DNA from: a virus
Virus record (IMG/VR): IMGVR_UViG_3300020183_000007
Location: 64,001-128,000 of that record
DNA length: 64,000 nt
Reading direction: 5' to 3' (one strand)
Under the pieces are notes generated by a model. The model worked only from the letters and a program-made list of their open reading frames with translations, had not been told where the DNA came from and made no database searches. A program made the position numbers and the translations under genes. Numbering within the stretch: the stretch's first letter is position 1; each line of letters opens with the position of its first letter. This document shows, in pieces, positions 1 to 64,000 of the stretch.

Positions 1-872
1 ATAGGGTCATCTTGAGGCGGAACACTTCTTCCTGGTCCATACAGTTCTCTGTCTGAGAGATAAACTATCTTTCCAGTTTCCACTTCTGGAATTTTTCCGG
101 ATGTTACCGCAAATCCGCTACCAGGAAGACCCTTCATTTGGAATCCCTTAGGGCCAACTTTTCCGGCTAATATTTCTTTTCTCAAAGATGCCGCTATTTG
201 GCACCATGTAGTTGCATTATCCCTTGTTACCTTAGATCTAGGAATGGATTTATTTGTTAATGAAAAATCACCTAATTTAACTGACATTTCGTCGTCTCCA
301 CCAAAACCATACGTTCTACTAAGTTCACACGCAGTTGATGCCTTAATATACTCTAATACAGTGAATGATAAGCCGGATCCATTTTCATCATCTAAAAGAT
401 TGTATAGAGCCTTAACTTCATTGGAATAATTATGCACTATCTCGCCTATTTCTAGCAATGAAGCGTCTGGAAAATATGGTAAAAGTTCTTCTGGGTTAAG
501 ATATAAAGGAGCAAGATCAGGAGCAAAAATAATTATTTCTTCAGACTTAAGTGTGATTTTTGGCTGATATTCCGTAACAGTCGAGCTAACATATAATTTT
601 TGGTTAACAACAACAGAGTTGCCGCTGTTTAAAAGACCAGTAAATTTAACAGAGTATGTATCAGCTGAAGTTGGAGTAAAATCATATGTATATACAGAAG
701 AAGAACTTGCAGTAGCGTTTCCCGATTCAACTGTATTACTTTCTGAATTTTTAATAATAACCGTTACAGGTGCCACTGGTACTAAATCAACTTCATTGCC
801 GGAACTGTCTATATCTTTAAATTTAACAGTTATTCTTACTGTATCATTTATAACAATTTTATCTGTAGACAT
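1..872 (-). CDS. Virion structural protein, partial (runs off window start; neck/head-tail-adaptor-like)
   Basis: Manually read open frame from ATG at 872 (MSTDKIVINDTVRITVKF...) with no stop before base 1, hence absent from the ORF track; TACTATA motif ~30 nt upstream; lies in the structural operon. Confidence 0.6.
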   Translation of the reverse strand, partial: MSTDKIVINDTVRITVKFKDIDSSGNEVDLVPVAPVTVIIKNSESNTVESGNATASSSSVYTYDFTPTSADTYSVKFTGLLNSGNSVVVNQKLYVSSTVTEYQPKITLKSEEIIIFAPDLAPLYLNPEELLPYFPDASLLEIGEIVHNYSNEVKALYNLLDDENGSGLSFTVLEYIKASTACELSRTYGFGGDDEMSVKLGDFSLTNKSIPRSKVTRDNATTWCQIAASLRKEILAGKVGPKGFQMKGLPGSGFAVTSGKIPEVETGKIVYLSDRELYGPGRSVPPQDDP

Positions 873-888
873 AAAACCCCTTATATAT

Positions 889-1341
889 TTATGCGTTAGA
901 TATTATAGTAATATCTATTGTTCCAGCAGAATTTTTATCAAAAACTATAGTATCGGCTGTAGCAAATGCGTAAGATTCATTTTTATCTACGGATATAGCA
1001 ACATAACCAGAACTCTCGGCGTCAATCCCCTGGGAGCTTGCTATAGCATATGCTTCTGCATTTATTTTATCAAATTCTATTGATCCATATCCATCAAATG
1101 CAGCAAATTCTAGGGAAGATGATGTTTCAGAATTTTCTATAACACCCGTTGGAATTATTAATGATGAAGATGGAAGAAAAACTAATGTACTGGTAATAGA
1201 AGGTGGCTTTAAAACAATTACTTTTAGTAAATTTAAATTACCAAAATTTAGTGTCAAACCAAATGACTGCGGAGATACTACATATAAGCCATTATATTGA
1301 TAATGCTCTTGGCTATATGCTATATCTCCATCATATTTCAT
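889..1341 (-). CDS. Hypothetical virion protein (beta-rich)
   Basis: 150 aa ORF co-oriented in the structural operon. Confidence 0.55.
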   Translation of the reverse strand: MKYDGDIAYSQEHYQYNGLYVVSPQSFGLTLNFGNLNLLKVIVLKPPSITSTLVFLPSSSLIIPTGVIENSETSSSLEFAAFDGYGSIEFDKINAEAYAIASSQGIDAESSGYVAISVDKNESYAFATADTIVFDKNSAGTIDITIISNA

Positions 1342-1354
1342 TTAAATCTCTTTA

Positions 1355-3283
1355 TCAGAAGGTTCCACAATCTATAGTTATGCCATCAATTGACCCACCA
1401 GTAATTGAAACGTTATTTGAGTTTTGTGTTGCAATAGTTCCTAGACTTAGGGTGCTTCTTGCTGCTGCTGCATCTACATCGTCTATAAGTGAACGACCAA
1501 ATGATGTGAAGGTTGCCAGTTCAGCAGTACCCGAACCAGTAAAGTATGGAAGTTTATCTGATGCAGATGTGAGTCCGGCAATTGCTGCCAACTCTGCATC
1601 ATATCCCTGAACATCAGTTCCTATAGCTAACCCTAGATTAGTTCTAGCAGTTCCAGCATCTGTTGCCCCAGTACCGCCATTGGCAATCGCAATAGCGGTA
1701 CCGTTCCATGTGCCAGTTGAAATTGTTCCAACAGATGTTAAGCTTGAAGCGGTTACTCCAGAACCAAGTGTAGTTGAACTTAAAACAGATGTTCCATTAA
1801 TTTTAAATTCTTTACCAGTCAACAAATTCAGGTGTTCAGATGAAGTCCACGAATCTGTAGCATCAACCCAGTTAAAAGTCTTGTCGGTAGCGCCTTTAAG
1901 AGTAATACCGCCGCCGTCAGCACTTGCGTCAGTTGGAGAGTCTATAGAACCGAGCTCCAAGTTTTTATCATCAACTGTGATTGTTGTTGAGTTGACAGTT
2001 GTTGTAGTTCCATTTACTGTTAGGTTTCCAGTAATTGTTACGTCTCCACCTGCAGATACGTTATTAAACTGAACATTACTATTTGTTGCCACTGCTTGAC
2101 CAATTGCAATTGTTGCATTTGATCCTTCGCCTGGAGTATGGGTAATGGTTACGCCTGTTCCAGCAGTAAGGTCTGACATATAGTTGCCAGTAGTATCTGT
2201 ACCAAGAGCTATTGTGCCAAGAAGAGCTACTGTTCCAGTTGCATTTGGTATAGTTATAGTCCTATCTGCAGTTGGATCAGTAACCGTTATGGTTGTTTCG
2301 TGATCGTCTGAACTTGACCCCTCAAAAACTACAGAAGAACCATTTATGGTTAGCCCTGCAAATGTTGGCGAATCAGAGGTGGCAACTGCTTGACCTATAG
2401 CAATTGTTGGAGTTGCCGTCTCCCCTGAGTTGTTGCTGAGTGTTACGCCAGTTCCAGCAACAAGAGATGCAACATAATCACCACTTGTGTCTGCCCCTAA
2501 GGCAACTGAGTTTGCAGCTATTGTTGCTGTTAATGTTGCGTTGCCGAGGTTTGTAACAGTAGCACTACCGCTAAGGTCTCCTCCTAATGTTATTGTAAAG
2601 TCGGCAACATCAAAATCTAATGTATTATCAGTATCGTCGTAGCTTACGTTAATTCCAGATTCTGTGTTTGAAGACACCATTGCTCCAACAACGTCTGCTA
2701 CAGCTTCATTAAAGTCTGTAACTGCTGTAGATGCTATTGCAATATTTGTTGCTCCGGCAGTTGTTAAACGACCCTGTGCATCAACAGTAAATGTTGCTAC
2801 TGCCGTAGCTGAACCATATGAGGCTGCTGTTACTGCTGTATTATCAAGATTGATTGTAACTGTATCTGTTGCAGAAGCGACTGATGTAAGACCTGTACCG
2901 CCAGAAATGGTCAAAGTGTCTGTGCCAGAAGTTATCGTTTGGTTAGCGCCACTGTCTGCAGCTACCGTAAACGACGTTGCAACGGCTCCAACAGCAGTAT
3001 CGACATATCCTTTTGTTACAGCGTGTGTGCTGGAACTGGGAGCCGGAACTATTACTGTCCCTGAAAATGTTTTATTACCAGAAATTGTCTGAGTGCCAGT
3101 TAGTGTTGCAAAAGCTCCGGGACCGGCTATTGCAAGGACGGACGTTGCATCTCCGCCCGAGTCACCTTTGCCATAATAAAGTGTTTCATCAACCTCGTTA
3201 AATGCTAATTCAGCATTTTTTAAACCAGACGGAGCGCCAGATGCTCCACTTGTTCTTCTTTTAATTCTAATTGTATTAGCCAT
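1355..3283 (-). CDS. Tail fibre / receptor-binding-type protein
   Basis: Mtd_N-like N-terminus ([10 protein letters not shown]...[16 protein letters not shown]), Thr/Gly/Ala-rich repeats, C-terminal ARTNLGL and DKLPYFTG...AARSTLSLG fibre motifs. Confidence 0.8.
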
Positions 3284-3622
3284 TTAAAAATTTCCTCCAT
3301 CCGTAACTTCTTTTTCAGGCGCATTGACCCAAACAGCTCCGTTATATCTTAATATATCATTGTTCGCAACTGAACTGATAGTAACATCAGTTAAACCATT
3401 TAAAACTGATTGTGTAGTTATAGCTGATTCTGCTGCTATAATTCTATCTTTAACTGTTAAATGCGATCCAGCTGGACTAAGACCCAAAACTGTCTCAATA
3501 GCTTCTACTGCATCATTTAGGTCAGCATGCTGCTGATGATGTGGCACTGTAGCTGAGTTTAGTTTATCTGTTGAAGTTGGATTAACAAAATTATCCAATG
3601 TACCAGGATATAGCGTAGGCAT
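3284..3622 (-). CDS. Small virion protein (tail-fibre associated)
   Basis: 112 aa; LNGLTDVTI...DILRYNGAVWVN repeat typical of phage fibre proteins; abuts next gene. Confidence 0.6.
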   Translation of the reverse strand: MPTLYPGTLDNFVNPTSTDKLNSATVPHHQQHADLNDAVEAIETVLGLSPAGSHLTVKDRIIAAESAITTQSVLNGLTDVTISSVANNDILRYNGAVWVNAPEKEVTDGGNF

Positions 3623-3630
3623 TGTTCTCC

Positions 3631-4044
3631 TTATAGGCTAAATATTTTATATTGGTCATTGTTCCAGTTAATTGTAACTGAAATAGTTTCTGCTGTAGCA
3701 GATATGGGCAAACCAGTGGCTGTATCAATATAAGCTATTAATCTAGATGTTGAGGCAACACCTGTATCTCTGTAAATAACTAGATATGCAAAACCAGAAT
3801 TGCCATAATCTTCTATTGTTATATTATCTGCGTCAAAAATACCAAGAGAAGTTGATTTTTCAGTTAAAATACTTGAAGTTGCAGCAATAGCATCATTAGA
3901 TATATCTGATAAAAATTGATCGGTATTTAAGTTAACAGAATAATTATTTTTTACTAAAGCAATTTTTATTGTATTATCAGTTAGATCCAATAAACCCTCA
4001 AGTAAAGCTTCTTTGGCTTTGGCATAAAGTGCATTGGCCATCAT
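3631..4044 (-). CDS. Conserved phage virion protein
   Basis: 137 aa MANALYAKAKEALL...IKIALV...LIAYID type structural protein; overlaps upstream gene by 4 nt. Confidence 0.6.
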   Translation of the reverse strand: MMANALYAKAKEALLEGLLDLTDNTIKIALVKNNYSVNLNTDQFLSDISNDAIAATSSILTEKSTSLGIFDADNITIEDYGNSGFAYLVIYRDTGVASTSRLIAYIDTATGLPISATAETISVTINWNNDQYKIFSL

Positions 4045-4814
4045 GGGCCAACTTCTGAAGAAACAATTAACCTATACTTATAACCTGATTCAAAGTATTC
4101 TTTATTATCAGTATTATAAACTGGAGTAGCGTCATCGGATGGAAAATCTATGTATACATCAGCTTTCCATGAATGCATTGATATTTCTGTATCTACAGTT
4201 TCCCATCTACATGGTGTTTTCTGTATTTTCTTTTTTTGAGCCTTAAAATACTTTGAGGTCAAAAAGTTTGAAGCTGGGCGAGAGCTAAAGCTTATAGTAA
4301 CTCTTCCGTTGTTTTCATCATTATAGATATAAAAACTACCAGTTAAAGGATCTGTTGAAATTATGTAAAAATCTGGATTTTTTGCTAAAATCTGATAACC
4401 AGTCTCTATATCCACCCTAACTGATTTATCTTCAACTAAAACCTCATTAAGAACAGTACCCTGAACCTCCTGGAGAATAGATGGTGTAGCGGAATTGGTC
4501 TGACTCGCAAAATTAATTTGTTCTTCTGGAATAGTTAAACCAGAAGAATCTACTAAATTAGCTACTTTTATAATATAATCTGAACCAGAAGATAGTACAA
4601 CATTCCAATAAAGAGTTAAAGTTCTACTAATCTGATTATAATCAGTTATTGTATTTATAGTTCTAAAAGCAGAACTAATTTCAACTGGTGTAGCAGCATC
4701 AGTAAATAATTTAAAGTTAGCGTTTACTAAAGAAGCTATTTTTATTGTTCTACCAAATTTAATATTAACTGTATTAACAGTTACGGTAGCGTTGTCTATT
4801 AAATACAAGCTCAC
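4041..4814 (-). CDS. Virion protein with probable Ig-like domains
   Basis: 257 aa beta-rich ORF downstream of the capsid terminator with its own TACTATTA motif. Confidence 0.55.
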   Translation of the reverse strand: MSLYLIDNATVTVNTVNIKFGRTIKIASLVNANFKLFTDAATPVEISSAFRTINTITDYNQISRTLTLYWNVVLSSGSDYIIKVANLVDSSGLTIPEEQINFASQTNSATPSILQEVQGTVLNEVLVEDKSVRVDIETGYQILAKNPDFYIISTDPLTGSFYIYNDENNGRVTISFSSRPASNFLTSKYFKAQKKKIQKTPCRWETVDTEISMHSWKADVYIDFPSDDATPVYNTDNKEYFESGYKYRLIVSSEVGP

Positions 4815-4861
4815 TCAGTACACTCCATTAATAAAACCTAATTTAATAGTAACAAACCAAA

Positions 4862-4910
4862 ACAAATAAAAGCATAGGGGGTAGCAGATTTCTCTACTAC
4901 CCCCTAGCTA
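4862..4910 (-). terminator. Intrinsic terminator after major capsid gene
   Basis: GGGGGTAG...CTACCCCC hairpin followed on the minus strand by a T-rich tract. Confidence 0.7.
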
Positions 4911-4947
4911 TAGGGTTAAATCGCAACTATAACAACCCTAAGGTCTA

Positions 4948-6006
4948 TCAGGTTGCCTCGTTGGTAACCATGATTTCGTAGTTACGGCTTAGTCTGACAT
5001 TCTTGGCTACAGTAATACCTTCACCATCACCTAGCATTACGATGTCATAGCGCTCCTTCATCTTCAACGAACGAAGATCGCGGCTTGGATCATCGAATTG
5101 GTCGGTGCTCATGTCGTCCTTAACCAGTAGTGTACCTACCTCGTTACGGTCAATCAGGAACAAATCTGACTTAGCTGCATTTGCACCACTCTTAGCGGTA
5201 AAGCTTACGAATGGCGAAACAAGGACGTTTAATCCCATTGGGGCTGTTGCATTAAGAGCGCCCTGAGCTGACTGAGGACGGTAACCCCAACTTGTGCCAA
5301 CAGCAGAAGCTGCACCGCCGGCGTGGAAGATGGAATCCTTAAGGAATACCGACCACATTAGGGGGTGAAGAATAAAGTCTGTTGGTACATGATTTTCAGC
5401 CATCAGAACAGCAGCCATATCTACAATGTTATCCCAGGTAATTGTCTTATTGGCAACGCCGTTAATGTCAAAACCTGTTGTATCATCATATGAACCACTA
5501 TCATTGTCAAAAACGATAGTAGCTGCGTCCTTAAAGCGACTAAGTGCTATTTGCTCTTTCAAGCGAGCCATGGCACGACCGGCTGCACGAACATGTAGAC
5601 CGACAATGTCCCAAAGTGAATCGGCAATTACCTCTTCTGTAAAGGCGAGCTTAACGCCTTTCTTTGAAACCTTACCTTCTACCTGCTTTGCAAAAGCGAG
5701 TGCTTGCTCTGGATACTCTTGTCCTTCTGGGATCTCTGCTGCTTGGATTGCATTGACTGCTGGGAACTCCAAAGAGCGCCCCTTGCCGAGGCGAACTGTA
5801 GAAAGAAGAGGCGTAACCAGCAATTGTGGCTCAGCTGCTTCTCTTAGCGTACGAGAGAGAACTTTGGGGAAAAGAGCTGCTGCGTCTGGTGAAGCAAAAG
5901 CCTCCTTAATGGTTACTCTATTGTCTGCATCGATATACCCGTCCTCAGTCATTGCAGTCTCCCAAGCTGGGAGACCACAGAGGAGCTCTTGGATTGTCTT
6001 ACTCAT
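4948..6006 (-). CDS. Major capsid protein (HK97 fold)
   Basis: 352 aa; EIPEGQEYP, KKGVKLAFTEEVIADS and DRNEVG...ERYDI motifs; follows protease/scaffold and decoration genes; strong terminator downstream. Confidence 0.88.
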   Translation of the reverse strand: MSKTIQELLCGLPAWETAMTEDGYIDADNRVTIKEAFASPDAAALFPKVLSRTLREAAEPQLLVTPLLSTVRLGKGRSLEFPAVNAIQAAEIPEGQEYPEQALAFAKQVEGKVSKKGVKLAFTEEVIADSLWDIVGLHVRAAGRAMARLKEQIALSRFKDAATIVFDNDSGSYDDTTGFDINGVANKTITWDNIVDMAAVLMAENHVPTDFILHPLMWSVFLKDSIFHAGGAASAVGTSWGYRPQSAQGALNATAPMGLNVLVSPFVSFTAKSGANAAKSDLFLIDRNEVGTLLVKDDMSTDQFDDPSRDLRSLKMKERYDIVMLGDGEGITVAKNVRLSRNYEIMVTNEAT

Positions 6007-6039
6007 CTTAGGAATATTCCTCCTGTGTTATTGTTTTGA

Positions 6040-6810
6040 TTAGAGTGTCAAATTGACGCGGAAAGCACCAGTGACATTATATACATCTAGGTTGGCACGG
6101 ATACCGAGCTTGCCCTTATGGCTTCCGCTACGAGTAAGTTCGTATACGGTTTTTAGTGCACCTGGATCTGATGGGAGCTGCATGTAGCTAAGGAGGCCAT
6201 CATCGAAGTTTGTAGCAAACTTCTCAACCTCAATAACCTTACCGACCTGTAGGTAGGCGTATACAGCTGAACTGTTATAAAAATCAGCTGCAGCTGCAGC
6301 CACTGGACGTCCCATAAAATCAGAACGGATTAGTGACCCAACTGTTACATCGTCATTGATACCAGCAACCATGGGGTACTCTACATAACCATGGGTGATA
6401 AAGCCAGCACCTTGTGATGTGCCCTTATCAAATGGCCTATAGAGATCATATTGTGCGCAACCGATAGGAATTGAACGAGCCGGAACTGTGACTGTGTCAC
6501 TTGAACCAGTTGTTGATGTTGGTGTAGCACCGTCTAGTGGATTCCAGCTTGGCATTACATCACCATAGCTCTTGCTAGATGATGTACCATTCGCTGGTAC
6601 CACACGGGCATCACCGTTGCTATCGGCAACCACGGAAAGAATGGTACCCTTAGGAATAACAATCTCGAAACGATCATCTTCGCTATCTAGATACCATGTT
6701 GGCAAACCAGGGTGGGGAAGCAGGTATGCACTGGGGGCTATGCCCTCAGAAACAACAAACCGGCCAGCGCCTGTCTTGCTATGAACCTTACGGAACTTTG
6801 CTAAACTCAT
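6040..6810 (-). CDS. Capsid decoration / head protein
   Basis: 256 aa between scaffold and MCP; VIPKGTILS and VTVGSLIRSDFMGRPV motifs typical of head-decoration proteins. Confidence 0.6.
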   Translation of the reverse strand: MSLAKFRKVHSKTGAGRFVVSEGIAPSAYLLPHPGLPTWYLDSEDDRFEIVIPKGTILSVVADSNGDARVVPANGTSSSKSYGDVMPSWNPLDGATPTSTTGSSDTVTVPARSIPIGCAQYDLYRPFDKGTSQGAGFITHGYVEYPMVAGINDDVTVGSLIRSDFMGRPVAAAAADFYNSSAVYAYLQVGKVIEVEKFATNFDDGLLSYMQLPSDPGALKTVYELTRSGSHKGKLGIRANLDVYNVTGAFRVNLTL

Positions 6811-6828
6811 TTTCTATCTCCTTAATTA

Positions 6829-8448
6829 TTAAAGTTTACGTCTGCCCATTAGAGCATCTACTAAAACCTGTTCAAAAGAATCTACGGAAGAAACAGGCTT
6901 GCCAATTTCTTCTTCTTTACCAAGAGTCAAAACATTATCCTCTAACTTATTTACCTCTGCCTCAGAAGTAACTTCTGGCATTCCAACAAAATTAGAAAGT
7001 CTTTTATTAAGTTTTGCAGGAGTCTTAGCCAAATCTCTAAGAGTATCAGCTAGTGATGAGGCCGTGCGAGCAACGTGCTCTTCGATCAACTTTTCGCGAT
7101 CATCAACAGACTCAAAACCTAGACTAATCTTGGTATCGACAACTCTTTCAACCAAAGTTCTATGTAAAGCACTCTTAAGCTTTGCATTTTCTTCTTCAAG
7201 AAGCTCAATTCTAGCCTTAAGTGGATTGATGTCTTGCTCAACGCCCTCTTTGTTATCGCTGAGCTGATCAATCTCTTCGGCCTCTTCTTGATTCTCATCA
7301 GTCATTTCGACCAATGACTCTTCTGGCTTTTCAGCATTTTCGGAATCTACAATCTGTACATCCGCCTCTTCTGAATCGTCAGCTGAGTTCTTTTCTTGCG
7401 AATCTGTTGAAGCAGACTCTTCTGAAACCTCTTCCGCTTTCTCTTCTGAAAACCCTTCGGCAACGTCTTGATCGGTTGCCCCTAAAGTGTCTTCGGAAGA
7501 AGAAGCTGCTATATTAGAGAGATCCTCGCTTAAGCCTTTGGCTACAGCCAGAATATCCTCTTCTTTATTAACATCTTTCATGCTATGAGTCTCCTCAGAA
7601 TTATTTTTTTCAGAATCTTCATTGGATAGTAATGAATTAGAATTAATTATATAACTTTCACTTTCTTGAAGGGCTAGCGCTGTTAAAAATGCACCCTTTA
7701 AGTGTAGATAAATTGGTTTAGATTCTTTCTTTTTCATATCTGAAAAAATTGATCTATTTTCCTCAATTGAGACAATATCTTCATTATCCATACTTAAAAT
7801 AAAAGCAGAGCTTTTTGCCATCCAGTCATCGGAATCTGAAAGCTCTGCTTTACCGTCTTGAATCTTTGTAGATCTAACTCCAGATTTTTGATCTGCTGGT
7901 TGATTAACAAATGAATACTCTTTAAATGATATATCTTGCATATCAATGTAGGCAAGTTTGCCTTTGTAAACCTTACCTCTTTTAAACTTTGGCATACGAG
8001 GACGACCGGAATCATCTTCGGTAGCTAGATCGTCACCAGATATGCTGCAAACAGCTTTTGCAGCTCTTCCCCCAACTGAGCCAGTTAAATATCTTTTATC
8101 AACAACTTTTTGAGCTGCGACAGGATCAGTGATTGCAATTTGCAATCTTACAAATGCACTTCCGTCCGACTCTTTATCCATTTTAGCTGCCATGACCCTG
8201 CCAATTGGCTCTGCGTTTAAATCGTGGTTAAGAATGATGGGTTTTGGATAAGGCTCAACCCATGACTGCAAAGCTTTTTCTAACTCTAAAGCTGAATAGT
8301 GGTTATAATTAGCAGTCAAACCCTCGTGTATTGCGGCAACCTCGATTATTAAACCGTGCTTGGAGTTAAATGACTCCGAAAAATCTATATCTGATTTCGA
8401 AAAATCAGGAAGCTGTAATATAAAGTTTTCCACAAAATCAAAAGACAT
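6829..8448 (-). CDS. Prohead protease fused to acidic scaffold
   Basis: N-terminal PIILNHD...PIGRV, YLTGSVGG, EYSFVNQPAD protease motifs; long Glu/Asp-rich, coiled-coil C-terminal half. Confidence 0.8.
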   Translation of the reverse strand: MSFDFVENFILQLPDFSKSDIDFSESFNSKHGLIIEVAAIHEGLTANYNHYSALELEKALQSWVEPYPKPIILNHDLNAEPIGRVMAAKMDKESDGSAFVRLQIAITDPVAAQKVVDKRYLTGSVGGRAAKAVCSISGDDLATEDDSGRPRMPKFKRGKVYKGKLAYIDMQDISFKEYSFVNQPADQKSGVRSTKIQDGKAELSDSDDWMAKSSAFILSMDNEDIVSIEENRSIFSDMKKKESKPIYLHLKGAFLTALALQESESYIINSNSLLSNEDSEKNNSEETHSMKDVNKEEDILAVAKGLSEDLSNIAASSSEDTLGATDQDVAEGFSEEKAEEVSEESASTDSQEKNSADDSEEADVQIVDSENAEKPEESLVEMTDENQEEAEEIDQLSDNKEGVEQDINPLKARIELLEEENAKLKSALHRTLVERVVDTKISLGFESVDDREKLIEEHVARTASSLADTLRDLAKTPAKLNKRLSNFVGMPEVTSEAEVNKLEDNVLTLGKEEEIGKPVSSVDSFEQVLVDALMGRRKL

Positions 8449-8524
8449 GAATTCCCCTATTGATTAATATCTATTTTAATAGTAAGTTTGTTTTTATAAC
8501 ATTGAACAATTTTATATAAATATA

Positions 8525-9304
8525 TCACACTTTAGCATAGTTTTCAAAAATTAATTCAGATCTCTCATCTCCATGCTTTAGATATTGACGGTACATCACT
8601 TCAGACATTATATGTGGAGCATATATATAAGAGGCACAGTACAAATTATACCCTGCCTCTTTACAAGACCATGACCAACTAACATCTTCGCCCTGCTCAT
8701 GGATTCTATAGTTTATACTAGAGTATACTTTTTTGCTCATCATTTTTGCTGCCATAATTACATCAGACTTAAAATAAGTTCCAAGAGAATACTGCTCTTG
8801 TCTAAAAGCTTTTCCGGGGACATCTGATCTCCATGTCATAACACTGGGGTACATTGTTCCAAACGGAGTCATGAACATTAGTGGATTAACGGCATCTGCG
8901 CCAGATTTAATATGAGCTATTAATAATTCTATTGTGTTTGGATTGACTAGAAGTATATCTGAATCTAAACTAAAATAATAATCAGGATTGATATCTCTTA
9001 CTGTTTTTAATAAAGAATTTCTTAGTGACACCATATTTTCATATTTAGAAATAGTCCATTGTCTTCCATTGTTTTCATGCTGGAAATGAGGTATGTCTTC
9101 TCTTATGTTTATATAAAAATAAGGTATTCTATTATCGTATTTCTTCCAAGCTTCAAGACAATTTATTGTTTCTGTATCATCTGGTGAAACTTCAAATACA
9201 AAACCAATATCCTTAAGTGAAACAGACTGGCTAGCAATACATCGGATCCAGTCAGGCAATATCCAGGATCTCTTATACATTGGGCAACCTATTAAAAGCT
9301 TCAT
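8525..9304 (-). CDS. GT-A fold glycosyltransferase
   Basis: LLIGCP N-terminus, RNSLL, DYYFSLDSDILL (DxD), GEDVSWS motifs. Confidence 0.8.
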   Translation of the reverse strand: MKLLIGCPMYKRSWILPDWIRCIASQSVSLKDIGFVFEVSPDDTETINCLEAWKKYDNRIPYFYINIREDIPHFQHENNGRQWTISKYENMVSLRNSLLKTVRDINPDYYFSLDSDILLVNPNTIELLIAHIKSGADAVNPLMFMTPFGTMYPSVMTWRSDVPGKAFRQEQYSLGTYFKSDVIMAAKMMSKKVYSSINYRIHEQGEDVSWSWSCKEAGYNLYCASYIYAPHIMSEVMYRQYLKHGDERSELIFENYAKV

Positions 9305-9666
9305 TGGGGATTTTTAGTCTCCTCAGCCTTCATCTCGGCATCCTTTGCTTCTTCGATTACAGGCATATCGTCCTTTTTTACCTCTTCTTTGACATAAGAC
9401 TGCATAGGCTGGTCTAGTACGATGGGCTCTTTATCTTGCGTATTTTCAGGTGCATCAGCTTCATTATAAATACTATTATCAACTGAATAAACAATATCTT
9501 CTAAATCCATAACTCTTTGTGTTAATTCAGAAACAAGATCCAAAACGACTTGAAGAGCAAGTCTTGTTTGACCATTTTCTACGGCTTTCTCTAAGGCTTC
9601 AATCGAATCATCTGTTGCCAAATAAGCTACTAACTGTTCATTCTTGAGTGTTGGGTTGATCGACAT
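9301..9666 (-). CDS. Hypothetical acidic protein
   Basis: 121 aa overlapping the portal end and the GT start. Confidence 0.55.
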   Translation of the reverse strand: MSINPTLKNEQLVAYLATDDSIEALEKAVENGQTRLALQVVLDLVSELTQRVMDLEDIVYSVDNSIYNEADAPENTQDKEPIVLDQPMQSYVKEEVKKDDMPVIEEAKDAEMKAEETKNPQ

Positions 9667-11302
9667 GATTATATTCCTTTTCCTCTTTTGTATAAACTAT
9701 AGTATACTCTGATTCAAGGGCATTTTCAACTAATGTCAGCCATGTATTATCGGATCTTCTTATGTTTGGTGAAATATTTCTACCTTGCTGATTTGCGGGA
9801 CGAGTTGCATTGCCAACTCCTCTTCTGTTATTTGGTAGATTTCTTTGACCCTTTTGTGCAGAAGGCTGTTTATCGCCATCTCTTAGCACATCTTTTGGTT
9901 CCGCCTTAGTCATTGTCAGCTCAGCTTGATTTTTTGCTAAATCCATCTGCACTTTACCCTGTATAGCGGCAAACATTTCCTCTTGTTCATAATCAGGATT
10001 TAATCCCAGTTCTAATCTTGCTTCTTTTATGGAAATCATATTATTGACATATTTTTGTATAACATGTGTTTCCTTTTTAACCTGGGTATCAACATCAATC
10101 TCGTTAAACTTAAAATAACACCTATCAGATAAACCTTCTTCTAGCGGAGTGGTTACGGGATCAAATCCGCCTTCAAGTAAAAGTTCATTGAATATATGCA
10201 CCCTAATCATTTCTGCAACTATTTTTTGATACTGTTTAATCTTATCGTACAGAGCGGTGTCGAGACGATCTGACACTGCTCTGTTTCCGCCATTCATCGT
10301 CATACCCAGGTGATGAGGGGCAACACCCAAACCAACAGCAACTCTTTCCTTGAAATGCTCCAGGTACTTTGAGGCATCTAGTGCGGTATTGTTTGCTCCA
10401 ATTACCTCAATATTATGTCTATAAGGAAGTATTAAACCCCCCTCCGATCTTAGGGACTCTATCTCGGACGCAGCGTTAGAGATTTCTTGCGGCTCTGCTG
10501 GTTGATCTGCTGTACCTATAATATATTTGTATAATGGAAATAGTTCTCTATGAACTAAATTTTGGATATCCTCCTCTATTTGACGCAAAGCTACAACATC
10601 GTCTAAAACCGAACTTAAGAACGGCGTGCCAAAAGCTCTTCCAGATTTTTTATCCAAATACATATGTATGACACGATCAGCTGACCACACAGGGTCTCGT
10701 TCTGACGGCATATAGGTTAATGGATCCGTAGCCTGCTGATATGATCTTGGTCTATTAAACTTATCTCTTAAAATTCTTACCTGTTCTGTTGGAATTAAGT
10801 AATAACCAACTACTGGTTGAGCTGCATTGACGCCTGATATTGATATTGGGAAATATTCAGATATATCACCCCTAGCTTTAACAATAAACACATTTGCATA
10901 TTTAACAATATGTTCTGTAATTTCAATAAGAAAATCTAGAAATGGTCTTTTCATAGCCATTTCCATATAATCTATTCTTTGATATAAATACGATACAGCT
11001 TCTGGATTTTCGCCTACTATTGACCAGTTTTCCTTCCAGAATAATTCCTTATATTTATTTATTGCCTGCTTCACATAAGAATCCGTATCAGCTGCTTGCA
11101 TAATCCTATCAAAATCATAGGGAGAAGGCTCAAAGGTAGCTCTATTATTATAATAATAGGTGTTACCCTGGAAACCAAGTGCGAGAGCAGCCACTTTCAT
11201 AGCTTTGTTGATGGAACTTATCTCTTCTGGCTTTAGAGCTTTTGCTACAAAGTTATTTTTTTTATCGACTTGCCTAAAAGGCAAGAAATCAGCAACTGCC
11301 AT
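9638..11302 (-). CDS. Portal protein
   Basis: 554 aa; VIHMYLD...AFGTPFLSSVLDDVVALRQIEE, LGVAPHHLG, ISIKEARLELG motifs; head-module position. Confidence 0.85.
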   Translation of the reverse strand: MAVADFLPFRQVDKKNNFVAKALKPEEISSINKAMKVAALALGFQGNTYYYNNRATFEPSPYDFDRIMQAADTDSYVKQAINKYKELFWKENWSIVGENPEAVSYLYQRIDYMEMAMKRPFLDFLIEITEHIVKYANVFIVKARGDISEYFPISISGVNAAQPVVGYYLIPTEQVRILRDKFNRPRSYQQATDPLTYMPSERDPVWSADRVIHMYLDKKSGRAFGTPFLSSVLDDVVALRQIEEDIQNLVHRELFPLYKYIIGTADQPAEPQEISNAASEIESLRSEGGLILPYRHNIEVIGANNTALDASKYLEHFKERVAVGLGVAPHHLGMTMNGGNRAVSDRLDTALYDKIKQYQKIVAEMIRVHIFNELLLEGGFDPVTTPLEEGLSDRCYFKFNEIDVDTQVKKETHVIQKYVNNMISIKEARLELGLNPDYEQEEMFAAIQGKVQMDLAKNQAELTMTKAEPKDVLRDGDKQPSAQKGQRNLPNNRRGVGNATRPANQQGRNISPNIRRSDNTWLTLVENALESEYTIVYTKEEKEYNHVDQPNTQE

Positions 11303-11361
11303 ATGTGTTCTCCAATATAAAAGCTACTGTAATAGTAGCTCTCTGGATTTTTTTTTATAAG

Positions 11362-11574
11362 TTACTGGCCAGATTGCTGTGATCTAGCAAATGCGTTATT
11401 TAAAATGAGGGCTTTGACAGATTCCATCCAGAAAATAGTTTCTGCTTCATTAAAATCACTCTTATATTGTAGGTTTGCATCTGAAATCTTAATTTCAATT
11501 GTAAACTCTTTTTTCGCTTCAGTTGCTTCTGGTACCTCTGTTGCCTCTGTTATCTGTGACATTTTTATCCTCAC
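11362..11574 (-). CDS. Hypothetical protein
   Basis: 70 aa, coupled to the upstream ORF. Confidence 0.5.
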   Translation of the reverse strand: MRIKMSQITEATEVPEATEAKKEFTIEIKISDANLQYKSDFNEAETIFWMESVKALILNNAFARSQQSGQ

Positions 11575-11756
11575 TTAAACTCTTCTGGTTTATCTACTTT
11601 TGTTTGTTTTACTGGCTTTACGTTTTCAGTTAACTGCTGAATCTGTGCTGTCAACTGCTTAATTGTTGCCTCTTTAATAACTATTTCAGTCATCATTTGA
11701 GACATACGCTCATTAAATACTTGAATCAATATATTAATATCAAGATCATTATTCAT
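11571..11756 (-). CDS. Small coiled-coil protein
   Basis: 61 aa, AAGGAG RBS; typical companion of a chaperone-bearing tail fibre. Confidence 0.55.
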   Translation of the reverse strand: MNNDLDINILIQVFNERMSQMMTEIVIKEATIKQLTAQIQQLTENVKPVKQTKVDKPEEFK

Positions 11757-11785
11757 GATTACTCCTTAAATAGGAGTCTATTATA

Positions 11786-13732
11786 TCACTTATTTTCTAG
11801 AATTTCTAATCTTTCTATTATTTCCTTAACAGCTGAAGATAATAGTGTTGTTATCATACTATAGTTCAACGCTTGATGAACTGGTTGACCATCTTCTGAT
11901 ATTTTATCTTTCACACCTACCACTGCGTAGGGCATTATTTCCTGAACTTCGTGGGCTATAAAACCAATTGCTTGCTCTTCTGGTTTATGTAGATAGGTAA
12001 ACCTTAAGGGGTTCAATTTTTTCACTAAACTACATGAGTCAATAATAGATTCAAAATTTTCCTTTATTCTATAATCGGAAAACGTAATAAATGCCTTTGC
12101 ATAAACATTAACCCCCACAGCATTATTCAAACCTTCTGTAAAATATAGGGCGTCGCTGCCACCTAATCTAATTTGAGCAGAATATGTTCCATTCTGTGCT
12201 TTAAAACCTAATGAAACATTAGCATTGGATGTATTCATGATTACATTGGCACTGTTGACATCTGCTGCATTTGCAGCTGTATCTAGATGAAGGTCTGATG
12301 CAATAATTCTAACATTTGTTGTGTCGTTATAATTTCTAAAATAGAAAAAATTAGCACCGCCGCCAGAACGTATTTGACCCGTATCGTTATCAGTGGTCCC
12401 TCTAAAGGCTATTGAACAGTTTCCAGTTGTATCAGCTCTGGCTATAATATTAGCGGTTCTCCAATCTGTGGTTACATTTTTTCTTACATCTATGGTTCCA
12501 TCTAAGACTTGTAAATATGCTCCAGCTTCTAATCTTACTCCAGTTGTTCCAATATCTCCAGGATAGTAACCAATACTCATTGTTGAACCTTGAGCGCTCA
12601 CTTTGATAGCACCAGTACTAGTTATTAATCCATAATCTGTTGAGCTGGCTGGATTAAAAGTAATAGTTGATGTATCACCGGAACCAGAAGAATATAAGTT
12701 GAATGAAGTCTCACTGAGAACAATTCTTTTGCCACTAGATGCAGTTTGAACTGTTCCGCCTGTTACTGTTGCACCAGATATTGTACCACCAGATATTGTG
12801 CCACTTGCTGTAATTGTTCCGGTAAATGTTCCTGAGCTAGCATTAATTTCACCACTGACAGTAACTCCAGTAGCAGTTAGCGCACCTGAGCTAGAAACTT
12901 TAAAAGGTGCGGAAGCGTAGCTTGCATTACCTAGCCACATGTTACCATTTGCATCTACATGAAAGGATGTTGAATCTGATCCACCTATATCAATAGTTGC
13001 ACCGACAACCGCTCCCCTGACTGTAACATTATTAAATTCAGCTAAACCATCACCTCTAATTAACCAACCAGTTGAACCAGACTGATAATTAGATGTTCTT
13101 AATACAGCCATATTTGCTGGTGGAGTATAAGAGTATGTAGTTCCTGGCTGAGTTAGAATGATTTCATGTGCACCGATTGTTCCTGCAGTTATTTTTGCTG
13201 CGGTGAGTGAGCCAATGAATTCCTCATCAATAAGAGGAGTATCACCAGAAGCTACAATAGAAGTCCAATCACTAATATTTCCTGCGCTATCTATTGCGCG
13301 AACCCTTCCGTAGTATTTAACTGGATTGGTTACAGAAGAAGTGCTGGTAGTTGCGCTGTTATCATCGACTGATACTAGAAAAACATTTGTTTGCACAAAG
13401 CCAGTTCTATGGGGAGTTAGCGGAGTTGCAGCAGAAATAACTTGATACCCGCCTCCAACACTTTCTATTTGCTCCTGCTTATAAAGTTCGTATTCGTATT
13501 TAGCTGTATCTTCGTCAACACTATCAGTATATTTAAATAAAACATTTAAGAATGACGCCGCTAAAACTAGGTTGGTTGGAGCATTTGGAATAGTAGAATC
13601 TGTTGGTGTAGAAAATCTTACAGAATCAGTATATGCCGAAACAACATTGACATCATTGTTCTTGCTTCTAACTGTAACAATATATTCTTTATTTGGTTTT
13701 AGATTTTCTATATTTACAGGTATAATAGCCAT
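11786..13732 (-). CDS. Tail fibre/spike with FN3-like N-terminus and C-terminal intramolecular chaperone (peptidase S74-like)
   Basis: SDYRIKEN...LNP...GFIAHEVQE...AV...LNYS...AVKEIIERLE chaperone signature. Confidence 0.85.
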   Translation of the reverse strand: MAIIPVNIENLKPNKEYIVTVRSKNNDVNVVSAYTDSVRFSTPTDSTIPNAPTNLVLAASFLNVLFKYTDSVDEDTAKYEYELYKQEQIESVGGGYQVISAATPLTPHRTGFVQTNVFLVSVDDNSATTSTSSVTNPVKYYGRVRAIDSAGNISDWTSIVASGDTPLIDEEFIGSLTAAKITAGTIGAHEIILTQPGTTYSYTPPANMAVLRTSNYQSGSTGWLIRGDGLAEFNNVTVRGAVVGATIDIGGSDSTSFHVDANGNMWLGNASYASAPFKVSSSGALTATGVTVSGEINASSGTFTGTITASGTISGGTISGATVTGGTVQTASSGKRIVLSETSFNLYSSGSGDTSTITFNPASSTDYGLITSTGAIKVSAQGSTMSIGYYPGDIGTTGVRLEAGAYLQVLDGTIDVRKNVTTDWRTANIIARADTTGNCSIAFRGTTDNDTGQIRSGGGANFFYFRNYNDTTNVRIIASDLHLDTAANAADVNSANVIMNTSNANVSLGFKAQNGTYSAQIRLGGSDALYFTEGLNNAVGVNVYAKAFITFSDYRIKENFESIIDSCSLVKKLNPLRFTYLHKPEEQAIGFIAHEVQEIMPYAVVGVKDKISEDGQPVHQALNYSMITTLLSSAVKEIIERLEILENK

Positions 13733-14670
13733 TATCTAAGCCCACCTATCTTTGTAAAACTATTATCTATTTGATTTATTAATTCGGTTCCGACTTTAAG
13801 ATAAAGATTATAGCTAAAAGAATATTTAGATATTTTAATATTATTTCCTCTAGAACCAATATTTTTTTCATATAATACTTCTAGTTCAGCTACGTGATCT
13901 TTTTCTTCAAAATCTAATTTTGAAAATAATTCTATATTATCTGAAAAACTTGAAGAAAAACAATCTATTGTTTGCCAATCTAATGCAAGCACTGCTGGTG
14001 TTTCGGCATTTTGTAATGCTGTAAATTTAATTCTAAATTTTCCATAGTTAATTCCCTTTGAACCATACAACGTAAACTTTGGCCCAGAAAAATTAATATA
14101 TAATTTAGATCCGGGTTTATTTGACAAGCCATTGTCCCAATCTGTCATTGAATTAATGAAAGAAAAATTATAACTTGAATCTGAATTTAAATTAACTTCA
14201 TATTGATCTGTTGAAACTTCAGAGTAAAGTCCGCAATATGGATTAGGAGGTGATAAATTAACTTGATAATCATTAGTTCCAGCATTATCAACTTCATTAA
14301 GCTTTCTAAGATTTGGCGTTGCATAATAAACAAAGTAGCTACCTTGAATTTCATTTACGGCTGTATGTTCTTCTGCTGTTTCGAAATATATATAGTCTCC
14401 ATTAATAACTGTTTTAACAGGATTAAAAGTTATACCTTTTTCATACACAACAACATAAGAATTGGCGTCTTCCAAAGTTTCCAGCGTTGAACTTTTGTAT
14501 GTATTTATATTTAAATCTTTTATATTTGCAAAAAGCCAAAAATCAGCAGACAACGTATCCCTGGGTGTAAATTTAGAAATAGCCCTTTTACAGTAGGGAT
14601 ATGAATAGCTATAATTAGGAGTTGCAGAACTAATGCTTTGATCTAACTTAAAATATTTAAACCACGCCAT
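13732..14670 (-). CDS. Hypothetical virion protein
   Basis: 312 aa, translationally coupled within the structural operon. Confidence 0.55.
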   Translation of the reverse strand: MAWFKYFKLDQSISSATPNYSYSYPYCKRAISKFTPRDTLSADFWLFANIKDLNINTYKSSTLETLEDANSYVVVYEKGITFNPVKTVINGDYIYFETAEEHTAVNEIQGSYFVYYATPNLRKLNEVDNAGTNDYQVNLSPPNPYCGLYSEVSTDQYEVNLNSDSSYNFSFINSMTDWDNGLSNKPGSKLYINFSGPKFTLYGSKGINYGKFRIKFTALQNAETPAVLALDWQTIDCFSSSFSDNIELFSKLDFEEKDHVAELEVLYEKNIGSRGNNIKISKYSFSYNLYLKVGTELINQIDNSFTKIGGLR

Positions 14671-14671
14671 A

Positions 14672-16453
14672 TTAAGTTACTTCCGTATAAATAATTTCAT
14701 ATTCATAATTATCTATTATATCATCAACTACTTCTATATTCAGAACTGCATCACACCTAGGTAAACCATTAACAATATCTACAATAAATTGGCTGACACT
14801 TATTGATACTGGCTTCTTCGCAGCATCTAGGCTATAATCTACACTTCTAGCCAAACTATAATCAATATCCAAAGAAGATATCTTCTTAGAGCCATCTGCG
14901 CCAGTATGCGCATGATCACTTAGGTCTACTCCATCTATAGTAATACCTTCTGCAACTTCTATATCACCAATAATTTTCCCACCATCTTTTAATAAATATT
15001 GAGGATGATCATTTTGATCTAATCCAGATAAAAGTTGGTGATCTGATTGAACTACATCTTTTCTTGTTAAGGAAATAATTGCTCCATCAAATATTTGAGC
15101 ATATACGTCATTATCTACATTCAGCAGAACATTTGGCTTTGGCAACCCCTTAACGGAAAGCTGAGATATATAGTTGGCATATTTTCTTTTTTCATGAATT
15201 AACTGCATAAGGGAATCTGTTTTTCCCATAACTATATGATGTCTATCTACAACATCAGCCATGATTGAAGTAAAATTACCCTTTAAAAGAATTGAAGCCA
15301 GTAACATTTCTTCAGTTAAAAATGGAAATCTTTTCTTAAAAGAAGTTGTTTCATAATCCAAATCAAAGGGACTTCCTATTTCAGAAGAAAATTTTAATCC
15401 AGGAGCTAAATATCTTGTATAAAAAATTACAGAGTTCTCTTCTAAATCTCTCTTTAATGATTGTAATATGTCTTCTATTTCTGAATCTACAGCGTTTAAT
15501 TTAATCGCAAAAAAAGCTTGAAATTTTGCGGCATGTTCTTTTGAGATTTTATCCAATTCGGTTGAGGGAATCGCTCCTGGTTTGGATACGATTGTTTTTG
15601 CAATCCTGCTCGAATAATGTTTGGCCGTTTTACACCATGAGTCGTAGTGCGATGCGACTTTTTGCTGCAGTTCGTTTTCATAAACCTCCCTAAAATCTTG
15701 GTTTAAAGATAATTGTATTGCATATACTTCTCTCTGAAGAGACTTTAATAATTTTCTGAATTGTAGAAAATATGAAAAGGTAGAGTGAGCTATAGAATAA
15801 TAAAACTCTTCTAAAAATTTTCTTGAAGAGGTAGAGTTTAACTTTTCCGCAAACATTATTTGTTGAAAATTGATATGACCAGGAATTGGTATTCTCAACT
15901 TTACCATTTCGTCTTTACGATCTTTGTACACATCGCTGTTTGGAGGTGGATAAGGAAGTATTGTAGCAATGTCATCAGATTCTTCTAGATCTTTTTCTGA
16001 CACATCTATTTCATTTGATTGTGGTAAATTTTGCGATGAATTTATCTTTAAAGAATCTGCTACACGCTGATTATAAACTGCTACAGCTTGAGGCTGTGTT
16101 GTATAAAGGTTTCTATGCAGTTCGTTCCAAAGATTTTGATGTGCCACCAAAAGATCATTATTGATATTAGGATTAATATAAACTTTTTTCATCAAGTTTT
16201 CAATATCATTAATCGTGTCAGTTATGAGCATCTGAGCTGATTCTGATTCTTTTCTAACAAAATCTATAGGTATAGAATATGCCTGTTTAATTCCAGATTC
16301 TGCTGTTCTATTATAGGCTTTTTCTCCTACAGCTTTATAGGCTTCTGCTCCTGTGGGATTTGTAAATGGAGCATCTTGGAATTTATAATCCCCATAAATA
16401 TTATTTGGAACTTGTGAATAAGATTCCTGATAATTTACACCAATATCACTCAT
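14672..16453 (-). CDS. Hypothetical virion protein
   Basis: 593 aa; C-terminal HPQYL...GGKIIGDI...IDGVDLSDHAHTG fibre-type motif. Confidence 0.6.
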   Translation of the reverse strand: MSDIGVNYQESYSQVPNNIYGDYKFQDAPFTNPTGAEAYKAVGEKAYNRTAESGIKQAYSIPIDFVRKESESAQMLITDTINDIENLMKKVYINPNINNDLLVAHQNLWNELHRNLYTTQPQAVAVYNQRVADSLKINSSQNLPQSNEIDVSEKDLEESDDIATILPYPPPNSDVYKDRKDEMVKLRIPIPGHINFQQIMFAEKLNSTSSRKFLEEFYYSIAHSTFSYFLQFRKLLKSLQREVYAIQLSLNQDFREVYENELQQKVASHYDSWCKTAKHYSSRIAKTIVSKPGAIPSTELDKISKEHAAKFQAFFAIKLNAVDSEIEDILQSLKRDLEENSVIFYTRYLAPGLKFSSEIGSPFDLDYETTSFKKRFPFLTEEMLLASILLKGNFTSIMADVVDRHHIVMGKTDSLMQLIHEKRKYANYISQLSVKGLPKPNVLLNVDNDVYAQIFDGAIISLTRKDVVQSDHQLLSGLDQNDHPQYLLKDGGKIIGDIEVAEGITIDGVDLSDHAHTGADGSKKISSLDIDYSLARSVDYSLDAAKKPVSISVSQFIVDIVNGLPRCDAVLNIEVVDDIIDNYEYEIIYTEVT

Positions 16454-18309
16454 TAAAACATCCTTCTTACTCTTTTAGAAGAAGTAGATCTACGAAAACC
16501 TGTTGAAGGATTCAGTGCATCAACTCGACCACTAATTATAACTTTATTTTTTTCATCATCTTCTTTATCTACTTTTTTATTGTCTGGAACAAAAAAATGA
16601 TTAGAGAAAGTTTCAGTATTTGTTGCATACTGCCCCTGAGAAAACTCTCCATAATTTTGCGTAATAGCCAACAAGGCTAGCATTAAAGCATCGTGTGCGT
16701 GATCCATCGCAGATCCTGCAGCCTCAAAAACTGGTCGACCAGTTTGAGTTGTGCGAACAACAACATAAGATATTAGCTGCATATATAGCTCTTCGTCAGA
16801 GTCTGGAATCATTAATTTTTCTTTTTCCAAAAACTGTCTAAGGTTATCGACCATAAATGGTTTCATTTCCTTTTTAACCATTAACTTAGTATATGGATCT
16901 CTTACGTCAATACTTTCACCAAATGCAACACCTTTTATTTTTTCTTTCAATCCGGATCTAGGGTTCTCAACACCATGTTTCTTCAAAAGCTCTACTTGTA
17001 CCTCTCCATATCCACGGTCTACATAAATGTGTTTTGGATTAAATATTTGATTAAGTTCAATAATTCTATCTACCGCTTTAGTCAAAGTATATTCTGATCT
17101 AGCAATTTCTTCTCGATAACAAATTTTTGTTTTGCCTCTAAATGTAGAATTTTCATAATTCTCAGAACATACCTCTACAACAACAATATTTGTTCCGGCA
17201 CCGTATTTATCCCAGTCAACGCCAATTGTATGAAATGATCTAGCAGATGTTATTTCTGGAGTATAATTCCAGGAAGGAGAAATAAAAGCCCTATCAACAA
17301 ACTTTCTAGGATAAACACCTTCGGAATCTTCGCCCCAATCAGCCTCAATTTCATGCCTATATCCATTGGGCGAATATTGCTCCCTAAATTCTTCTTCTTG
17401 CTCTTTAGAAAAATATGGATTGCAATAACTCGGAAACCAAAATTCGGTAAACCTAGGTGATCTACACCATTCCCAAAATCTTTCCCGCCTTCCAGTTGGA
17501 GTAGATGCTCCAATCATCACTTTATCAGGTTGATCTTCTGCTGTTTTTTGAAGCATGGCGTATAGGGCATCGAGATCATCTGCATGCATATAGTCCATTT
17601 CATCAAGAATAATTAAATGCGCTTCTTGACCACGAGCAACATCTGACTTGCCTCCTGATTTCATTCCTGAAGTGAAAAATCTAATTGTAGAACCATTTGA
17701 GAATTGAATCATAAATTGAGGACTAGTTACTTTTCTTGTTATAGAATCTATAACAACTTCATTCTTAGAGGCAATTCTAAGAATCTCCTGATAGATAAGT
17801 TCTACTTGCGTTTTCATTGGTGCAATAACTAAAGATCTACCATCTTTATGAGTATAACTGTAATGCAATAGCTGCACTGCTAGGCTAAATGTTTTACCTA
17901 AACGACGACCAGCTCTTAAAACTTTTCTTAAAGAAGGGTCTCTTAATATTAATATTTGATACACACGAAGGTTGGCTTCCAAAAATTGTTTTGCCCAAAC
18001 TACAGGGTCTTTAGAAACATGTAACTGTCGTTGATGATCTGCGCTAATTCCATCTGCCAATAAATCTAAATCAATTTCAAATGGTTCATCAATTAAAAGA
18101 GCTAATTCTCTGTTGGTTATTTCTCTTTCTATAACAGGCATTCCGTTGTTCCACGATAGGTGAGATAATTTATTTTTAAATACCCATTCAATTCTGTTGA
18201 CTTGCTTAATAAGTTCAGGATCTTGGATGCGAATTATTTCAAGTAAATCTTCTCTAGACAATTTTTGTAAGGCACTTCTAAATTCTTGTGTTTTTGTAAA
18301 TATACTCAT
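16453..18309 (-). CDS. terL: Terminase large subunit
   Basis: Walker A AGRRLGKT, Walker B IILDEMD, nuclease motifs IGVDWD and DHAHDALMLA. Confidence 0.93.
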   Translation of the reverse strand: MSIFTKTQEFRSALQKLSREDLLEIIRIQDPELIKQVNRIEWVFKNKLSHLSWNNGMPVIEREITNRELALLIDEPFEIDLDLLADGISADHQRQLHVSKDPVVWAKQFLEANLRVYQILILRDPSLRKVLRAGRRLGKTFSLAVQLLHYSYTHKDGRSLVIAPMKTQVELIYQEILRIASKNEVVIDSITRKVTSPQFMIQFSNGSTIRFFTSGMKSGGKSDVARGQEAHLIILDEMDYMHADDLDALYAMLQKTAEDQPDKVMIGASTPTGRRERFWEWCRSPRFTEFWFPSYCNPYFSKEQEEEFREQYSPNGYRHEIEADWGEDSEGVYPRKFVDRAFISPSWNYTPEITSARSFHTIGVDWDKYGAGTNIVVVEVCSENYENSTFRGKTKICYREEIARSEYTLTKAVDRIIELNQIFNPKHIYVDRGYGEVQVELLKKHGVENPRSGLKEKIKGVAFGESIDVRDPYTKLMVKKEMKPFMVDNLRQFLEKEKLMIPDSDEELYMQLISYVVVRTTQTGRPVFEAAGSAMDHAHDALMLALLAITQNYGEFSQGQYATNTETFSNHFFVPDNKKVDKEDDEKNKVIISGRVDALNPSTGFRRSTSSKRVRRMF

Positions 18310-18311
18310 AA

Positions 18312-19790
18312 TTATCCATAATGCGCAGCCATCATTGCGCCCTCTGTACCTAGCATGCTTCTTGCGTTTAGTCTAGAATTTTGTATTGCCTGAACACCTC
18401 TAGCTCTAGAAGTTGCTGCAGCTTCGGTATCCCTAAAGCCCATTCCAAATGTTGGTTTGGCTATAGAACCTTGTAAAGATTTATTTGCATCTCTTGTAAA
18501 ATTGATTCCACTCTTAACTAATTCTCCGCCGAGCCGAGCAAGGTCGTATGCCAATGATGCTGCAGCGACGACCTGAAGACCGGGCATTGCTAGTGCAGCC
18601 CCTCTCATTGCCATCATTCCAGCTGCGCCCTTACCACCAAGCTTTAATGCTGTCCTTGCTCCAACTTGAGAGAAAAACTTTTCTCCTCCAGTTGATCTAA
18701 GAAATGATACCGCTTCGTCTGCTCCTTTTAAAACCTGACCACTTGCTAACTTTATTCCATCGTCACCAAAAGATTGAACAGCTTTAGCAAATGCATCTTC
18801 TGCTGCCTTTGCACCTTGTGCTGCTCTGCCAACTAATCCAGGTTGACCACCAAAACCTAGTGCACCACGAGAATATCCGGCTAAATATCCCGTTGCTGCA
18901 CCCGCTAGAGCAGAAGCTTGAAGATTACCACGAACACCAAGAGCGCCGGCTCCTGTAGCTGCGTTATATCCCCCTAAGCCAACTGCTGTTTGAGCTGCTG
19001 TTTGTCCAGCCGGAGCGACAATTCCCATACCCATACTTTTAGGTATAATCCGCCCAAACTGTCCACCAGAAACAGTTAAGCCTGCTGGTGAATTTATTCT
19101 TAAAAGCGAGGAAGTGGCAGTATCTATTTTTCCAAGTTTTGCTGCGGCCCGAGAAGATCCTTTAAGTGCTCTTCTTTCTAAAGCGTCTGTTTTAACTCCT
19201 GCGGATATGCCGGAAAGCAGTCCTGGACCAAAAGCCTTTTCTCCTTCAACTAGAGGATTGTTACCTAAAATTTTGCCAGCTAGCCTTTGTCCATGCTTAC
19301 TGTTCAAGAGCTTATATCCACCAAACATTGAATATGCTCCAGCTTTTTCTCCAGCAAAAATAGTTTGAGAATGACCTCTAAAGAAAGCTCTAGGATTTGC
19401 TGTTATATTATTAACTCTTGAAGATCTTAAAAATGGAGTTTTTCCTGCAGCTCTAGCGCTAGTTTGTCTTGATGAAGAGCCCATAAAATGAGAATCCATG
19501 GCGTCAGACATGTGTCCGCCAACCATAATCCTGTGCTTAGAAGCTCTTTTGGCTAATCTTTTTTGACGTCTTGCACTTAAAACTTTTTGAGGATCACCAA
19601 GATCATCCATGAATCCGCCATACATCATTGTATTTGAGCCTCTCATGGAACCAAATGCAATAGTTGTACTCAAACCAGGTAGATGTTCCATCATCCTAAA
19701 GCCCAAAGGAACATCAGGGGTATCAACAAAAGTTGACTCGTTTAATGGGCCTATTGACTGACTATATCCAGTTGGATCACCTAAGGGCAT
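18312..19790 (-). CDS. Gly/Ala-rich putative internal virion (ejection) protein
   Basis: 492 aa, basic and Gly/Ala-rich, hydrophobic segment near the C-terminus. Confidence 0.5.
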   Translation of the reverse strand: MPLGDPTGYSQSIGPLNESTFVDTPDVPLGFRMMEHLPGLSTTIAFGSMRGSNTMMYGGFMDDLGDPQKVLSARRQKRLAKRASKHRIMVGGHMSDAMDSHFMGSSSRQTSARAAGKTPFLRSSRVNNITANPRAFFRGHSQTIFAGEKAGAYSMFGGYKLLNSKHGQRLAGKILGNNPLVEGEKAFGPGLLSGISAGVKTDALERRALKGSSRAAAKLGKIDTATSSLLRINSPAGLTVSGGQFGRIIPKSMGMGIVAPAGQTAAQTAVGLGGYNAATGAGALGVRGNLQASALAGAATGYLAGYSRGALGFGGQPGLVGRAAQGAKAAEDAFAKAVQSFGDDGIKLASGQVLKGADEAVSFLRSTGGEKFFSQVGARTALKLGGKGAAGMMAMRGAALAMPGLQVVAAASLAYDLARLGGELVKSGINFTRDANKSLQGSIAKPTFGMGFRDTEAAATSRARGVQAIQNSRLNARSMLGTEGAMMAAHYG

Positions 19791-20656
19791 CAGTATCCCC
19801 TTCTAGAGTTATGCATTCCGAGAACAATATCTCCACTAGCGTTCAATGTGCTCTGAGTATTTCTTGTTGTGGAGTATGGCGAATTTTGAAAAAACTCTCT
19901 GTTATTATTCATATAAGCTCCGACGCCAAGTGCTGGCAAAACTACTCCCACGTTTGCCCCAACAAAACCACCAACTAATCCGCCACTAATTTTTCCTATT
20001 TTAGATCCAGTTTTACCAAATGCAGAACCTAAAAATGCTCCAGCTGCTACTCCCATCGTTCCAGTAACTGGACCGGTTGCAGTTCTTGCTGCAACCATAG
20101 CGGCACTAAACGTATCTGAATTTATTGGTGGATTCGCAGCAAAATAATCCCCTGGGGCAGTCGCCTGTAACATGCGTCCACCAACTCCACCCATTAGTGT
20201 TCCAGCTAAAAATCTAGCATCTAGGTCTCTTCCAGTAAAATATCTATCTGCTTCAGTATCATTAAAAGCTGCTTCAAACGCAGCATCTTTTACAGCTGGA
20301 CCGACAGAAGAACCAAAGCCGATTGCGCCAGCGCCAATTGTCACACCAGCTATCCCGGCCCTACTTGAAGCAACTTCGCCTAGGGCTCCCCCTAAACCAG
20401 CTGCTGCTCCACGAGCAGCCCTTCCGGTACGGCCTTGAGCAAAACCTTGAGCTGTTCCTTGTAATTTTGGAATAAGCTCTTCATCTATTCTTTTGCCAAC
20501 TGATTCAGAAACGTCATCAAACGTTTGCCTTGCTCTGCCGCGTAAACCAGCTGTTCTTGCAGAAGCTGATGCCCTTTGACTTTCAGCCATTGGCTTTATG
20601 GTATCATTAAATAAAGATGTAACTCTTTTACCTAAAGAACCCAAATTAACTGGCAT
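19790..20656 (-). CDS. Gly/Ala-rich putative internal virion protein
   Basis: 288 aa with glycine-zipper-like hydrophobic segments. Confidence 0.5.
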   Translation of the reverse strand: MPVNLGSLGKRVTSLFNDTIKPMAESQRASASARTAGLRGRARQTFDDVSESVGKRIDEELIPKLQGTAQGFAQGRTGRAARGAAAGLGGALGEVASSRAGIAGVTIGAGAIGFGSSVGPAVKDAAFEAAFNDTEADRYFTGRDLDARFLAGTLMGGVGGRMLQATAPGDYFAANPPINSDTFSAAMVAARTATGPVTGTMGVAAGAFLGSAFGKTGSKIGKISGGLVGGFVGANVGVVLPALGVGAYMNNNREFFQNSPYSTTRNTQSTLNASGDIVLGMHNSRRGY

Positions 20657-20658
20657 TA

Positions 20659-23600
20659 TTACTGCCCTCCATAAAGATGATTATATTTATTGTTTCCCAT
20701 TTTTGTATGTCCAATTTTATTTCTATCTAGATTTCCGACAACACCAGCAGTAACCAATGGATCCCTCCTGGAGGAAGGCAACGAAGTCATGGAAGCAGTG
20801 TAGGTATTCGTAACACTATTTTGATTATAGTTTTCTAATGGTTGCCGTTCAAGTGTTTCGTTATATAAATCTCTTTCTTCTTTTTTTCTAAACAGATAGT
20901 AACCACCAGCCATGGCTGCTGCACCCATAGCAATCAAACCAGCGTGTGGTTTTATGTTATTGTATATTTCAACACTTTTTGAAATATCTTGCTTTCGAGT
21001 TCCAGCTTTAATATTTTGTAAAGCTGTTCTCAGCAGGTCGTTATCACCAGCAAGTCGTTCTGCTACATCATTAGCACCCTTCAATGAAGATCTAGCAATG
21101 GCATTCATATTTCTGGTAAATGTGGTTCCAGCTGGAGCAGTGGCTCTTGCTGTAGTTTCGTCAAAGAAAAATACTCTCAATAAATCAGTAGAATCATCTA
21201 TTACATTACCAAGAATTCTATTTCCAGTATCTCTAGTTAAATCTACTCCCATGGATGAAGCATTTTGAACTAATCTAGCTATTGGGCTATCTACGCCAGT
21301 ATCTTCTATAAATCCTGCTACAACTCCTCTTTTAGCTAAAGCTTCTAATTCTGCTACTGCAGACTCTTTACTTTTTTTCTCAAAAAGAACTTTTAAGTTT
21401 TCTATTTCAGCTCGCAAACGAGAATCTGGTTCTTTTATGATATTCTTATAGTTATCTGTCTCAACAAAATCTTCATATAACTTTTCTGCTATTTTTTTTG
21501 AAGTAAGACCAGAATCATCTCTGCCCTCTTGCCAGGTTAGGTTTAACATATTGTGCACTGTATGTTGATTAGTTTTATCATCTTTTATTGCTGTTTCAAT
21601 AAAACTAAGAGACATATTAACTTTACCCTCAGCCAAAGCTTTACCCATATCGGGTATGCTTGGATCTGAAGCTAGTTCAATTGATTTAAAGTACTCATAA
21701 GGAAGAATTAGCTTCTTTCCTAAAGATGACTGAGTTTGAGATTCCATAATTCTCAAAGATGATTGGAATTTAAAGTGCGATACACCAAACTGAGAAACAA
21801 CATCACCTATCTCTTCAGATGCTCCATATCTCATTGAAGTTCTGAATTGAGATAAATATGAGTCACTTACACCAGCCTTTGGCTGGGTGCTTAAAGTCTG
21901 GAATCTTTCTCTAGCCACACCACCGGTTGCCCTTGACATCATATCGCCAAAAGCCAATTCAGTAGGACCTAAGATAGAGTTAGCCATTCCTAAACCAGAC
22001 ATTGTCTGACCATGAGAAACATATTGAGCCAATATCTCAGAAGAACTGCGTGCATTCATATTGAATCCCATAGAGAACGTTGGTGTTTTTGAGGGATTCA
22101 TTAAAGAGCGAATTTGCCCAACAACACCCCTGATTGTACCAGGTGAATCTCCGCCTATTACCCTGGGATTATCTGCAAAGTTTTCATAAAAATTACCAAC
22201 ATTGTGAATATAAGAATCCACATCTACAGGACTAATATTTGTTGGCATGCCGATTTGATCTATTAGTTCTTGTGCTATTAGAATATTTGAATTTTCTCTT
22301 CTTGTTAAACCCAAGCTCATTATTTGTTTTTCAAATGGGTTTATTCTTCTCGTAATCGAAGGAGCTGCCCCTTGTGGGGTTAAATTAATTGTTTTGTCAT
22401 ACTGTGTATCTTGAGCTCCTGTAATGACACTTCTTAAATATTCTTTTGCTTGAACCTTATCTAATTCTATTGGGCTTCCTTGTCCAGTGAAAATCTTATA
22501 CGAACCCTGATCATACTTTATAAAGCCTTTTTCAATATCTGCACCAAAATCTACACCAAAAGTCTTTTTTGCTTCCTGCGCATCAATCATAATGCTTGTG
22601 CTAGCCAGTCCCTCATCTGTTTGTATGTATCTAAGAGCTGCTTGAGACAACTGTCGCGGATCAGATATGTTTGCTTCTGGTACAATTGCTGAGGACTTTA
22701 GCGCTGTTAATCTCGCCATATCTATGATATCTTTAGATATTTTTGCACCGGGCTCTTTTGTCTTCGGATTACGAAAATCTAATTTACCCTGATGTATATA
22801 CTTCAACATGTAGTCCTGCATAATTGTGTCAGTTTCAGCTACGTGAGAACCTTCAAATATTTTTGCAAAAACCTCAGGCGCATGATCTTCGGCAGCTATT
22901 AAATCCAATAGATTTGTATTCATGATGAAGTTTTCCATAGCGGCATATGTAGCTTTTCCTCCACGAGAAATATCAGCTAAGGTTTCTTCCGCAAAAAAGC
23001 TTTTTATAAATCTATCTCCTCTAGCAATAGCATCATCAGGCGATAAACCTTCAGTTTGCTGAAATAGATTTCTCATATATTGACGACCAATTTCAAGTGT
23101 ATCTATCATGAAATTGGGATTATTATCTACTCTATCTAAAAACTTATTAACTACCAGATTAAGTGAAGCATTCTGCTTGTAGCCCCTCATTGACCTAGCT
23201 GTATCGAGCAATGTATTTATGTCATACTGAATGTTGTGTCCAGTAAGAAAATCAACTTCAGATTCATCAGAAAGATAACCAAATAATTTTGTCATCCTTT
23301 CCATAAACTCATCTTCATTACCAATAATATTTCCTAATTTGTCAAACCCTTCTTGCTCAGCTATAAACTGGCTCAAAGTTTGACTATCACTAGCCAGAAC
23401 ACCCGCAAGTCTTGGTGAGTCATACATAAAATCCATGCCTTCTTCGGCAACCTTAACCATTTTAGCTGCCTCATCCAAACCAGTTCTCTGTATCAAAGAA
23501 ACAGATCTAGCCTGAGAGCCAAACATTAGTCCAGTAGATTCAATGTCTATCGTTGCTATTTTTGAAGTTTGAGTAAAAAGACTTCCATTAGCAATAGCAG

Positions 23601-24171
23601 ATATCTGAGACATGTTTCTTTGTATCTGCGAGGAAGACATGATGTTTTGCGTATTGAATGTCATGTCAGATATAGACTCAGACATAGGGTCAACGTTAAA
23701 TATCATTTTATTTAAAACTGAAAAAACAGGATGTTCCATTTTTTGGTTTATGTCAAACATTAAACCAACTCTTACATCATTAGCACCTTCTGGTAAGGCA
23801 ATATTGGGGAAGCCAACATTTGATATTAGATCACCCAATTTAACAACCTTAGTTCTATAATTAGATATTAATTCTTGTCTTGCCTGATAATTAAAATAAG
23901 ATAAATCAATTTTACCCATTTTACGAAGATGCTCTACATCTACAACGTTTACCATTCCAGGCTTAAGCTTTTCTGGATCAGACAACATCCTGTAATACAT
24001 ATTCTCAAACTCTTTTTGTGACTGCATAAACTCATCTGCAGTCCCGTATATGCCTGTTGCTGTTTGATCATTTAAGATCACTTCGCCAATACCTTTGTTT
24101 TTCTTAAAAGGAAAGGATTGAGTACTTTTGTCGACTAATCTAGATAGTCTTTGAAAAAGCTCTTCTGACAT
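20659..24171 (-). CDS. Large protein with DEDDh 3'-5' exonuclease-like domain and C-terminal hydrophobic anchor
   Basis: IATIDIESTGL (ExoI), FLTGHNIQYD (ExoII), IDTL, HVAETDT (ExoIII); ends AGLIAMGAAAMAGGYYLFRKK. Confidence 0.65.
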   Translation of the reverse strand: MSEELFQRLSRLVDKSTQSFPFKKNKGIGEVILNDQTATGIYGTADEFMQSQKEFENMYYRMLSDPEKLKPGMVNVVDVEHLRKMGKIDLSYFNYQARQELISNYRTKVVKLGDLISNVGFPNIALPEGANDVRVGLMFDINQKMEHPVFSVLNKMIFNVDPMSESISDMTFNTQNIMSSSQIQRNMSQISAIANGSLFTQTSKIATIDIESTGLMFGSQARSVSLIQRTGLDEAAKMVKVAEEGMDFMYDSPRLAGVLASDSQTLSQFIAEQEGFDKLGNIIGNEDEFMERMTKLFGYLSDESEVDFLTGHNIQYDINTLLDTARSMRGYKQNASLNLVVNKFLDRVDNNPNFMIDTLEIGRQYMRNLFQQTEGLSPDDAIARGDRFIKSFFAEETLADISRGGKATYAAMENFIMNTNLLDLIAAEDHAPEVFAKIFEGSHVAETDTIMQDYMLKYIHQGKLDFRNPKTKEPGAKISKDIIDMARLTALKSSAIVPEANISDPRQLSQAALRYIQTDEGLASTSIMIDAQEAKKTFGVDFGADIEKGFIKYDQGSYKIFTGQGSPIELDKVQAKEYLRSVITGAQDTQYDKTINLTPQGAAPSITRRINPFEKQIMSLGLTRRENSNILIAQELIDQIGMPTNISPVDVDSYIHNVGNFYENFADNPRVIGGDSPGTIRGVVGQIRSLMNPSKTPTFSMGFNMNARSSSEILAQYVSHGQTMSGLGMANSILGPTELAFGDMMSRATGGVARERFQTLSTQPKAGVSDSYLSQFRTSMRYGASEEIGDVVSQFGVSHFKFQSSLRIMESQTQSSLGKKLILPYEYFKSIELASDPSIPDMGKALAEGKVNMSLSFIETAIKDDKTNQHTVHNMLNLTWQEGRDDSGLTSKKIAEKLYEDFVETDNYKNIIKEPDSRLRAEIENLKVLFEKKSKESAVAELEALAKRGVVAGFIEDTGVDSPIARLVQNASSMGVDLTRDTGNRILGNVIDDSTDLLRVFFFDETTARATAPAGTTFTRNMNAIARSSLKGANDVAERLAGDNDLLRTALQNIKAGTRKQDISKSVEIYNNIKPHAGLIAMGAAAMAGGYYLFRKKEERDLYNETLERQPLENYNQNSVTNTYTASMTSLPSSRRDPLVTAGVVGNLDRNKIGHTKMGNNKYNHLYGGQ

Positions 24172-24887
24172 TAGTCGATGTCCTTTGGTGAATCTATTTC
24201 AATATAATCATCTTTATCATAAATGCCCAGTTTTTGTTTAAGAACTTTTTCTCTTTGATTCTCTAAAGACTGAACTTTATAAAGTATATCTGATATAGCT
24301 TGAGCGCTATCAAGCTGAGCTTGTCCAACCTTAGCTTTAGCTTCTCTTGTGGCAAGCAGTTGATTTCTTAGATCTTTTCTACGCTTATGTAATCTGTCTT
24401 CCAGTTCTACTGCAAGGTGTAGCTCTTTTTTAAGGATTGGCTGGCCATCACTATCAACGCCAATAATATTTTCTTGCACAAAATGTTCTTTAGCAAGAAG
24501 TTTTGTTTTGCGAATATATTGAACCTCTTGATCAACAAGATCTCTAACCATAGAAACTTCAACCAAATTGTCTGGATGAACATCTAGCTGTTCCATGTAT
24601 TCCTTGGTAAATTGTGCAACTATAGACATTTCTATAGGACAGGGCTTTCCGCGTGGTGCTAGATTTTCCTTGAGGAGTGGACATGTGTCTGCAAAAGTGC
24701 ATTTATGCGCCTCACAATTCATAGGAATAGAAGAAAACATGGATGTTCTAGTTTTCTGAGGCCGGACTAATTCAACAGCCTTTTCTTTTTCTTCATCTGT
24801 CCAATTGTCAGGAAAAAACAAATCTGGACGCAGGGATTCAAAATCTTGTAAAAATTTTCCCTTGTCACTCTTTTCTATGTTGCTCAT
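24171..24887 (-). CDS. Putative terminase small subunit
   Basis: 238 aa; Cys cluster (CPIE) followed by long helices; packaging-module context; no definitive motif. Confidence 0.4.
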   Translation of the reverse strand: MSNIEKSDKGKFLQDFESLRPDLFFPDNWTDEEKEKAVELVRPQKTRTSMFSSIPMNCEAHKCTFADTCPLLKENLAPRGKPCPIEMSIVAQFTKEYMEQLDVHPDNLVEVSMVRDLVDQEVQYIRKTKLLAKEHFVQENIIGVDSDGQPILKKELHLAVELEDRLHKRRKDLRNQLLATREAKAKVGQAQLDSAQAISDILYKVQSLENQREKVLKQKLGIYDKDDYIEIDSPKDID

Positions 24888-25050
24888 TTAAATCAATCCA
24901 CTCGCTATCATAGGAGCCATCAGAATGAAATCTTTCTATTGTAGCACTTTTGCAGTAAGAACAATACATGTCTCTTGTTAAATATCTTTTTGAGAAATCA
25001 AAATATTCAGTTATAACTTGAACCATGCCGTTACATCTGGGACAATTCAT
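24865..25050 (-). CDS. Zn-ribbon protein
   Basis: CPRC...CSYC. Confidence 0.6.
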   Translation of the reverse strand: MNCPRCNGMVQVITEYFDFSKRYLTRDMYCSYCKSATIERFHSDGSYDSEWIDLNEQHRKE

Positions 25051-25453
25051 CTAGAGCTTTCATTAAACCCTTCTGTAGTTTACTGGCTACTTCTGCATTT
25101 TGAATTGCATTATAGAAAATGCCAACTTCTCTAATTTCATCAGAGGTTAGATAAGGCGATATCCTGTATCTGGATCCCTTACATATTTCGCAATAAAAAT
25201 CTTTTTCCTCATTAAAACAAGTGCACTTTTCAATTAAATCAAAAAACTCTAATGAATCAGCTATTTCAAACCATTTTGACTTAAACAATTTTTTTGTCTG
25301 CTCTTTAAATGCTCTAAGCTTTTGCGGATCATTAGATAATAATGTTCCCATATCTAAAGACTGTTTCATCAAATCATTTATTGTCTTATACAAAAAATTT
25401 GCTAACTGAAAATCACCATTAACATCTGTAAACTTCTTCCAATCATTCATCAT
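25031..25453 (-). CDS. Hypothetical protein with Cys cluster
   Basis: 140 aa; CTC...CEICKG. Confidence 0.6.
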   Translation of the reverse strand: MMNDWKKFTDVNGDFQLANFLYKTINDLMKQSLDMGTLLSNDPQKLRAFKEQTKKLFKSKWFEIADSLEFFDLIEKCTCFNEEKDFYCEICKGSRYRISPYLTSDEIREVGIFYNAIQNAEVASKLQKGLMKALDELSQM

Positions 25454-25472
25454 AATTCCTAACTATTATTTT

Positions 25473-25934
25473 TTAATATCTATACATTGACTGTCTTCCA
25501 GAGGAAGCGCCTTCTCCTCTTCTGTTCATTGCTACTCCAGCTGCAACACCAAGGCCAAGACCTATGCCCAAAAGACTTCTTTTACTCATTTTCATCCCCT
25601 TAGTAGTAACCGGGGGAACCGAGGGACCGTGCATCATTCCCGTGTCAACGCCACCTAATTTTGCAGCTGCCTGTCTCATTGATGACTGCCTTGCTCTTGC
25701 TGCATCAATTCCAGCCATTCTCTTTGGTGTCATAACTGTTCTTTTTGCATCTCTTGCTGACCCCGGTGCATTCGCTGGATTAAAACCTGGCAAAAAGGGT
25801 TGTCGCGGTCTTGATGGGCCCATGGTTACTGGAACTGGCCTTCTTGCTCGTGCATTTCTTGCAGCGGCGGAATGTGGCCCGACCATTGGCCCTCTCGTGG
25901 GTGTTTCAAATCCTGGTAATTGCATTTGTGGCAT
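25473..25934 (-). CDS. Basic protein with C-terminal hydrophobic anchor
   Basis: 153 aa, Pro/Arg-rich, ends LLGIGLGLGVAAGVAMNRR. Confidence 0.55.
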   Translation of the reverse strand: MPQMQLPGFETPTRGPMVGPHSAAARNARARRPVPVTMGPSRPRQPFLPGFNPANAPGSARDAKRTVMTPKRMAGIDAARARQSSMRQAAAKLGGVDTGMMHGPSVPPVTTKGMKMSKRSLLGIGLGLGVAAGVAMNRRGEGASSGRQSMYRY

Positions 25935-25950
25935 GTCTATCGTTTTTCCT

Positions 25951-27360
25951 CTACTCTATATTTGCTTTTCTTTTTGTTGGCTTTTGAAAATCAAAAGTAA
26001 AACTATTATTAAGATAGTCAATATAAAATATAGTACCCTTTGGTATGCTGCTATTAACAATAGTTTTAGCAAGTGGTGTTTCTATAACATCACGTCTCAC
26101 CTGAGAGATGCCTCGTGCGCCTTTAACTGTATCTATCCCTTTATCTATCAGGGCATTTATAACATTGTCAGTGTAAGCAATTGATAGCCCTTTTCTGGAA
26201 AGCTTGTCAGCTATAAGGCTCATTTCCATTTCTGCTATTTTTTGACAGTTTTCATAATTCAAATGATTAAATATAACAATTTTGTCTAATCGGTTAATTA
26301 GTTCTACTTTAAAATATTTATTAATAGCCTCGTGAGCGTTTCTTTGTACAACAGATCTTGGTGGTACTTCTTTTGTTTCTCTTTTAAAAACAACATTTCT
26401 TGTGAAGCCAGCACCAGTAGAAATTATATGATCAACTGTTTTATCGTTTCCTAGATTGGTCGTTAATATAATAATACAATTTCTGAAGTTAACGCTTTCA
26501 CCTTTAGAATCTGTAACCATACCTTCATCAAATATTCTTAAGAAGGTGTTCCATATGTCAGCATGTGCTTTTTCGACTTCATCAATCAGCACAACGGTAT
26601 TTGGATTTTTCTTGATTTGGTTAGTTAATTGACCCCCATCATCATGACCTATGTAGCCCGGTGGTGAACCTAAAAGCTTTTGATTTTCATGTTTATGTTG
26701 ATATTCTCCGCAGTCTATTCTAACCATGGAGGAATTGCTGTCAAAAAGATATTTGTGCAGTGCATTAGCTAAATGGGTCTTTCCGACACCAGAACTTCCC
26801 GCAAACAAAAAGACACCCAAAGGTCTATTAGGATCATTTAGTTCAGCTTGAGATCTGAACAGCGCAGAAATAACCTCATCAATTGCTTCATCTTGACCTA
26901 TGACATTACTTTTAAGATATTGCTCTAATCCTAAAAACTTTTGCTTGTTAAGTTTTTTTATCTTAGAGGGCGCAGAACTATTTTTACTTTTATTTTCAGC
27001 TTGACGTAAAAATTTCTTAATTTGATCAATATTATAATCTTTTCCAATACCATCAGAAAATTTAGCTGGATTTGTTGAGTATGCGATATTTAACCAGTAA
27101 TCAATATCCAGGCCAGGATTTAACATAATACAGCCGGCATAAACTGCCTCTAGCGCTCTTTCTGCTGCGTCCCTAGACATCGACGCTAAAGCAGCGGCAA
27201 CATCTGTTGTTAAATTATAAACAATAAATTGTAATATTCTTTTTCTTAAGTCTTTTGCGGCTTTATTCTTCTTAACAAAGTCTTCTAAATCTTTTACTGG
27301 CAAAACTTTAAACTTAACATTAGTGCCTAGCTCAGGTATGAATATCTGATATATGTTCAT
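25951..27360 (-). CDS. ClpA/ClpB-like AAA+ ATPase (second nucleotide-binding domain only)
   Basis: VIGQDEAI, GSSGVGKT (Walker A), RIDCGEYQHKHE...GSPPGYIG, VLIDEVEKAH, ELINRLD. Confidence 0.88.
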   Translation of the reverse strand: MNIYQIFIPELGTNVKFKVLPVKDLEDFVKKNKAAKDLRKRILQFIVYNLTTDVAAALASMSRDAAERALEAVYAGCIMLNPGLDIDYWLNIAYSTNPAKFSDGIGKDYNIDQIKKFLRQAENKSKNSSAPSKIKKLNKQKFLGLEQYLKSNVIGQDEAIDEVISALFRSQAELNDPNRPLGVFLFAGSSGVGKTHLANALHKYLFDSNSSMVRIDCGEYQHKHENQKLLGSPPGYIGHDDGGQLTNQIKKNPNTVVLIDEVEKAHADIWNTFLRIFDEGMVTDSKGESVNFRNCIIILTTNLGNDKTVDHIISTGAGFTRNVVFKRETKEVPPRSVVQRNAHEAINKYFKVELINRLDKIVIFNHLNYENCQKIAEMEMSLIADKLSRKGLSIAYTDNVINALIDKGIDTVKGARGISQVRRDVIETPLAKTIVNSSIPKGTIFYIDYLNNSFTFDFQKPTKRKANIE

Positions 27361-27541
27361 CGGCTATCTCTTTCGTGGGCACGTTCTCTTATATAGAGTA
27401 TATTATTATATGTTACCATATAAGTATATAGGTATATAGTAACTATATATGTATATAGTAAAGGGGGGAAGGGGGGAAGGGGGGGTCATGGCTAGCTTAT
27501 CATACTGTGTCAAGTCAAGCCAACACATAGTGACAATATAG

Positions 27542-27703
27542 TCAATCTTTTTTTGATGAATAATCCTCTATCCACGGATGATCCTCTAGGCACGGCCCGG
27601 AAAAAGCCCAGTACCTAATAAGATCTACCGGTGTGTTAAAGCGGTTGTTTAGAAGATACAATGCTAAATGCAACTGCTCGTTAACTTTAATTTTTTTTTG
27701 CAT
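27542..27703 (-). CDS. Small hypothetical protein (53 aa)
   Basis: Manually read MQKKIKVNEQLHLALYLL...; GGAG RBS. Confidence 0.5.
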   Translation of the reverse strand: MQKKIKVNEQLHLALYLLNNRFNTPVDLIRYWAFSGPCLEDHPWIEDYSSKKD

Positions 27704-27789
27704 AACGCTCCTAATTTGTAATATAAAAACTATTGTAATATTATATCATTAGTCCTGCACATTGAGTCGGAGACATCTGTGTTTTTTTG

Positions 27790-27798
27790 TGATATAAT
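27790..27798 (+). promoter_or_regulatory. Extended -10 (TGnTATAAT) promoter for recA
   Basis: TGATATAAT 35 nt upstream of the recA ATG. Confidence 0.5.
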
Positions 27799-27833
27799 CT
27801 ATACATCATTAAGATGAAGATCGGTAGGATTTA

Positions 27834-28853
27834 ATGACAGAAGAGACAGTAGTGGCGGAAAATGAAAACGCATTGGCAAGTAAAAAAGTTTTGAAAGAGG
27901 ATTCAAAAGCTTTAGAGCTTGCAATCGCACAACTGCAGAAGCAGTATGGTTCAGGGGCAGTTATTAAACTTGGTTCCACTAATGTAAAACCTTGGGCTTC
28001 AATTCCCACTGGAGCCTTAACCCTTGACCATGCTCTTGGTATTGGTGGGTTACCACGTGGTAGAGTCGTAGAAATATTTGGTCCAGAGTCTTCAGGTAAG
28101 TCTACCATTGCTCTTACTGCTGTGGCCAAAGCTCAAAAAATAGGCCTTACATGCGCCTATATCGATGCTGAGCACGCTCTTGACCCAGTGTATATGCAGG
28201 CCGTTGGAATCGATTTGGACAACCTCTTGCTAGCTCAACCAGACTATGGCGAGCAAGGTTTTGATATTGCCGATACATTGCTGCGTACAGGTGATATTGG
28301 CCTGATTGTCATTGATTCTGTTGCGGCACTTGTTCCTAAGGCTGAGCTTGAAGGGGAAATGGAGCAACAACAGATGGGCTTACAGGCACGCATGATGGCA
28401 AAAGCTATGCGAAAGCTAACGGGATTAGCTGCTCAGCATAATACTTTAATTATTTTTGTTAATCAACTAAGAAATAAGATTGGTGTAATGTTTGGTAATC
28501 CAGAAACAACGCCTGGGGGCTTCGCTTTAAAGTATGCAGCCTCTGTTCGAATTGATGTGCGCAAGAAAGAAGATTTGAAGGACAAGCATGGTGATCCGAC
28601 TGGTATTAGAGTCAAAGCTAAAATCATCAAGAATAAAATGGCTCCGCCGATGAAGATAGTGGAATTTGATATTATGTATGCTCGGGGCATCGATGAGTTT
28701 GGTTGCATCTTCGATCTTGCAATTAATAAAGGAATTCTTAATCAAAAGGGCCCATGGGTTTACTATAATGGAGAAAACTTTTCTCAAGGGCGAGATAATG
28801 CTATTGAAAAATTAAAAAGTTCTCCAGAAATAGTGAGTATAATAAAAGGCTAA
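27834..28853 (+). CDS. recA: RecA recombinase
   Basis: IPTGALTLDHALGIGGLPRGRVVEIFGPESSGKST, YIDAEHALDP, IDSVAALVPKAE, NQLRNKIG, ETTPGGFALK. Confidence 0.97.
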   Translation: MTEETVVAENENALASKKVLKEDSKALELAIAQLQKQYGSGAVIKLGSTNVKPWASIPTGALTLDHALGIGGLPRGRVVEIFGPESSGKSTIALTAVAKAQKIGLTCAYIDAEHALDPVYMQAVGIDLDNLLLAQPDYGEQGFDIADTLLRTGDIGLIVIDSVAALVPKAELEGEMEQQQMGLQARMMAKAMRKLTGLAAQHNTLIIFVNQLRNKIGVMFGNPETTPGGFALKYAASVRIDVRKKEDLKDKHGDPTGIRVKAKIIKNKMAPPMKIVEFDIMYARGIDEFGCIFDLAINKGILNQKGPWVYYNGENFSQGRDNAIEKLKSSPEIVSIIKG

Positions 28854-28855
28854 CA

Positions 28856-29008
28856 ATGAAGTTTGAACCAACAACTTGCCCGGAATGCTCTTATCCACCT
28901 AGATTTATTGTTACCATGGGAAATGACAACGGTCAAAAAATTTTTTTTATAAAATGCAGAGATTGTGGTGATTGCTGGGAGGAAGCTGATGACTCAGATG
29001 ATAAATGA
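28856..29008 (+). CDS. Small Zn-ribbon protein (50 aa)
   Basis: Manually read; CPEC...CRDC; starts 2 nt after the recA stop. Confidence 0.6.
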   Translation: MKFEPTTCPECSYPPRFIVTMGNDNGQKIFFIKCRDCGDCWEEADDSDDK

Positions 29009-29117
29009 GGCTACCTTACAGATTGCAACGTATATGAGAGTTTTTTTGTTGTTTGATGCTGTTCGTGATATTATCGATTAATTTTAGGTACTATATTCCG
29101 TAACTAAGGGTGGTGTT

Positions 29118-29408
29118 ATGGATTTTGTTCGAAGGATACTAGATTTATTTAAAAATAAAGTTAACGTTAATTCTTCAGAGTTTTATTCGTTTGCACATTT
29201 TTTTGAGAAGGATGAATCTGAATACGTTATTACTGTCCATAGTGAACCTAATGGTTATTTGATCTTTTGTGTCTTCTCTTATGATGAGTGGACTATGGTT
29301 GTTGATATTTGTGAGTTGACGAGCCGTAATGCTTGCGATGTTGTTCGTGAACTTGCTGATGATAATGCTGTGATGAACATTGTTGTTGATCCTCGGGATA
29401 TGAGCTAG
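29118..29408 (+). CDS. Hypothetical protein
   Basis: 96 aa; GGTGGT RBS, TACTATA motif upstream. Confidence 0.55.
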   Translation: MDFVRRILDLFKNKVNVNSSEFYSFAHFFEKDESEYVITVHSEPNGYLIFCVFSYDEWTMVVDICELTSRNACDVVRELADDNAVMNIVVDPRDMS

Positions 29409-29410
29409 TT

Positions 29411-30871
29411 ATGGCTACGAATCCTAAGTTGGATGAGCTGAATAAGCTTGGTTTACAGTATTTTGATAACTGGAAAGACTATGCTGCTGCTACGGCTAAC
29501 GCTTCTCCTGGTCAGGTTATTGGTGGTATAAATAAAAAGGGTAAGCTTGTTTTTTATCAGGGTGGTATTGGTGAGATAAACATTAAACAGGCTAAAGTTG
29601 AGTTGACTTCTTTAAGAAATGCCAATGCTCCTTCACAAGCGCCTGTTGCTGCTGTTTCTCAAACTGTGGCTTCTCAGCCTGCTAATACTCCTGTGTTGCA
29701 GGGTACAATTACTCAAACGCAGCCTTCTAGTAGTGCTGCTGCTGCTGGTGTTCAACAAAATGTTATTGATCCTCAACAGGTGAATCCGTCGACTAAAACA
29801 ATCGATGATGCTTTAAAAAATCCGAAAAGTAAAAGTACAAAAAAGGACACTACTTTAAAAACTGGTAAAAGGACGTCTGCTTCTATTGATCGTAGTGCAG
29901 CTATCATCAAGCTTGCCAATAATCCTGATGCTGAACAGGAAATGATGAGTATCATTTCTCGATCTGTTGGAATGAGAAAAGGTGCATCTGGCTATAGTAA
30001 GATAGTCAAATCTGCTAAAGGTACTTTAGGTAAGCCTAGTCCTGGTCCAAAGTCTAAACAAGGATATATTGATGCTGTAACTAATAGGGATTTCTTTATA
30101 GAAGAAGGAAGAGATAATACGAGCTCTTTGTTGCGTGCAAGGATTCAAGAAGAGAATCCTAACATAAGTAAAACAAAGTTAAGAAGTTTGGTAGCAAAAA
30201 AAATGTCAACTTACAGCGATGAAGCTCTTTTCAATATTGGCGAAGAGATGAACAGAGACTTAATACGGAATTATTACGTAGACACATATGCATATGAGGA
30301 ATTTGAACGTTTGGCTTCAATGACTTCAGAACAACGTTTACAAGTTTTTCAAGGTCAAAGAAGCAGGAACGTTGGTGGAAAAAGAGTTCCTATCAACAAT
30401 ATCTCTGATAGACAGGTTTTAGATTTATCCGCAACATATTTGAAACAATACGAAAGATTAGAGCTTGGTGACAGCAGAATCGTCGGCAAACTAGCAAAAG
30501 CCGGAGAAAAATTACGAGGAGGTATCGCTATGGGTGATATAAGCTATCATCCAGGATACTCTGCCATAGAATCATCGTTAGATGAAGCCTACATGCGCAG
30601 AATGGCTAATAAAGCTGCTGGCGTAGCCAGCGCAGCTGCAGACGACTCCGCTATGGTTGCCGCACAAATCTCTTCAGCGTTATCATCATCTGGGAACATG
30701 CTAGAAGACTCTGCCCAAGCCATCAACAAAGTCACTAGAAAAAAAGCTATCTCAGCGAAAACACTAGAAAAAATCATATCCTCACACAGCCTATCAGCTG
30801 GACTAGCAGCCGGAGGAGCAGCTCTACTATACGGACTCAATAAAAAACGAGGAGAAGAACAAGTAGGATAA
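29411..30871 (+). CDS. Hypothetical protein with C-terminal hydrophobic anchor (putative internal virion protein)
   Basis: 486 aa; ends LSAGLAAGGAALLYGLNKKR. Confidence 0.6.
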   Translation: MATNPKLDELNKLGLQYFDNWKDYAAATANASPGQVIGGINKKGKLVFYQGGIGEINIKQAKVELTSLRNANAPSQAPVAAVSQTVASQPANTPVLQGTITQTQPSSSAAAAGVQQNVIDPQQVNPSTKTIDDALKNPKSKSTKKDTTLKTGKRTSASIDRSAAIIKLANNPDAEQEMMSIISRSVGMRKGASGYSKIVKSAKGTLGKPSPGPKSKQGYIDAVTNRDFFIEEGRDNTSSLLRARIQEENPNISKTKLRSLVAKKMSTYSDEALFNIGEEMNRDLIRNYYVDTYAYEEFERLASMTSEQRLQVFQGQRSRNVGGKRVPINNISDRQVLDLSATYLKQYERLELGDSRIVGKLAKAGEKLRGGIAMGDISYHPGYSAIESSLDEAYMRRMANKAAGVASAAADDSAMVAAQISSALSSSGNMLEDSAQAINKVTRKKAISAKTLEKIISSHSLSAGLAAGGAALLYGLNKKRGEEQVG

Positions 30872-30901
30872 AATATAGTCATTCGCCGGTAAAAAATTTT
30901 T

Positions 30902-30942
30902 AAGGGGTAGGAGTAACAGTAACGTTGCTCCTACCCCTTTTG
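30902..30942. terminator. Bidirectional terminator between convergent genes
   Basis: AAGGGGTAGGAGTAAC...GTTGCTCCTACCCCTTT. Confidence 0.75.
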
Positions 30943-30969
30943 TTGTATTTAGAAACAGTAAAGAAAAAC

Positions 30970-31188
30970 TCAGTAGTCGTAACCAGACTCCCAGCCCATT
31001 TCTTCGTACAATTCATTGCTGGATACATAGGAATTATACTGATCTAGAACAGCAAACTCTACATTAGCTATACCGCCAAACTGATTAATCCATTGGAAAC
31101 AGTCCGGACAACGTACACTTAGCCCAATTAGTTCTTCGCTAATAATAAACTCCGAACCACAGTGTGGGCAATCCATATATGAACTCAT
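30970..31188 (-). CDS. Zn-ribbon protein
   Basis: CPHC...CPDC, acidic tail. Confidence 0.6.
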   Translation of the reverse strand: MSSYMDCPHCGSEFIISEELIGLSVRCPDCFQWINQFGGIANVEFAVLDQYNSYVSSNELYEEMGWESGYDY

Positions 31189-31607
31189 ATTTTATCCTTT
31201 GCTTTGTTAGGCATTGAGTGAGTGATGTTTGCCGGCGTCAATAACCGGACATGTAGAAATATAGCCATCCACAGCATTGCTTGCAACACATATGCGAATA
31301 ATATCCAAAAAATTTCTTGCGGGCGACTTTTACGATCAGAAACAACACTGATTTATATAAGATTATATAAGTTTAATAAGGGATAATATCAGGAAAAATT
31401 TATGGGGGGGAGATAATGAGTACATGTTGTGGCTTCAGACTTTTAACGAGGCCACCCCCCCATGGGGTATGTGCTTGCTAGGAACGACAATGAGCGGTCG
31501 TCCACTCCCTACAGTGGTGCAGGTATCCCGCATAAAAGGACAGCTCCGATGAACACGTTACCATCGTAAAAGAAATGTGTAGCCATGTTAATGAAAGGAT
31601 CATCAAC

Positions 31608-31901
31608 ATGATAACATGCATCAACGATGTCATCGGCAAGTATGCCGTTGACATGAACGGAAACACCCTTCCCTATCACAAGGAGGTGACCGGACTTTTT
31701 GTCGCCCACACGGGCACTGAAGTCTGGATCAAGTCTCCGAGTGGGGACAGCTCGGACGTGCTCATCTTCGGGCATGTACACGGCAACACCGGGTGGTTCG
31801 CCCGGGAGTTCGGTGGTCGCATGATCACCGTCAGGAGCCAGCGCAAGTGGGACTACCAGAACCAAATGTGGTACTGGTACAACACAGTCCACGCTGCCTG
31901 A
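31608..31901 (+). CDS. Hypothetical protein (first gene of GC-rich island)
   Basis: GAAAGGA RBS before ATG 31608; GC3-rich codons. Confidence 0.6.
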   Translation: MITCINDVIGKYAVDMNGNTLPYHKEVTGLFVAHTGTEVWIKSPSGDSSDVLIFGHVHGNTGWFAREFGGRMITVRSQRKWDYQNQMWYWYNTVHAA

Positions 31902-32026
31902 CAAAGCACCTGGTAGGGCAGGTGCACAAAGAGTTGTTCCCCTGGGATCTTCGGATCCTGGGGGAACTTCTTTTTTGAGGATAGGCATCCAGCCATGTCC
32001 ACTGCACCAAAGAAAGGAGGTGTGCA

Positions 32027-32119
32027 ATGTTGCAGATTCCGATGTACATCATCGGGATCAGCGTCATCCTCTTTGCACAGGTCACGTTTTTCGTGGATCT
32101 GTTCAAGAAGAAGGACTGA
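32027..32119 (+). CDS. 30-aa membrane peptide
   Basis: AAGGAGG RBS; MLQIPMYIIGISVILFAQVTFFVDLFKKKD. Confidence 0.6.
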   Translation: MLQIPMYIIGISVILFAQVTFFVDLFKKKD

Positions 32120-32312
32120 TCTGAAACTGCCACGACACGGGTGGCCAAGCAGTAGTGACGCTTGGGAACAGAATAATCACTAAAAGAAATTGGTTCCTTC
32201 GGGAATCTTTTTCTTTGAGGATAGGCCATTCTCCTCATCTGGCTGCCGGAAGTTAGGCATAAGACCAGCGTCCCTTGTCAGGATGTAAGTGCACCCAGCG
32301 TGCCTAAAAGAC

Positions 32313-32348
32313 TACGTAATAATCACGTCCGGTACGTTAAGCCGAGAC
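32313..32348 (+). ncRNA. Leader hairpin/pseudoknot motif, copy 1 of 5 (others 33397-33430, 35025-35058, 40957-40994, 42054-42091)
   Basis: GTYCGG-TACGTTAAG-CCG(A)GAC hairpin with upstream ACGT(A) complementary to the loop; always 10-25 nt before a start codon. Confidence 0.6.
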
Positions 32349-32371
32349 ACTTTCAGATTCAGGAGGAATCA

Positions 32372-32677
32372 ATGGGAGTAAAACTTCCTAGGTGCATCCG
32401 TGCGCGTCGGATCGGGCATTGGAGCTATGGCTCCGACACCTTTTTCGACGCGAACGGGAACAAGGCGCCGGTGACCTGGACCTGCAACTGCGGGTCCAGG
32501 ATCACCCTGGAGGTATACGACTGCCAGACCGGCGAGTACACCGACACCCCCAAGGAACTGCTGCAGGCGTTCCTGGCAGAGCACACGGCTTGTGTGGCCA
32601 TGTGCTACAACTGCCGAAAGGTGGAGGTGGAGCGCCAGGGATACTGGTGCAACGAGTGCGAGGCCGAGCACTACTGA
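32372..32677 (+). CDS. Cys-rich (Zn-binding) hypothetical protein
   Basis: AGGAGG RBS before ATG 32372 (the longer track start overlaps the leader motif); CNC, CYNC, CNEC. Confidence 0.65.
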   Translation: MGVKLPRCIRARRIGHWSYGSDTFFDANGNKAPVTWTCNCGSRITLEVYDCQTGEYTDTPKELLQAFLAEHTACVAMCYNCRKVEVERQGYWCNECEAEHY

Positions 32678-32801
32678 CATCCAGGCTGATGAGCCCAGCC
32701 TGAAGAAAAGAGGAGTTCTCTCCTACGCATCCAGCGTAGGGGGAACTTCTTCTTTTGACAATAGACCTGCGAACAGCAAGTAACAGGTCGGAAAGGAAGC
32801 C

Positions 32802-33242
32802 ATGAACGTCAATGCCATGAACCTTATCACCAAATACACAGGAGCCATCTCCATTGTTTGGGATGGTGAAGCGATTACTCAGGTAACCCTGGGTATCGGT
32901 ACCAAGCACCAGAGGACGGTCTCCAGGTCGTACCTGGAGGACGGTCAAATCATCTTCTCACGGGAAGATGCCCCTTCCGGGACCATCTGGCCCTTGAGCA
33001 GGCAAGAGCTGGAGGAGATCGCCCTCATGGGTGGCGTCGTGATGCTCCATGCCGATGACCTGTATCGGCTCGTTGTCCTCCCTGAGTGGTGGACGGTGGA
33101 GTGCGAAATGGCCATTGAGGGTGAATGCCCTGAGTGGCCATTAGCAGAAGAAGAGTCCCCCAAGTCCCTTGGGGAAGTAATGCTTGAAATGATCCAGAGG
33201 ATCATTGAGGAGGCAGACGATCCAGATCAATGGGACAAGTAA
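32802..33242 (+). CDS. Hypothetical acidic protein
   Basis: GAAAGGA RBS; flanked by cassette motif and terminator. Confidence 0.7.
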   Translation: MNVNAMNLITKYTGAISIVWDGEAITQVTLGIGTKHQRTVSRSYLEDGQIIFSREDAPSGTIWPLSRQELEEIALMGGVVMLHADDLYRLVVLPEWWTVECEMAIEGECPEWPLAEEESPKSLGEVMLEMIQRIIEEADDPDQWDK

Positions 33243-33451
33243 TGCTGAAACCCCGGGGGTCGAAAGGTCCTCGGGGAATCTTTTTCTTTGAGGATAGGCC
33301 ATTCTCCTCTACGCAGAGCCTGAGCGTATAATAAATCATGGGTGACGCAGCAGGAGCTAAATGCCTGACAGGTTATCTTACCTTGACAAAAGAGAAACGT
33401 AATCATCATGTTCGGTACGTTAAGCCGGACAACAAATGATTCGGAGGAATC

Positions 33452-34027
33452 ATGAACGAGTTCTTGTTCAAGGTCTTCGTGGTCTTTCTGACCACGCAGA
33501 CCAACCTAGCACGGGCCCCCTGGGCCAAGTGGCTAGGCCACTGCTGGGGGGAGACCACCCAGCACATCGTATACTACTTCGTCACGGGCAAGCACATGTG
33601 CTGCCCCTGGCGGGAAGTCCCACCGGTCGCATGTGGGCATGCGCCCACCTGCGACGAGTATTACTACCAGGCGCTGGACCTGGAGGTGGCCATGGAGGCC
33701 GCTTTCAAGTCCGGTGCCCTAGAAGAGTACACCTACGACAGCCTGATGGCTGCTCTAAGTGACCAGTACCTGGTGCTGAAATGCGCCAAGTTCTGGTTGG
33801 ACAAACAGGGCACCATCGCCGGTTTTCCGGCCATGGCCGCCCTGAACGAATTTTTGGAGGATAACAACATGATCCTCCGGGATAATGGCGGACTGATGTC
33901 GGGTGCCCCCCAGCATCAGTACGCCAAGAAGACATTGGTCTTCTCCTCGGACAAGGCGTTCGAGGAGGAGGCCAAGCTGTGGCTGAAGATCCACAGCGCG
34001 CAACTTAGGGGCTTCAACAACAGCTGA
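33452..34027 (+). CDS. Hypothetical protein
   Basis: GGAGG RBS; 191 aa; cassette context. Confidence 0.7.
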   Translation: MNEFLFKVFVVFLTTQTNLARAPWAKWLGHCWGETTQHIVYYFVTGKHMCCPWREVPPVACGHAPTCDEYYYQALDLEVAMEAAFKSGALEEYTYDSLMAALSDQYLVLKCAKFWLDKQGTIAGFPAMAALNEFLEDNNMILRDNGGLMSGAPQHQYAKKTLVFSSDKAFEEEAKLWLKIHSAQLRGFNNS

Positions 34028-34147
34028 CCCAGAAAGGCTGATGAGCCCAGCCTGAAGAAGAGAGGAGTTCTCTCCTACGCAACCAGCGTAGGGGGAACTT
34101 CTTCTTTTGACAATAGACTTCTGAAACCAAAGTAAGAGGTCGGAAAG

Positions 34148-34474
34148 GTGACCATGTTGGTCAATCTCACCCCCCACCAGATCACTCTGGTGGATGACCT
34201 GGGTAACATTATCCAGGTTGTTGAGCCGGAGGCAACTTCGGCTCGGTGCTCCTCGGAGCGCCAATTCGCCTTCGAGGCGGACAGCATCCGGGTCAACCGG
34301 ACTATGTTCGGAGAGGTTTCAGGCCTCCCGGACGAGGTAAACGGGACGTGGTACATCGTGTCACGTATCGTTGCCGAAGCGTCGGGCCGGTCGGACCTGA
34401 TCATCCCGGATGAAACAGTTCGGAATGCCGAAGGACAGATTATCGGCTGCAAGTCGTTCGCGACTTTGGGCTGA
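34148..34474 (+). CDS. NLTPH-motif small protein (candidate Crn4-like ring nuclease)
   Basis: VNLTPH...LP...YIVSRIVA...RSDLIIP...VRNAEGQIIGCKSF family signature. Confidence 0.55.
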   Translation: MTMLVNLTPHQITLVDDLGNIIQVVEPEATSARCSSERQFAFEADSIRVNRTMFGEVSGLPDEVNGTWYIVSRIVAEASGRSDLIIPDETVRNAEGQIIGCKSFATLG

Positions 34475-34512
34475 TCTGATGTCAAACAACAATTCACCGA
34501 AAGGAGGTGAAC

Positions 34513-34785
34513 ATGAAGAAGCATCCAAAGCGGGTGTACGTCTTTAGGCGTGCGCTCGTTCTGGTCCTGGCAGTTTTCTTTGCTGCAGCGGCCTACGGAA
34601 TGTACGAAGAGCTTACGGGCCCTTCGTACGAGTGCGAGCAAGCACCCGTGGTCGTTGGGCAGGGAGACACTCTCTGGAGGATCGCTGAAAAGCGATGCGA
34701 CGGAGATTTGCTGGAGGTCCGGTACAAGCTGGTGAAGTCCTACGGGACTAATATCCGGCCTGGACAGGTCATTCAGCTGCCCTGA
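34513..34785 (+). CDS. Membrane-anchored LysM protein
   Basis: Basic N-terminus + TM helix, VVGQGDTLWRIAEK...IRPGQVIQLP. Confidence 0.85.
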   Translation: MKKHPKRVYVFRRALVLVLAVFFAAAAYGMYEELTGPSYECEQAPVVVGQGDTLWRIAEKRCDGDLLEVRYKLVKSYGTNIRPGQVIQLP

Positions 34786-34801
34786 GACCAGAGCCTACTG
34801 T

Positions 34802-34928
34802 GCACCTACAGACAACGATGATCTGTAGGGTGTAGCGGGGTTTTGCACCCTGGGAACAGAAGCGGGGGGGTCGGCAGTGGGCCGGCTCCCTGTTCTGTTT
34901 GAGGAAATCTCTTTTTTGAGGATAGACC
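34802..34928 (+). ncRNA. 127-nt structured element, copy 1 (copy 2 at 40079-40205)
   Basis: Three hairpins; differences between copies fall in loops or convert A-U to G-U. Confidence 0.55.
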
Positions 34929-35080
34929 ATTGTCCTTAGCGCAGAACCTGAGCGCTATATAAATCATGGGTGACGCAGCAGGAGCTAAATGCCTGACAGG
35001 TTATCTTACCTTGACAAAAGAGAAACGTAATCATTATGTTCGGTACGTTAAGCCGGACAACAAACGTTCACGGAGGAATC

Positions 35081-35347
35081 ATGAACGTAAACAAGAACAA
35101 GATCACCCTCGTGGTGACAGCAATCATCTGTGTGCTCCTCGTTCTGGAGCCCACCAGTGAGCTGACGGTGGGGATCATCTCCCTGCCGATCAAGGCCTTC
35201 TTCACGATCCTGGGCTTCGGCTTCGGCCTCGTGAACTGGCCCATGCTCACAGTCGTTGTGATTGGAGCGGGAATCGCCTTCGTGGCGAAAACCCGTACGG
35301 TCGATTGGACCGTCGTTAAGAGCTTCTTCCGCTCGGAAGAAAGCTGA
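35081..35347 (+). CDS. Small membrane protein
   Basis: GGAGG RBS; 2-3 hydrophobic helices. Confidence 0.7.
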   Translation: MNVNKNKITLVVTAIICVLLVLEPTSELTVGIISLPIKAFFTILGFGFGLVNWPMLTVVVIGAGIAFVAKTRTVDWTVVKSFFRSEES

Positions 35348-35480
35348 CTATACCTGGTGATGAGTCCACCAGATGAGCAATGGGATTGTTTTCCCCGGGG
35401 ATCGAAAGGTCCTCGGGGAAACTTTCTTTTTTACCAATAGGCCCCCGAACAACCGAAGGGGTCGGAAAGAGAGGAAGGTA

Positions 35481-35663
35481 ATGAACATCAAGGGCGTGGA
35501 GGTCCTCTCGTACGAGGAGTACGAGGGTATGCTCCATAAGGTGGTGACACGATACAAGGTCGTGGGCACGACCTTCGGGTTCAACCGCTTTCAGGCGGGC
35601 CCCTTCCAGACGAAGGGAGAGGCAGAGAAGTTCGCAGCTCTTCTGACTCTTCTGAGGGGCTGA
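35481..35663 (+). CDS. Hypothetical protein (60 aa)
   Basis: GAGGAAGG RBS before ATG 35481. Confidence 0.6.
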   Translation: MNIKGVEVLSYEEYEGMLHKVVTRYKVVGTTFGFNRFQAGPFQTKGEAEKFAALLTLLRG

Positions 35664-35825
35664 CGAACTTTGTGGGGCACCGTCTTACCCGGCGCATCTG
35701 CTTAGACGGGTCATAGGGCAAGGATAGTTTTCCCCCGGGGTCTTAACGGACCCTGGGGGAAACTTTCTTTTTTACCAATAGGCCCCCGAACAACCGAAGG
35801 GGTCGGAAAGAAAGGAGAAATCCGC

Positions 35826-36203
35826 ATGAAAGTTGTAACATGGTTGTCGTCCACGATGGACCCAACCAAGGGAGTAGCTCCCGGTAAGTGCGTATTCACC
35901 GGTGAGTACCCAGGGGTGTTTTGTGTCCCCTTCGTAGAAGATGGGACGCCTGGAAAGGCACTCAATGATTTCTGGCACTCACCCCGGTATGCCAGAGATC
36001 TTCAAGTGATCCTTGAAGTTCCAGTGGAAAATCTCTTCTTCCGGCTCATGGGCCAAGAGAAGCCACTTCCGATTTACAAGGACGGACGAGTGGCCATCAA
36101 TCTCATCATCAATAAGTGTTTTGATGATGATAATGCAATAATCATCAAGAACTTCGATCCTGCGTGGATCGTTTCTATCAGAAAGGAAGAAAACAATGGA
36201 TAA
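35826..36203 (+). CDS. Hypothetical protein
   Basis: AAGGAG RBS; overlaps the next gene. Confidence 0.65.
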   Translation: MKVVTWLSSTMDPTKGVAPGKCVFTGEYPGVFCVPFVEDGTPGKALNDFWHSPRYARDLQVILEVPVENLFFRLMGQEKPLPIYKDGRVAINLIINKCFDDDNAIIIKNFDPAWIVSIRKEENNG

Positions 36204-37680
36204 CTACTCAGAGGGATGGAAGGCCCTCAAGGAGTTTGAGCAGAAGTTCTGCTCTGTCATGGCCTCCGAGGTCGAAATGTCGATCCGGGAGGGAGATTCT
36301 GAGGTAGTTGGCTCAGAATTGGTTTACAACCACTCCTACATGCCCATCCCCCAATACAGGAACGGAAGGGTGAGGGCCAACTTTGAGATGGGTGATAAAC
36401 TTCACCTGGTCCACCAGAGGCTGGAAACGCCCGGAAAGGGCAGGGTCAAGTGGGCTCTGCGAAGCTTCCACAGTATCCTCGAATGCGAGGATGGGCGCTA
36501 CATGCCCAAGAGTCGGTACCTGAAGGAAGTCAAATTCGCAGTCAATCCAACAGAGGATGGCTACCGATTTCAGATCCTGAAGACACAGGGTGGCAAAACT
36601 CGCGTTTACTGGGGGTATAACACCATTCATTCAGGACTCCTGCAAGAATTTGTCCATATCTCACTGCGAACAGCGGCAACGAAACTCATTGGTCAATATA
36701 TGGATCCGCAAAGGATTCATGCAGTGTTGCAGTGGTTTTCCTACGAACAAACAAAGTATCCCGAGTACTTTGCTAGTGACAACCCTGCGAGTCGTCAATC
36801 GCAAGAATTGCAACTTGGCGGACCGGGATGGTCCCGTATCCTGACCGGTAAGACCGGCGCAAAGGACATCCTGAACGGGATCTATGACCCCAAGGGTATC
36901 AGAAGGATTCCTAAGAATGCCTTCGGTGGCGTCGGGGAAATCAGGACTTTGGACCGTTTAGCCAAAGCGGTTTTCATGACTCGTGCGCTGCGCAGTCTTG
37001 ATCCGCACACCTTTGGCGAAGTTAGTAGTGTATGGCCAGACAGACCGATAAATTATAAGTATGAGGGATCATTTGAGAAGGCCGACAAGATTGATTGGCT
37101 TGTCAATAAACTTCCGAAACTCATTTCTGTAAAGAACATTCAGGAATGTCAGACTCCATATACATACATGGAAGACACAGTCAGGATGCTCAAGCAAATG
37201 CCACGAACACTGCGTTCTGCATGTTTGACTGAGATCCGCAGAAATGCAGCTAGAGGCATTGAATGGGCACACGACTTTGTCGCAACTGAACATGCAAAAG
37301 TTGGGAAAGAGAACAAGGACATCAATGTCAGTGCACTCAGTAAGTTTGAGGGAACTGTCAATGATGACATTGCGTGTGTAGTTCCCAAGTGCACTCACGA
37401 TTTGGTTCAGTGGGGCGCTGAGTACAACATTTGCATTGGCTCATATGCAGATGAAGTTTACAATGGCAGTACTTACTGCATGGGGTTCCAGAATCCCCAG
37501 ACTAAGACCTTTTATGGTTTTGCACAGGTCAACCCGTGGGACGGACATCTTCTCCAGCTATTGGGTAAGCACAACAACCATCTTCCTGATGTGGAGAGGC
37601 TTGCAATTGAGCGTTACCTGGTAACGCTTGGTGTCAATGTTGATAATTACTGGGGCAAGCCCCTTGTTGCACTTAACTAA
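36196..37680 (+). CDS. PcfJ-like domain protein, paralog 1
   Basis: C-terminal DLVQWGAEYNICIGSY...G...FAQV...QLLGKHN motif. Confidence 0.65.
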   Translation: MDNYSEGWKALKEFEQKFCSVMASEVEMSIREGDSEVVGSELVYNHSYMPIPQYRNGRVRANFEMGDKLHLVHQRLETPGKGRVKWALRSFHSILECEDGRYMPKSRYLKEVKFAVNPTEDGYRFQILKTQGGKTRVYWGYNTIHSGLLQEFVHISLRTAATKLIGQYMDPQRIHAVLQWFSYEQTKYPEYFASDNPASRQSQELQLGGPGWSRILTGKTGAKDILNGIYDPKGIRRIPKNAFGGVGEIRTLDRLAKAVFMTRALRSLDPHTFGEVSSVWPDRPINYKYEGSFEKADKIDWLVNKLPKLISVKNIQECQTPYTYMEDTVRMLKQMPRTLRSACLTEIRRNAARGIEWAHDFVATEHAKVGKENKDINVSALSKFEGTVNDDIACVVPKCTHDLVQWGAEYNICIGSYADEVYNGSTYCMGFQNPQTKTFYGFAQVNPWDGHLLQLLGKHNNHLPDVERLAIERYLVTLGVNVDNYWGKPLVALN

Positions 37681-37688
37681 GTCTGGCA

Positions 37689-37740
37689 GCCCCTACCCCT
37701 TAACTGGGGAGGCATAGTGGTTCGATTCCACATAGGGGCA
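37689..37740 (+). ncRNA. Anticodon-arm-less tRNA-like element (52 nt)
   Basis: Acceptor GCCCCTA/TAGGGGC + A73, D-arm CCTT-AACTGGG-GAGG, T-arm GTGG-TTCGATT-CCAC; only 3-4 nt where the anticodon arm should be. Confidence 0.65.
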
Positions 37741-37781
37741 CTGTTCGCAATCCCGCGGACTATAACATGATTGGAGAAATC

Positions 37782-38117
37782 ATGAAGAAGAAAGTTGAGT
37801 GGTGCGGATGCATGGACGTCCGTTCACCGAAAGAAGGGTTCAAGGACATCTTCTCGAAAGAGTTGGTGGACGGGAAACCACGAGGTGAACTTTGGGAGCT
37901 GATGGAAGTGAAGAGTTGGGAAGAGTTCAAGGATGAACTCTCCGACATTTCCTGGGGAATTGGCCGAATCATTGGCGGATTCCGTGGCAAGGCGTACGTG
38001 CGTGTGCCTGGGGATCGAATTCACTACGAGAAGGTTGTGAACCGAATTGAGGATTATGGCTGCATCCGCAGCAAGAGGTTCTTGATTGACGGACACTGCC
38101 CGAACGAGGGTAAGTAA
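37782..38117 (+). CDS. Hypothetical protein
   Basis: GGAG RBS before ATG 37782. Confidence 0.6.
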   Translation: MKKKVEWCGCMDVRSPKEGFKDIFSKELVDGKPRGELWELMEVKSWEEFKDELSDISWGIGRIIGGFRGKAYVRVPGDRIHYEKVVNRIEDYGCIRSKRFLIDGHCPNEGK

Positions 38118-38294
38118 AGAAAGAAAGGTGGCCCCGGGGAATTCGCCTCGGGGCCTTTGACTGAAAGGAGAACAGTAAGACGAACTACCGTACTGATCAG
38201 AAAAAAGGGGTCTGTTCCCGGGGAGAAATCCCTGGGAACTTTCTTTTTTGAGGTTAGACCTCTGAAACCAAAGTAAGAGGTCGGAAAGGTCGTC

Positions 38295-39734
38295 ATGACC
38301 GATTTCTACTCCAAGGGCTGGAAGGCCCTCAAGCAGTTCGAGCAGCAGTTCTGCTCGATCCCTGAGCGTGATGCCCAAGACACCATACTATCAGCACCCT
38401 TTCAGACATACTATCGGGGCGATACCGATGGGTCGACATTGGTGCACAACACCTCGTACCTGCCCACACCAGGGCCTTATGGTGTCTGTATGTGGGAAAC
38501 CGGTGACAGGATACACCTGATCCACACGCGGCTCGACCTTCAGCCGGCTGGCAAGGTCAAGTGGGCGCTGCGAAGCTTCCACGGCATCTTGCAAATGGAT
38601 CCGACCATAGGGCGCTACATGCCCAAGAGTCGGTACCTGAAGGAAGTCAAATTCGCAGTCAATCCAACAGAGGATGGCTACCGCTTCCAGATTTTGAAGA
38701 CACAGGGTGGCAGAACCTGTGTCTATTGGGGATATGATCCGGAGAAGTTGATGCAAGAAATCGGCGATCCGGAGATGTGGAGAGCGGCGCGCAACGTCGT
38801 TTACAAGTATCTGATTCCGGATCAGATGTATAAAGTGTTGCAATGGTTTCGTTCGGAAAACCCCGTAGAGGAAACCGAACAATTGCGACTTGGTGGACCG
38901 GGATGGTCACGGATTTTGACTGGTAAGACCGGCGCAAAGGACATCCTCAACGGGGTCTATGACCCGAAGGGTGTCAGAAGGATTCCTAAGAACGCCTTTG
39001 GTGGTGTAGGGGAAATTCGAACCCTTAACGCTTTGGCAAAAGCGGTCTTCATAACTCGTGCGTGGCGCAGTCTTGATCCGCACACCTTTGGCGAAGTTAG
39101 CAATGCTTTGTCAAAGGATTTTCGTCTTGTCTATAATGGGTCATTTGAACAGGCTGACAAAATTGATTGGCTTGTCAGTAGAATTCCCAAACTGCCTATC
39201 GGTAGGGAGGAAAACTTTGAATCTATTGACCTTTTGTCCATTGAGGACATGATCACAATGCTCAAGCAAATGCCCCGAGCTTTGCGTTCTGCGTGTTTGG
39301 CTGAAATACGCAGAAGCGCAAATCGGGGTATGCAGTGGGCACACGATTACGTTGTCCTTGAGTTTAACAAACTGAAAACAGCCGACAAGGTAATCGAGCA
39401 GGATGAGCTCAGCCGGTTCGAGGGAACTGTCAACGATGACATGATTTGCGTGGTCCCGAAGTCCACCCATGATTTGGTTCAGTGGGGGACTGAGTACAAC
39501 ATCTGTATCGGTTCATACGCAGATCGCGTGTACCGTGGAAACACCTTGTGTATGGGGTTCCAGAACCCTCACACCAAGAGTTTCTACGGTTTTGCGGAGG
39601 TCAATCCGCAGAACAAGAAGCTTGTCCAACTGCTGGGCAAGTACAACCACAGTCTTGATAATCTGGACAAGCTTGCCATTGAGTGTTATCTAACCTCGAA
39701 GGGAGTTGGTGTTGATTTCTATCGGGGTAAATAA
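38295..39734 (+). CDS. PcfJ-like domain protein, paralog 2
   Basis: Colinear with 36196-37680 including identical peptide blocks (YMPKSRYLKEVKFAVNPTEDGYRFQILKTQGG). Confidence 0.65.
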   Translation: MTDFYSKGWKALKQFEQQFCSIPERDAQDTILSAPFQTYYRGDTDGSTLVHNTSYLPTPGPYGVCMWETGDRIHLIHTRLDLQPAGKVKWALRSFHGILQMDPTIGRYMPKSRYLKEVKFAVNPTEDGYRFQILKTQGGRTCVYWGYDPEKLMQEIGDPEMWRAARNVVYKYLIPDQMYKVLQWFRSENPVEETEQLRLGGPGWSRILTGKTGAKDILNGVYDPKGVRRIPKNAFGGVGEIRTLNALAKAVFITRAWRSLDPHTFGEVSNALSKDFRLVYNGSFEQADKIDWLVSRIPKLPIGREENFESIDLLSIEDMITMLKQMPRALRSACLAEIRRSANRGMQWAHDYVVLEFNKLKTADKVIEQDELSRFEGTVNDDMICVVPKSTHDLVQWGTEYNICIGSYADRVYRGNTLCMGFQNPHTKSFYGFAEVNPQNKKLVQLLGKYNHSLDNLDKLAIECYLTSKGVGVDFYRGK

Positions 39735-39837
39735 CAAGTTTTTCCCCGGGGATCGGCAGAAATGCTGGTCCTCGGGGAAACTTTCTTTATAGGCATCCAG
39801 CCATGTCCACTAAACCAAAGAAAGGAGGTGAACAAAC

Positions 39838-40062
39838 GTGTTCAACACACGAATCCCTCTTTCGAACGGATCGTACATCTCGTTGGCCCAAAACGAAATG
39901 TGCGTCCTCAGAGAGGAGTTCGTCCCCACTCTGGAGTGGGCGGGTGTCGAAACGCAGGATGATATCCTGCGGTTCGATAACCTGTCAACACTCCGGACGT
40001 TGTTGGATAAGGCGGAAGCCTGGAGTCTGAAGACTCCGGATCCGTCTTCCGACAACTCGTGA
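39838..40062 (+). CDS. Hypothetical protein
   Basis: AAGGAGG RBS, GTG start. Confidence 0.6.
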   Translation: MFNTRIPLSNGSYISLAQNEMCVLREEFVPTLEWAGVETQDDILRFDNLSTLRTLLDKAEAWSLKTPDPSSDNS

Positions 40063-40272
40063 CGACGAACGCAACTGCGCACCTGCAGACAACGATGATC
40101 TGTAGGGTGTGCCGGGGTTATCCACCCTGGGAACAGAAGCGGGGGGGTCGGCAGTGGGCCGGCTCCCTGTTCTGTTTGAGGAAATCTCTTTTTTGAGGAT
40201 AGACCGACCGGGTCTACCTACGGTCCCAGCACAACAGGATCTAACCAATCCGCTGGGAGAAAGGGAGGCATC

Positions 40273-40545
40273 ATGCAGAAGCTGCCCAAGCGAGTGTACG
40301 TCAAAAGGCGTATCCTCGTGGCTGCTCTCACGGTGTTCTTTCTGATGGCCGGATGTGGCATGATCAAGAAAGTGACGAGCCCCTCGTTCACTTGCCCGGA
40401 TCGCACCCACACGGTTCTTCAGGGGGAAAGTCTCTGGACCATTGCTGAAAAGCATTGCGACGGAGACCTGCTCGCTGTACGTTACCATCTGACACAGGCC
40501 TACGGGCCCGTGATTCAGCCCGGTGACGTCATCGAGCTGCCTTGA
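40273..40545 (+). CDS. Membrane-anchored LysM protein, paralog of 34513-34785
   Basis: KRVYVKRR + TM + HTVLQGESLWTIAEK...IQPGDVIELP. Confidence 0.85.
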   Translation: MQKLPKRVYVKRRILVAALTVFFLMAGCGMIKKVTSPSFTCPDRTHTVLQGESLWTIAEKHCDGDLLAVRYHLTQAYGPVIQPGDVIELP

Positions 40546-40757
40546 CGGCAAGTCGGCTCACTGAACCAGCAGTAATCTGGGAAGTCGCAACACACGACTA
40601 AAGATAATAACTCATATGAAGTTGGCATTGGTTACTTGCCTTATATAAGTATGAGTGAATTATTATGTGTTTTATTTGTGGGGAAACCCCGGGACTCGTA
40701 TCGATCCGAAGGGCACACCGATGGGTGTGTAATTCGTGCGAGTTCTGGGGTTTTCTC

Positions 40758-41019
40758 TTTGAGGATAGACCGCATCCTCAAGGTGACCGTGCTTTAGTCA
40801 CACGCCCCTCGTTAGGGGAAGGGCCGTAGGGCCAAGACATCGCACAACTACCGACCCACAACCATGTGAGTGGGACCTAATGGGGAACTGATGGGAAAAC
40901 TGAGCCACATATTCGCTCAGCCAGAAGGAAACCAGAAGGTGAGAAAATCATGAGAAACGTGGAATCAGCCCTGTCCGGTACGTTAAGCCGAGACACCAAA
41001 GGAGGAGGTCCGCATGGAC
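40758..41019 (+). repeat. 262-bp direct repeat (second copy 41855-42116): structured 5' leader
   Basis: Copies identical except one A/G; run from the TAGAC motif to the ATGGAC start. Confidence 0.9.
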
Positions 41020-41343
41020 CTGATCATAAAATTCGTCACCTACGTGGTGGCGGGTAAGTACAACGACCTGGTGGGTTTCGGCCCCCAGATCGTCGTCAAC
41101 GGAAAGCCGATCACGCTCGAGGCGTGGGTCCCCCGCAACAAGAAGGCTCGCAAGGGCTCCGAAGTCACGGGAACTCCCACCATCGAGGTTGAGGAGGGCA
41201 CTCAAATCACCAAGTCCTACACAAAGGACGGGGTGGAGGTGCTCCTGCCGGTCTGGAAGTTGCGGGTTGTGGTAAGCGGGGACTACGAGTTCTCGCAGCC
41301 GAAAACCGTGTCCCTCCAGGATTTCTTCAGGGACAACGTCTGA
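41014..41343 (+). CDS. Hypothetical protein (cassette payload A)
   Basis: GGAGG RBS; ends FFRDNV. Confidence 0.7.
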   Translation: MDLIIKFVTYVVAGKYNDLVGFGPQIVVNGKPITLEAWVPRNKKARKGSEVTGTPTIEVEEGTQITKSYTKDGVEVLLPVWKLRVVVSGDYEFSQPKTVSLQDFFRDNV

Positions 41344-41434
41344 CACCAATTCCGACGGTAAGCGGTCAACCGTCGGACAAGGAGGAGCCCCCTATCAAGG
41401 GGGTTTTCTCTTTGAGGATAGACCATTGGGGTCA
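41323..41434 (+). repeat. ~112-bp direct repeat (second copy 42453-42565): ORF tail + terminator + next motif
   Basis: Near-identical including the last codons FFRDN. Confidence 0.85.
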
Positions 41435-41459
41435 ATCTACAACAGAAAGGACAAGGGTG

Positions 41460-41810
41460 ATGATGTGTAATCACTTTTTAATGCTGCAGATGATGCAGCA
41501 GGCGGTGGAGGTTCTTCGTGAAAGGAAGAGTCCTCCAAAGAAGTGTGTTTCCCCAACCACCGGTAAGTTGATGGTGGAGTGGGGCATCTGGCGTAAGTTC
41601 TACGCCAAGATGGGCGTTTCTTCAGTAGGAAAGCCTTACATCATGATCTCGTTCCCGAAGCCTGTAACTAGGCACGAGGATGGGCATGAATACGGCCACG
41701 ATTACATCATGTGGCTGAATCCAAAGCAAGGGTCCATGACCTGCCCGAATTGCAGGAAAAAGTTGATTGACAGCAAGCTCGTTAATGAGCTAAGTGAGGT
41801 TGTTCAATAG
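41460..41810 (+). CDS. Hypothetical protein with CPNC
   Basis: GAAAGGA RBS; cassette context. Confidence 0.65.
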   Translation: MMCNHFLMLQMMQQAVEVLRERKSPPKKCVSPTTGKLMVEWGIWRKFYAKMGVSSVGKPYIMISFPKPVTRHEDGHEYGHDYIMWLNPKQGSMTCPNCRKKLIDSKLVNELSEVVQ

Positions 41811-42110
41811 AGGTTTTCCCCGGGGATCGAAAGGTCCTCGGGGAAACTTTCTTTTTTGAGGATAGACCGCATCCTCAAGGTGACCGTGCTTTAGTCACAC
41901 GCCCCTCGTTAGGGGAAGGGCCGTAGGGCCAAGACATCGCACAACTACCGACCCACAACCATGTGAGTGGGACCTAATGGGGAACTGATGGGAAAACTGA
42001 GCCACATATTCGCTCAGCCAGAAGGAAACCAGAAGGTGAGAAAATCATGGGAAACGTGGAATCAGCCCTGTCCGGTACGTTAAGCCGAGACACCAAAGGA
42101 GGAGGTCCGC

Positions 42111-42473
42111 ATGGACTACATCCACACCCTCATGGACATCTGGCGGGCGATCTGCTGGTCCATCCGCTTCGGCGGAGAAGGTCAGCAGAAACTCGACAAG
42201 AAGGGGCGGGAGTTCACCTCCTATTCCTTCGTCACCGAGGGCAACAGGGGTGTCCAGCCCAAGTCCGTGGTCGTGTACACGGGCAAGAAGGGGAACATCA
42301 CCGTGATGGCTAACATCAGCGCCCTGCGCAATGATGGCCAGCGGTACCCCAGGTCTGTCAAGTTCCTTCTCAAGAACTTGAACGAGGAGAAGTTCTTCCT
42401 CGTATGCGGTAAGACCCGCATGTACGACCACTACAAAGTGGATTATCCGGAGTTCTTCAGGGACAACGCCTGA
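42111..42473 (+). CDS. Hypothetical protein (cassette payload B)
   Basis: Same leader as payload A; ends FFRDNA; interior unrelated to payload A. Confidence 0.7.
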   Translation: MDYIHTLMDIWRAICWSIRFGGEGQQKLDKKGREFTSYSFVTEGNRGVQPKSVVVYTGKKGNITVMANISALRNDGQRYPRSVKFLLKNLNEEKFFLVCGKTRMYDHYKVDYPEFFRDNA

Positions 42474-42587
42474 TCCACAATTTCGACGGTAAGCGGTCAA
42501 CCGTCGGACAAGGAGGAGCCCCCTATCAAGGGGGTTTTCTCTTTGAGGATAGACCATTGGGGTCAGTCCAAAACAGAAAGGAAAGTC

Positions 42588-42782
42588 ATGGCAAAGAAAA
42601 TCATGAAGCTGGGCGAAAACGCCGGAGAGTGCGTGATCGATCAAAAAGATCGGTACACGGTTCTCACCTTCGATCAGAAGGAAGCAGCCGACAAGTTCGC
42701 CAAGAGCAAGGGCGTTCAGGTTCAGACGAAGATCGTCGGCGCAGCGAAGGTTCGTTCCTTCGTCGTCATCGTCAAGAGCTGA
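42588..42782 (+). CDS. Small basic protein
   Basis: GAAAGGA RBS before ATG 42588. Confidence 0.65.
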   Translation: MAKKIMKLGENAGECVIDQKDRYTVLTFDQKEAADKFAKSKGVQVQTKIVGAAKVRSFVVIVKS

Positions 42783-42881
42783 TCAGAAAAAGGGTCTGTT
42801 CCCGGGGAGAAATCCCTGGGAACTTCCTTTTTTGAGGATAGGCTACTGGGGCTAGTCCAAAAAGAAAGGTAAGGTTATGTC

Positions 42882-43418
42882 ATGGATAAAATGAAGAAAT
42901 TCTTCACAATCGTCGGAACTGGGTCTCGCAGCCTGGTGGAAGACGAAGAAAAGTTCAACAAGGTGCTTGCACACCTCACTGAACTTCTTGGCAAGGCAAA
43001 AGCCAAGCATGGAGAGAACCTTCTGGTCATCTCTGGCATGGCTGAGGGTTTCGATGAAGCCCTTGCCAAGGCTGCAATGGCAAACAGCGTTCAGCTGCTG
43101 GCAGCTATCCCCAATCGGGGGTACAGCAAGTATTACTGGAAGGATCACAGTATGACTGGTTTCGACCGGTACTCCTCTTTCCAGGAGCTGGCAAGGTATG
43201 CCAATGAAACAGGTGGGGTTGTTTACACCTGTGGATGCATCAAGGATCAACCCACAAAGTGTGGACACTGGGATGGGCGGATCTACAATTTCAAGCGAAA
43301 TGAATGGATGCTTGAGCGTGCCGACATTGTCTGGGTTTACAACCCGACGAGCAAGGGGACTGCTCACGCATACGGACTGGCTCGCAAAGCTGGTATTCGC
43401 ACCCACATCATTCAGTAA
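42882..43418 (+). CDS. SLOG superfamily (YspA-like) protein
   Basis: IVGTGSR, VISGMAEGFDEALAKAA, RNEWMLERADIVWVY...SKGTAH. Confidence 0.75.
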   Translation: MDKMKKFFTIVGTGSRSLVEDEEKFNKVLAHLTELLGKAKAKHGENLLVISGMAEGFDEALAKAAMANSVQLLAAIPNRGYSKYYWKDHSMTGFDRYSSFQELARYANETGGVVYTCGCIKDQPTKCGHWDGRIYNFKRNEWMLERADIVWVYNPTSKGTAHAYGLARKAGIRTHIIQ

Positions 43419-43552
43419 AGGAGGACAAATGGTCGTCCCCGGGGATCGAAAGGTCCTCGGGGAAACTTTTCGTCTTTTGAAAGAGATAGTCCCAGAAATA
43501 TTAATTAATACCATAGTCCTTGAAACAAAAGTAAAGGATAGAAAGGAGAGTC

Positions 43553-43759
43553 ATGGCTTACAACTATGACAATCGCAATTGCAATAAGTGTGGTGAGTTT
43601 CACTACAAAGGTGAACTAAGGTACCACGGGTTCATACCCGGCAAGGGAGACTATTTCACCTGCAAGAAATGTGATGAAGTAAAAGCTGCCATCAAGAAGA
43701 ATGTGAAAATCAAGAAGGAACGAGAGGCCTTGAAGGCTTCTCAGCCTACATTGTTCTGA
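43553..43759 (+). CDS. Small Zn-ribbon protein
   Basis: CNKC...CKKC; AAGGAG RBS. Confidence 0.6.
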   Translation: MAYNYDNRNCNKCGEFHYKGELRYHGFIPGKGDYFTCKKCDEVKAAIKKNVKIKKEREALKASQPTLF

Positions 43760-43951
43760 TGCCAACGTCTGGTCCCGGGGGGTGTTTACTCCCCGGGATA
43801 AGGACTTTAACAAAGTGATAGATTTATAATTAAAGTTATATAGTTTTTGGACTAGAACCCTAGTCTTTAGTTTGCGGGCATGACTAGTCCGTATTCTAAA
43901 CTCGAGTTAGGGACAGACACAAGGTCGTCCTTTGAGCCCTAGGAGGGTGCT

Positions 43952-44353
43952 ATGAAGACATACCAAATCAACCATGCGAGTTGGGTCGTGGGGCCCTTCG
44001 GGGAGTTCGGGACCCTGCTTGCGAACCCGGTCGGGCACCGTGAGGAACAGCAGGTGGACAAGATTGCCATCAGGGTCAACGACAAGGAGACCTACAAGAC
44101 CGCACAAAGCTGGCTGGCGGAGCTGAAGGACACGGACTTGGTGCTGACCGCTACCGCGGAGTTCAACCCGGTGCACCTCAGCAACGGTGACATCGGATTC
44201 ACCAAGGATCGCTGGGAGGACAAGAAGACCGGCGAGAACCGCGTGCAGGCTTCGCTGTACATCGGGTTCGCCACCGAGCCCAAGTGGGACATCATCAAGA
44301 AGCCGAAGGTCAACACCCTCGGCAACCTCAAGGAGCTTCGGCGCCCCGAGTGA
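43952..44353 (+). CDS. Putative OB-fold ssDNA-binding-like protein
   Basis: AGGAGG RBS; RWEDKKTGENR resembles the SSB L45 region; weak. Confidence 0.4.
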   Translation: MKTYQINHASWVVGPFGEFGTLLANPVGHREEQQVDKIAIRVNDKETYKTAQSWLAELKDTDLVLTATAEFNPVHLSNGDIGFTKDRWEDKKTGENRVQASLYIGFATEPKWDIIKKPKVNTLGNLKELRRPE

Positions 44354-44528
44354 GAGGCACAAGAGCAGTCGGGGACCCTTCGGGGTTCCCGGCTGTCTCA
44401 GCCTCAAAAAATACCATGTAGTTCCTTCAGTTCTAGCAGGGTCGTTGAATACGCGAGGTTTCGTTGAATACGCGAGGTTTCAGAAAGTTCTAAAAACTCA
44501 GTAGACCTACAAACGCTGGGAGGCGATC

Positions 44529-44702
44529 ATGACAAACAAGGAAATTCTGCAGGCTGCTCAAGCAATTCTAAATGAAATGCGAAAGCGTGAAGGCGGAGAG
44601 TCTCACAACATCTACGAGAAAGCAGAAGTTTTATTCATGGCAATCAGCAAAGCCTATCCCTGTGATATGGGAGAAGTGAAAGAAAAAGGAGGCTCACAAT
44701 GA
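44529..44702 (+). CDS. Hypothetical protein (57 aa)
   Basis: GGAGG RBS; ATGA overlap with the next ORF. Confidence 0.55.
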   Translation: MTNKEILQAAQAILNEMRKREGGESHNIYEKAEVLFMAISKAYPCDMGEVKEKGGSQ

Positions 44703-44842
44703 GCGACATTCAGGAAGCCCTCGAACAAAAGATCAAAGAGCTCCGCGAGATGGCACGAAATGCCAACTCCATCGCGGAGTCCCTCCGCCTCCACGCTGAG
44801 GCGTGCATCCTGGAGGAGCGACTCATCCACCTGGATGACTGA
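44699..44842 (+). CDS. Small coiled-coil protein (47 aa)
   Basis: GGAGG RBS; followed by a long terminator hairpin. Confidence 0.55.
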   Translation: MSDIQEALEQKIKELREMARNANSIAESLRLHAEACILEERLIHLDD

Positions 44843-44945
44843 TCTCCCCCTTGCTGAGAGTTCCTCGGTATACCTTCGGGTGTATCGGGGAACTCTCCGC
44901 GTAAAAAAGCTCTAAAAACCCACTAGACTCATAAGGAGTACTGCA

Positions 44946-45266
44946 ATGACAACTTTCATTTGGACGTGCATAGCGTTTGCGCTTGGTTTCTTAAGCTACA
45001 TAGGATATTGCCAAGTCCGACATATTGTTTCAGCGCGACTCAACTACGGCAAGCCCGTGTTGCTTGACGGCGAAAAGATTGGTTCAGTCATTTCGCTCCG
45101 TCACGACGGTTGCAAACGATACGTATTTGTGGATTATGATTATTGCTTGAATACTGATGTGCTTTATTACACCGCAGACGATGCCACAAATGCAATCAAG
45201 TGTGCGTATATCGCAATCATAAACAAGCGAAACCGAACAGCAACAAAACTCCACCACGCCATCTGA
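44946..45266 (+). CDS. Hypothetical membrane-anchored protein
   Basis: AAGGAG RBS; N-terminal TM helix. Confidence 0.65.
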   Translation: MTTFIWTCIAFALGFLSYIGYCQVRHIVSARLNYGKPVLLDGEKIGSVISLRHDGCKRYVFVDYDYCLNTDVLYYTADDATNAIKCAYIAIINKRNRTATKLHHAI

Positions 45267-45276
45267 TTCCAAACTC

Positions 45277-45723
45277 CACTAGGGGAGTATAAACCGATTT
45301 AAGCCTAGTGCGTTCCCCAGGTAACCCTGGGGAGGTATCTGAGTATCCACCTACATTCCAGTGTAGGCCCTCGCTCAAAGCCCCGGCGTTGAGAAAAATG
45401 GATAGAGATCTGGATAATCTCTATGGAATATTATAACATTTGACGGTCCCCAAGTGTTATAAGAACTCACTGTATCAGGCGGAAACCTGATCATATAGTG
45501 GATACAGGTATAATGTGGTATCAGTTCTGCATTATACCCACTAACGAACTGAAGGTCTCTCCGTAGATAGCTGACCAAAGCATTAGGGCATACCCCGATG
45601 TAGGATTGACGAATCCATTCTACCGTTGAAAATAATCTCAGGCAACGTATTACCTGAGTACCGGGAGTTCCCAGTCCCCGAAGGATGTCAGAGATTGTAC
45701 CAATATTGGTATAATCAACTGGG
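45277..45723 (+). ncRNA. Candidate large structured ncRNA (~450 nt)
   Basis: No RBS-backed ORF; about ten stems, a long-range GTATCCAC/GTGGATAC helix and a CAGTTC/GAACTG pseudoknot; strand assumed from neighbouring genes. Confidence 0.5.
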
Positions 45724-45872
45724 CGGTTCTAAAATTTTCCCTACCTTTGCATGGCGCCTCCCGGTGGTCCTGCTCGCTCCTATACCAGCGAGTGGGCCAC
45801 TGGCGCCATGAATTTCACATTCTAAAAAATACTGCAAAGTCCTCAAATCTACAGCACAAACAAAGGAGCGTA

Positions 45873-46079
45873 ATGCGCGAACAAGCAAGAGCCCGTCCCA
45901 GATGTTCAGTAGAAACCTTAAACTTGCTACAGCAAGTCGAAATCGCTATTAGATTCTGGGAATCAGAAGGCGAATTAACGCACTTGATTAAAGCAATGGC
46001 AGAAAAAGAGCAACTTCTCAAGCAAGCGCTTGAAGAATCTCGTAACTGGGCCAAAGCTAATACTGCTATAAATATCTAA
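45873..46079 (+). CDS. Hypothetical protein
   Basis: AAAGGAG RBS before ATG 45873. Confidence 0.55.
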   Translation: MREQARARPRCSVETLNLLQQVEIAIRFWESEGELTHLIKAMAEKEQLLKQALEESRNWAKANTAINI

Positions 46080-46171
46080 TGTTTGAATTTCTATTTGGAT
46101 GGTTCTTTGATCTCATTGATTCCATCTTTGACGACAATTAAAGTAAAACAAAACACAGAAAGTAGACACGC

Positions 46172-46324
46172 ATGAAACTCAATATCATTAAGAACACTGG
46201 CAAGATCACTGGTAAGTTGGTATCTGCAACCAAAGCAGCACCTACAAAGACCAAGAGTGGTCTGGCTTTCGCAAAAGACCAGTTCAAGAGTGGTTTCAAC
46301 GCCGGCGTTTCGTCCGATAGTTGA
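46172..46324 (+). CDS. Small Lys-rich protein (50 aa)
   Basis: Manually read MKLNIIKNTGKITGK...; followed by a terminator hairpin. Confidence 0.5.
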   Translation: MKLNIIKNTGKITGKLVSATKAAPTKTKSGLAFAKDQFKSGFNAGVSSDS

Positions 46325-46452
46325 CCATACAGAAACCTGGAGTTGGGTCTATCACAGGCCCTTCTCCAGGTTTCAGTAAATAAATAAAATTCAATAGTCC
46401 CCTTAGAAAAAACTTATTAGTAGATTTAGAAAAAGGAAGTGTATTTAACGTT

Positions 46453-47472
46453 ATGAGTAACTATACAGATTTCAATATTGATTTTGATTTATTCTCTGCC
46501 GTGGCCGACACGCCAGAGATGTTCGAATCAACTGGCAAGACCAGCACGCTTCGTGCAGGTCGCGAAATCTCCTTCAAAGGCAGTATCAACGGCATTGAAG
46601 TCCCAGCATCTGCTATTCTGCACGATGCCAAACTGACTCGCCTGACCCTACTGAAGCAAACCAGCCCCAACACCAACAACGAATATTTCTTGGTGACTGG
46701 TATCATGCGCCCTGTGCGTATGGACCTGTTTGTCACGGTGGATGGCGAAAAGATGAACCTCATTGATGTTCTTCTCCTTGCCGTAAACGAAAAGTCCATG
46801 AACAAGATCACTCGTGATCAGTTCTTGGATACTGCCCGCAAGATTGGTTTGAACTTGACGGACGGTATGCCTTACTTCTTCCAGCAGTTTGGTGCAAACA
46901 TCAACGGCTGGACGAAGGCTCGTGAGGCTTTCGTTGCCGCAGGTGCCAAAGATGTCATCGGTAAAATGAACAACCGTGGTCGCATTGAGGCTGCGTATCA
47001 ACACGATGAAGGTGTTCCGGTAACTTCGTTTGAAGTTGGCAGTGTCGACCGCGAAAAGTCTCGCACCAAGCAGGGCTTTCTAAATCTGATTGACGCAACT
47101 GTCCATAACTTTGAGCGCATCATCCAACTACGCAAGGAGAGCAAGCTTCTCCGTGTGAAAGTGGACAGCTCAAGCGGTTGGAGCCAAGAGAAGCAACAGA
47201 AAGCTCGCGATCATGCTGACCTTCTCGCAGCGATGAGCCGTCAGTGGGTATCCAACTGGTCCGGTGCGCAACAGCGTATCGTTGTCCAGCCCAATGGCAA
47301 GCAGGAAACCCAGAATGTTTGGGATCCGGTGAATGCTCCGTGTGGTCGGTTCACAATGGTTGTTGACAATTCTCCCGTCGAAGTTGATCTTTGGACCAAC
47401 TCGGCTCGTGCGAATACGTCAAATACAACTGTTGGCGGTTCCGACAACGGCGACGAGCCCGACCCCTTCTAA
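46453..47472 (+). CDS. Hypothetical protein with acidic aromatic-tipped tail (possible ssDNA-binding protein)
   Basis: 339 aa ending SDNGDEPDPF. Confidence 0.55.
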   Translation: MSNYTDFNIDFDLFSAVADTPEMFESTGKTSTLRAGREISFKGSINGIEVPASAILHDAKLTRLTLLKQTSPNTNNEYFLVTGIMRPVRMDLFVTVDGEKMNLIDVLLLAVNEKSMNKITRDQFLDTARKIGLNLTDGMPYFFQQFGANINGWTKAREAFVAAGAKDVIGKMNNRGRIEAAYQHDEGVPVTSFEVGSVDREKSRTKQGFLNLIDATVHNFERIIQLRKESKLLRVKVDSSSGWSQEKQQKARDHADLLAAMSRQWVSNWSGAQQRIVVQPNGKQETQNVWDPVNAPCGRFTMVVDNSPVEVDLWTNSARANTSNTTVGGSDNGDEPDPF

Positions 47473-47479
47473 CCCTCAA

Positions 47480-47510
47480 ATGAGTTTGCCCGTTCTCATC
47501 AAAAACGGGC
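47480..47510 (+). ncRNA. H-type pseudoknot (homologous copy at 60307-60338)
   Basis: ATGAG-TTT-GCCCGTT-CTCAT-CAAA-AACGGGC; compensatory changes in both stems between the two copies. Confidence 0.75.
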
Positions 47511-47514
47511 GCTA

Positions 47515-47589
47515 GGGGATGACAGGCGTCGACACAAGGAAAAGCCAAAGTGCACCTTGTGGAACTGGGTTCGAATCCCAGCATCTCCA
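47515..47589 (+). ncRNA. tmRNA tRNA-like-domain mimic lacking the mRNA-like domain (75 nt)
   Basis: Acceptor GGGGATG/CATCTCC-A with G3:U70, stemless D-loop ending TCGA, helix CACAAGG/CCTTGTG closed by a 15-nt loop, GAA linker, T-arm CTGGG-TTCGAAT-CCCAG. Confidence 0.75.
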
Positions 47590-47713
47590 CTGGGGGACTG
47601 CGTGTATAACGCGTCTTAAACGACACTGTGGTGCGCCCCAAATTCACTCAAATATACACTTATTTTTAATTTCATACAAAAGAGAAAAAACACAGTCAAA
47701 AGGAACAGTCTTT

Positions 47714-47980
47714 ATGAATCAGAACAACATGATCAATTTTGTTACGCTTACGGGCCTTGACGACGAAAGAACTGAAGTTAACCCAGCCAGCATCGTAATG
47801 ATGCAAAGAAGCACCTACGCCCAGTTGCCATGCACTAATGTGTGGCTAATGTTGGGCATCCCATATAAAGTAGTGTGTCGCGAGACACCAGAAGAAATTG
47901 TTCAATTGCAGATGGATGCAATTGGTAAACTCGTGAAAAAGTGCATCAATGTCTTTGAAGAATTAGAAAAGGAGATGTGA
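47714..47980 (+). CDS. FlbD/SwrD-like small protein, paralog 1
   Basis: INFVTLTGLD...EVNPASIVMM...VRETPEEI pattern; true start at ATG 47714. Confidence 0.55.
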   Translation: MNQNNMINFVTLTGLDDERTEVNPASIVMMQRSTYAQLPCTNVWLMLGIPYKVVCRETPEEIVQLQMDAIGKLVKKCINVFEELEKEM

Positions 47981-48147
47981 TGGAATTTCATATTTGCGAA
48001 GCAGTAACATGCCGGCACAAATGCGAAAAAGAAGGGTGTGACAATCACATCCTGTATCACGACGAACCGTACTGTTTCACACACAGTCCGGATTCAGGCT
48101 CATCATTCAAAAACTATGACTCTAGAAAGGGAGGATGGCAATGGTAA
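47980..48147 (+). CDS. Small Cys/His-rich protein (55 aa)
   Basis: AAGGAG RBS; CEKEGC...YCFTH. Confidence 0.55.
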   Translation: MEFHICEAVTCRHKCEKEGCDNHILYHDEPYCFTHSPDSGSSFKNYDSRKGGWQW

Positions 48148-48365
48148 CTGGAATCAAAATGACAACCATCATTACACCCAGGTGCTTCAAGTGCGGTCAA
48201 GAAGGCGAATTACAAATTCCTTCGGAAATCTGGTTCGCCGGCAAGAGAAAACGGGAACAAGGCGCTCTCATACAGGACGCCTGGCCCAGTCTCAATGCCG
48301 AGCAACGCGAGCAGATCATGACAGGTATTCACCCCCAATGTTGGCAACAGATATTCCCAAAATAA
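48135..48365 (+). CDS. Small Zn-binding protein
   Basis: CFKC...HPQC; GGGAGG RBS. Confidence 0.6.
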   Translation: MAMVTGIKMTTIITPRCFKCGQEGELQIPSEIWFAGKRKREQGALIQDAWPSLNAEQREQIMTGIHPQCWQQIFPK

Positions 48366-48606
48366 CATACCTACGCGAGAGGAGTATATGGATACCTTAT
48401 GGTGTCTGTATACTCCTCTCTATGTATATAATAAAAAATATCTCAATAGTCTTTTGGGGGGGACCCGGCGAAGCCGGGGGGGACCCATATGATAAGATAT
48501 AATAAGCGCAGTAGCTATGGCTATTTGTGTAAAAAAAATAACAAATAGCCCTATAGCTGCAAGCGTATTTTTTATTTTATCTCAGAAAAAAATTCTCCAA
48601 AATAGG

Positions 48607-48634
48607 TTGCATTTCTCAACGAAGATGGTATACT
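48607..48634 (+). promoter_or_regulatory. Sigma-A/70-type promoter
   Basis: TTGCAT-N16-TATACT with extended TG. Confidence 0.5.
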
Positions 48635-48685
48635 GAAAGCCCGGAAGGAAAACTCAACACACATCTCAAAGGAGTACACAACAAG

Positions 48686-48901
48686 ATGCCTAAGCAGCAT
48701 CAATCAAAGTCCATGAAGCAAGTTTTCAAAGAACTTGAAAGACTTGGTTTCAATGTAATACATAAAAAGTCAGGATCCTACAGTATCTACCCTCCCTCCA
48801 CGATACAAGGACCCATGTATACAACTCATGGTACGGAGTCTGCACTCCACCCCATGAGACGTGACTTTAAGCGACTGTACAATATCGAGTTGACTGTGTA
48901 G
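48686..48901 (+). CDS. HicA-like (dsRBD-fold) small protein
   Basis: VFKELERLGFNV..KKSG...IYPP...H pattern; AAAGGAG RBS. Confidence 0.45.
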   Translation: MPKQHQSKSMKQVFKELERLGFNVIHKKSGSYSIYPPSTIQGPMYTTHGTESALHPMRRDFKRLYNIELTV

Positions 48902-49276
48902 GATTATCCTACCAACTGGATAGTCACGGTAGGGTTCAGGTGGTGTCCCTACCGTGACTTCTAGCATTTTTGTTTTATAATTGAATAAATTAAGACTTCT
49001 CGTGGGGGAACCCATACATAACTGCAGAATATATCACTTCTGCCCACAAAGATATCATATTATTACCCTTATTCTTCTGTATATACAATAAAGAGAGGAT
49101 AAGTATTCTTATTGATTATCTTTACTTAGGATATATTACCTAATTTTTTTCCCGGCGATTTTCTATCGCAATTAACATCACACAGGAAACCAGCTTGTTA
49201 CAGCTATTCAACTATTTATCTTTTATTTTCATTGCATACTGGATACTTAGAGCCATATTTAAGTAAAGGACACAAT

Positions 49277-49585
49277 ATGCCCACATGCACCATGTGCAAA
49301 CAATACACTCCTAATGAATTCGAATCACACAGTGATATAATTCAACCTATTGGCGGATTACACATTGCCATTTATACAGGATATGGCATGATGGCCGATC
49401 CCATGGATGAAGCGTCCTTAAACGCTTTGACTGATATCTGTCTATGTCATGACTGTTCTATTCGGTTTATTGACCAATTCCCTCAGGAATTTAAAGACAA
49501 TTTTTTTACCGGCGCACATCCAGTACAAATCTGTCGACAAGTGTCAATTACGCATCCAAACGGATGTCATTATGCCTGGGCATAA
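49277..49585 (+). CDS. Cys-rich hypothetical protein
   Basis: AAAGGA RBS; CTMC, CHDC. Confidence 0.6.
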   Translation: MPTCTMCKQYTPNEFESHSDIIQPIGGLHIAIYTGYGMMADPMDEASLNALTDICLCHDCSIRFIDQFPQEFKDNFFTGAHPVQICRQVSITHPNGCHYAWA

Positions 49586-49587
49586 TC

Positions 49588-49917
49588 ATGCCTAAAGACA
49601 ATCTTACAATACTTCAGCGTGTACACCGTAATCACGCTATGTATAAAAATTATCTTTCTGGGCAATCTATTACTGATATTGCCCAGAAACACAGCTTAAC
49701 GTACGAACGTACACGTCAAATTATTAAGGAGCATAGTATGCGACAATATTTTGTCATTGATCACAAAGACGACTTTGTCCTATATCGTGGTACTCTGCAA
49801 GACTGTGAAAAAGTTCTTGAAGAGAATTACGCTGGACTTATGATCGTCGGATTCCGAGATCTTACTCCCGGAATGCTCGAATCACTCAAAAATCTAACAC
49901 TACCTTCAAAGGATTGA
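49588..49917 (+). CDS. HTH protein (sigma region-4-like N-terminus)
   Basis: YLSGQSITDIAQKHSLTYERTRQII. Confidence 0.6.
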   Translation: MPKDNLTILQRVHRNHAMYKNYLSGQSITDIAQKHSLTYERTRQIIKEHSMRQYFVIDHKDDFVLYRGTLQDCEKVLEENYAGLMIVGFRDLTPGMLESLKNLTLPSKD

Positions 49918-50171
49918 TTATGTCATATCATTCATTCCATCCTCATAATTCTCACATTTCTATGGAATTTAGTCACTATTCTTTAGAAAATCGTGATTTT
50001 ATTGTCTATAAAATTATATTTGAAAATGAAGAAATTTCTGTATTTCTCACTGAAGAAACTTTACCAAAATTTCTTCAGCTTATGGCTTCAGCTATGCTGA
50101 AAGAATTGAACACTGATACTAAAATCTTTTTGCAAGACATTTTTCAAAAAACTGCCGAAATTTCAGAATAA
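49914..50171 (+). CDS. Hypothetical protein
   Basis: 85 aa coupled ORF. Confidence 0.5.
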   Translation: MIMSYHSFHPHNSHISMEFSHYSLENRDFIVYKIIFENEEISVFLTEETLPKFLQLMASAMLKELNTDTKIFLQDIFQKTAEISE

Positions 50172-50184
50172 AAGGAGAATAATC

Positions 50185-50463
50185 ATGTCTCAAAACAACA
50201 TGGTAAACTTTATCACCCTGACAGACCTTGACGCAAACAAGGTCGAAATTAACCCCGCATTCATCGTTATGATGAAGCGAGATAGTTATAACCCACAAGA
50301 GAATGTCGAAATGCCCATGAGTATAGTCTATTTATCAAATGGATATTCACTTTATGCTCAGGAAACTCCAGAGCAGATTGCTCAGCTGCAAATCAATGCA
50401 GTCGCAAAACTCATGAAGAGTTTCGTCAGTATTGTAGAAGACATGGATGATTATAAAGACTAG
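50185..50463 (+). CDS. FlbD/SwrD-like small protein, paralog 2
   Basis: MSQNNMVNFITLTDLD...INPAFIVMM...QETPEQI; clear paralog of 47714-47980. Confidence 0.6.
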   Translation: MSQNNMVNFITLTDLDANKVEINPAFIVMMKRDSYNPQENVEMPMSIVYLSNGYSLYAQETPEQIAQLQINAVAKLMKSFVSIVEDMDDYKD

Positions 50464-50701
50464 CGTAAACGCAATGTCTAGTTCTCATAAATGGTTTAAT
50501 CCTGACGAGAATAGCCGGCGATGCATCTATTGCGATATTCGCTGGCATCCTTCTCGGGATGATGAACTCTGTCAAGCCAACACGAAAGAACACAACATGT
50601 ACTCACTTAAGGAGTACCTTGATTCGTACCTTGATTCGTACCTCAAATCGTACCTCGATTACGAGGAAAACGACAAAGAACATCATTCTGACCTGCTATA
50701 A
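50447..50701 (+). CDS. Hypothetical protein with 12-bp tandem repeats (YLDS-like x4)
   Basis: CIYC motif; GTACCTYGATTC-like repeats at ~50634-50661 and just upstream. Confidence 0.5.
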   Translation: MIIKTSVNAMSSSHKWFNPDENSRRCIYCDIRWHPSRDDELCQANTKEHNMYSLKEYLDSYLDSYLKSYLDYEENDKEHHSDLL

Positions 50702-50713
50702 TAATATTTCAAA

Positions 50714-50787
50714 GCTTCCGTAGCTCAGTCGGATAGAGCATCGGACTTCTAATCCGCAGGTCGCAAGTTCGAATCTTGCCGGGAGCA
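50714..50787 (+). tRNA. tRNA-Arg (anticodon TCT), CCA not encoded
   Basis: Full cloverleaf GCTTCCG/CGGGAGC, D-arm GCTC/GAGC, loop CTTCTAA, T-loop TTCGAAT; TGCTATAAT promoter at 50694-50702. Confidence 0.95.
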
Positions 50788-51127
50788 CTATGGTTTATAC
50801 AAAGCTTTGGCTTAACCAATATATCTATAATGCCCATTTATCCAATTACAATTATAATAAGGACCCTAATGCATATTACTTTCAATATTCCTAATAGCGA
50901 TGTTAAAATTACTAAAGATATTGTCAGAACTTTTTGATTTTCAGAAATAAGTTTTGACATTTTAAATGTCGGTTGGTCTCTGTGAGGGTACGTTCTCAAT
51001 CGCCCCCACCGAGAACGCTCATGATCAGAGTTTAGCCTCCTTTTAACGAAGATCATTTTGCGTATTTACGCAAGCAGGGATCAACCGGCAGCTGGTTCAT
51101 ACAAACACATGAATCAGAAAGGCAATT

Positions 51128-51376
51128 ATGATTGACGATACTATCCTTTTGGAATCAGAATCTTTATTTTATGATTCCATTTCTCAAATATCTGACAAGA
51201 TTCAATTACTGAGTAAATATTCTCATTTAGTAAATTTCAAGTCCAATTCTCAAGCAGATATTAATTTTAGGAAAACATTTTGTTCTCTTCTAAAAACTAT
51301 TTCTAACTTAAATATTAAAACAACAGAACTCTTTGAACTTCTTTGTGAATCTCATCAAAGTGAATACAAATCTTAA
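51128..51376 (+). CDS. Hypothetical helical protein
   Basis: GAAAGG RBS. Confidence 0.5.
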   Translation: MIDDTILLESESLFYDSISQISDKIQLLSKYSHLVNFKSNSQADINFRKTFCSLLKTISNLNIKTTELFELLCESHQSEYKS

Positions 51377-51535
51377 AATTTGTTGAGTGCTAGGATTTAT
51401 ATATCTTTCCATGCTGGCATACATATAAATATATAATTTGTAATCAACCTATATAAATATTACAACAAATTATTTTATTTTTATTATTATACTTGCAAAT
51501 TTATACAAGATTATATATCCATTTAAGGAGTATTT

Positions 51536-51781
51536 GTGTCTAAACAACAAGTTATTGAACAATATATTAACACCATTGTTGGAGGTACAGTCACTACAGC
51601 TGCGCTTGTGCAAGCTACCAAGTGCAGTCTTCCAACTGTGTTGTCATATATTAGAAAAAACCCTTCTCGTTTCGAGAAAGTTAAGCGTGGAACTTATATT
51701 ATTCGCGCCAATGTAACATCAAGCAATAATATGGCTCCACAAACACCAAATTCAACCAATCTTCCCCGACACGATTGGTAA
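51536..51781 (+). CDS. Winged-HTH-like protein
   Basis: TTAALVQATKCSLPTVLSYIRKNP..FEKVKRGTYII; AAGGAG RBS. Confidence 0.6.
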   Translation: MSKQQVIEQYINTIVGGTVTTAALVQATKCSLPTVLSYIRKNPSRFEKVKRGTYIIRANVTSSNNMAPQTPNSTNLPRHDW

Positions 51782-51907
51782 TTCTTTAATATATTCAGTA
51801 CTATTTGTGTTGTCGTTTTGAATAAACCGACACGCAGGAGTGGCTGCGCATAAGCGGGCGGAACCCTTATGCCACTTCTTCCAGCAATTTGTCCGAAGGA
51901 AAACAAC

Positions 51908-52090
51908 ATGACTGATTACTTTAGTTCTAAAGAATTCAAAGAAGATTTTACCAATTTGTTAAAGTCTTTAGTGTTGATCTCCAAGAGAATTGAAGAACTC
52001 ACTGATGAAATCAGTGAGGTTAATGATATTCTCCGTACAAATTTTAACAAGGAGAACTCCACTGAAGTTGTTACACCACCTAATCCATGA
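51908..52090 (+). CDS. Small coiled-coil protein
   Basis: GAAGGA RBS before ATG 51908. Confidence 0.5.
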   Translation: MTDYFSSKEFKEDFTNLLKSLVLISKRIEELTDEISEVNDILRTNFNKENSTEVVTPPNP

Positions 52091-52266
52091 TATAATAATA
52101 CACGCCCTAACGGGCACGGGAGACAAATCCCACATGTAACAAGAATACTTGTGAAATGAGGAAAAATTTACCGCTGCCAGTCAGATAGGCATGTAGACCT
52201 TGTTTCGCAACCTGCGATATACGTATTTTGGAAATTCCGGAATACGCTTACCGAAAGGAGCGAACC

Positions 52267-52821
52267 ATGGATATTCGGTTCAAACACATATATCAATACA
52301 TATTCCAGTATAAACTAAGGTTAGCTTGTGCTTTAGCACTGTTGTTGATTGCAGTTTCGCTGGCTTCTTTTATTTCAGACAAAGGCGCCAACGAAACACT
52401 ACAGCCAGTTCTAACAATTCCTGCTACAACTACAACTACAACTACAACCATTTCCCCACAAACTACAACAACATTTCCGGATTTATCCGGTGTTGATTTT
52501 GTGGCTTTAGCTAGATCAATTTACGGCAAGTGTGGAGAATACCACGATTTGGCCATACAAGTTGGTTGGCCTGAAGAAGAATGGCCACAACTTCAACAAG
52601 TTATTTGGCGTGAATCACGCTGTGTGACTGATGCTTGGAATGGCGCTGATTCTGGTTTAACCCAGATTAATCATATTCATTCAGAATGGTTATCTCAAAT
52701 GGGATGGTCACATCCTCAGGATATGTTCAATCCAGAATATAACTTAACATTTGCTCTCCGATTATGGCAATCGTCAGGTTGGAAACCGTGGAAATATTCT
52801 GGTACAACATGGGGTAATTAA
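52267..52821 (+). CDS. Exported lytic transglycosylase (SLT/lysozyme-like), paralog 1
   Basis: Signal/TM, Thr-rich linker, IWRESRC...DSGLTQIN...PEYNL...GWKPW. Confidence 0.8.
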   Translation: MDIRFKHIYQYIFQYKLRLACALALLLIAVSLASFISDKGANETLQPVLTIPATTTTTTTTISPQTTTTFPDLSGVDFVALARSIYGKCGEYHDLAIQVGWPEEEWPQLQQVIWRESRCVTDAWNGADSGLTQINHIHSEWLSQMGWSHPQDMFNPEYNLTFALRLWQSSGWKPWKYSGTTWGN

Positions 52822-52823
52822 TC

Positions 52824-53342
52824 ATGACTAACAACAGGATAGTTTTGATTATTTCCTCATTGATATTATTTACTGGAATATTCTTTGCATCAGACTCACC
52901 CACGTCTGCGCATACTCCAAAAAGTTCATTATTTATTGAGTCAGAGTCAATTGACTATTCTCAAATAAATTGGACTGAATTAGCCAGACTTATTTATGGG
53001 AAATGTGGCGAATATCACGATCTTGCTATTAAAGCAGGATGGCCAAAATCTCAATGGCCAACTCTTAGCAAAATCATGTATCGTGAATCTCGTTGCAATA
53101 ACTTTGCCATTAATAAGTCTGACCCTAATGGAGGAAGTCGCGGTCTTCTGCAAATTAATGGATATTGGTGCAGAAAAAATAAGTACAATCCTAACGGTTG
53201 GTTGCAACAAAAATCCATTCTTAAAAATTGCGAAGATCTGTTTGACTCATATACCAACCTGCGTGCAGGATGGGAAATGTGGCAATATAGTCAACACCGC
53301 AATCGTTGTGGATGGAAACCATGGGCTACACCGTGTAAGTAA
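52824..53342 (+). CDS. Exported lytic transglycosylase, paralog 2
   Basis: Signal peptide, MYRESRC...SRGLLQING...TNLRAG...GWKPW. Confidence 0.8.
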   Translation: MTNNRIVLIISSLILFTGIFFASDSPTSAHTPKSSLFIESESIDYSQINWTELARLIYGKCGEYHDLAIKAGWPKSQWPTLSKIMYRESRCNNFAINKSDPNGGSRGLLQINGYWCRKNKYNPNGWLQQKSILKNCEDLFDSYTNLRAGWEMWQYSQHRNRCGWKPWATPCK

Positions 53343-53446
53343 TTAAAACATAGTTTAAACAAAAGACGAGGATGCTCCTTTTACGGGAATGCTTTTCCTC
53401 GTCTTTTACTATATCCAAAAAAACACACAACAATATAAGGAGTAAC

Positions 53447-53908
53447 ATGTTTTCCTTCATGCTAGTTCTTGCCTTTGCTGCGTCAGCCTTCGAGCTGACT
53501 CTTGCATCCAAGTTTCCAGCTTGGCGCCGTGCAGCTAAACGAAACAAGGCTATTAACCTTATTCTTTCAATTTCTTTATCATTTATTATTGGTCTTATGT
53601 TTGGTGCAGCGGGCCTTATTGTTATGACCGCTGCAATCCTTTCTACCATACTTTCTATTCCAGGCTATGCCTTTCTTGAATGGGCATATGATTCACCTGA
53701 AGCACAAAAACATGGTGGAAATCTCATCAAGTATTACTCTGATAAGACCAAGACAGTGACCAAAGACACTCTTCATCTTATTTACAAAATTCTTCGAATC
53801 ATCACCTTTCCTATTTGGGCTTCTCGTTCAATTTTAGAGAAGCTTCGCATGTATACGGAAAAGTATCGTGCTTTGAAAGCACGTCATCTTTCCCGTACCA
53901 AAGCTTGA
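53447..53908 (+). CDS. Membrane protein
   Basis: AAGGAG RBS; 3 hydrophobic helices. Confidence 0.65.
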   Translation: MFSFMLVLAFAASAFELTLASKFPAWRRAAKRNKAINLILSISLSFIIGLMFGAAGLIVMTAAILSTILSIPGYAFLEWAYDSPEAQKHGGNLIKYYSDKTKTVTKDTLHLIYKILRIITFPIWASRSILEKLRMYTEKYRALKARHLSRTKA

Positions 53909-53957
53909 TATTTATTTGTTCATACAAAATACAAGAAACTACATTTAAGGGGCTATA

Positions 53958-61809: not shown

Positions 61810-63483
61810 ATGTTGCAACTTAGACCATATCAGCAAGAAGCATTGAATTCTATTGTTTCTTTTGCTGATAAAGGAATAGTTCGTCAGCTTGTTGTTCTTC
61901 CTACTGGTTCAGGTAAAACTGTTATCTTTTCCCATCTTCCGCAGTTCAAACAAAAAAGCCTCCCTATGCTTGTTTTGGCCCATAGAGAAGAGCTTCTTCA
62001 CCAAGCTAAAGATAAAATAGCCTGGTCCAATCCTGATATTTCTATTGAAATTGAACAAGGTGATAATCATGCGGGATACTCCGATGTCGTTATAGCTAGT
62101 GTGCCTACTCTTGGTAGATCTCAGTCTACGCGCATAGAAAAATATTCTAGAGATTATTTTAAATCTATAATTATTGATGAAGCTCATCACGCTGCAGCTC
62201 CATCGTATAGACGTATTATAGATTATTTTTCTCCAGAATTTATTCTTGGTGTAACTGCTACGCCTCAGCGTAGTGACAATGTTAGGCTTACCGATATTTT
62301 TCATGAAATAGTTTATTATAAAACTATTCAAGATTTAATTGAAGACGGATACCTATCTCCTTTGATAGGATATAGAGTCCAAACCCAAACAGATATTTCA
62401 GGAGTAGAAACAAATGACGGAGACTACGTTCAATCCCAACTTCAAGATGTTATTGATAATCCTAATCGTAATGCTACCATTGTTGCTGCTTATAATGATT
62501 TGGTTCCTAATGCGAAAGCCATTGTTTTCGCTGCCGGCATTCAGCACGCAAACAACCTGGCCTTATCCTTTGGGCAAGCGAAAATAGCTACAGAGGTAAT
62601 CTTAGGTGATACTGACTCAGATGCTCGTAGAGATATTTTGGCGCGTTTTGCTAGCGGTCAAACACGTGTTCTCATCAATGTCGGCGTACTTACGGAAGGA
62701 TTCGACGAACCTTCCGTAGAAGCAATTTTACTTGCTAGACCTACCCGCTCTACATTGTTGTATACTCAAATTGTAGGCAGAGGTACTAGAATTTATGAAG
62801 GAAAACCACATTGTGCAATTTTAGATTTCGCTGATACCACGAGGGGCAAAAAACCAATTGGTTTACCTTCCCTCCTCGGTCTTCCACCAGATTTTGATCT
62901 ACAAGGTCAATCTCTTACAGATGTTGCAACTAAATATAAAGAGCTTGAAGATTATTGCCCTGGTGAAGCTGTACGTGTTTTATATCCTAATGATATAGAA
63001 CTTGCGTATAAACGCATTGATCTTTTTATGCCACCTCCTCCCAATGAGTTTGTTCAACAATATTCTAAATTTGTTTGGGCTGAAGTAGCAGAAAATGATT
63101 ATCATCTTGGTGTAGATAATTATAATTCTCTCAGAATTTATATTGATACATTAGGTAGGTGGACTGTTGAGCATAGACTTCGTAATTCTCATGAATTGAA
63201 AGTAACTCTTCTCGGTCACCCAGAAGATATGCGAGACGCTTTTGTTCGTAGTGACAAATGGATTATGAAAAGATTTGATACTAAACTCATTAATTCTGAT
63301 GCAGCCTGGAGATCTGATGGCCCAACTGATGCGCAAAGAAAACTTCTTAAGCGCATTGGTGTACCTATTACCTCAGATATGACTAAAGGCACAGCTTCTC
63401 AAATTATTAGTAAATATTATGAATCCAATCCTCGCCCTGCGTGGCTGAATAATAAAATCAAATATTCACGATCTAAGTGGTAA
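61810..63483 (+). CDS. SF2 (DEAH-type) helicase, Irc3/ResIII-like
   Basis: LRPYQQEA, LPTGSGKT, IIDEAHH, GVTATP, VLTEGFD, QIVGRGTR. Confidence 0.92.
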   Translation: MLQLRPYQQEALNSIVSFADKGIVRQLVVLPTGSGKTVIFSHLPQFKQKSLPMLVLAHREELLHQAKDKIAWSNPDISIEIEQGDNHAGYSDVVIASVPTLGRSQSTRIEKYSRDYFKSIIIDEAHHAAAPSYRRIIDYFSPEFILGVTATPQRSDNVRLTDIFHEIVYYKTIQDLIEDGYLSPLIGYRVQTQTDISGVETNDGDYVQSQLQDVIDNPNRNATIVAAYNDLVPNAKAIVFAAGIQHANNLALSFGQAKIATEVILGDTDSDARRDILARFASGQTRVLINVGVLTEGFDEPSVEAILLARPTRSTLLYTQIVGRGTRIYEGKPHCAILDFADTTRGKKPIGLPSLLGLPPDFDLQGQSLTDVATKYKELEDYCPGEAVRVLYPNDIELAYKRIDLFMPPPPNEFVQQYSKFVWAEVAENDYHLGVDNYNSLRIYIDTLGRWTVEHRLRNSHELKVTLLGHPEDMRDAFVRSDKWIMKRFDTKLINSDAAWRSDGPTDAQRKLLKRIGVPITSDMTKGTASQIISKYYESNPRPAWLNNKIKYSRSKW

Positions 63484-63492
63484 TCTGATATA

Positions 63493-63975
63493 ATGGAACC
63501 CATGTCAAAATCTGTAAATTATTATTCTCGTCAAGTAAAAAACCCTTATACTGATTATCATTTTATTGATGATACTCTCAGTAACAATGATATTTCTTTT
63601 TTATCTGCTACTACTAAGATTGCTACAACGTCCCAATATCGTTTCCGCATTGCTGCTATGATTGTCAAATCCGGTAGAGTATTGGGCGCTGATGTTAATG
63701 TTCCTAAAATATCACCAAGTACACCCCCTAACAGAGTGAGCACTCATGCGGAAATTCGCGTTCTCAAAAACACACGTAACGTACGAGGAGCGACTTTGTA
63801 TGTTGCTCGTTTACGTTCAGAGAATATTCCTGCTTTAGCAAGACCATGTTCTTGGTGCATGCAACAAATTGCTAAAGCAGGAATATCGCGAGTTGTTTTT
63901 ACAACCAATGATGGCGTAGGTTCTTCCTTTTATACCGATATGATTACTTGGAAGAATCTTTCTTATGATTCTTAA
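63493..63975 (+). CDS. Zn-dependent cytidine/dCMP deaminase-like protein
   Basis: HAE...PCSWC; likely start at ATG 63502 (leaderless, 7 nt after TGATATAAT). Confidence 0.85.
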   Translation: MEPMSKSVNYYSRQVKNPYTDYHFIDDTLSNNDISFLSATTKIATTSQYRFRIAAMIVKSGRVLGADVNVPKISPSTPPNRVSTHAEIRVLKNTRNVRGATLYVARLRSENIPALARPCSWCMQQIAKAGISRVVFTTNDGVGSSFYTDMITWKNLSYDS

Positions 63976-64000
63976 TCAACCTCATATTATGATTTCACCA

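Follow-up and report, generated by a model that had tools for sequence, protein, structure and literature searches.

The window analysed here, a stretch of 64,000 nucleotides (positions 64,001 to 128,000 of IMG/VR record IMGVR_UViG_3300020183_000007), belongs to an uncultured lake phage of about 180 kb, whose entire record (179,608 bp) was searched on both strands. Between positions 31936 and 43492 of the window lie 17 junctions, all on the + strand, and some 20 small genes are kept there as separate units. The array of junction-bracketed small genes noticed in the first-pass annotation is confirmed; the count of about 16 cassettes gives way to one of 17 junctions when these are numbered by the T of their TAG, and the statement that nearly every small gene is so bracketed holds for most of them, the exceptions being G06 with G07 and G10 with G11 and G12, which sets share one junction each. 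Logan contigs break at every repeat; the cassette order is as given in the metagenome assembly. The genes of this island are the following:

G01, 31608-31901, + strand: 97 aa, ahead of J1; the first GC3-rich gene (0.77)
G02, 32027-32119, + strand: hydrophobic peptide, 30 aa
G03, 32372-32677, + strand: Cys-rich ORFan, 101 aa; a minority form without 32372-32679 in 3 of 4 lake runs
G04, 32802-33242, + strand: 146 aa; homolog in L017 placed after G08
G05, 33452-34027, + strand: ORFan, 191 aa
G06, 34154-34474, + strand: 106 aa, phrog_30542 (function unknown); leads a two-gene unit
G07, 34513-34785, + strand: LysM protein, 90 aa, hydrophobic helix at the N-terminus
G08, 35081-35347, + strand: membrane protein, 88 aa; family c1, found in every related locus compared but L004 (8 of 9)
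G09, 35481-35663, + strand: 60 aa; different leader in L097 and run X3
G10, 35826-36203, + strand: 125 aa; L004 homolog 70% identical
G11, 36196-37680, + strand: PcfJ-like (PF14284), 494 aa
G12, 37782-38117, + strand: 111 aa; the best-conserved payload (64-78% in L001, L003 and L004)
G13, 38295-39734, + strand: PcfJ-like paralog, 479 aa
G14, 39838-40062, + strand: 74 aa, GTG start
G15, 40273-40545, + strand: LysM paralog, 90 aa
G16, 40665-40829, + strand: zinc-ribbon-like ORF, 54 aa, doubtful; overlaps the hairpin and motif of J12
G17, 41014-41343, + strand: 109 aa; 269-nt leader and ~105-nt tail in common with G19
G18, 41460-41810, + strand: 116 aa
G19, 42111-42473, + strand: 120 aa; leader and tail in common with G17
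G20, 42588-42782, + strand: 64 aa
G21, 42882-43418, + strand: SLOG/DprA-like, 178 aa; in L001 the homologous part lies within a 1909-aa ORF
G22, 43553-43759, + strand: zinc-ribbon-like, 68 aa; behind J17

That the payloads are small and without known function, as had been proposed, is true of most; matches to named families were nevertheless found for the two PcfJ-like, the two LysM, and the SLOG/DprA-like proteins, and for none of the other payloads, the two PHROGs matched by G06 both being of unknown function. The suggested part of the payloads in anti-defence or host takeover is putative. The junctions, with the position of the T of TAG, and one recurring part of the leaders are these:

J1, 31936-31987, + strand, T at 31982: hairpin, T-run and GAGGATAGGC; 27.1 bits
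J2, 32192-32227, + strand, T at 32222: short hairpin, T-run and GAGGATAGGCC; left breakpoint of the 2.7-kb indel versus L017
J3, 32719-32767, + strand, T at 32762: hairpin, T-run and GACAATAGACC; 24.1 bits
J4, 33251-33300, + strand, T at 33295: 29.4 bits
J5, 34071-34119, + strand, T at 34114: GACAATAGACT; 21.0 bits
J6, 34865-34928, + strand, T at 34923: tandem half-motif TTTGAGGAAATC ahead of the full motif; right breakpoint of the 2.7-kb indel
J7, 35390-35443, + strand, T at 35438: ACCAATAGGCC; left breakpoint of the 4.75-kb indel versus L032/L040
J8, 35729-35784, + strand, T at 35779: ACCAATAGGCC
J9, 38214-38260, + strand, T at 38255: GAGGTTAGACC; 27.5 bits
J10, 39741-39795, + strand, T at 39790: 18-bp hairpin; motif shortened to TTTA-TAGGC
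J11, 40142-40205, + strand, T at 40200: tandem half-motif; right breakpoint of the 4.75-kb indel
J12, 40680-40771, + strand, T at 40766: long branched hairpin (-50.6 kcal/mol, z -7.0), T-run and motif
J13, 41389-41424, + strand, T at 41419: 28.9 bits
J14, 41815-41868, + strand, T at 41863: 31.0 bits, the best matrix score
J15, 42520-42555, + strand, T at 42550
J16, 42798-42844, + strand, T at 42839: 27.4 bits
J17, 43436-43492, + strand, T at 43487: hairpin and degenerate motif GAAAGAGATAGTCC; end of the series
Leader hairpin part, 32327-32350, + strand: conserved 9-nt loop TACGTTAAG (family D14)

Each junction is laid out as a GC-rich hairpin, a T-run, and the block GAGG-A-TAG-R-CC, usually followed by a short hairpin beginning at the G of TAG, an SD, and, about 44 nt on, the ATG. 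The shorthand TTTT-N5-TAGRC used in the first-pass annotation is a fair one; the fuller consensus is longer, (GGGGAA)C-TTYC-TTTTTT-GAGG-A-TAG-R-C-C, with T6-GAGG-A-TAG-R-CC as the core and the GAGG tetramer as its variable part (GACA, ACCA, GAGT, and others). The hairpin and T-run precede all 17 motifs, and terminator-like sites number 43 versus 15.5 ± 3.0 in shuffles. A weight matrix covering motif positions -15 to +5 gave 15 matches with 21 bits or more, each of them on the + strand and between 31982 and 42839; the next-best site on either strand of the 179,608 bp scores 17.0 bits, which value is within noise, since the best match in block shuffles averaged 15.5 bits and attained a maximum of 19.6. 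A 13-mer likewise forms one cluster on one strand in 5 related records, with 0 occurrences in controls, and a distant relative carries a diverged motif, TTTATGG[G/C]TAG, with 6 of 6 matches inside its own island.

From these elements a unit would run from the gene end through the terminator-like hairpin and U-run, the near-invariant promoter-like block, a short 5' hairpin and a strong SD to the small ORF, and the region would comprise 17 such units, head-to-tail on a single strand. The presence of hairpins on both sides of the conserved block would also suit one long early transcript, in which the junction served as an RNA-processing module, cut by a nuclease at or near the point between AUAG and RCC, with hairpin-protected ends and promoters at the left boundary only—an arrangement that would resemble the RNase III sites between the T7 early genes. 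The AT-rich boundary element at 31352-31468, conserved in four phages, could hold that single promoter, and a Pistol self-cleaving ribozyme at 45273-45340 suggests that RNA cleavage is used nearby. We consider this explanation unlikely, for a strong GC hairpin with a U-run directly behind it is the mark of termination and not of a processing site, the first motif of L003 opens the island, with no upstream gene to be processed, and the motif co-varies between phage lineages in the manner of a polymerase-specific signal; moreover, we know of no host RNase that recognises the junction sequence.

Hairpin and block stand at a constant distance from each other, which regularity would be in keeping with a second alternative, namely that hairpin, U-run, and GAGGATAGRCC together form a terminator specialised for the phage polymerase, the promoters lying elsewhere; a precedent is the Thermus phage P23-45, in which a conserved 26-nt motif marks termination sites of the virion RNAP, at seven early terminators (PMC10770324). 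Motifs without an upstream hairpin make such a proposal quite improbable: the first one in the L003 island (L003:4648) follows the conserved boundary element with no obvious GC hairpin (by eye), and where two motifs stand in tandem (L001:11336), the second has none upstream. Hairpins that lack the motif occur at 38128-38150, 44365-44395, and 44845-44890 (by eye); the tightly held distance from motif to start codon (median 44 nt) would be needless in a pure terminator; and the 17 units offer no other repeat that looks like a promoter.

The six pairs of repeated parts on which the first-pass annotation had based its idea of interchangeable pieces are all real: 32714~34067 (family D10, 131 nt, 88%), 33290~34918 (D7, 162 nt, 90%), 35390~35728 (D6, 99 nt, 82%), 34113~38254 (D12, 64 nt, 84%), 40758~41855 (D1, 269 nt, 99%), and 31981~39789, a leader of about 40 nt with 2 differing positions (by eye). 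The proteins of G17 and G19 are unrelated and their flanks 99% and 96% identical, while further copies of the leader-hairpin 15-mer start at 33413, 35041, 40976, and 42073. Among the relatives compared (6 IMG/VR contigs and about 27 metagenome contigs), the same junction occupies the same genomic slot between conserved flanks, whereas the gene content differs, the payloads being mostly unrelated. The 90 non-redundant junctions comprise 16 terminator families and 15 leader families in 41 observed combinations, together with 47 payload families. Two indels end in the repeats: L017, L024, and L082 join 32235 to 34903, the switch occurring within the motif (2.7 kb); and L032 and L040 join 35432 to 40188 with breakpoints within the junction (4.75 kb). 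The comparison of content and order thus revealed differing genes with breakpoints at the repeats rather than a fixed content.

The junctions are direct repeats of 25-60 nt, 80-95% identical among related phages, and for that reason general homologous recombination could delete, duplicate, move, and exchange units without a site-specific recombinase; as in T4-type phages, recombination at the junction would accordingly have added units to the related phages, removed them, and exchanged them. A search of the 180-kb record for tyrosine and serine recombinases came up empty, with positive controls. The notion of a recombination-shuffled library lacking an integrase is therefore sustained by the reassortment of parts, the breakpoints inside junctions, and the missing recombinase, but not as regards a free order: the array is no free-for-all, since the relatives keep a backbone of the c1 membrane protein, LysM, G12-PcfJ, and the SLOG gene in that sequence, with variable cassettes between. 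Imperfect hairpin repeats between single genes do recall an integron, and the reading of the junctions as attC-like or comparable sites for a site-specific recombinase, supplied from elsewhere or by the host, also has an Rfam attI/aminoglycoside-leader match in its favour, though a very weak one (E 0.41). In addition to the lack of an enzyme, at least 16 sequence families are represented among the hairpins, and the crossovers, which fall anywhere in the shared block and within the ends of ORFs as well (G17/G19), resemble those of homologous exchange, so that we give this possibility hardly any weight.

Regarding codon usage, GC3 is 0.66 in the island and 0.29 elsewhere. The phage tRNAs read AGA, UUA, AUA, ACA, and AAA, and it is exactly these codons that the island genes shun, their respective use being 0.07, 0.01, 0.06, 0.18, and 0.20 versus 0.50, 0.31, 0.34, 0.39, and 0.68 elsewhere. 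Because of that avoidance we infer an early expression of the island genes: the stretch of about 31.6-43.5 kb would be a hyperplastic gene region, probably the earliest expressed, followed by a looser tail that reaches about 46 kb. The intergenic DNA of the island also has 50% GC, for which reason GC-biased gene conversion at a recombination hot spot could alternatively explain the high GC3.

With respect to the promoter, TT plus the variable tetramer resembles TTGACA—perfectly so in J3 and J5—and sigma-70-like matches are slightly enriched in the region (19 versus 11.6 ± 3.3), as might be expected if the junctions were genuine PeSL-type early promoters read by host sigma-70, with the T-run as the UP element and TTGAGG, TTGACA, or TTGCCA as the -35 box. 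That interpretation seems to us highly improbable: no -10-like conserved block is present at the right distance (information at most 0.33 bit at +16 to +21 over the 90 junctions), the invariant ATAGRC would come to lie within the spacer, a part that sigma-70 promoters do not conserve, and the phage has a polymerase of its own (860 aa, predicted fold). The sigma-70 region-2 model (PF04542) did not match the genome. The T7-type RNAP model (PF00940) gave no match either, a negative that carries no information, since that model drew a blank in all control genomes too. The motif is promoter-like without being sigma-70-like, and T6-GAGG-A-TAG-R-CC is a putative promoter that the phage's own two-barrel RNA polymerase probably reads; it is probably phage-specific and differs from the promoter of T4-type phages. 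The RNA would start at or near the G of TAG, from which exact base a stem of at least 4 bp extends in 58 of the 90 junctions (9.3 ± 2.7 in shuffles), position +3 pairing as A-T in 28, G-T in 18, and G-C in 12; a start exactly at G is a poor fit to the 33 junctions whose stem also takes in the T and A of TAG. The 45-nt leader folds no more stably than shuffles (mean z -0.39).

The 860-aa protein has a QDE-1-like polymerase fold: its model (pLDDT 85.5) matches QDE-1 (E 1e-9) and RDR2 as well as the Thermus-phage non-virion RNAPs P74 gp62 and P32 gp64 (E 7e-4 to 1e-3), while phmmer found no match among all PDB chain sequences. Exactly two copies of the signature GG-x-D-x-DD ... R-x-P-x3-GE appear when all six frames are translated (0 in 50 shuffles), one in this protein and the other in a 1691-aa tail-module protein, and the signature is invariant in both families. 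For the latter protein a polymerase fold found no confirmation: with a model of pLDDT only 69, Foldseek gave no match of any kind below E 0.07, VIA-align matched helical bundles only, and hhalign against the 860-aa family returned a probability of 0.6%. Since the 860-aa gene is situated beyond the island, with AT-rich codons and no motif upstream, its product is probably not the polymerase available at time zero; in L003 and L013, a polymerase paralog of 785-788 aa directly behind a junction is the last island unit.

As a whole, these observations are best explained, and with fair probability, by a hyperplastic early-gene region whose junctions combine a putative terminator with a phage-polymerase promoter and are shuffled homologously. 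The description of the units as self-contained expression cassettes would stand or fall with that putative promoter; no RNA run was found to contain the phage. Morons, reportedly autonomous promoter-gene-terminator units inserted between phage genes (Juhala et al., 2000), share this build, promoter and terminator being putative here; they are, however, scattered and single, with host-type promoters, whereas the lake phage has a tandem array with one shared junction. Integrons share the single small genes of unknown function, the hairpin-forming repeats between them, and a content that varies among relatives; the lake phage nonetheless has no integrase, its units seem to carry their own promoter and terminator while integron cassettes are promoterless, and its exchange looks homologous, not site-specific.

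In P23-45, pre-early and early transcription is carried out by two-barrel RNAPs, the virion gp96, fused to the tape measure, and the non-virion gp64 (Chaban et al., 2024, PMC10770324), which enzymes have separate promoter motifs (PMC10770324). The lake phage would similarly combine a QDE-1-like single-chain polymerase with a giant tail-module protein bearing the same active-site-like signature, its conserved non-sigma-70 motif is limited to one block of small genes, and some relatives count a polymerase paralog among those very genes. In contrast, the 860-aa protein resembles the P23-45 enzymes not at all in sequence by phmmer, and the fold match is weak; the motif is another one, and in the lake phage each unit has its own junction, which junctions would drive the shuffling.

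The principle of junction shuffling is already known from the promoter-early stem-loops (PeSLs) of T4-type phages (Arbiol et al., 2010, PMC2839356; Comeau et al., 2014, PMC4122927), which are likewise small composite terminator/promoter motifs, repeated in hyperplastic regions and mostly ahead of ORFans, in which indels and replacements between relatives end, with no site-specific recombinase. PeSL promoters, however, fit the sigma-70 consensus (-35, -10, AT-rich upstream) and the position of the stem-loop within them varies, whereas here the block T6-GAGG-ATAGRCC has no -10 and the hairpin always stands ahead at a fixed spacing; the lake phage, moreover, encodes one or more predicted two-barrel RNA polymerases, and its region is set apart by codon usage (GC3 0.66 versus 0.29). 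Our reading is that the region consists of PeSL-like mobile regulatory cassettes that would build up a hyperplastic set of early genes.

Alignment on the TAG triplet yielded 17 junctions (J1–J17) within 31936–43492, all of which (17/17) carry a GC-rich hairpin with a stem of 5–18 bp followed by a T-run, the hairpin of J12 being a single long branched one of −50.6 kcal/mol. The 3' arm usually ends in GGGGAA(A)C and the subsequent T-rich tract in TTT or TTTTTT; the tetramer that comes next is GAGG in 11 of the 17 junctions (GACA, ACCA, etc. in the others), after which A-TAG is invariant and is followed by a purine, a C (17/17), and a second C (13/17). A weight matrix of these positions (−15 to +5) scored 15 sites at 21 bits or more, all on the plus strand between 31982 and 42839; the runner-up in the whole genome, on either strand, reached 17.0 bits, and composition-preserving block shuffles gave a mean best score of 15.5 bits and a maximum of 19.6. 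Terminator-like sites numbered 43 versus 15.5 ± 3.0 in shuffles, or about threefold, and the hairpins have the layout of intrinsic terminators—a GC-rich stem-loop directly before a U-tract, in the same orientation as the gene—which layout makes them predicted terminators. The junction array described in the first-pass annotation is, on the strength of the 17 junctions, the matrix, and the shuffle controls, real and far beyond chance, and every repeat pair cited there was recovered, either by repeat search or by direct reading. All the motif copies are confined to one 11-kb island.

At 34892–34910 and 40169–40187 (plus strand), both copies of one terminator family, a tandem half-motif TTTGAGGAAATC stands directly ahead of the full motif and looks like the scar of an unequal exchange inside the junction. 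A second promoter-like repeat, TCTAAAAAC-N-CA-N-TAGAC, precedes the first two units past the island proper (44489–44508 and 44911–44930, plus strand), has a looser third copy at 45821, and has nothing but the final TAGAC in common with the main motif. The left island edge carries a non-coding element kept in four phages (31352–31468), with an invariant GGAAAAATTTAT and then TTAAC-N4-CCCACCC, placed between the structural genes and the divergently oriented island genes; in L003, a locus of a more distant relative, the first junction motif comes directly after this element, which could be a first promoter or entry signal.

A choice of starts guided by the Shine–Dalgarno (SD) sequence gave 21 ORFs (G02–G22) in the stretch, plus G01 just upstream. 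Fourteen units contain a single gene, one junction serves G06 and G07, and another serves G10, G11, and G12. The domain matches among these payloads were as follows:

Payloads of the island with a domain match
G11 and G13: PcfJ-like paralogs
G07 and G15: small LysM proteins
G21, 42882–43418 (+): SLOG/DprA-like protein of 178 aa, free-standing

G06 matched solely PHROGs of unknown function, and the remaining payloads had no family match in Pfam, PHROGs, or the Atlas; the anti-defence or host-takeover roles proposed for the payloads in the first-pass annotation are putative. The counterpart of G21 in the related locus L001 is an internal segment (about residues 458–595) of a 1909-aa ORF (11440–17169), which ORF falls in a single-linkage cluster with giant ORFs of 785–1470 aa at the island end of three other loci (L003, L013, and L015). 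Between the stop of G11 and the start of G12, in the spot where other units carry a junction, lies a tRNA-like element (37689–37740, plus strand; T-arm GGTTCGATTCC) for which ARAGORN made no call and Rfam gave a noise match only, on the opposite strand; the segment 37719–37789, which covers its 3' end, matches the locus L004 at 85% identity. Past the island, a full-length Pistol self-cleaving ribozyme (RF02679; 45273–45340, plus strand; 48 bits versus a gathering score of 34.5, E 3e-6) starts 7 nt after the stop of a 106-aa gene (44946–45266) and opens an ORF-poor, hairpin-rich stretch extending to about 45812.

The record measures 179,608 bp, at an estimated completeness of 85%, and the window spans its bases 64001–128000. 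From PHROG matches to portal, tail-fibre, and virion proteins (minus strand, up to ~27 kb) and to a helicase further on (plus strand), we class the virus, on this gene content, as a large tailed phage. The source is lake water, and among the lake-water DNA runs of 2018 at least 20 contain 96–97% of the words sampled from the island. No GenBank phage matched, either by DNA or by an 860-aa protein of this phage, so that these searches yielded neither a cultured relative nor a host. The GC content is ~36% in the genome and 50–54% at 31.5–46 kb; a second GC-rich patch (43–50%) at genome 162–168 kb was considered as kin of the island and rejected, since it holds large minus-strand ORFs (580 and 733 aa) and has neither cassettes nor hairpin or motif junctions.

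Relatives were gathered in three ways. A profile of PcfJ homologs led to five IMG/VR loci (L001–L005), for which an alignment query was needed, the search with a single PcfJ protein having given no match. The exact junction 18-mer led to six IMG/VR contigs (2–3 copies each) and 91 metagenome stretches, about 40 of which were chance matches in unrelated DNA, dropped by the criterion of an upstream hairpin; the ~27 metagenome loci with that hairpin were kept. Finally, the 13-mer TTTGAGKATAGRC occurs in five more phage records in 4–7 copies each, always clustered and on a single strand, the reversed control giving 0. The island slot is identical in all relatives, being bordered on the left by an AAA protease and a 339-aa protein (69–85% identity among relatives) and on the right by another 339-aa protein (48% identity in L003 and L002). 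The only recurrent payloads are G12 (64–78%), PcfJ (27–36%), G10, LysM, G21, and one membrane protein family; the majority are confined to a single phage. With L001, DNA similarity within the island is limited to the junctions (82–91% over 50–60 nt), to G12, and to brief segments of the PcfJ genes, a conserved flank gene being itself just 77% identical. In the complete 202-kb genome of a more distant relative (L003/G001), the architecture is preserved and the block has diverged to TTTCTCTTTATGG[G/C]TAG, whose exact matches lie 6/6 inside that relative's own GC-rich island. The same junction arrays in independent assemblies led us to reject an assembly artefact as the source of the architecture; the exact cassette order is given as in this contig, and for that order such an artefact is possible. 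The assemblies of the two closest relatives (G005 and G006; L016 and L017) stop within the island, one at the contig start and the other at the contig end, which fits a breakage there by repeats or strain variation.

Three related loci (L017, L024, and L082) follow this phage colinearly over 25971–32235 (84% identity) and resume at 34903, this phage having an extra 2.7 kb (G03–G07) with direct junction copies on both sides; in a three-way alignment the switch at this joint falls inside TTTGAGGATAG|RCCATT. In L032 and L040 a joint at 35432/40188 leaves 4.75 kb absent, and the homolog of G04 comes after G08 in L017 and before G08 here. G17 and G19 have in common a 269-nt leader (99%) and a tail of ~105 nt (96%), both extending a few codons into the ORFs, and their proteins are unrelated. 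Within four lake runs, a minority form of the contig is devoid of 32372–32679 (joint 32371→32680), which segment is almost exactly the G03 ORF; the Logan contigs of those runs, broken at every repeat, contain that one minority joint and loose ends, and no circle junctions. Two of the loose ends (32755 and 35478) resemble, when compared by eye, junction–leader combinations of another related locus (L097). Because repeats of up to 269 nt at 99% break short-read contigs, the Logan contigs speak neither for nor against the cassette order. By a crude clustering, 90 non-redundant junctions resolved into 16 terminator families and 15 leader families, joined in 41 different ways, and the payloads into 47 families, of which 28 are singletons; the median payload is 90 aa long, and the TAG lies a median of 44 nt from the start codon. 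Tyrosine (PF00589) and serine (PF00239) recombinases gave no match in the 180-kb record, which is ~85% complete, the controls being positive. A fixed content and order without breakpoints at the repeats, named beforehand as the outcome that would count against a shuffled library, is therefore not what the relatives present: content and order vary, and the breakpoints lie at the repeats. The shuffling is nevertheless not wholly free, in that the conserved payloads keep a backbone order.

As to the function of the conserved block, we favour its reading as a promoter for a phage polymerase, which reading is suggested by its co-orientation with every gene and its narrowly constrained spacing to the start codons; by the divergence of the block between phage lineages, while the layout of hairpin and T-run stays constant; and by the position of the first copy in L003, which stands at the island start after the boundary element and not after a terminator hairpin. 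Such a promoter would not be of the sigma-70 type, since the information of the block is gone after +5 (at most 0.33 bit at +16 to +21 over the 90 junctions), no conserved −10 element was found over those same junctions, and the invariant ATAGRC sits at the position of a sigma-70 spacer. Sigma-70 region 2 had no match in the genome; a search for T7-type RNA polymerases found none here, nor in any control genome, and is hence uninformative. Stems of 4 bp or more whose first base is exactly the G of TAG occur in 58 of the 90 junctions, versus 9.3 ± 2.7 after shuffling the downstream sequence and 12–33 at neighbouring offsets; the +3 purine pairs as A-T in 28, G-C in 12, and G-T in 18, and in 33 junctions the stem takes in the T and the A of the TAG as well. 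This pattern fits an RNA whose 5' end would lie at or near that G, guarded by a terminal hairpin. Folding of the whole leader (first 45 nt) was no better than in shuffles (mean z −0.39), only the test for a stem starting at the G being significant.

The leaders have further features of their own. A 15-mer, CGGTACGTTAAGCCG (plus strand; starts 32330, 33413, 35041, 40976, and 42073), recurs in five long leaders that otherwise differ, 20–30 nt ahead of the SD; since its reading frame varies among them, the conservation is at the nucleic-acid level. The element folds into a 6-bp stem and a 9-nt loop UACGUUAAG, the stem having CAG...CTG in relatives (one compensatory pair), and may serve a translational regulator as its operator; for the leader hairpin GTYCRG-loop-CYGRAC, only one lineage supplies that compensatory pair, and significance was not reached in the shuffle control. 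Upstream ORFs with a weak SD of their own in long leaders (33338–33439, 34966–35160, 40950–41057, and 42047–42313, plus strand) run into or overlap the main start and may couple or attenuate translation.

For a polymerase, the phage offers two candidate genes. An AlphaFold model of the 860-aa protein (gene 53958–56540), built on a 24-sequence alignment (pLDDT 85.5, pTM 0.83), matched in Foldseek QDE-1 (E 1e-9), RDR2, and the non-virion RNA polymerases of Thermus phages P74 (gp62) and P32 (gp64) (E 7e-4 to 1e-3), as well as, weakly, the crAss-like virion RNA polymerase; phmmer against the PDB sequences gave no match for this protein, which by its fold only is predicted to be a two-barrel single-chain RNA polymerase. 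The signature GG-x-D-x-DD, 15–35 residues, R-x-P-x3-GE occurs in exactly two places in the six-frame translation (0/50 shuffles), namely in the 860-aa protein and in a 1691-aa protein of the tail module (genome 44181–49256, minus strand), where it reads DLDD...RQP around residues 753 and 779, and is invariant in both families; the fold and profile tests of the 1691-aa protein itself (Foldseek, VIA-align wide, and hhalign) were uninformative. The more economical guess is that the enzyme reading the motif would be one present at time zero. A third polymerase-like paralog of 785–788 aa carries the same signature (HGGPDEDD ... RNPNDFGE) and shares 23% identity with the 860-aa protein across 275 residues. 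This paralog is found at L003:12396–14759 and from L013:15435 onward, in both loci as the last island unit directly behind a junction, and neither this phage nor its closest relative has it.

Codon usage sets the island apart. GC1 and GC2 are equal inside and outside, whereas GC3 is 0.66 inside versus 0.29 outside, which shift is seen again in the relatives. The phage tRNAs serve the codons AGA, UUA, AAA, ACA, AUA, AAY, and AGY as well as Met, and the use of AGA/UUA/AUA/ACA/AAA within their codon families is 0.07/0.01/0.06/0.18/0.20 in the island versus 0.50/0.31/0.34/0.39/0.68 elsewhere. An elevated GC3 could alternatively reflect GC-biased gene conversion at a recombination hot spot. Our own inference from these codon figures is that the island genes would be early ones, translated with the tRNA pool of a host of higher GC before the phage tRNAs accumulate.

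Taken as a whole, a possible but tentative reading, which we hold to be rather less than probable, is that a clade of uncultured 180–200-kb freshwater phages may possess a private transcription system for its first genes: an injected two-barrel RNA polymerase in the tape-measure slot would read terminator-fused T6-GAGG-ATAGRCC promoters, the junction would double as portable homology for a self-shuffling, clade-wide library, and the host-like codons (GC3 0.66 versus 0.29) would keep the genes translatable before phage tRNAs appear. If true, this would be the first system like the promoter-early stem-loops (PeSLs) of T4-type phages to be tied to a non-sigma-70, virion-delivered polymerase, and codon usage would separate early from late genes with unusual sharpness. 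It would supply a candidate promoter (17 copies here, 90 non-redundant ones in relatives) for a highly divergent, biochemically uncharacterized group of two-barrel RNA polymerases from phages, whose activity and specificity a short template could make directly testable. The PeSL principle would then be bound neither to T4-type phages nor to host promoters, and in a phage clade unrelated to these, too, regulatory junctions would provide the homology by which accessory genes are shuffled; the codon split matched to the phage tRNA set would become a sequence-only marker for early regions and accessory libraries in uncultured large phages, and the 47 payload families a defined set for screening for host takeover and counter-defence.

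Among known systems, an integron array was rejected, there being no integrase match in the ~85%-complete record and the exchange looking homologous. The hairpins here belong to at least 16 unrelated families, each followed by a U-run. An Rfam scan gave no significant match in the island hairpins. The 785–788-aa polymerase paralog as an island unit in L003 and L013 recalls phage P23-45, in which the second polymerase gene is transcribed by the virion enzyme (PMC10770324). Of the systems described so far, the PeSLs of T4-type phages come closest; these are motifs that combine a sigma-70 promoter with a stem-loop, lie in hyperplastic regions, mediate modular shuffling, and form mini-circles (PMC2839356, PMC4122927). 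As there, the motif is concentrated in a hyperplastic region ahead of ORFans, with a variable payload set (47 families, 28 singletons), and the breakpoints of indels and replacements fall in the motif (here the joints 32235/34903 and 35432/40188). A PeSL is a composite of a stem-loop terminator or attenuator with an early promoter; here a hairpin and U-run stand at 17/17 junctions, and their terminator and promoter activities are putative. In contrast to PeSLs, whose promoters match the sigma-70 consensus (−35, −10, and AT-rich upstream region), the junctions have no conserved −10, and the phage carries predicted two-barrel polymerase genes. The array thus works like a PeSL array, departs from it in the sigma-70 consensus, and resides in a phage with predicted two-barrel polymerase genes of its own.

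Follow-up and report, generated by a model that had tools for sequence, protein, structure and literature searches.

A conserved 52-nt tRNA-like element without an anticodon arm in a phage operon: a predicted tRNA-derived processing signal

What might a tRNA-shaped RNA that has no anticodon arm be doing between two protein-coding genes of a phage? The question is raised by a short stretch of the 64,000-nt piece of viral DNA analysed here (positions 64,001 to 128,000 of IMG/VR record IMGVR_UViG_3300020183_000007), which we call the window. Its source is a single virus contig of 179,608 bp with 37.9% G+C and eight tRNAs called by ARAGORN, that is, a large freshwater phage. The stretch lies within a 17-kb island (window positions 31000-48000) of about 52% G+C in this otherwise 38% G+C phage, where small plus-strand gene cassettes follow one another, mostly separated by a GC-rich hairpin, a T run and the sequence TAGRC, and where leader-hairpin modules recur. 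A second GC-rich patch occurs at genome positions 163000-168000.

Minimum free energy folding returns, at exactly positions 37689-37740, the 52-nt tRNA mimic that the first-pass annotation of the window had proposed from the sequence, and the 7-bp acceptor stem, the T-arm with a UUCG loop and the discriminator A that it listed are all part of the fold (Table 1). The energy is -24.3 kcal/mol, which in single-sequence folding corresponds to z = -2.56, with 1 of 200 shuffles folding as well. The acceptor is exactly 7 bp long, being bounded by mismatches at both ends, and together with the T-stem it makes up 12 stacked layers. The T-arm carries the motif GGTTCRANYCC, and it has the G53-C61 pair and the UUCRA loop, the purine of which varies between G and A as it does in tRNAs; the first position of the T-stem is a mismatch. 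The discriminator, A73 in tRNA numbering, is followed by C and then by a base other than C, just as it is after most of the phage's own tRNAs, whose genes do not encode a CCA. Acceptor stem and T-arm are nearly identical to those of full phage tRNAs of the Thr, Lys, Ile and Met types.

Table 1. Parts of the tRNA-like element and features around it, in window coordinates.
Feature	Position	Strand	Basis
tRNA-like element, 52 nt, three-way junction	37689..37740	+	MFE fold, covariation, covariance model
Acceptor stem, 7 bp	37689-37695 with 37733-37739	+	MFE fold
Hairpin, 4 bp, 6-nt loop, abuts acceptor directly	37696-37709	+	MFE fold
Linker, 7 nt	37710-37716	+	MFE fold
T-arm, 4 bp plus A.A position, loop UUCGAUU	37717-37731	+	MFE fold
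Unpaired A	37732	+	MFE fold
Discriminator A	37740	+	MFE fold
Terminator-like site closing the preceding cassette; left limit of the three-gene unit	35729..35762	+	Terminator scan
Upstream cistron, PcfJ-like protein (PF14284); stop ends 8 nt before the element	36196..37680	+	Pfam family match
Hairpin, 6 bp, 6-nt loop, begins 3 nt after the discriminator	37743..37760	+	Hairpin scan
Hairpin with Shine-Dalgarno in loop, start codon 37782-37784 in 3' strand	37766..37784	+	Sequence inspection
Downstream cistron, 111-aa protein, no Pfam or PHROG family	37782..38117	+	Family searches
Next terminator-like site, then T-run/TAGAC junction; right limit of the unit	38214..38239	+	Terminator scan

Compared with the canonical tRNA cloverleaf (RF00005), the 5-bp anticodon stem and the 7-nt anticodon loop are absent and a single 4-bp hairpin stands between acceptor and T-arm, as the first-pass annotation had it. 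Its description of that hairpin as a D-arm with a D-loop GG, however, does not hold. The loop is UUAACU, the G18-G19 pair of a D-loop is missing from the hairpin loops of all six known versions of the element, and the sole invariant GG is found 3' of the hairpin, in the linker. In an alignment with a full phage tRNA (L013) this linker falls on the variable loop, and because what follows the hairpin looks like a tRNA variable loop, the label D-arm is not established; judged by sequence, the hairpin might equally occupy the position of the former anticodon arm. In either case the element is unable to decode, since its 6-nt hairpin loop varies freely. As the first-pass annotation had expected, standard finders overlook it. 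Run on the window, ARAGORN calls only a tRNA-Arg at 50714, and Rfam at E<=10 gives the element no tRNA match, returning a bare T-arm and a sub-threshold match on the reverse strand; among the Rfam tmRNA models the only match is a 15-nt T-arm to cyano_tmRNA at 10 bits.

How well is the fold conserved? We found six distinct versions, the window's own and five in metagenome contigs (L009, L010/L011, L016, L017 and L018), which fall into two clades. In L009 and L010/L011 the homologous element lies 13-14 nt after the stop codon of PcfJ-like genes whose products are 55-56% identical to that of the window, and a pattern scan of metagenomes added the copies in L016, L017 and L018. All 84 of the 84 paired stem cells in the alignment of the six versions are standard pairs, and RNAalifold recovers the same fold from it. 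In acceptor pairs 4 and 5 and in T-stem pair 2 both partners have changed in a compensatory way. The resulting covariation score exceeds that of each of 500 shuffles, and the pairing is lost when the partner columns are slid against each other; the covariation comes from two clades and hence from few independent events. Within a clade, substitutions are confined to the hairpin loop, to one linker position, or to U-A/U.G swaps that keep the pairing. The hairpin stem is invariant in all six versions and, because it never varies, receives no support from covariation. A covariance model built on the family scores its members at 73-77 bits against at most 29 bits for anything else, finds one copy per genome, and has the phage's own tRNA-Ile, at 22.5 bits, as its only other match in the genome. 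With five other versions keeping the fold, we take it as confirmed that the element is a real conserved RNA module and not a product of chance.

The whole-element pattern has no match in IMG/VR, none in the genome collection and three loci in metagenomes, those of L016, L017 and L018. A blastn search of the phage database with the locus gave no match. A pattern for the exact 3' half found nothing in IMG/VR and its degenerate form found full-length tRNAs only, while the covariance model returned only real tRNAs from four IMG/VR records and no match at three distant PcfJ-like loci.

The surroundings of the six versions suggest that the element moves as a unit. Between the window and L016 it is 94% identical, whereas both flanks are at the background level of about 52%; an element conserved between unrelated flanks is a discrete and portable module. 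The upstream gene is PcfJ-like in four of the six versions (window, L009, L018 and L010), a Macro-domain gene in L016, and a small ORF of 68 aa without a Pfam family in L017, and the genes downstream are of at least four different kinds. A homologue of the window's 111-aa gene has the element upstream in L017 and, in L001, stands without it behind an ordinary junction. Genes more closely related to the window's PcfJ-like gene lack the element: their reading frames end 7-8 codons earlier and are followed by a ribosome-binding site (L007) or a terminator (L008). No element accompanies the PcfJ-like paralogue in the window (38295-39734) or three distant homologues. More generally, element-free PcfJ-like genes lead into a terminator with a T-run/TAGRC junction or into a directly coupled ribosome-binding site, and the junction types recombine exactly at the borders of the element. 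As a side observation, distant PcfJ-like genes (L036 1-48, L037 1-200 and the P0008 contig) lie near genes with HAD domains of the PNK-phosphatase type, by weak precomputed hits, which hints at an RNA-end or nucleic-acid repair context for the PcfJ-like proteins of these phages.

If the neighbouring genes are exchangeable, the position of the element is not. All six versions have it on the coding strand, at a distance of 3-14 nt from the preceding stop codon; in the window it follows the stop at 8 nt and precedes the next start codon by 41 nt. In the window, the terminator scan shows nothing terminator-like from 35762 to 38214 and the element has no T-run/TAGRC junction beside it, from which we place it inside a three-gene transcript, in the order 125-aa gene, PcfJ-like gene, element, 111-aa gene. 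Just behind it comes a further hairpin, which begins 2-3 nt after the discriminator in all six versions and which, if the element were cut at its 3' border, is a candidate for a stem that protects the 5' end of the downstream mRNA. The hairpin of the window recurs in L017, L009 and L018, and a different one takes the same offset in L016 and L010, where a stem pair changes from G-C to A-U; both kinds are found combined with both clades of the element. In about 10 of the 17 cassette junctions scanned, the junction hairpin likewise starts at the G of TAGRC, and for this reason an RNA cut at the 3' border of the element would resemble a neighbouring primary transcript. A pattern for the downstream hairpin had only six unrelated chance matches in IMG/VR. 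The next hairpin, which presents the Shine-Dalgarno sequence in its loop, is also kept in L017, L009 and L018. Several island genes have a Shine-Dalgarno in a hairpin loop and a start codon in the 3' strand (for example at 33436-33455), and such hairpins may be a shared module of translational control.

How could these features fit together? In the explanation that we favour, and to which we give roughly an even chance, a three-gene early operon carries the element as tRNA-derived punctuation, to be read by RNase P and RNase Z of the host. RNase P, RNase Z and the CCA-adding enzyme need no more of a substrate than an acceptor/T-arm helix with its T-loop, and because of this we infer cleavage at both borders; what follows is conditional at every enzymatic step. 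Once transcribed, the acceptor of 7 bp and the T-arm would stack into a 12-layer helix capped by the T-loop, which host RNase P, RNase Z and CCA-adding enzyme would recognise. The enzymes would be those of the host, since a search of the phage genome for a CCA-adding enzyme and for an RNase Z-type metallo-beta-lactamase found neither. The 5' cut, by RNase P, would fall before G37689, and the 3' cut, by RNase Z or an equivalent, after A37740. The two cuts would uncouple the two cistrons, with the upstream mRNA losing its 3' region and the downstream mRNA starting 2 nt before a stable hairpin, as the primary transcripts of neighbouring cassettes do, and a 52-nt RNA able to take a CCA tail would be released.

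Speaking for a processing signal are the fold, its conservation and covariation, the discreteness of the element, a slot and strand that do not change, and the lack of any terminator or promoter junction beside it, all of which are observed. By analogy, support also comes from a T-loop that matches the motif used in searching for plant t-elements, from the parallel of a Pistol ribozyme in the same island, and from an element of like build in a like slot in another phage family (see below). The first-pass annotation had listed an RNase P/Z processing signal as one possible function; operon, strand, slot and hairpin context agree with it, and the cleavage is the part that we deduce from the enzymes' known substrates. 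Against it, the upstream mRNA would have no 3' stem once RNase P had cut, and the selective benefit of this is not obvious. The dependence on host enzymes also counts against it, as does the lack of the element behind close relatives of the upstream gene.

Several familiar kinds of RNA or DNA element can be set aside. An intrinsic terminator would demand a T run behind a GC-rich hairpin; none follows 37740, and the terminator scan lists no site there. A tRNA fragment of an attachment site is rejected on the presence of both acceptor strands and on the lack of a PF00589 match in the genome, a tmRNA domain on a third acceptor pair that is C-G rather than G.U and on the T-arm being the only part to match an Rfam tmRNA model, and a Y RNA of the YrlA type on the lack of a TROVE match in the phage and of any Rfam match of the element to it.

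The alternatives that deserve weighing differ in whether the RNA is cut and in whether it is RNA that matters at all. Compatible with processing is the view that the released RNA acts in trans, as a mini-tRNA that is stable, carries a CCA tail and is possibly aminoacylated. Such an RNA could inhibit proteins that read the acceptor end or the elbow (acceptor-end-modifying toxins, tRNA-targeting defence effectors, modification enzymes) or serve as a decoy for them, a role that the first-pass annotation had also named, or it could work together with the PcfJ-like protein. Both acceptor strands, the exact 7 bp, the discriminator and the full consensus T-loop are kept, which exceeds the needs of a bare cleavage signal; the setting is an island of small early genes in which a Macro-domain gene adjoins the element in L016, four of the six versions follow PcfJ-like genes, and the phage has in addition a tmRNA-like tRNA domain without a coding part. 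Yet the element has neither promoter nor terminator of its own and only one copy per genome, and in L016 and L017 no PcfJ-like gene stands immediately upstream, so that we consider a role in trans unlikely. The narrower version, in which an excised, CCA-tailed 52-nt RNA accumulates and titrates a factor binding the acceptor end or elbow of tRNAs, such as an anti-phage effector, and thus serves as an anti-defence decoy, strikes us as quite improbable. If the RNA were not cut, it could be a structural mRNA element of tRNA ancestry that blocks 3' exonucleases for the upstream cistron or acts as an insulator. It does sit where other cassettes carry a GC-rich hairpin, and its stable fold of about -24 kcal/mol is kept in all versions, but a plain hairpin would suffice for this, the invariant T-loop consensus, the mismatch-bounded 7-bp stem and the A73-C trailer would be left unexplained, and an uncleaved element internal to the transcript cannot be a 3' end; our estimate for it falls slightly on the low side of unlikely.

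One may also ask whether the element is only a relic at the level of DNA, a tRNA gene that has lost its middle and is either passive or used as a homology patch or attachment site in the shuffling of cassettes. The island does consist of recombining intergenic modules whose junction types recombine at the element's borders, and the stems do match those of real phage tRNAs. A neutral relic, however, would break its stems, and here each change at a paired position preserves the pair although the loops drift; the element has its two acceptor strands, whereas att sites hold tRNA 3' fragments; the strand relative to the genes is constant; and a search of the 180-kb genome for tyrosine integrases (PF00589), other recombinase families not being part of it, had no match. 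We therefore hold a relic to be very improbable. As for a chance combination of stem-loops, the single-sequence z of -2.56 is by itself no more than suggestive, but the gapped pattern for the whole architecture, which has one match in the window, has none in 100 shuffles, and five homologues are conserved in different contexts, which brings its probability close to nil.

The island holds other RNAs that bear on the preferred reading, that of a processing signal, or at least on its setting. A Pistol ribozyme (48 bits, above the Rfam threshold) starts at window position 45273 on the plus strand, 6 nt after the stop of the ORF at 44946-45266, and thus occupies the same after-stop slot about 7.5 kb from the element. 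From there to 46450 (plus strand) run about 1.1 kb without a plus-strand ORF longer than 61 aa; possibly this is one long, structured non-coding RNA. At the right edge of the island, 47515-47592 on the plus strand is a 78-nt match to the Rfam tmRNA family (54.6 bits, above the gathering score) that comprises the tRNA-like domain only, with an acceptor whose third pair is G.U, a D-loop analogue, a P2 stem and a T-arm; 15 nt stand in for the roughly 310 nt of pseudoknots and tag-coding part, and the whole could be a non-coding tmRNA mimic. Further on, 60305-60452 (plus strand) has no Rfam family match and carries a second consensus T-arm (about 60426-60444) and a tmRNA-type 3' acceptor strand with a poor 5' partner; the hairpin module before the mini-tmRNA (47483-47513) also precedes this T-arm, as a copy at 60310-60335, and the stretch may be a diverged second tmRNA-like element. 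SmpB, Ro60 (TROVE) and RtcB were looked for in the phage genome and not found. Even ordinary tRNAs are placed close to genes in this phage. Among the plus-strand tRNAs at genome positions 114714-131200 (including window 50714-50788), six of seven have an ATG at or within 4 nt of the annotated 3' end, and those after tRNA-Lys and tRNA-Ile open ORFs of 59 and 87 aa; real tRNAs may thus also punctuate mRNAs here and give nearly leaderless messages.

Is the element a peculiarity of one family? A relaxed pattern run on IMG/VR finds mostly real tRNAs and, besides, five matches with a perfect acceptor stem and T-stem. Three of these (L066 5819-5868, L113 3024-3073 and L153 8954-9003) represent a single 50-nt element from an IMG/VR phage family unrelated to this one. 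Its plan is the same, with an acceptor of 7 bp, a hairpin of 4 bp and a 6-nt loop set directly against it, then a short linker, the T-arm and a discriminator A. It lies 8-9 nt downstream of a stop codon on the same strand, and the upstream genes differ. The other two are on the minus strand: a 59-nt form that has a true D-arm but lacks the anticodon arm (L071 1288-1346) and a 49-nt anticodon-less tRNA-like form (L104 1424-1472). A second family with the same architecture and slot suggests, on sequence grounds, a widespread class. We found no description of such phage elements in the full-text literature searched and no Rfam family for the one studied here; because standard tRNA and RNA-family finders miss them, they are absent from phage annotation.

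We propose that the element is best filed with tRNA-like processing signals, its function being predicted. If host RNase P and RNase Z do cut it, phages use minimal tRNA mimics as portable punctuation that turns operons into separately stable mRNAs, and this would be the bacterial-virus counterpart of mitochondrial tRNA punctuation and of the plant t-elements, with tRNA mimics interchangeable with self-cleaving ribozymes in the same slot. Being small and modular, the element could be used as a compact splitter of synthetic operons.

How does it compare with systems already known? With the canonical tRNA and minihelix substrates it shares the 7-bp acceptor, the discriminator A and a T-arm with consensus loop; unlike a canonical tRNA it has no anticodon arm and no recognisable D-arm, only a 4-bp hairpin with a variable 6-nt loop that abuts the acceptor. 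The tRNA-like domain of tmRNA, including the copy at 47515-47592, also combines acceptor and T-arm without an anticodon, but the element has C-G as its third acceptor pair and neither an SmpB-binding D-loop analogue nor a P2 helix. Other tRNA mimics are cut by RNase P and in some cases CCA-tailed, among them mascRNA and menRNA, the 3' tRNA-like modules of MALAT1 and NEAT1, and the bacterial YrlA RNAs. Unlike the element, mascRNA is a full eukaryotic cloverleaf. YrlA is a Y RNA with a Ro60-binding stem and an adjacent Ro60 gene (PMC4201824), and these set it apart from the element, whose phage has no TROVE-domain gene.

In its position the element resembles the self-cleaving ribozymes of phages. 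For hammerheads that flank phage genes, a role in dividing long transcripts into mRNAs of gene length has been proposed (Perreault et al. 2011, PMC3088659). Such ribozymes and the window's Pistol share with the element the intercistronic slot after a stop codon among small phage genes and a proposed cutting of the transcript, but the element has no catalytic core and would borrow the tRNA-processing enzymes of the host. Also close in kind are the t-elements of plant mitochondria, reportedly the subject of work by Hanic-Joyce and Gray in 1990. Their borders coincide with mRNA ends made by RNase P and RNase Z, the excised piece can gain C or CCA, and a T-arm motif of the GGTTCRANYCC type was used to find them (Forner et al. 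2007, PMC1920247). The phage element differs in that it would rely on bacterial enzymes, processing here being predicted, in that it measures 52 nt against about 74, and in that it keeps to a fixed slot after the stop, with a hairpin at a fixed offset, and moves as a module of cassettes. Like the t-elements, it has a non-canonical tRNA-like fold with a kept T-arm motif and lies in mRNA next to a coding region.

Follow-up and report, generated by a model that had tools for sequence, protein, structure and literature searches.

A predicted gene for a tag-less mini-tmRNA of the DS6A type in a large uncultured phage

What can a phage RNA do that has kept the tRNA-like domain (TLD) of tmRNA and nothing of its message? 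Almost all bacteria have trans-translation, which is a drug target, and a small RNA that phages of many host groups carry to act on it would be a natural tool to probe or block ribosome rescue. The question is raised by a locus in the window, i.e., the whole 64,000-nt stretch of DNA that was analysed, which is part of a 179.6-kb record of an uncultured phage (IMG/VR, 85% complete). The record encodes terminase, portal, tail-fibre and helicase genes, and its terminase is distantly related to the terminases of large Bacillus and Moorella phages. A preliminary description had taken the locus for a stand-alone tmRNA TLD without an mRNA-like domain. On the sequence evidence presented below, it encodes a phage mini-tmRNA, TLD-only and tag-less, of the type known from mycobacteriophage DS6A, and this RNA is likely to interfere with ribosome rescue and protein tagging in the host. 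RNAs of the DS6A kind are already known, if under-annotated; what is new here is a further member, for which we infer a function.

Layout and identity of the element

The Rfam tmRNA model (RF00023, cut-off 47 bits), which the preliminary description had named as a check, matches the element (Table 1) across model positions 1–374 with 54.6 bits (E 1.1e-18) in both the whole-window and the whole-genome scan, and scores 46.0 bits, just below the cut-off, in a small-region scan with other filters; in every run, tmRNA is the top family of the tRNA clan. The MFE fold is exactly the acceptor/P2/T-arm structure, with a z-score of −1.74 that is not significant alone, and the family model R1, which was built from viral sequences (see below), matches the element with 74.3 bits. 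The Rfam alignment, the MFE fold, R1 and the covariation within the family together bear out the assignment to a stand-alone TLD. All of the hallmarks listed beforehand are present at positions 47515–47589, from the GGGG start, G3:U70, A73 and the stemless D-loop with UCGA to P2, the linker and the T arm, and the claim that a 15-nt loop takes the place of the pseudoknots and the tag reading frame agrees with the Rfam alignment, in which 310 model positions are absent.

Table 1. Coordinates of the mini-tmRNA, its segments and the surrounding features (window positions unless a contig is named).
Feature	Position	Strand	Basis or remark
Upstream ORF, 339 aa	46453-47472	+	no Pfam/PHROG family
Leader H-type pseudoknot, 31 nt	47480-47510	+	second genomic copy, compensatory changes
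Predicted mini-tmRNA (TLD-only), mature body to discriminator A73	47515-47589	+	Rfam RF00023, R1, MFE fold, covariation
Acceptor stem GGGGAUG/CAUCUCC, 7 bp	47515-47521 / 47582-47588	+	sequence, MFE fold
G3:U70 pair	G47517:U47586	+	
D-loop analogue ACAGGCGUCGA, 11 nt, unpaired, UCGA at end	47522-47532	+	
GGCGUCGA, counterpart of E. coli tmRNA G13-A20	47525-47532	+	aligned to Rfam consensus
Helix P2 CACAAGG/CCUUGUG, 7 bp	47533-47539 / 47555-47561	+	
Apical loop AAAAGCCAAAGUGCA, 15 nt	47540-47554	+	
Linker GAA, 3 nt	47562-47564	+	
T arm, 5 bp, loop UUCGAAU	47565-47581	+	
Discriminator A73	A47589	+	
Downstream ORF, 88 aa, 125 nt past the RNA	47714-47980	+	no family match
tRNA-like RNA behind second pseudoknot, 105 nt	60348-60452		
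tRNA-like RNA, ~130 nt	L140:1789-1920; L142:1785-1914; also L151, L155, L159, L163		

Two other assignments were tried and rejected. A canonical tRNA (RF00005) is at odds with the unpaired D region and with a sole other arm that carries a 15-nt loop, and ARAGORN is silent: it calls neither a tRNA nor a tmRNA at the locus and reports no tag peptide. A mitochondrial tmRNA (RF02544) was dismissed, since the element is one-piece, in standard order and phage-encoded; the tmRNA_permuted model scores only 11.8 bits.

With bacterial tmRNA (RF00023), the element shares the whole TLD, the SmpB-contact nucleotides and the AlaRS identity set. However, the pseudoknots (PK1–PK4 in the Rfam alignment), the resume codon, the tag reading frame and the stop codon of bacterial tmRNA are all absent, with only 15 nt between the P2 strands, and an RNA that has neither resume codon nor tag frame cannot add an ssrA degradation tag. 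With tRNA-Ala it has in common G3:U70, A73 and the T arm, and probably the RNase P, CCA-adding and AlaRS steps, but it lacks a D stem and an anticodon arm. The CDS-less tmRNAs of jakobid and oomycete mitochondria and of Mallomonadaceae plastids (RF02544; PMC11915505) are likewise reduced to the TLD, and are presumed to depend on SmpB and to work without tagging, as is supposed for the window element. These organellar RNAs usually stem from permuted two-piece genes and co-occur with a dedicated nuclear SmpB, whereas the window element is viral and one-piece and must borrow the SmpB of its host.

The apical loop, which replaces PK1–4 and the tag reading frame, carries the motif GCC-R-A-W-G-Y-GC. 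When compared by eye to the E. coli ssrA segment GAAACCCAAGGUGCA, which lies just after P2a, it matches at 12 of 15 positions, and we infer that the two are homologous and that the mini-tmRNA arose from a tmRNA by internal deletion. On the 3′ side, CCA is not encoded (A-CUG); the gene is followed by C and then non-CA bases, and 3′ trimming and CCA addition are therefore needed. The same holds for six of the eight ordinary tRNA genes of the phage, which are also followed by C plus non-CA bases (e.g., window 50714–50788), CCA being encoded only in tRNA-Thr and tRNA-Ser. A full-length tmRNA was not found in the phage genome by the whole-genome Rfam scan, and weak matches of the tmRNA model elsewhere in the genome were rejected as ordinary tRNAs.

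A covarying family of viral mini-tmRNAs

A search pattern for the TLD layout matched 78 viral contigs with 53 distinct sequences of 59–80 nt. Forty-three of the longer viral sequences, including that of the window and leaving out DS6A, make up alignment A1, from which RNAalifold recovers three helices with compensatory changes at 12 of 19 pairs. The covariance model R1 was built from A1 and aligned 80 matches, 76 of them distinct. In these 76 relatives, 97.7% of the pair cells are paired compared to 65.7% in shuffles, and the covariation score is 0.771 compared to 0.149 in shuffles, none of 500 shuffles reaching the observed score; controls in which the family alignment was slid all stay at or below 0.10. 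The alignment was fitted to the model and is thus biased toward the model structure; given how large the effect is and how low the slid controls stay, there is nevertheless little doubt that the family structure is well past chance. Because the scan patterns forced the UCGA of the D-loop and the T loop, the invariance of these two is no independent evidence.

The covariation also bears on the idea that the phage once captured the ssrA gene of a host, of which the element would be a decaying remnant, or that the element is an attP site for integration into ssrA. Indeed, integration at ssrA is common, and prophages can contain fragments of this gene (PMC9004378). However, an attP site would hold the 3′ part of ssrA alone, whereas in 76 distinct sequences a covarying helix connects the two halves of the TLD. 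Moreover, a tyrosine integrase (PF00589) was not found in the phage genome, in DS6A some 10 kb separate the element from the integrase, and the DS6A TLD is clearly unlike a Mycobacterium tmRNA TLD. An origin of this sort is therefore considered extremely improbable.

Family members come in a short form of 59–70 nt, in which P2 is closed by a small loop, and a long form of 73–81 nt, in which an A-rich stretch is followed by a mini-hairpin or by GCC-R-A-W-G-Y-GC and then by 1–3 nt. The window element is of the long form with the motif, which occurs in 12 of the 76 distinct sequences, and its segment layout is common to DS6A and 74 further distinct sequences. A single viral contig (L102) carries two copies 1.2 kb apart: the first (5–81) has a degenerate T loop and scores 45 bits, the second (1317–1392) scores 55.9 bits. 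An Achromobacter MAG contig (L091:3823–3902) holds an 80-nt TLD-only element that reaches 91.2 bits on the Rfam tmRNA model, far more than other family members, and has a TLD near that of bona fide proteobacterial tmRNA; a full-length tmRNA was not found in this MAG, and the element may be a recent deletion derivative.

Strict pattern scans of viral collections yield 78–105 matching contigs, and the same pattern matches 10 contigs, all of them MAG, in 185,579 prokaryotic species genomes (one per species). The covarying family is thus almost confined to viruses, where the GC content of the loci ranges from 29 to 65%. ARAGORN makes no call at any of the family loci tested, and since it misses every tested case, the family has been overlooked in phage annotation. 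When the region was compared by BLAST to cultured phages, no match was obtained, and the 78-nt element itself matches only the T arms of tRNA and tmRNA genes. Four records matched by BLAST were rejected as family members, as they score 19–37 bits with R1 and are ordinary tRNAs; likewise, a candidate second member at G000:26185–26241 (R1 21.8 bits, no acceptor pairing) was dismissed as a chance match.

A phage precedent for such an RNA has been published: “Mycobacterium phage DS6A (TLD only)” is listed with a sequence that is “little more than the TLD” (Hudson, Lau, Williams, PMC4131195). The 2025 tmRNA database holds nine standard-form “no CDS” sequences among 97,179 and names one phage case (PMC11915505), whereas the pattern scans find about a hundred viral contigs. 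In the DS6A genome, R1 has a single match, at 28478–28557 between gp33 and gp34 (59.3 bits); as R1 was built without DS6A and yet finds the DS6A gene, the window element can be assigned to the DS6A type. Both RNAs (DS6A: tmID 11587) are one-piece and 75–80 nt long, with a GGGG acceptor, G3:U70, A73, a stemless D-loop analogue, a 7-bp P2, an A-rich apical part, a T arm and a 3-nt linker with a central A, and CCA is encoded in neither. They differ in the apex, which is a CCG/CGG mini-hairpin in DS6A and the GCCAAAGUGC motif in the window element, and in the leader pseudoknot that precedes the window gene, unlike that of DS6A. The carriers differ as well: DS6A is a 60-kb temperate mycobacteriophage, whereas the phage of the window is about 180 kb in size and has no detected integrase. 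The preliminary description pointed to protist mitochondria as a source of TLD-only tmRNAs but overlooked DS6A, and with this precedent the element is less novel than had been implied.

In the covariance-model alignment, G1:C72, G2:C71 and G3:U70 are each found in 76 of 76 sequences, while the pairs 4:69, 5:68 and 6:67 are variable. As the first pattern had fixed GGGG and UCCA, the two strands were released in turn. With the 5′ strand released, the extra sequences keep G3 and never have A at this position, though U70 pairs with both; with the 3′ strand released, 79 loci are found compared to 78 when UCCA is required, and the extra locus is merely truncated at its end. That the first three pairs are kept while the following ones vary indicates that the alanine identity set is under selection, and its strict retention points to selection on charging and not on SmpB binding alone. 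The conserved identity set therefore argues that charging would matter, beyond the simple titration of SmpB that has been published.

A second set of conserved nucleotides concerns SmpB. In E. coli tmRNA, U17 and A334 form a pocket for Trp122 of SmpB, and mutation of G19 abolishes SmpB binding (PMC8363625). According to the alignment with the Rfam consensus, U47529 is the equivalent of U17 and G47531 that of G19, and A47563, the central A of the linker, is the equivalent of A334; these three nucleotides make up the predicted SmpB-binding elbow. The linker A is invariant in 43 of 43 sequences of A1 and in 76 of 76 distinct sequences and was forced by no scan pattern, whereas the equivalent of A15 is variable across the family and is a C in the window element. 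Alanylation and SmpB binding of the mini-tmRNA would thus fit the retention of G3:U70 and A73, of the U17 and G19 equivalents, and of the invariant A334 equivalent.

An acceptor identical to that of the window mini-tmRNA (GGGGAUG/CAUCUCC with G3:U70 and A73) also occurs in an ordinary cloverleaf tRNA of Gordonia phage Evaa, annotated as tRNA-Arg(tct) (L144:729–798), in which an alanine-identity acceptor is combined with an Arg anticodon.

Possible roles during infection

SmpB, RF-1/ArfB, Pth and RtcB were not found in the phage genome, and the RNA must therefore work with host factors. The most probable account, to which we give moderate confidence, is that the mini-tmRNA accepts alanine, associates with SmpB of the host and rivals tmRNA at stalled ribosomes, thereby suppressing ssrA tagging. 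RNase P and 3′-end enzymes of the host would release the RNA from a longer transcript, and host enzymes would also supply the CCA end, so that the AlaRS of the host could charge it with alanine. It would then bind SmpB and EF-Tu of the host and vie with the host's own tmRNA both for SmpB and for ribosomes that have stalled on non-stop mRNAs; the net result would be that trans-translation and tagging are suppressed during infection. As related in PMC4131195 and PMC11915505, a DS6A-like molecule strongly inhibits tmRNA in E. coli whether chargeable or not, perhaps by titration of SmpB (Mao et al., 2009). This agrees with the first of the roles proposed in the preliminary description, the titration of host trans-translation. 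If the inhibition does not require chargeability, as these accounts have it, pure SmpB titration would not explain the strict retention of G3:U70 and A73. Moreover, the benefit that a phage might draw from blocked ribosome rescue is not evident, which speaks against the competitor hypothesis.

The strict alanine identity set suggests that charging is selected and not SmpB binding alone, and is thereby a point in favor of a different role, namely productive rescue without a tag, in which the ribosome would be released and not trapped. The alanine-charged mini-tmRNA would enter stalled ribosomes together with host SmpB and take over the nascent chain, and the resulting peptidyl-RNA would leave by drop-off with Pth or by release of the ArfB type; where mRNAs have been cut in the course of infection, the ribosomes stalled on them would be recycled, and their products would not be marked for degradation. 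Peptidyl transfer to a TLD-only tmRNA does occur in vitro, according to the account of Shimizu and Ueda (2006) in PMC3895274. Furthermore, mitochondria and some plastids retain CDS-less tmRNAs along with SmpB (PMC11915505), and rescue of this kind is the presumed function of the mitochondrial ones. However, ribosomes would have to be released without a stop codon, the phage encodes no release or hydrolysis factor, and no conserved protein partner lies near the family members; in the accounts cited above, inhibition of tmRNA is the sole in vivo effect reported for such an RNA. Tag-less rescue is therefore regarded as possible but rather doubtful.

A third role would have its target outside the ribosome: the RNA could be a decoy that occupies or misleads host factors sensing, cleaving or using tmRNA or tRNA-like RNAs, for example restriction systems with SmpB-like domains (CoCoNuTs) or nucleases of tRNA and tmRNA. 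The SmpB-like domains of CoCoNuTs are predicted to bind tmRNA, and tmRNA is reported to be the commonest repair target of RtcB (PMC11090510). DS6A encodes an RtcB-like ligase, and a family that is virus-specific and moves among unrelated phages would suit a decoy. However, the case is circumstantial: conserved defence-related neighbors are lacking, the phage of the window has no RtcB, and the alanine identity set is not obviously needed. A decoy function is thus highly unlikely.

The wider proposal that phage mini-tmRNAs are charged, SmpB-dependent RNAs for tag-less rescue or anti-defence, and not mere inhibitors, is a tentative one that we would not expect to hold. If the proposal were true, ribosomes on mRNAs cut by nucleases of the phage or of host defence would be freed and their products spared; alternatively, mini-tmRNAs would replace or shield host tmRNA that has been damaged by defence systems. 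Together with the exchange of cassettes described below, there would then be a wider, unannotated class of phage RNAs that mimic tRNA and reprogram translation quality control.

Transcript, leader pseudoknot and swapped cassettes

The mini-tmRNA starts 42 nt past the stop codon of the upstream ORF, which has orthologues (about 90% identical) in three related contigs. In the stretch between this ORF and the RNA, neither a sigma-70-like promoter nor an intrinsic terminator was found, and the mini-tmRNA probably shares a transcript with the upstream ORF. This arrangement could mean that the element is a processing signal only, at which cuts by RNase P and RNase Z separate two mRNAs, fixing where the upstream one ends and where the downstream one begins, with no function of the released RNA itself. 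Many family members occupy gaps between ORFs and have a start codon with its ribosome-binding site 10–40 nt downstream, and about one third lie within 1 kb of tRNA genes, which would be in line with such a signal. However, any tRNA-like fold would do as a cleavage site, and the tmRNA-specific D-loop, the linker A, G3:U70 and A73, kept in loci of 29–65% GC, would be left unexplained. That the element serves as a signal alone is accordingly quite unlikely, and competition with host tmRNA is retained as the preferred role of the RNA.

Between the ORF and the mini-tmRNA lies an H-type pseudoknot, which begins 8 nt past the stop codon and is separated from the RNA by 4 nt. It consists of S1 (AUGAG/CUCAU), S2 (GCCCGUU/AACGGGC) and an A-rich linker. 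The only other copy in the genome, at 60308–60338, has compensatory changes in both stems. An exact-pattern scan found the pseudoknot in 13 viral contigs (including L152–L162), with the general layout S1, UUU, S2 (NCCGUU), S1′, A-rich linker and S2′. S1 covaries among them, its variants being AUGAG/CUCAU, ACGAG/CUCGU, ACACA/UGUGU, UCAG/CUGA and CUAG/CUAG. In most of the 13 contigs, the pseudoknot is located 8–25 nt before a start codon, and in two viral contigs a U-run and a sigma-70-like promoter come after it. The Rfam wcaG RNA is a weak and partial match (17.7 bits), and its 3′ part has the same layout. Judged by pattern and position, the pseudoknot may be an undescribed cis-regulatory or terminator element of phages. 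It was rejected as a feature specific to the mini-tmRNA family, the other members of which have unrelated flanks.

The second pseudoknot copy precedes another tRNA-like RNA of 105 nt, directly past a ParB-like gene (59224–60246). In this RNA, a T arm (AGAUGG / UUCGACU / CCAUCU) is combined with an acceptor of 5 bp that includes A3-U70; Rfam and R1 both fail to match it. The three related contigs, two of about 194 kb and one 78-kb fragment, have kept the leader pseudoknot, and R1 has no match anywhere in the three records. In two of these (L140 and L142), the slot of the mini-tmRNA behind the pseudoknot is taken by a different RNA of about 130 nt, which is also found in four further contigs (Table 1). 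This RNA combines a GGGGCU acceptor (G3:U70) and a T arm with a degenerate D-loop AAUGGUUACAAG and two internal hairpins, and holds no conserved ORF. It is matched by neither Rfam nor R1, and may represent a diverged tmRNA-like frame with a different interior. In L141, the slot contains a different sequence without a recognisable T arm.

Conversely, the closest relatives of the window element as an RNA are 91% identical to it outside P2 and the apex, and lie in contigs of high GC content that otherwise have next to nothing in common with this genome. Another tRNA-like RNA in the slot of the relatives and kin of the RNA in unrelated contigs indicate that the mini-tmRNA is a mobile, swapped cassette. 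Its absence from close relatives means that the gene is dispensable in this phage lineage, which is a further point against the competitor hypothesis. In the family as a whole, flanks are unrelated from member to member, and clustering of the ORFs within 3 kb of the 78 family loci revealed no shared protein partner; the neighbors are ordinary phage genes (ParB-like, terminase, portal, DnaB, ERF, methylase, GP88).

Two further observations concern the region upstream of the gene. At window positions 32000–46000, the GC content is 0.50–0.54, compared to 0.32–0.42 elsewhere in the window, and the mini-tmRNA, with a GC content of 0.55, is located where the GC content of this block falls off. A match to the Pistol self-cleaving ribozyme (window 45273–45340, 48 bits at a cut-off of 34.5) lies some 2 kb before the mini-tmRNA, in a structured region with few ORFs; the match is kept in the related contig L141 at 1897–1964 with 65.3 bits.
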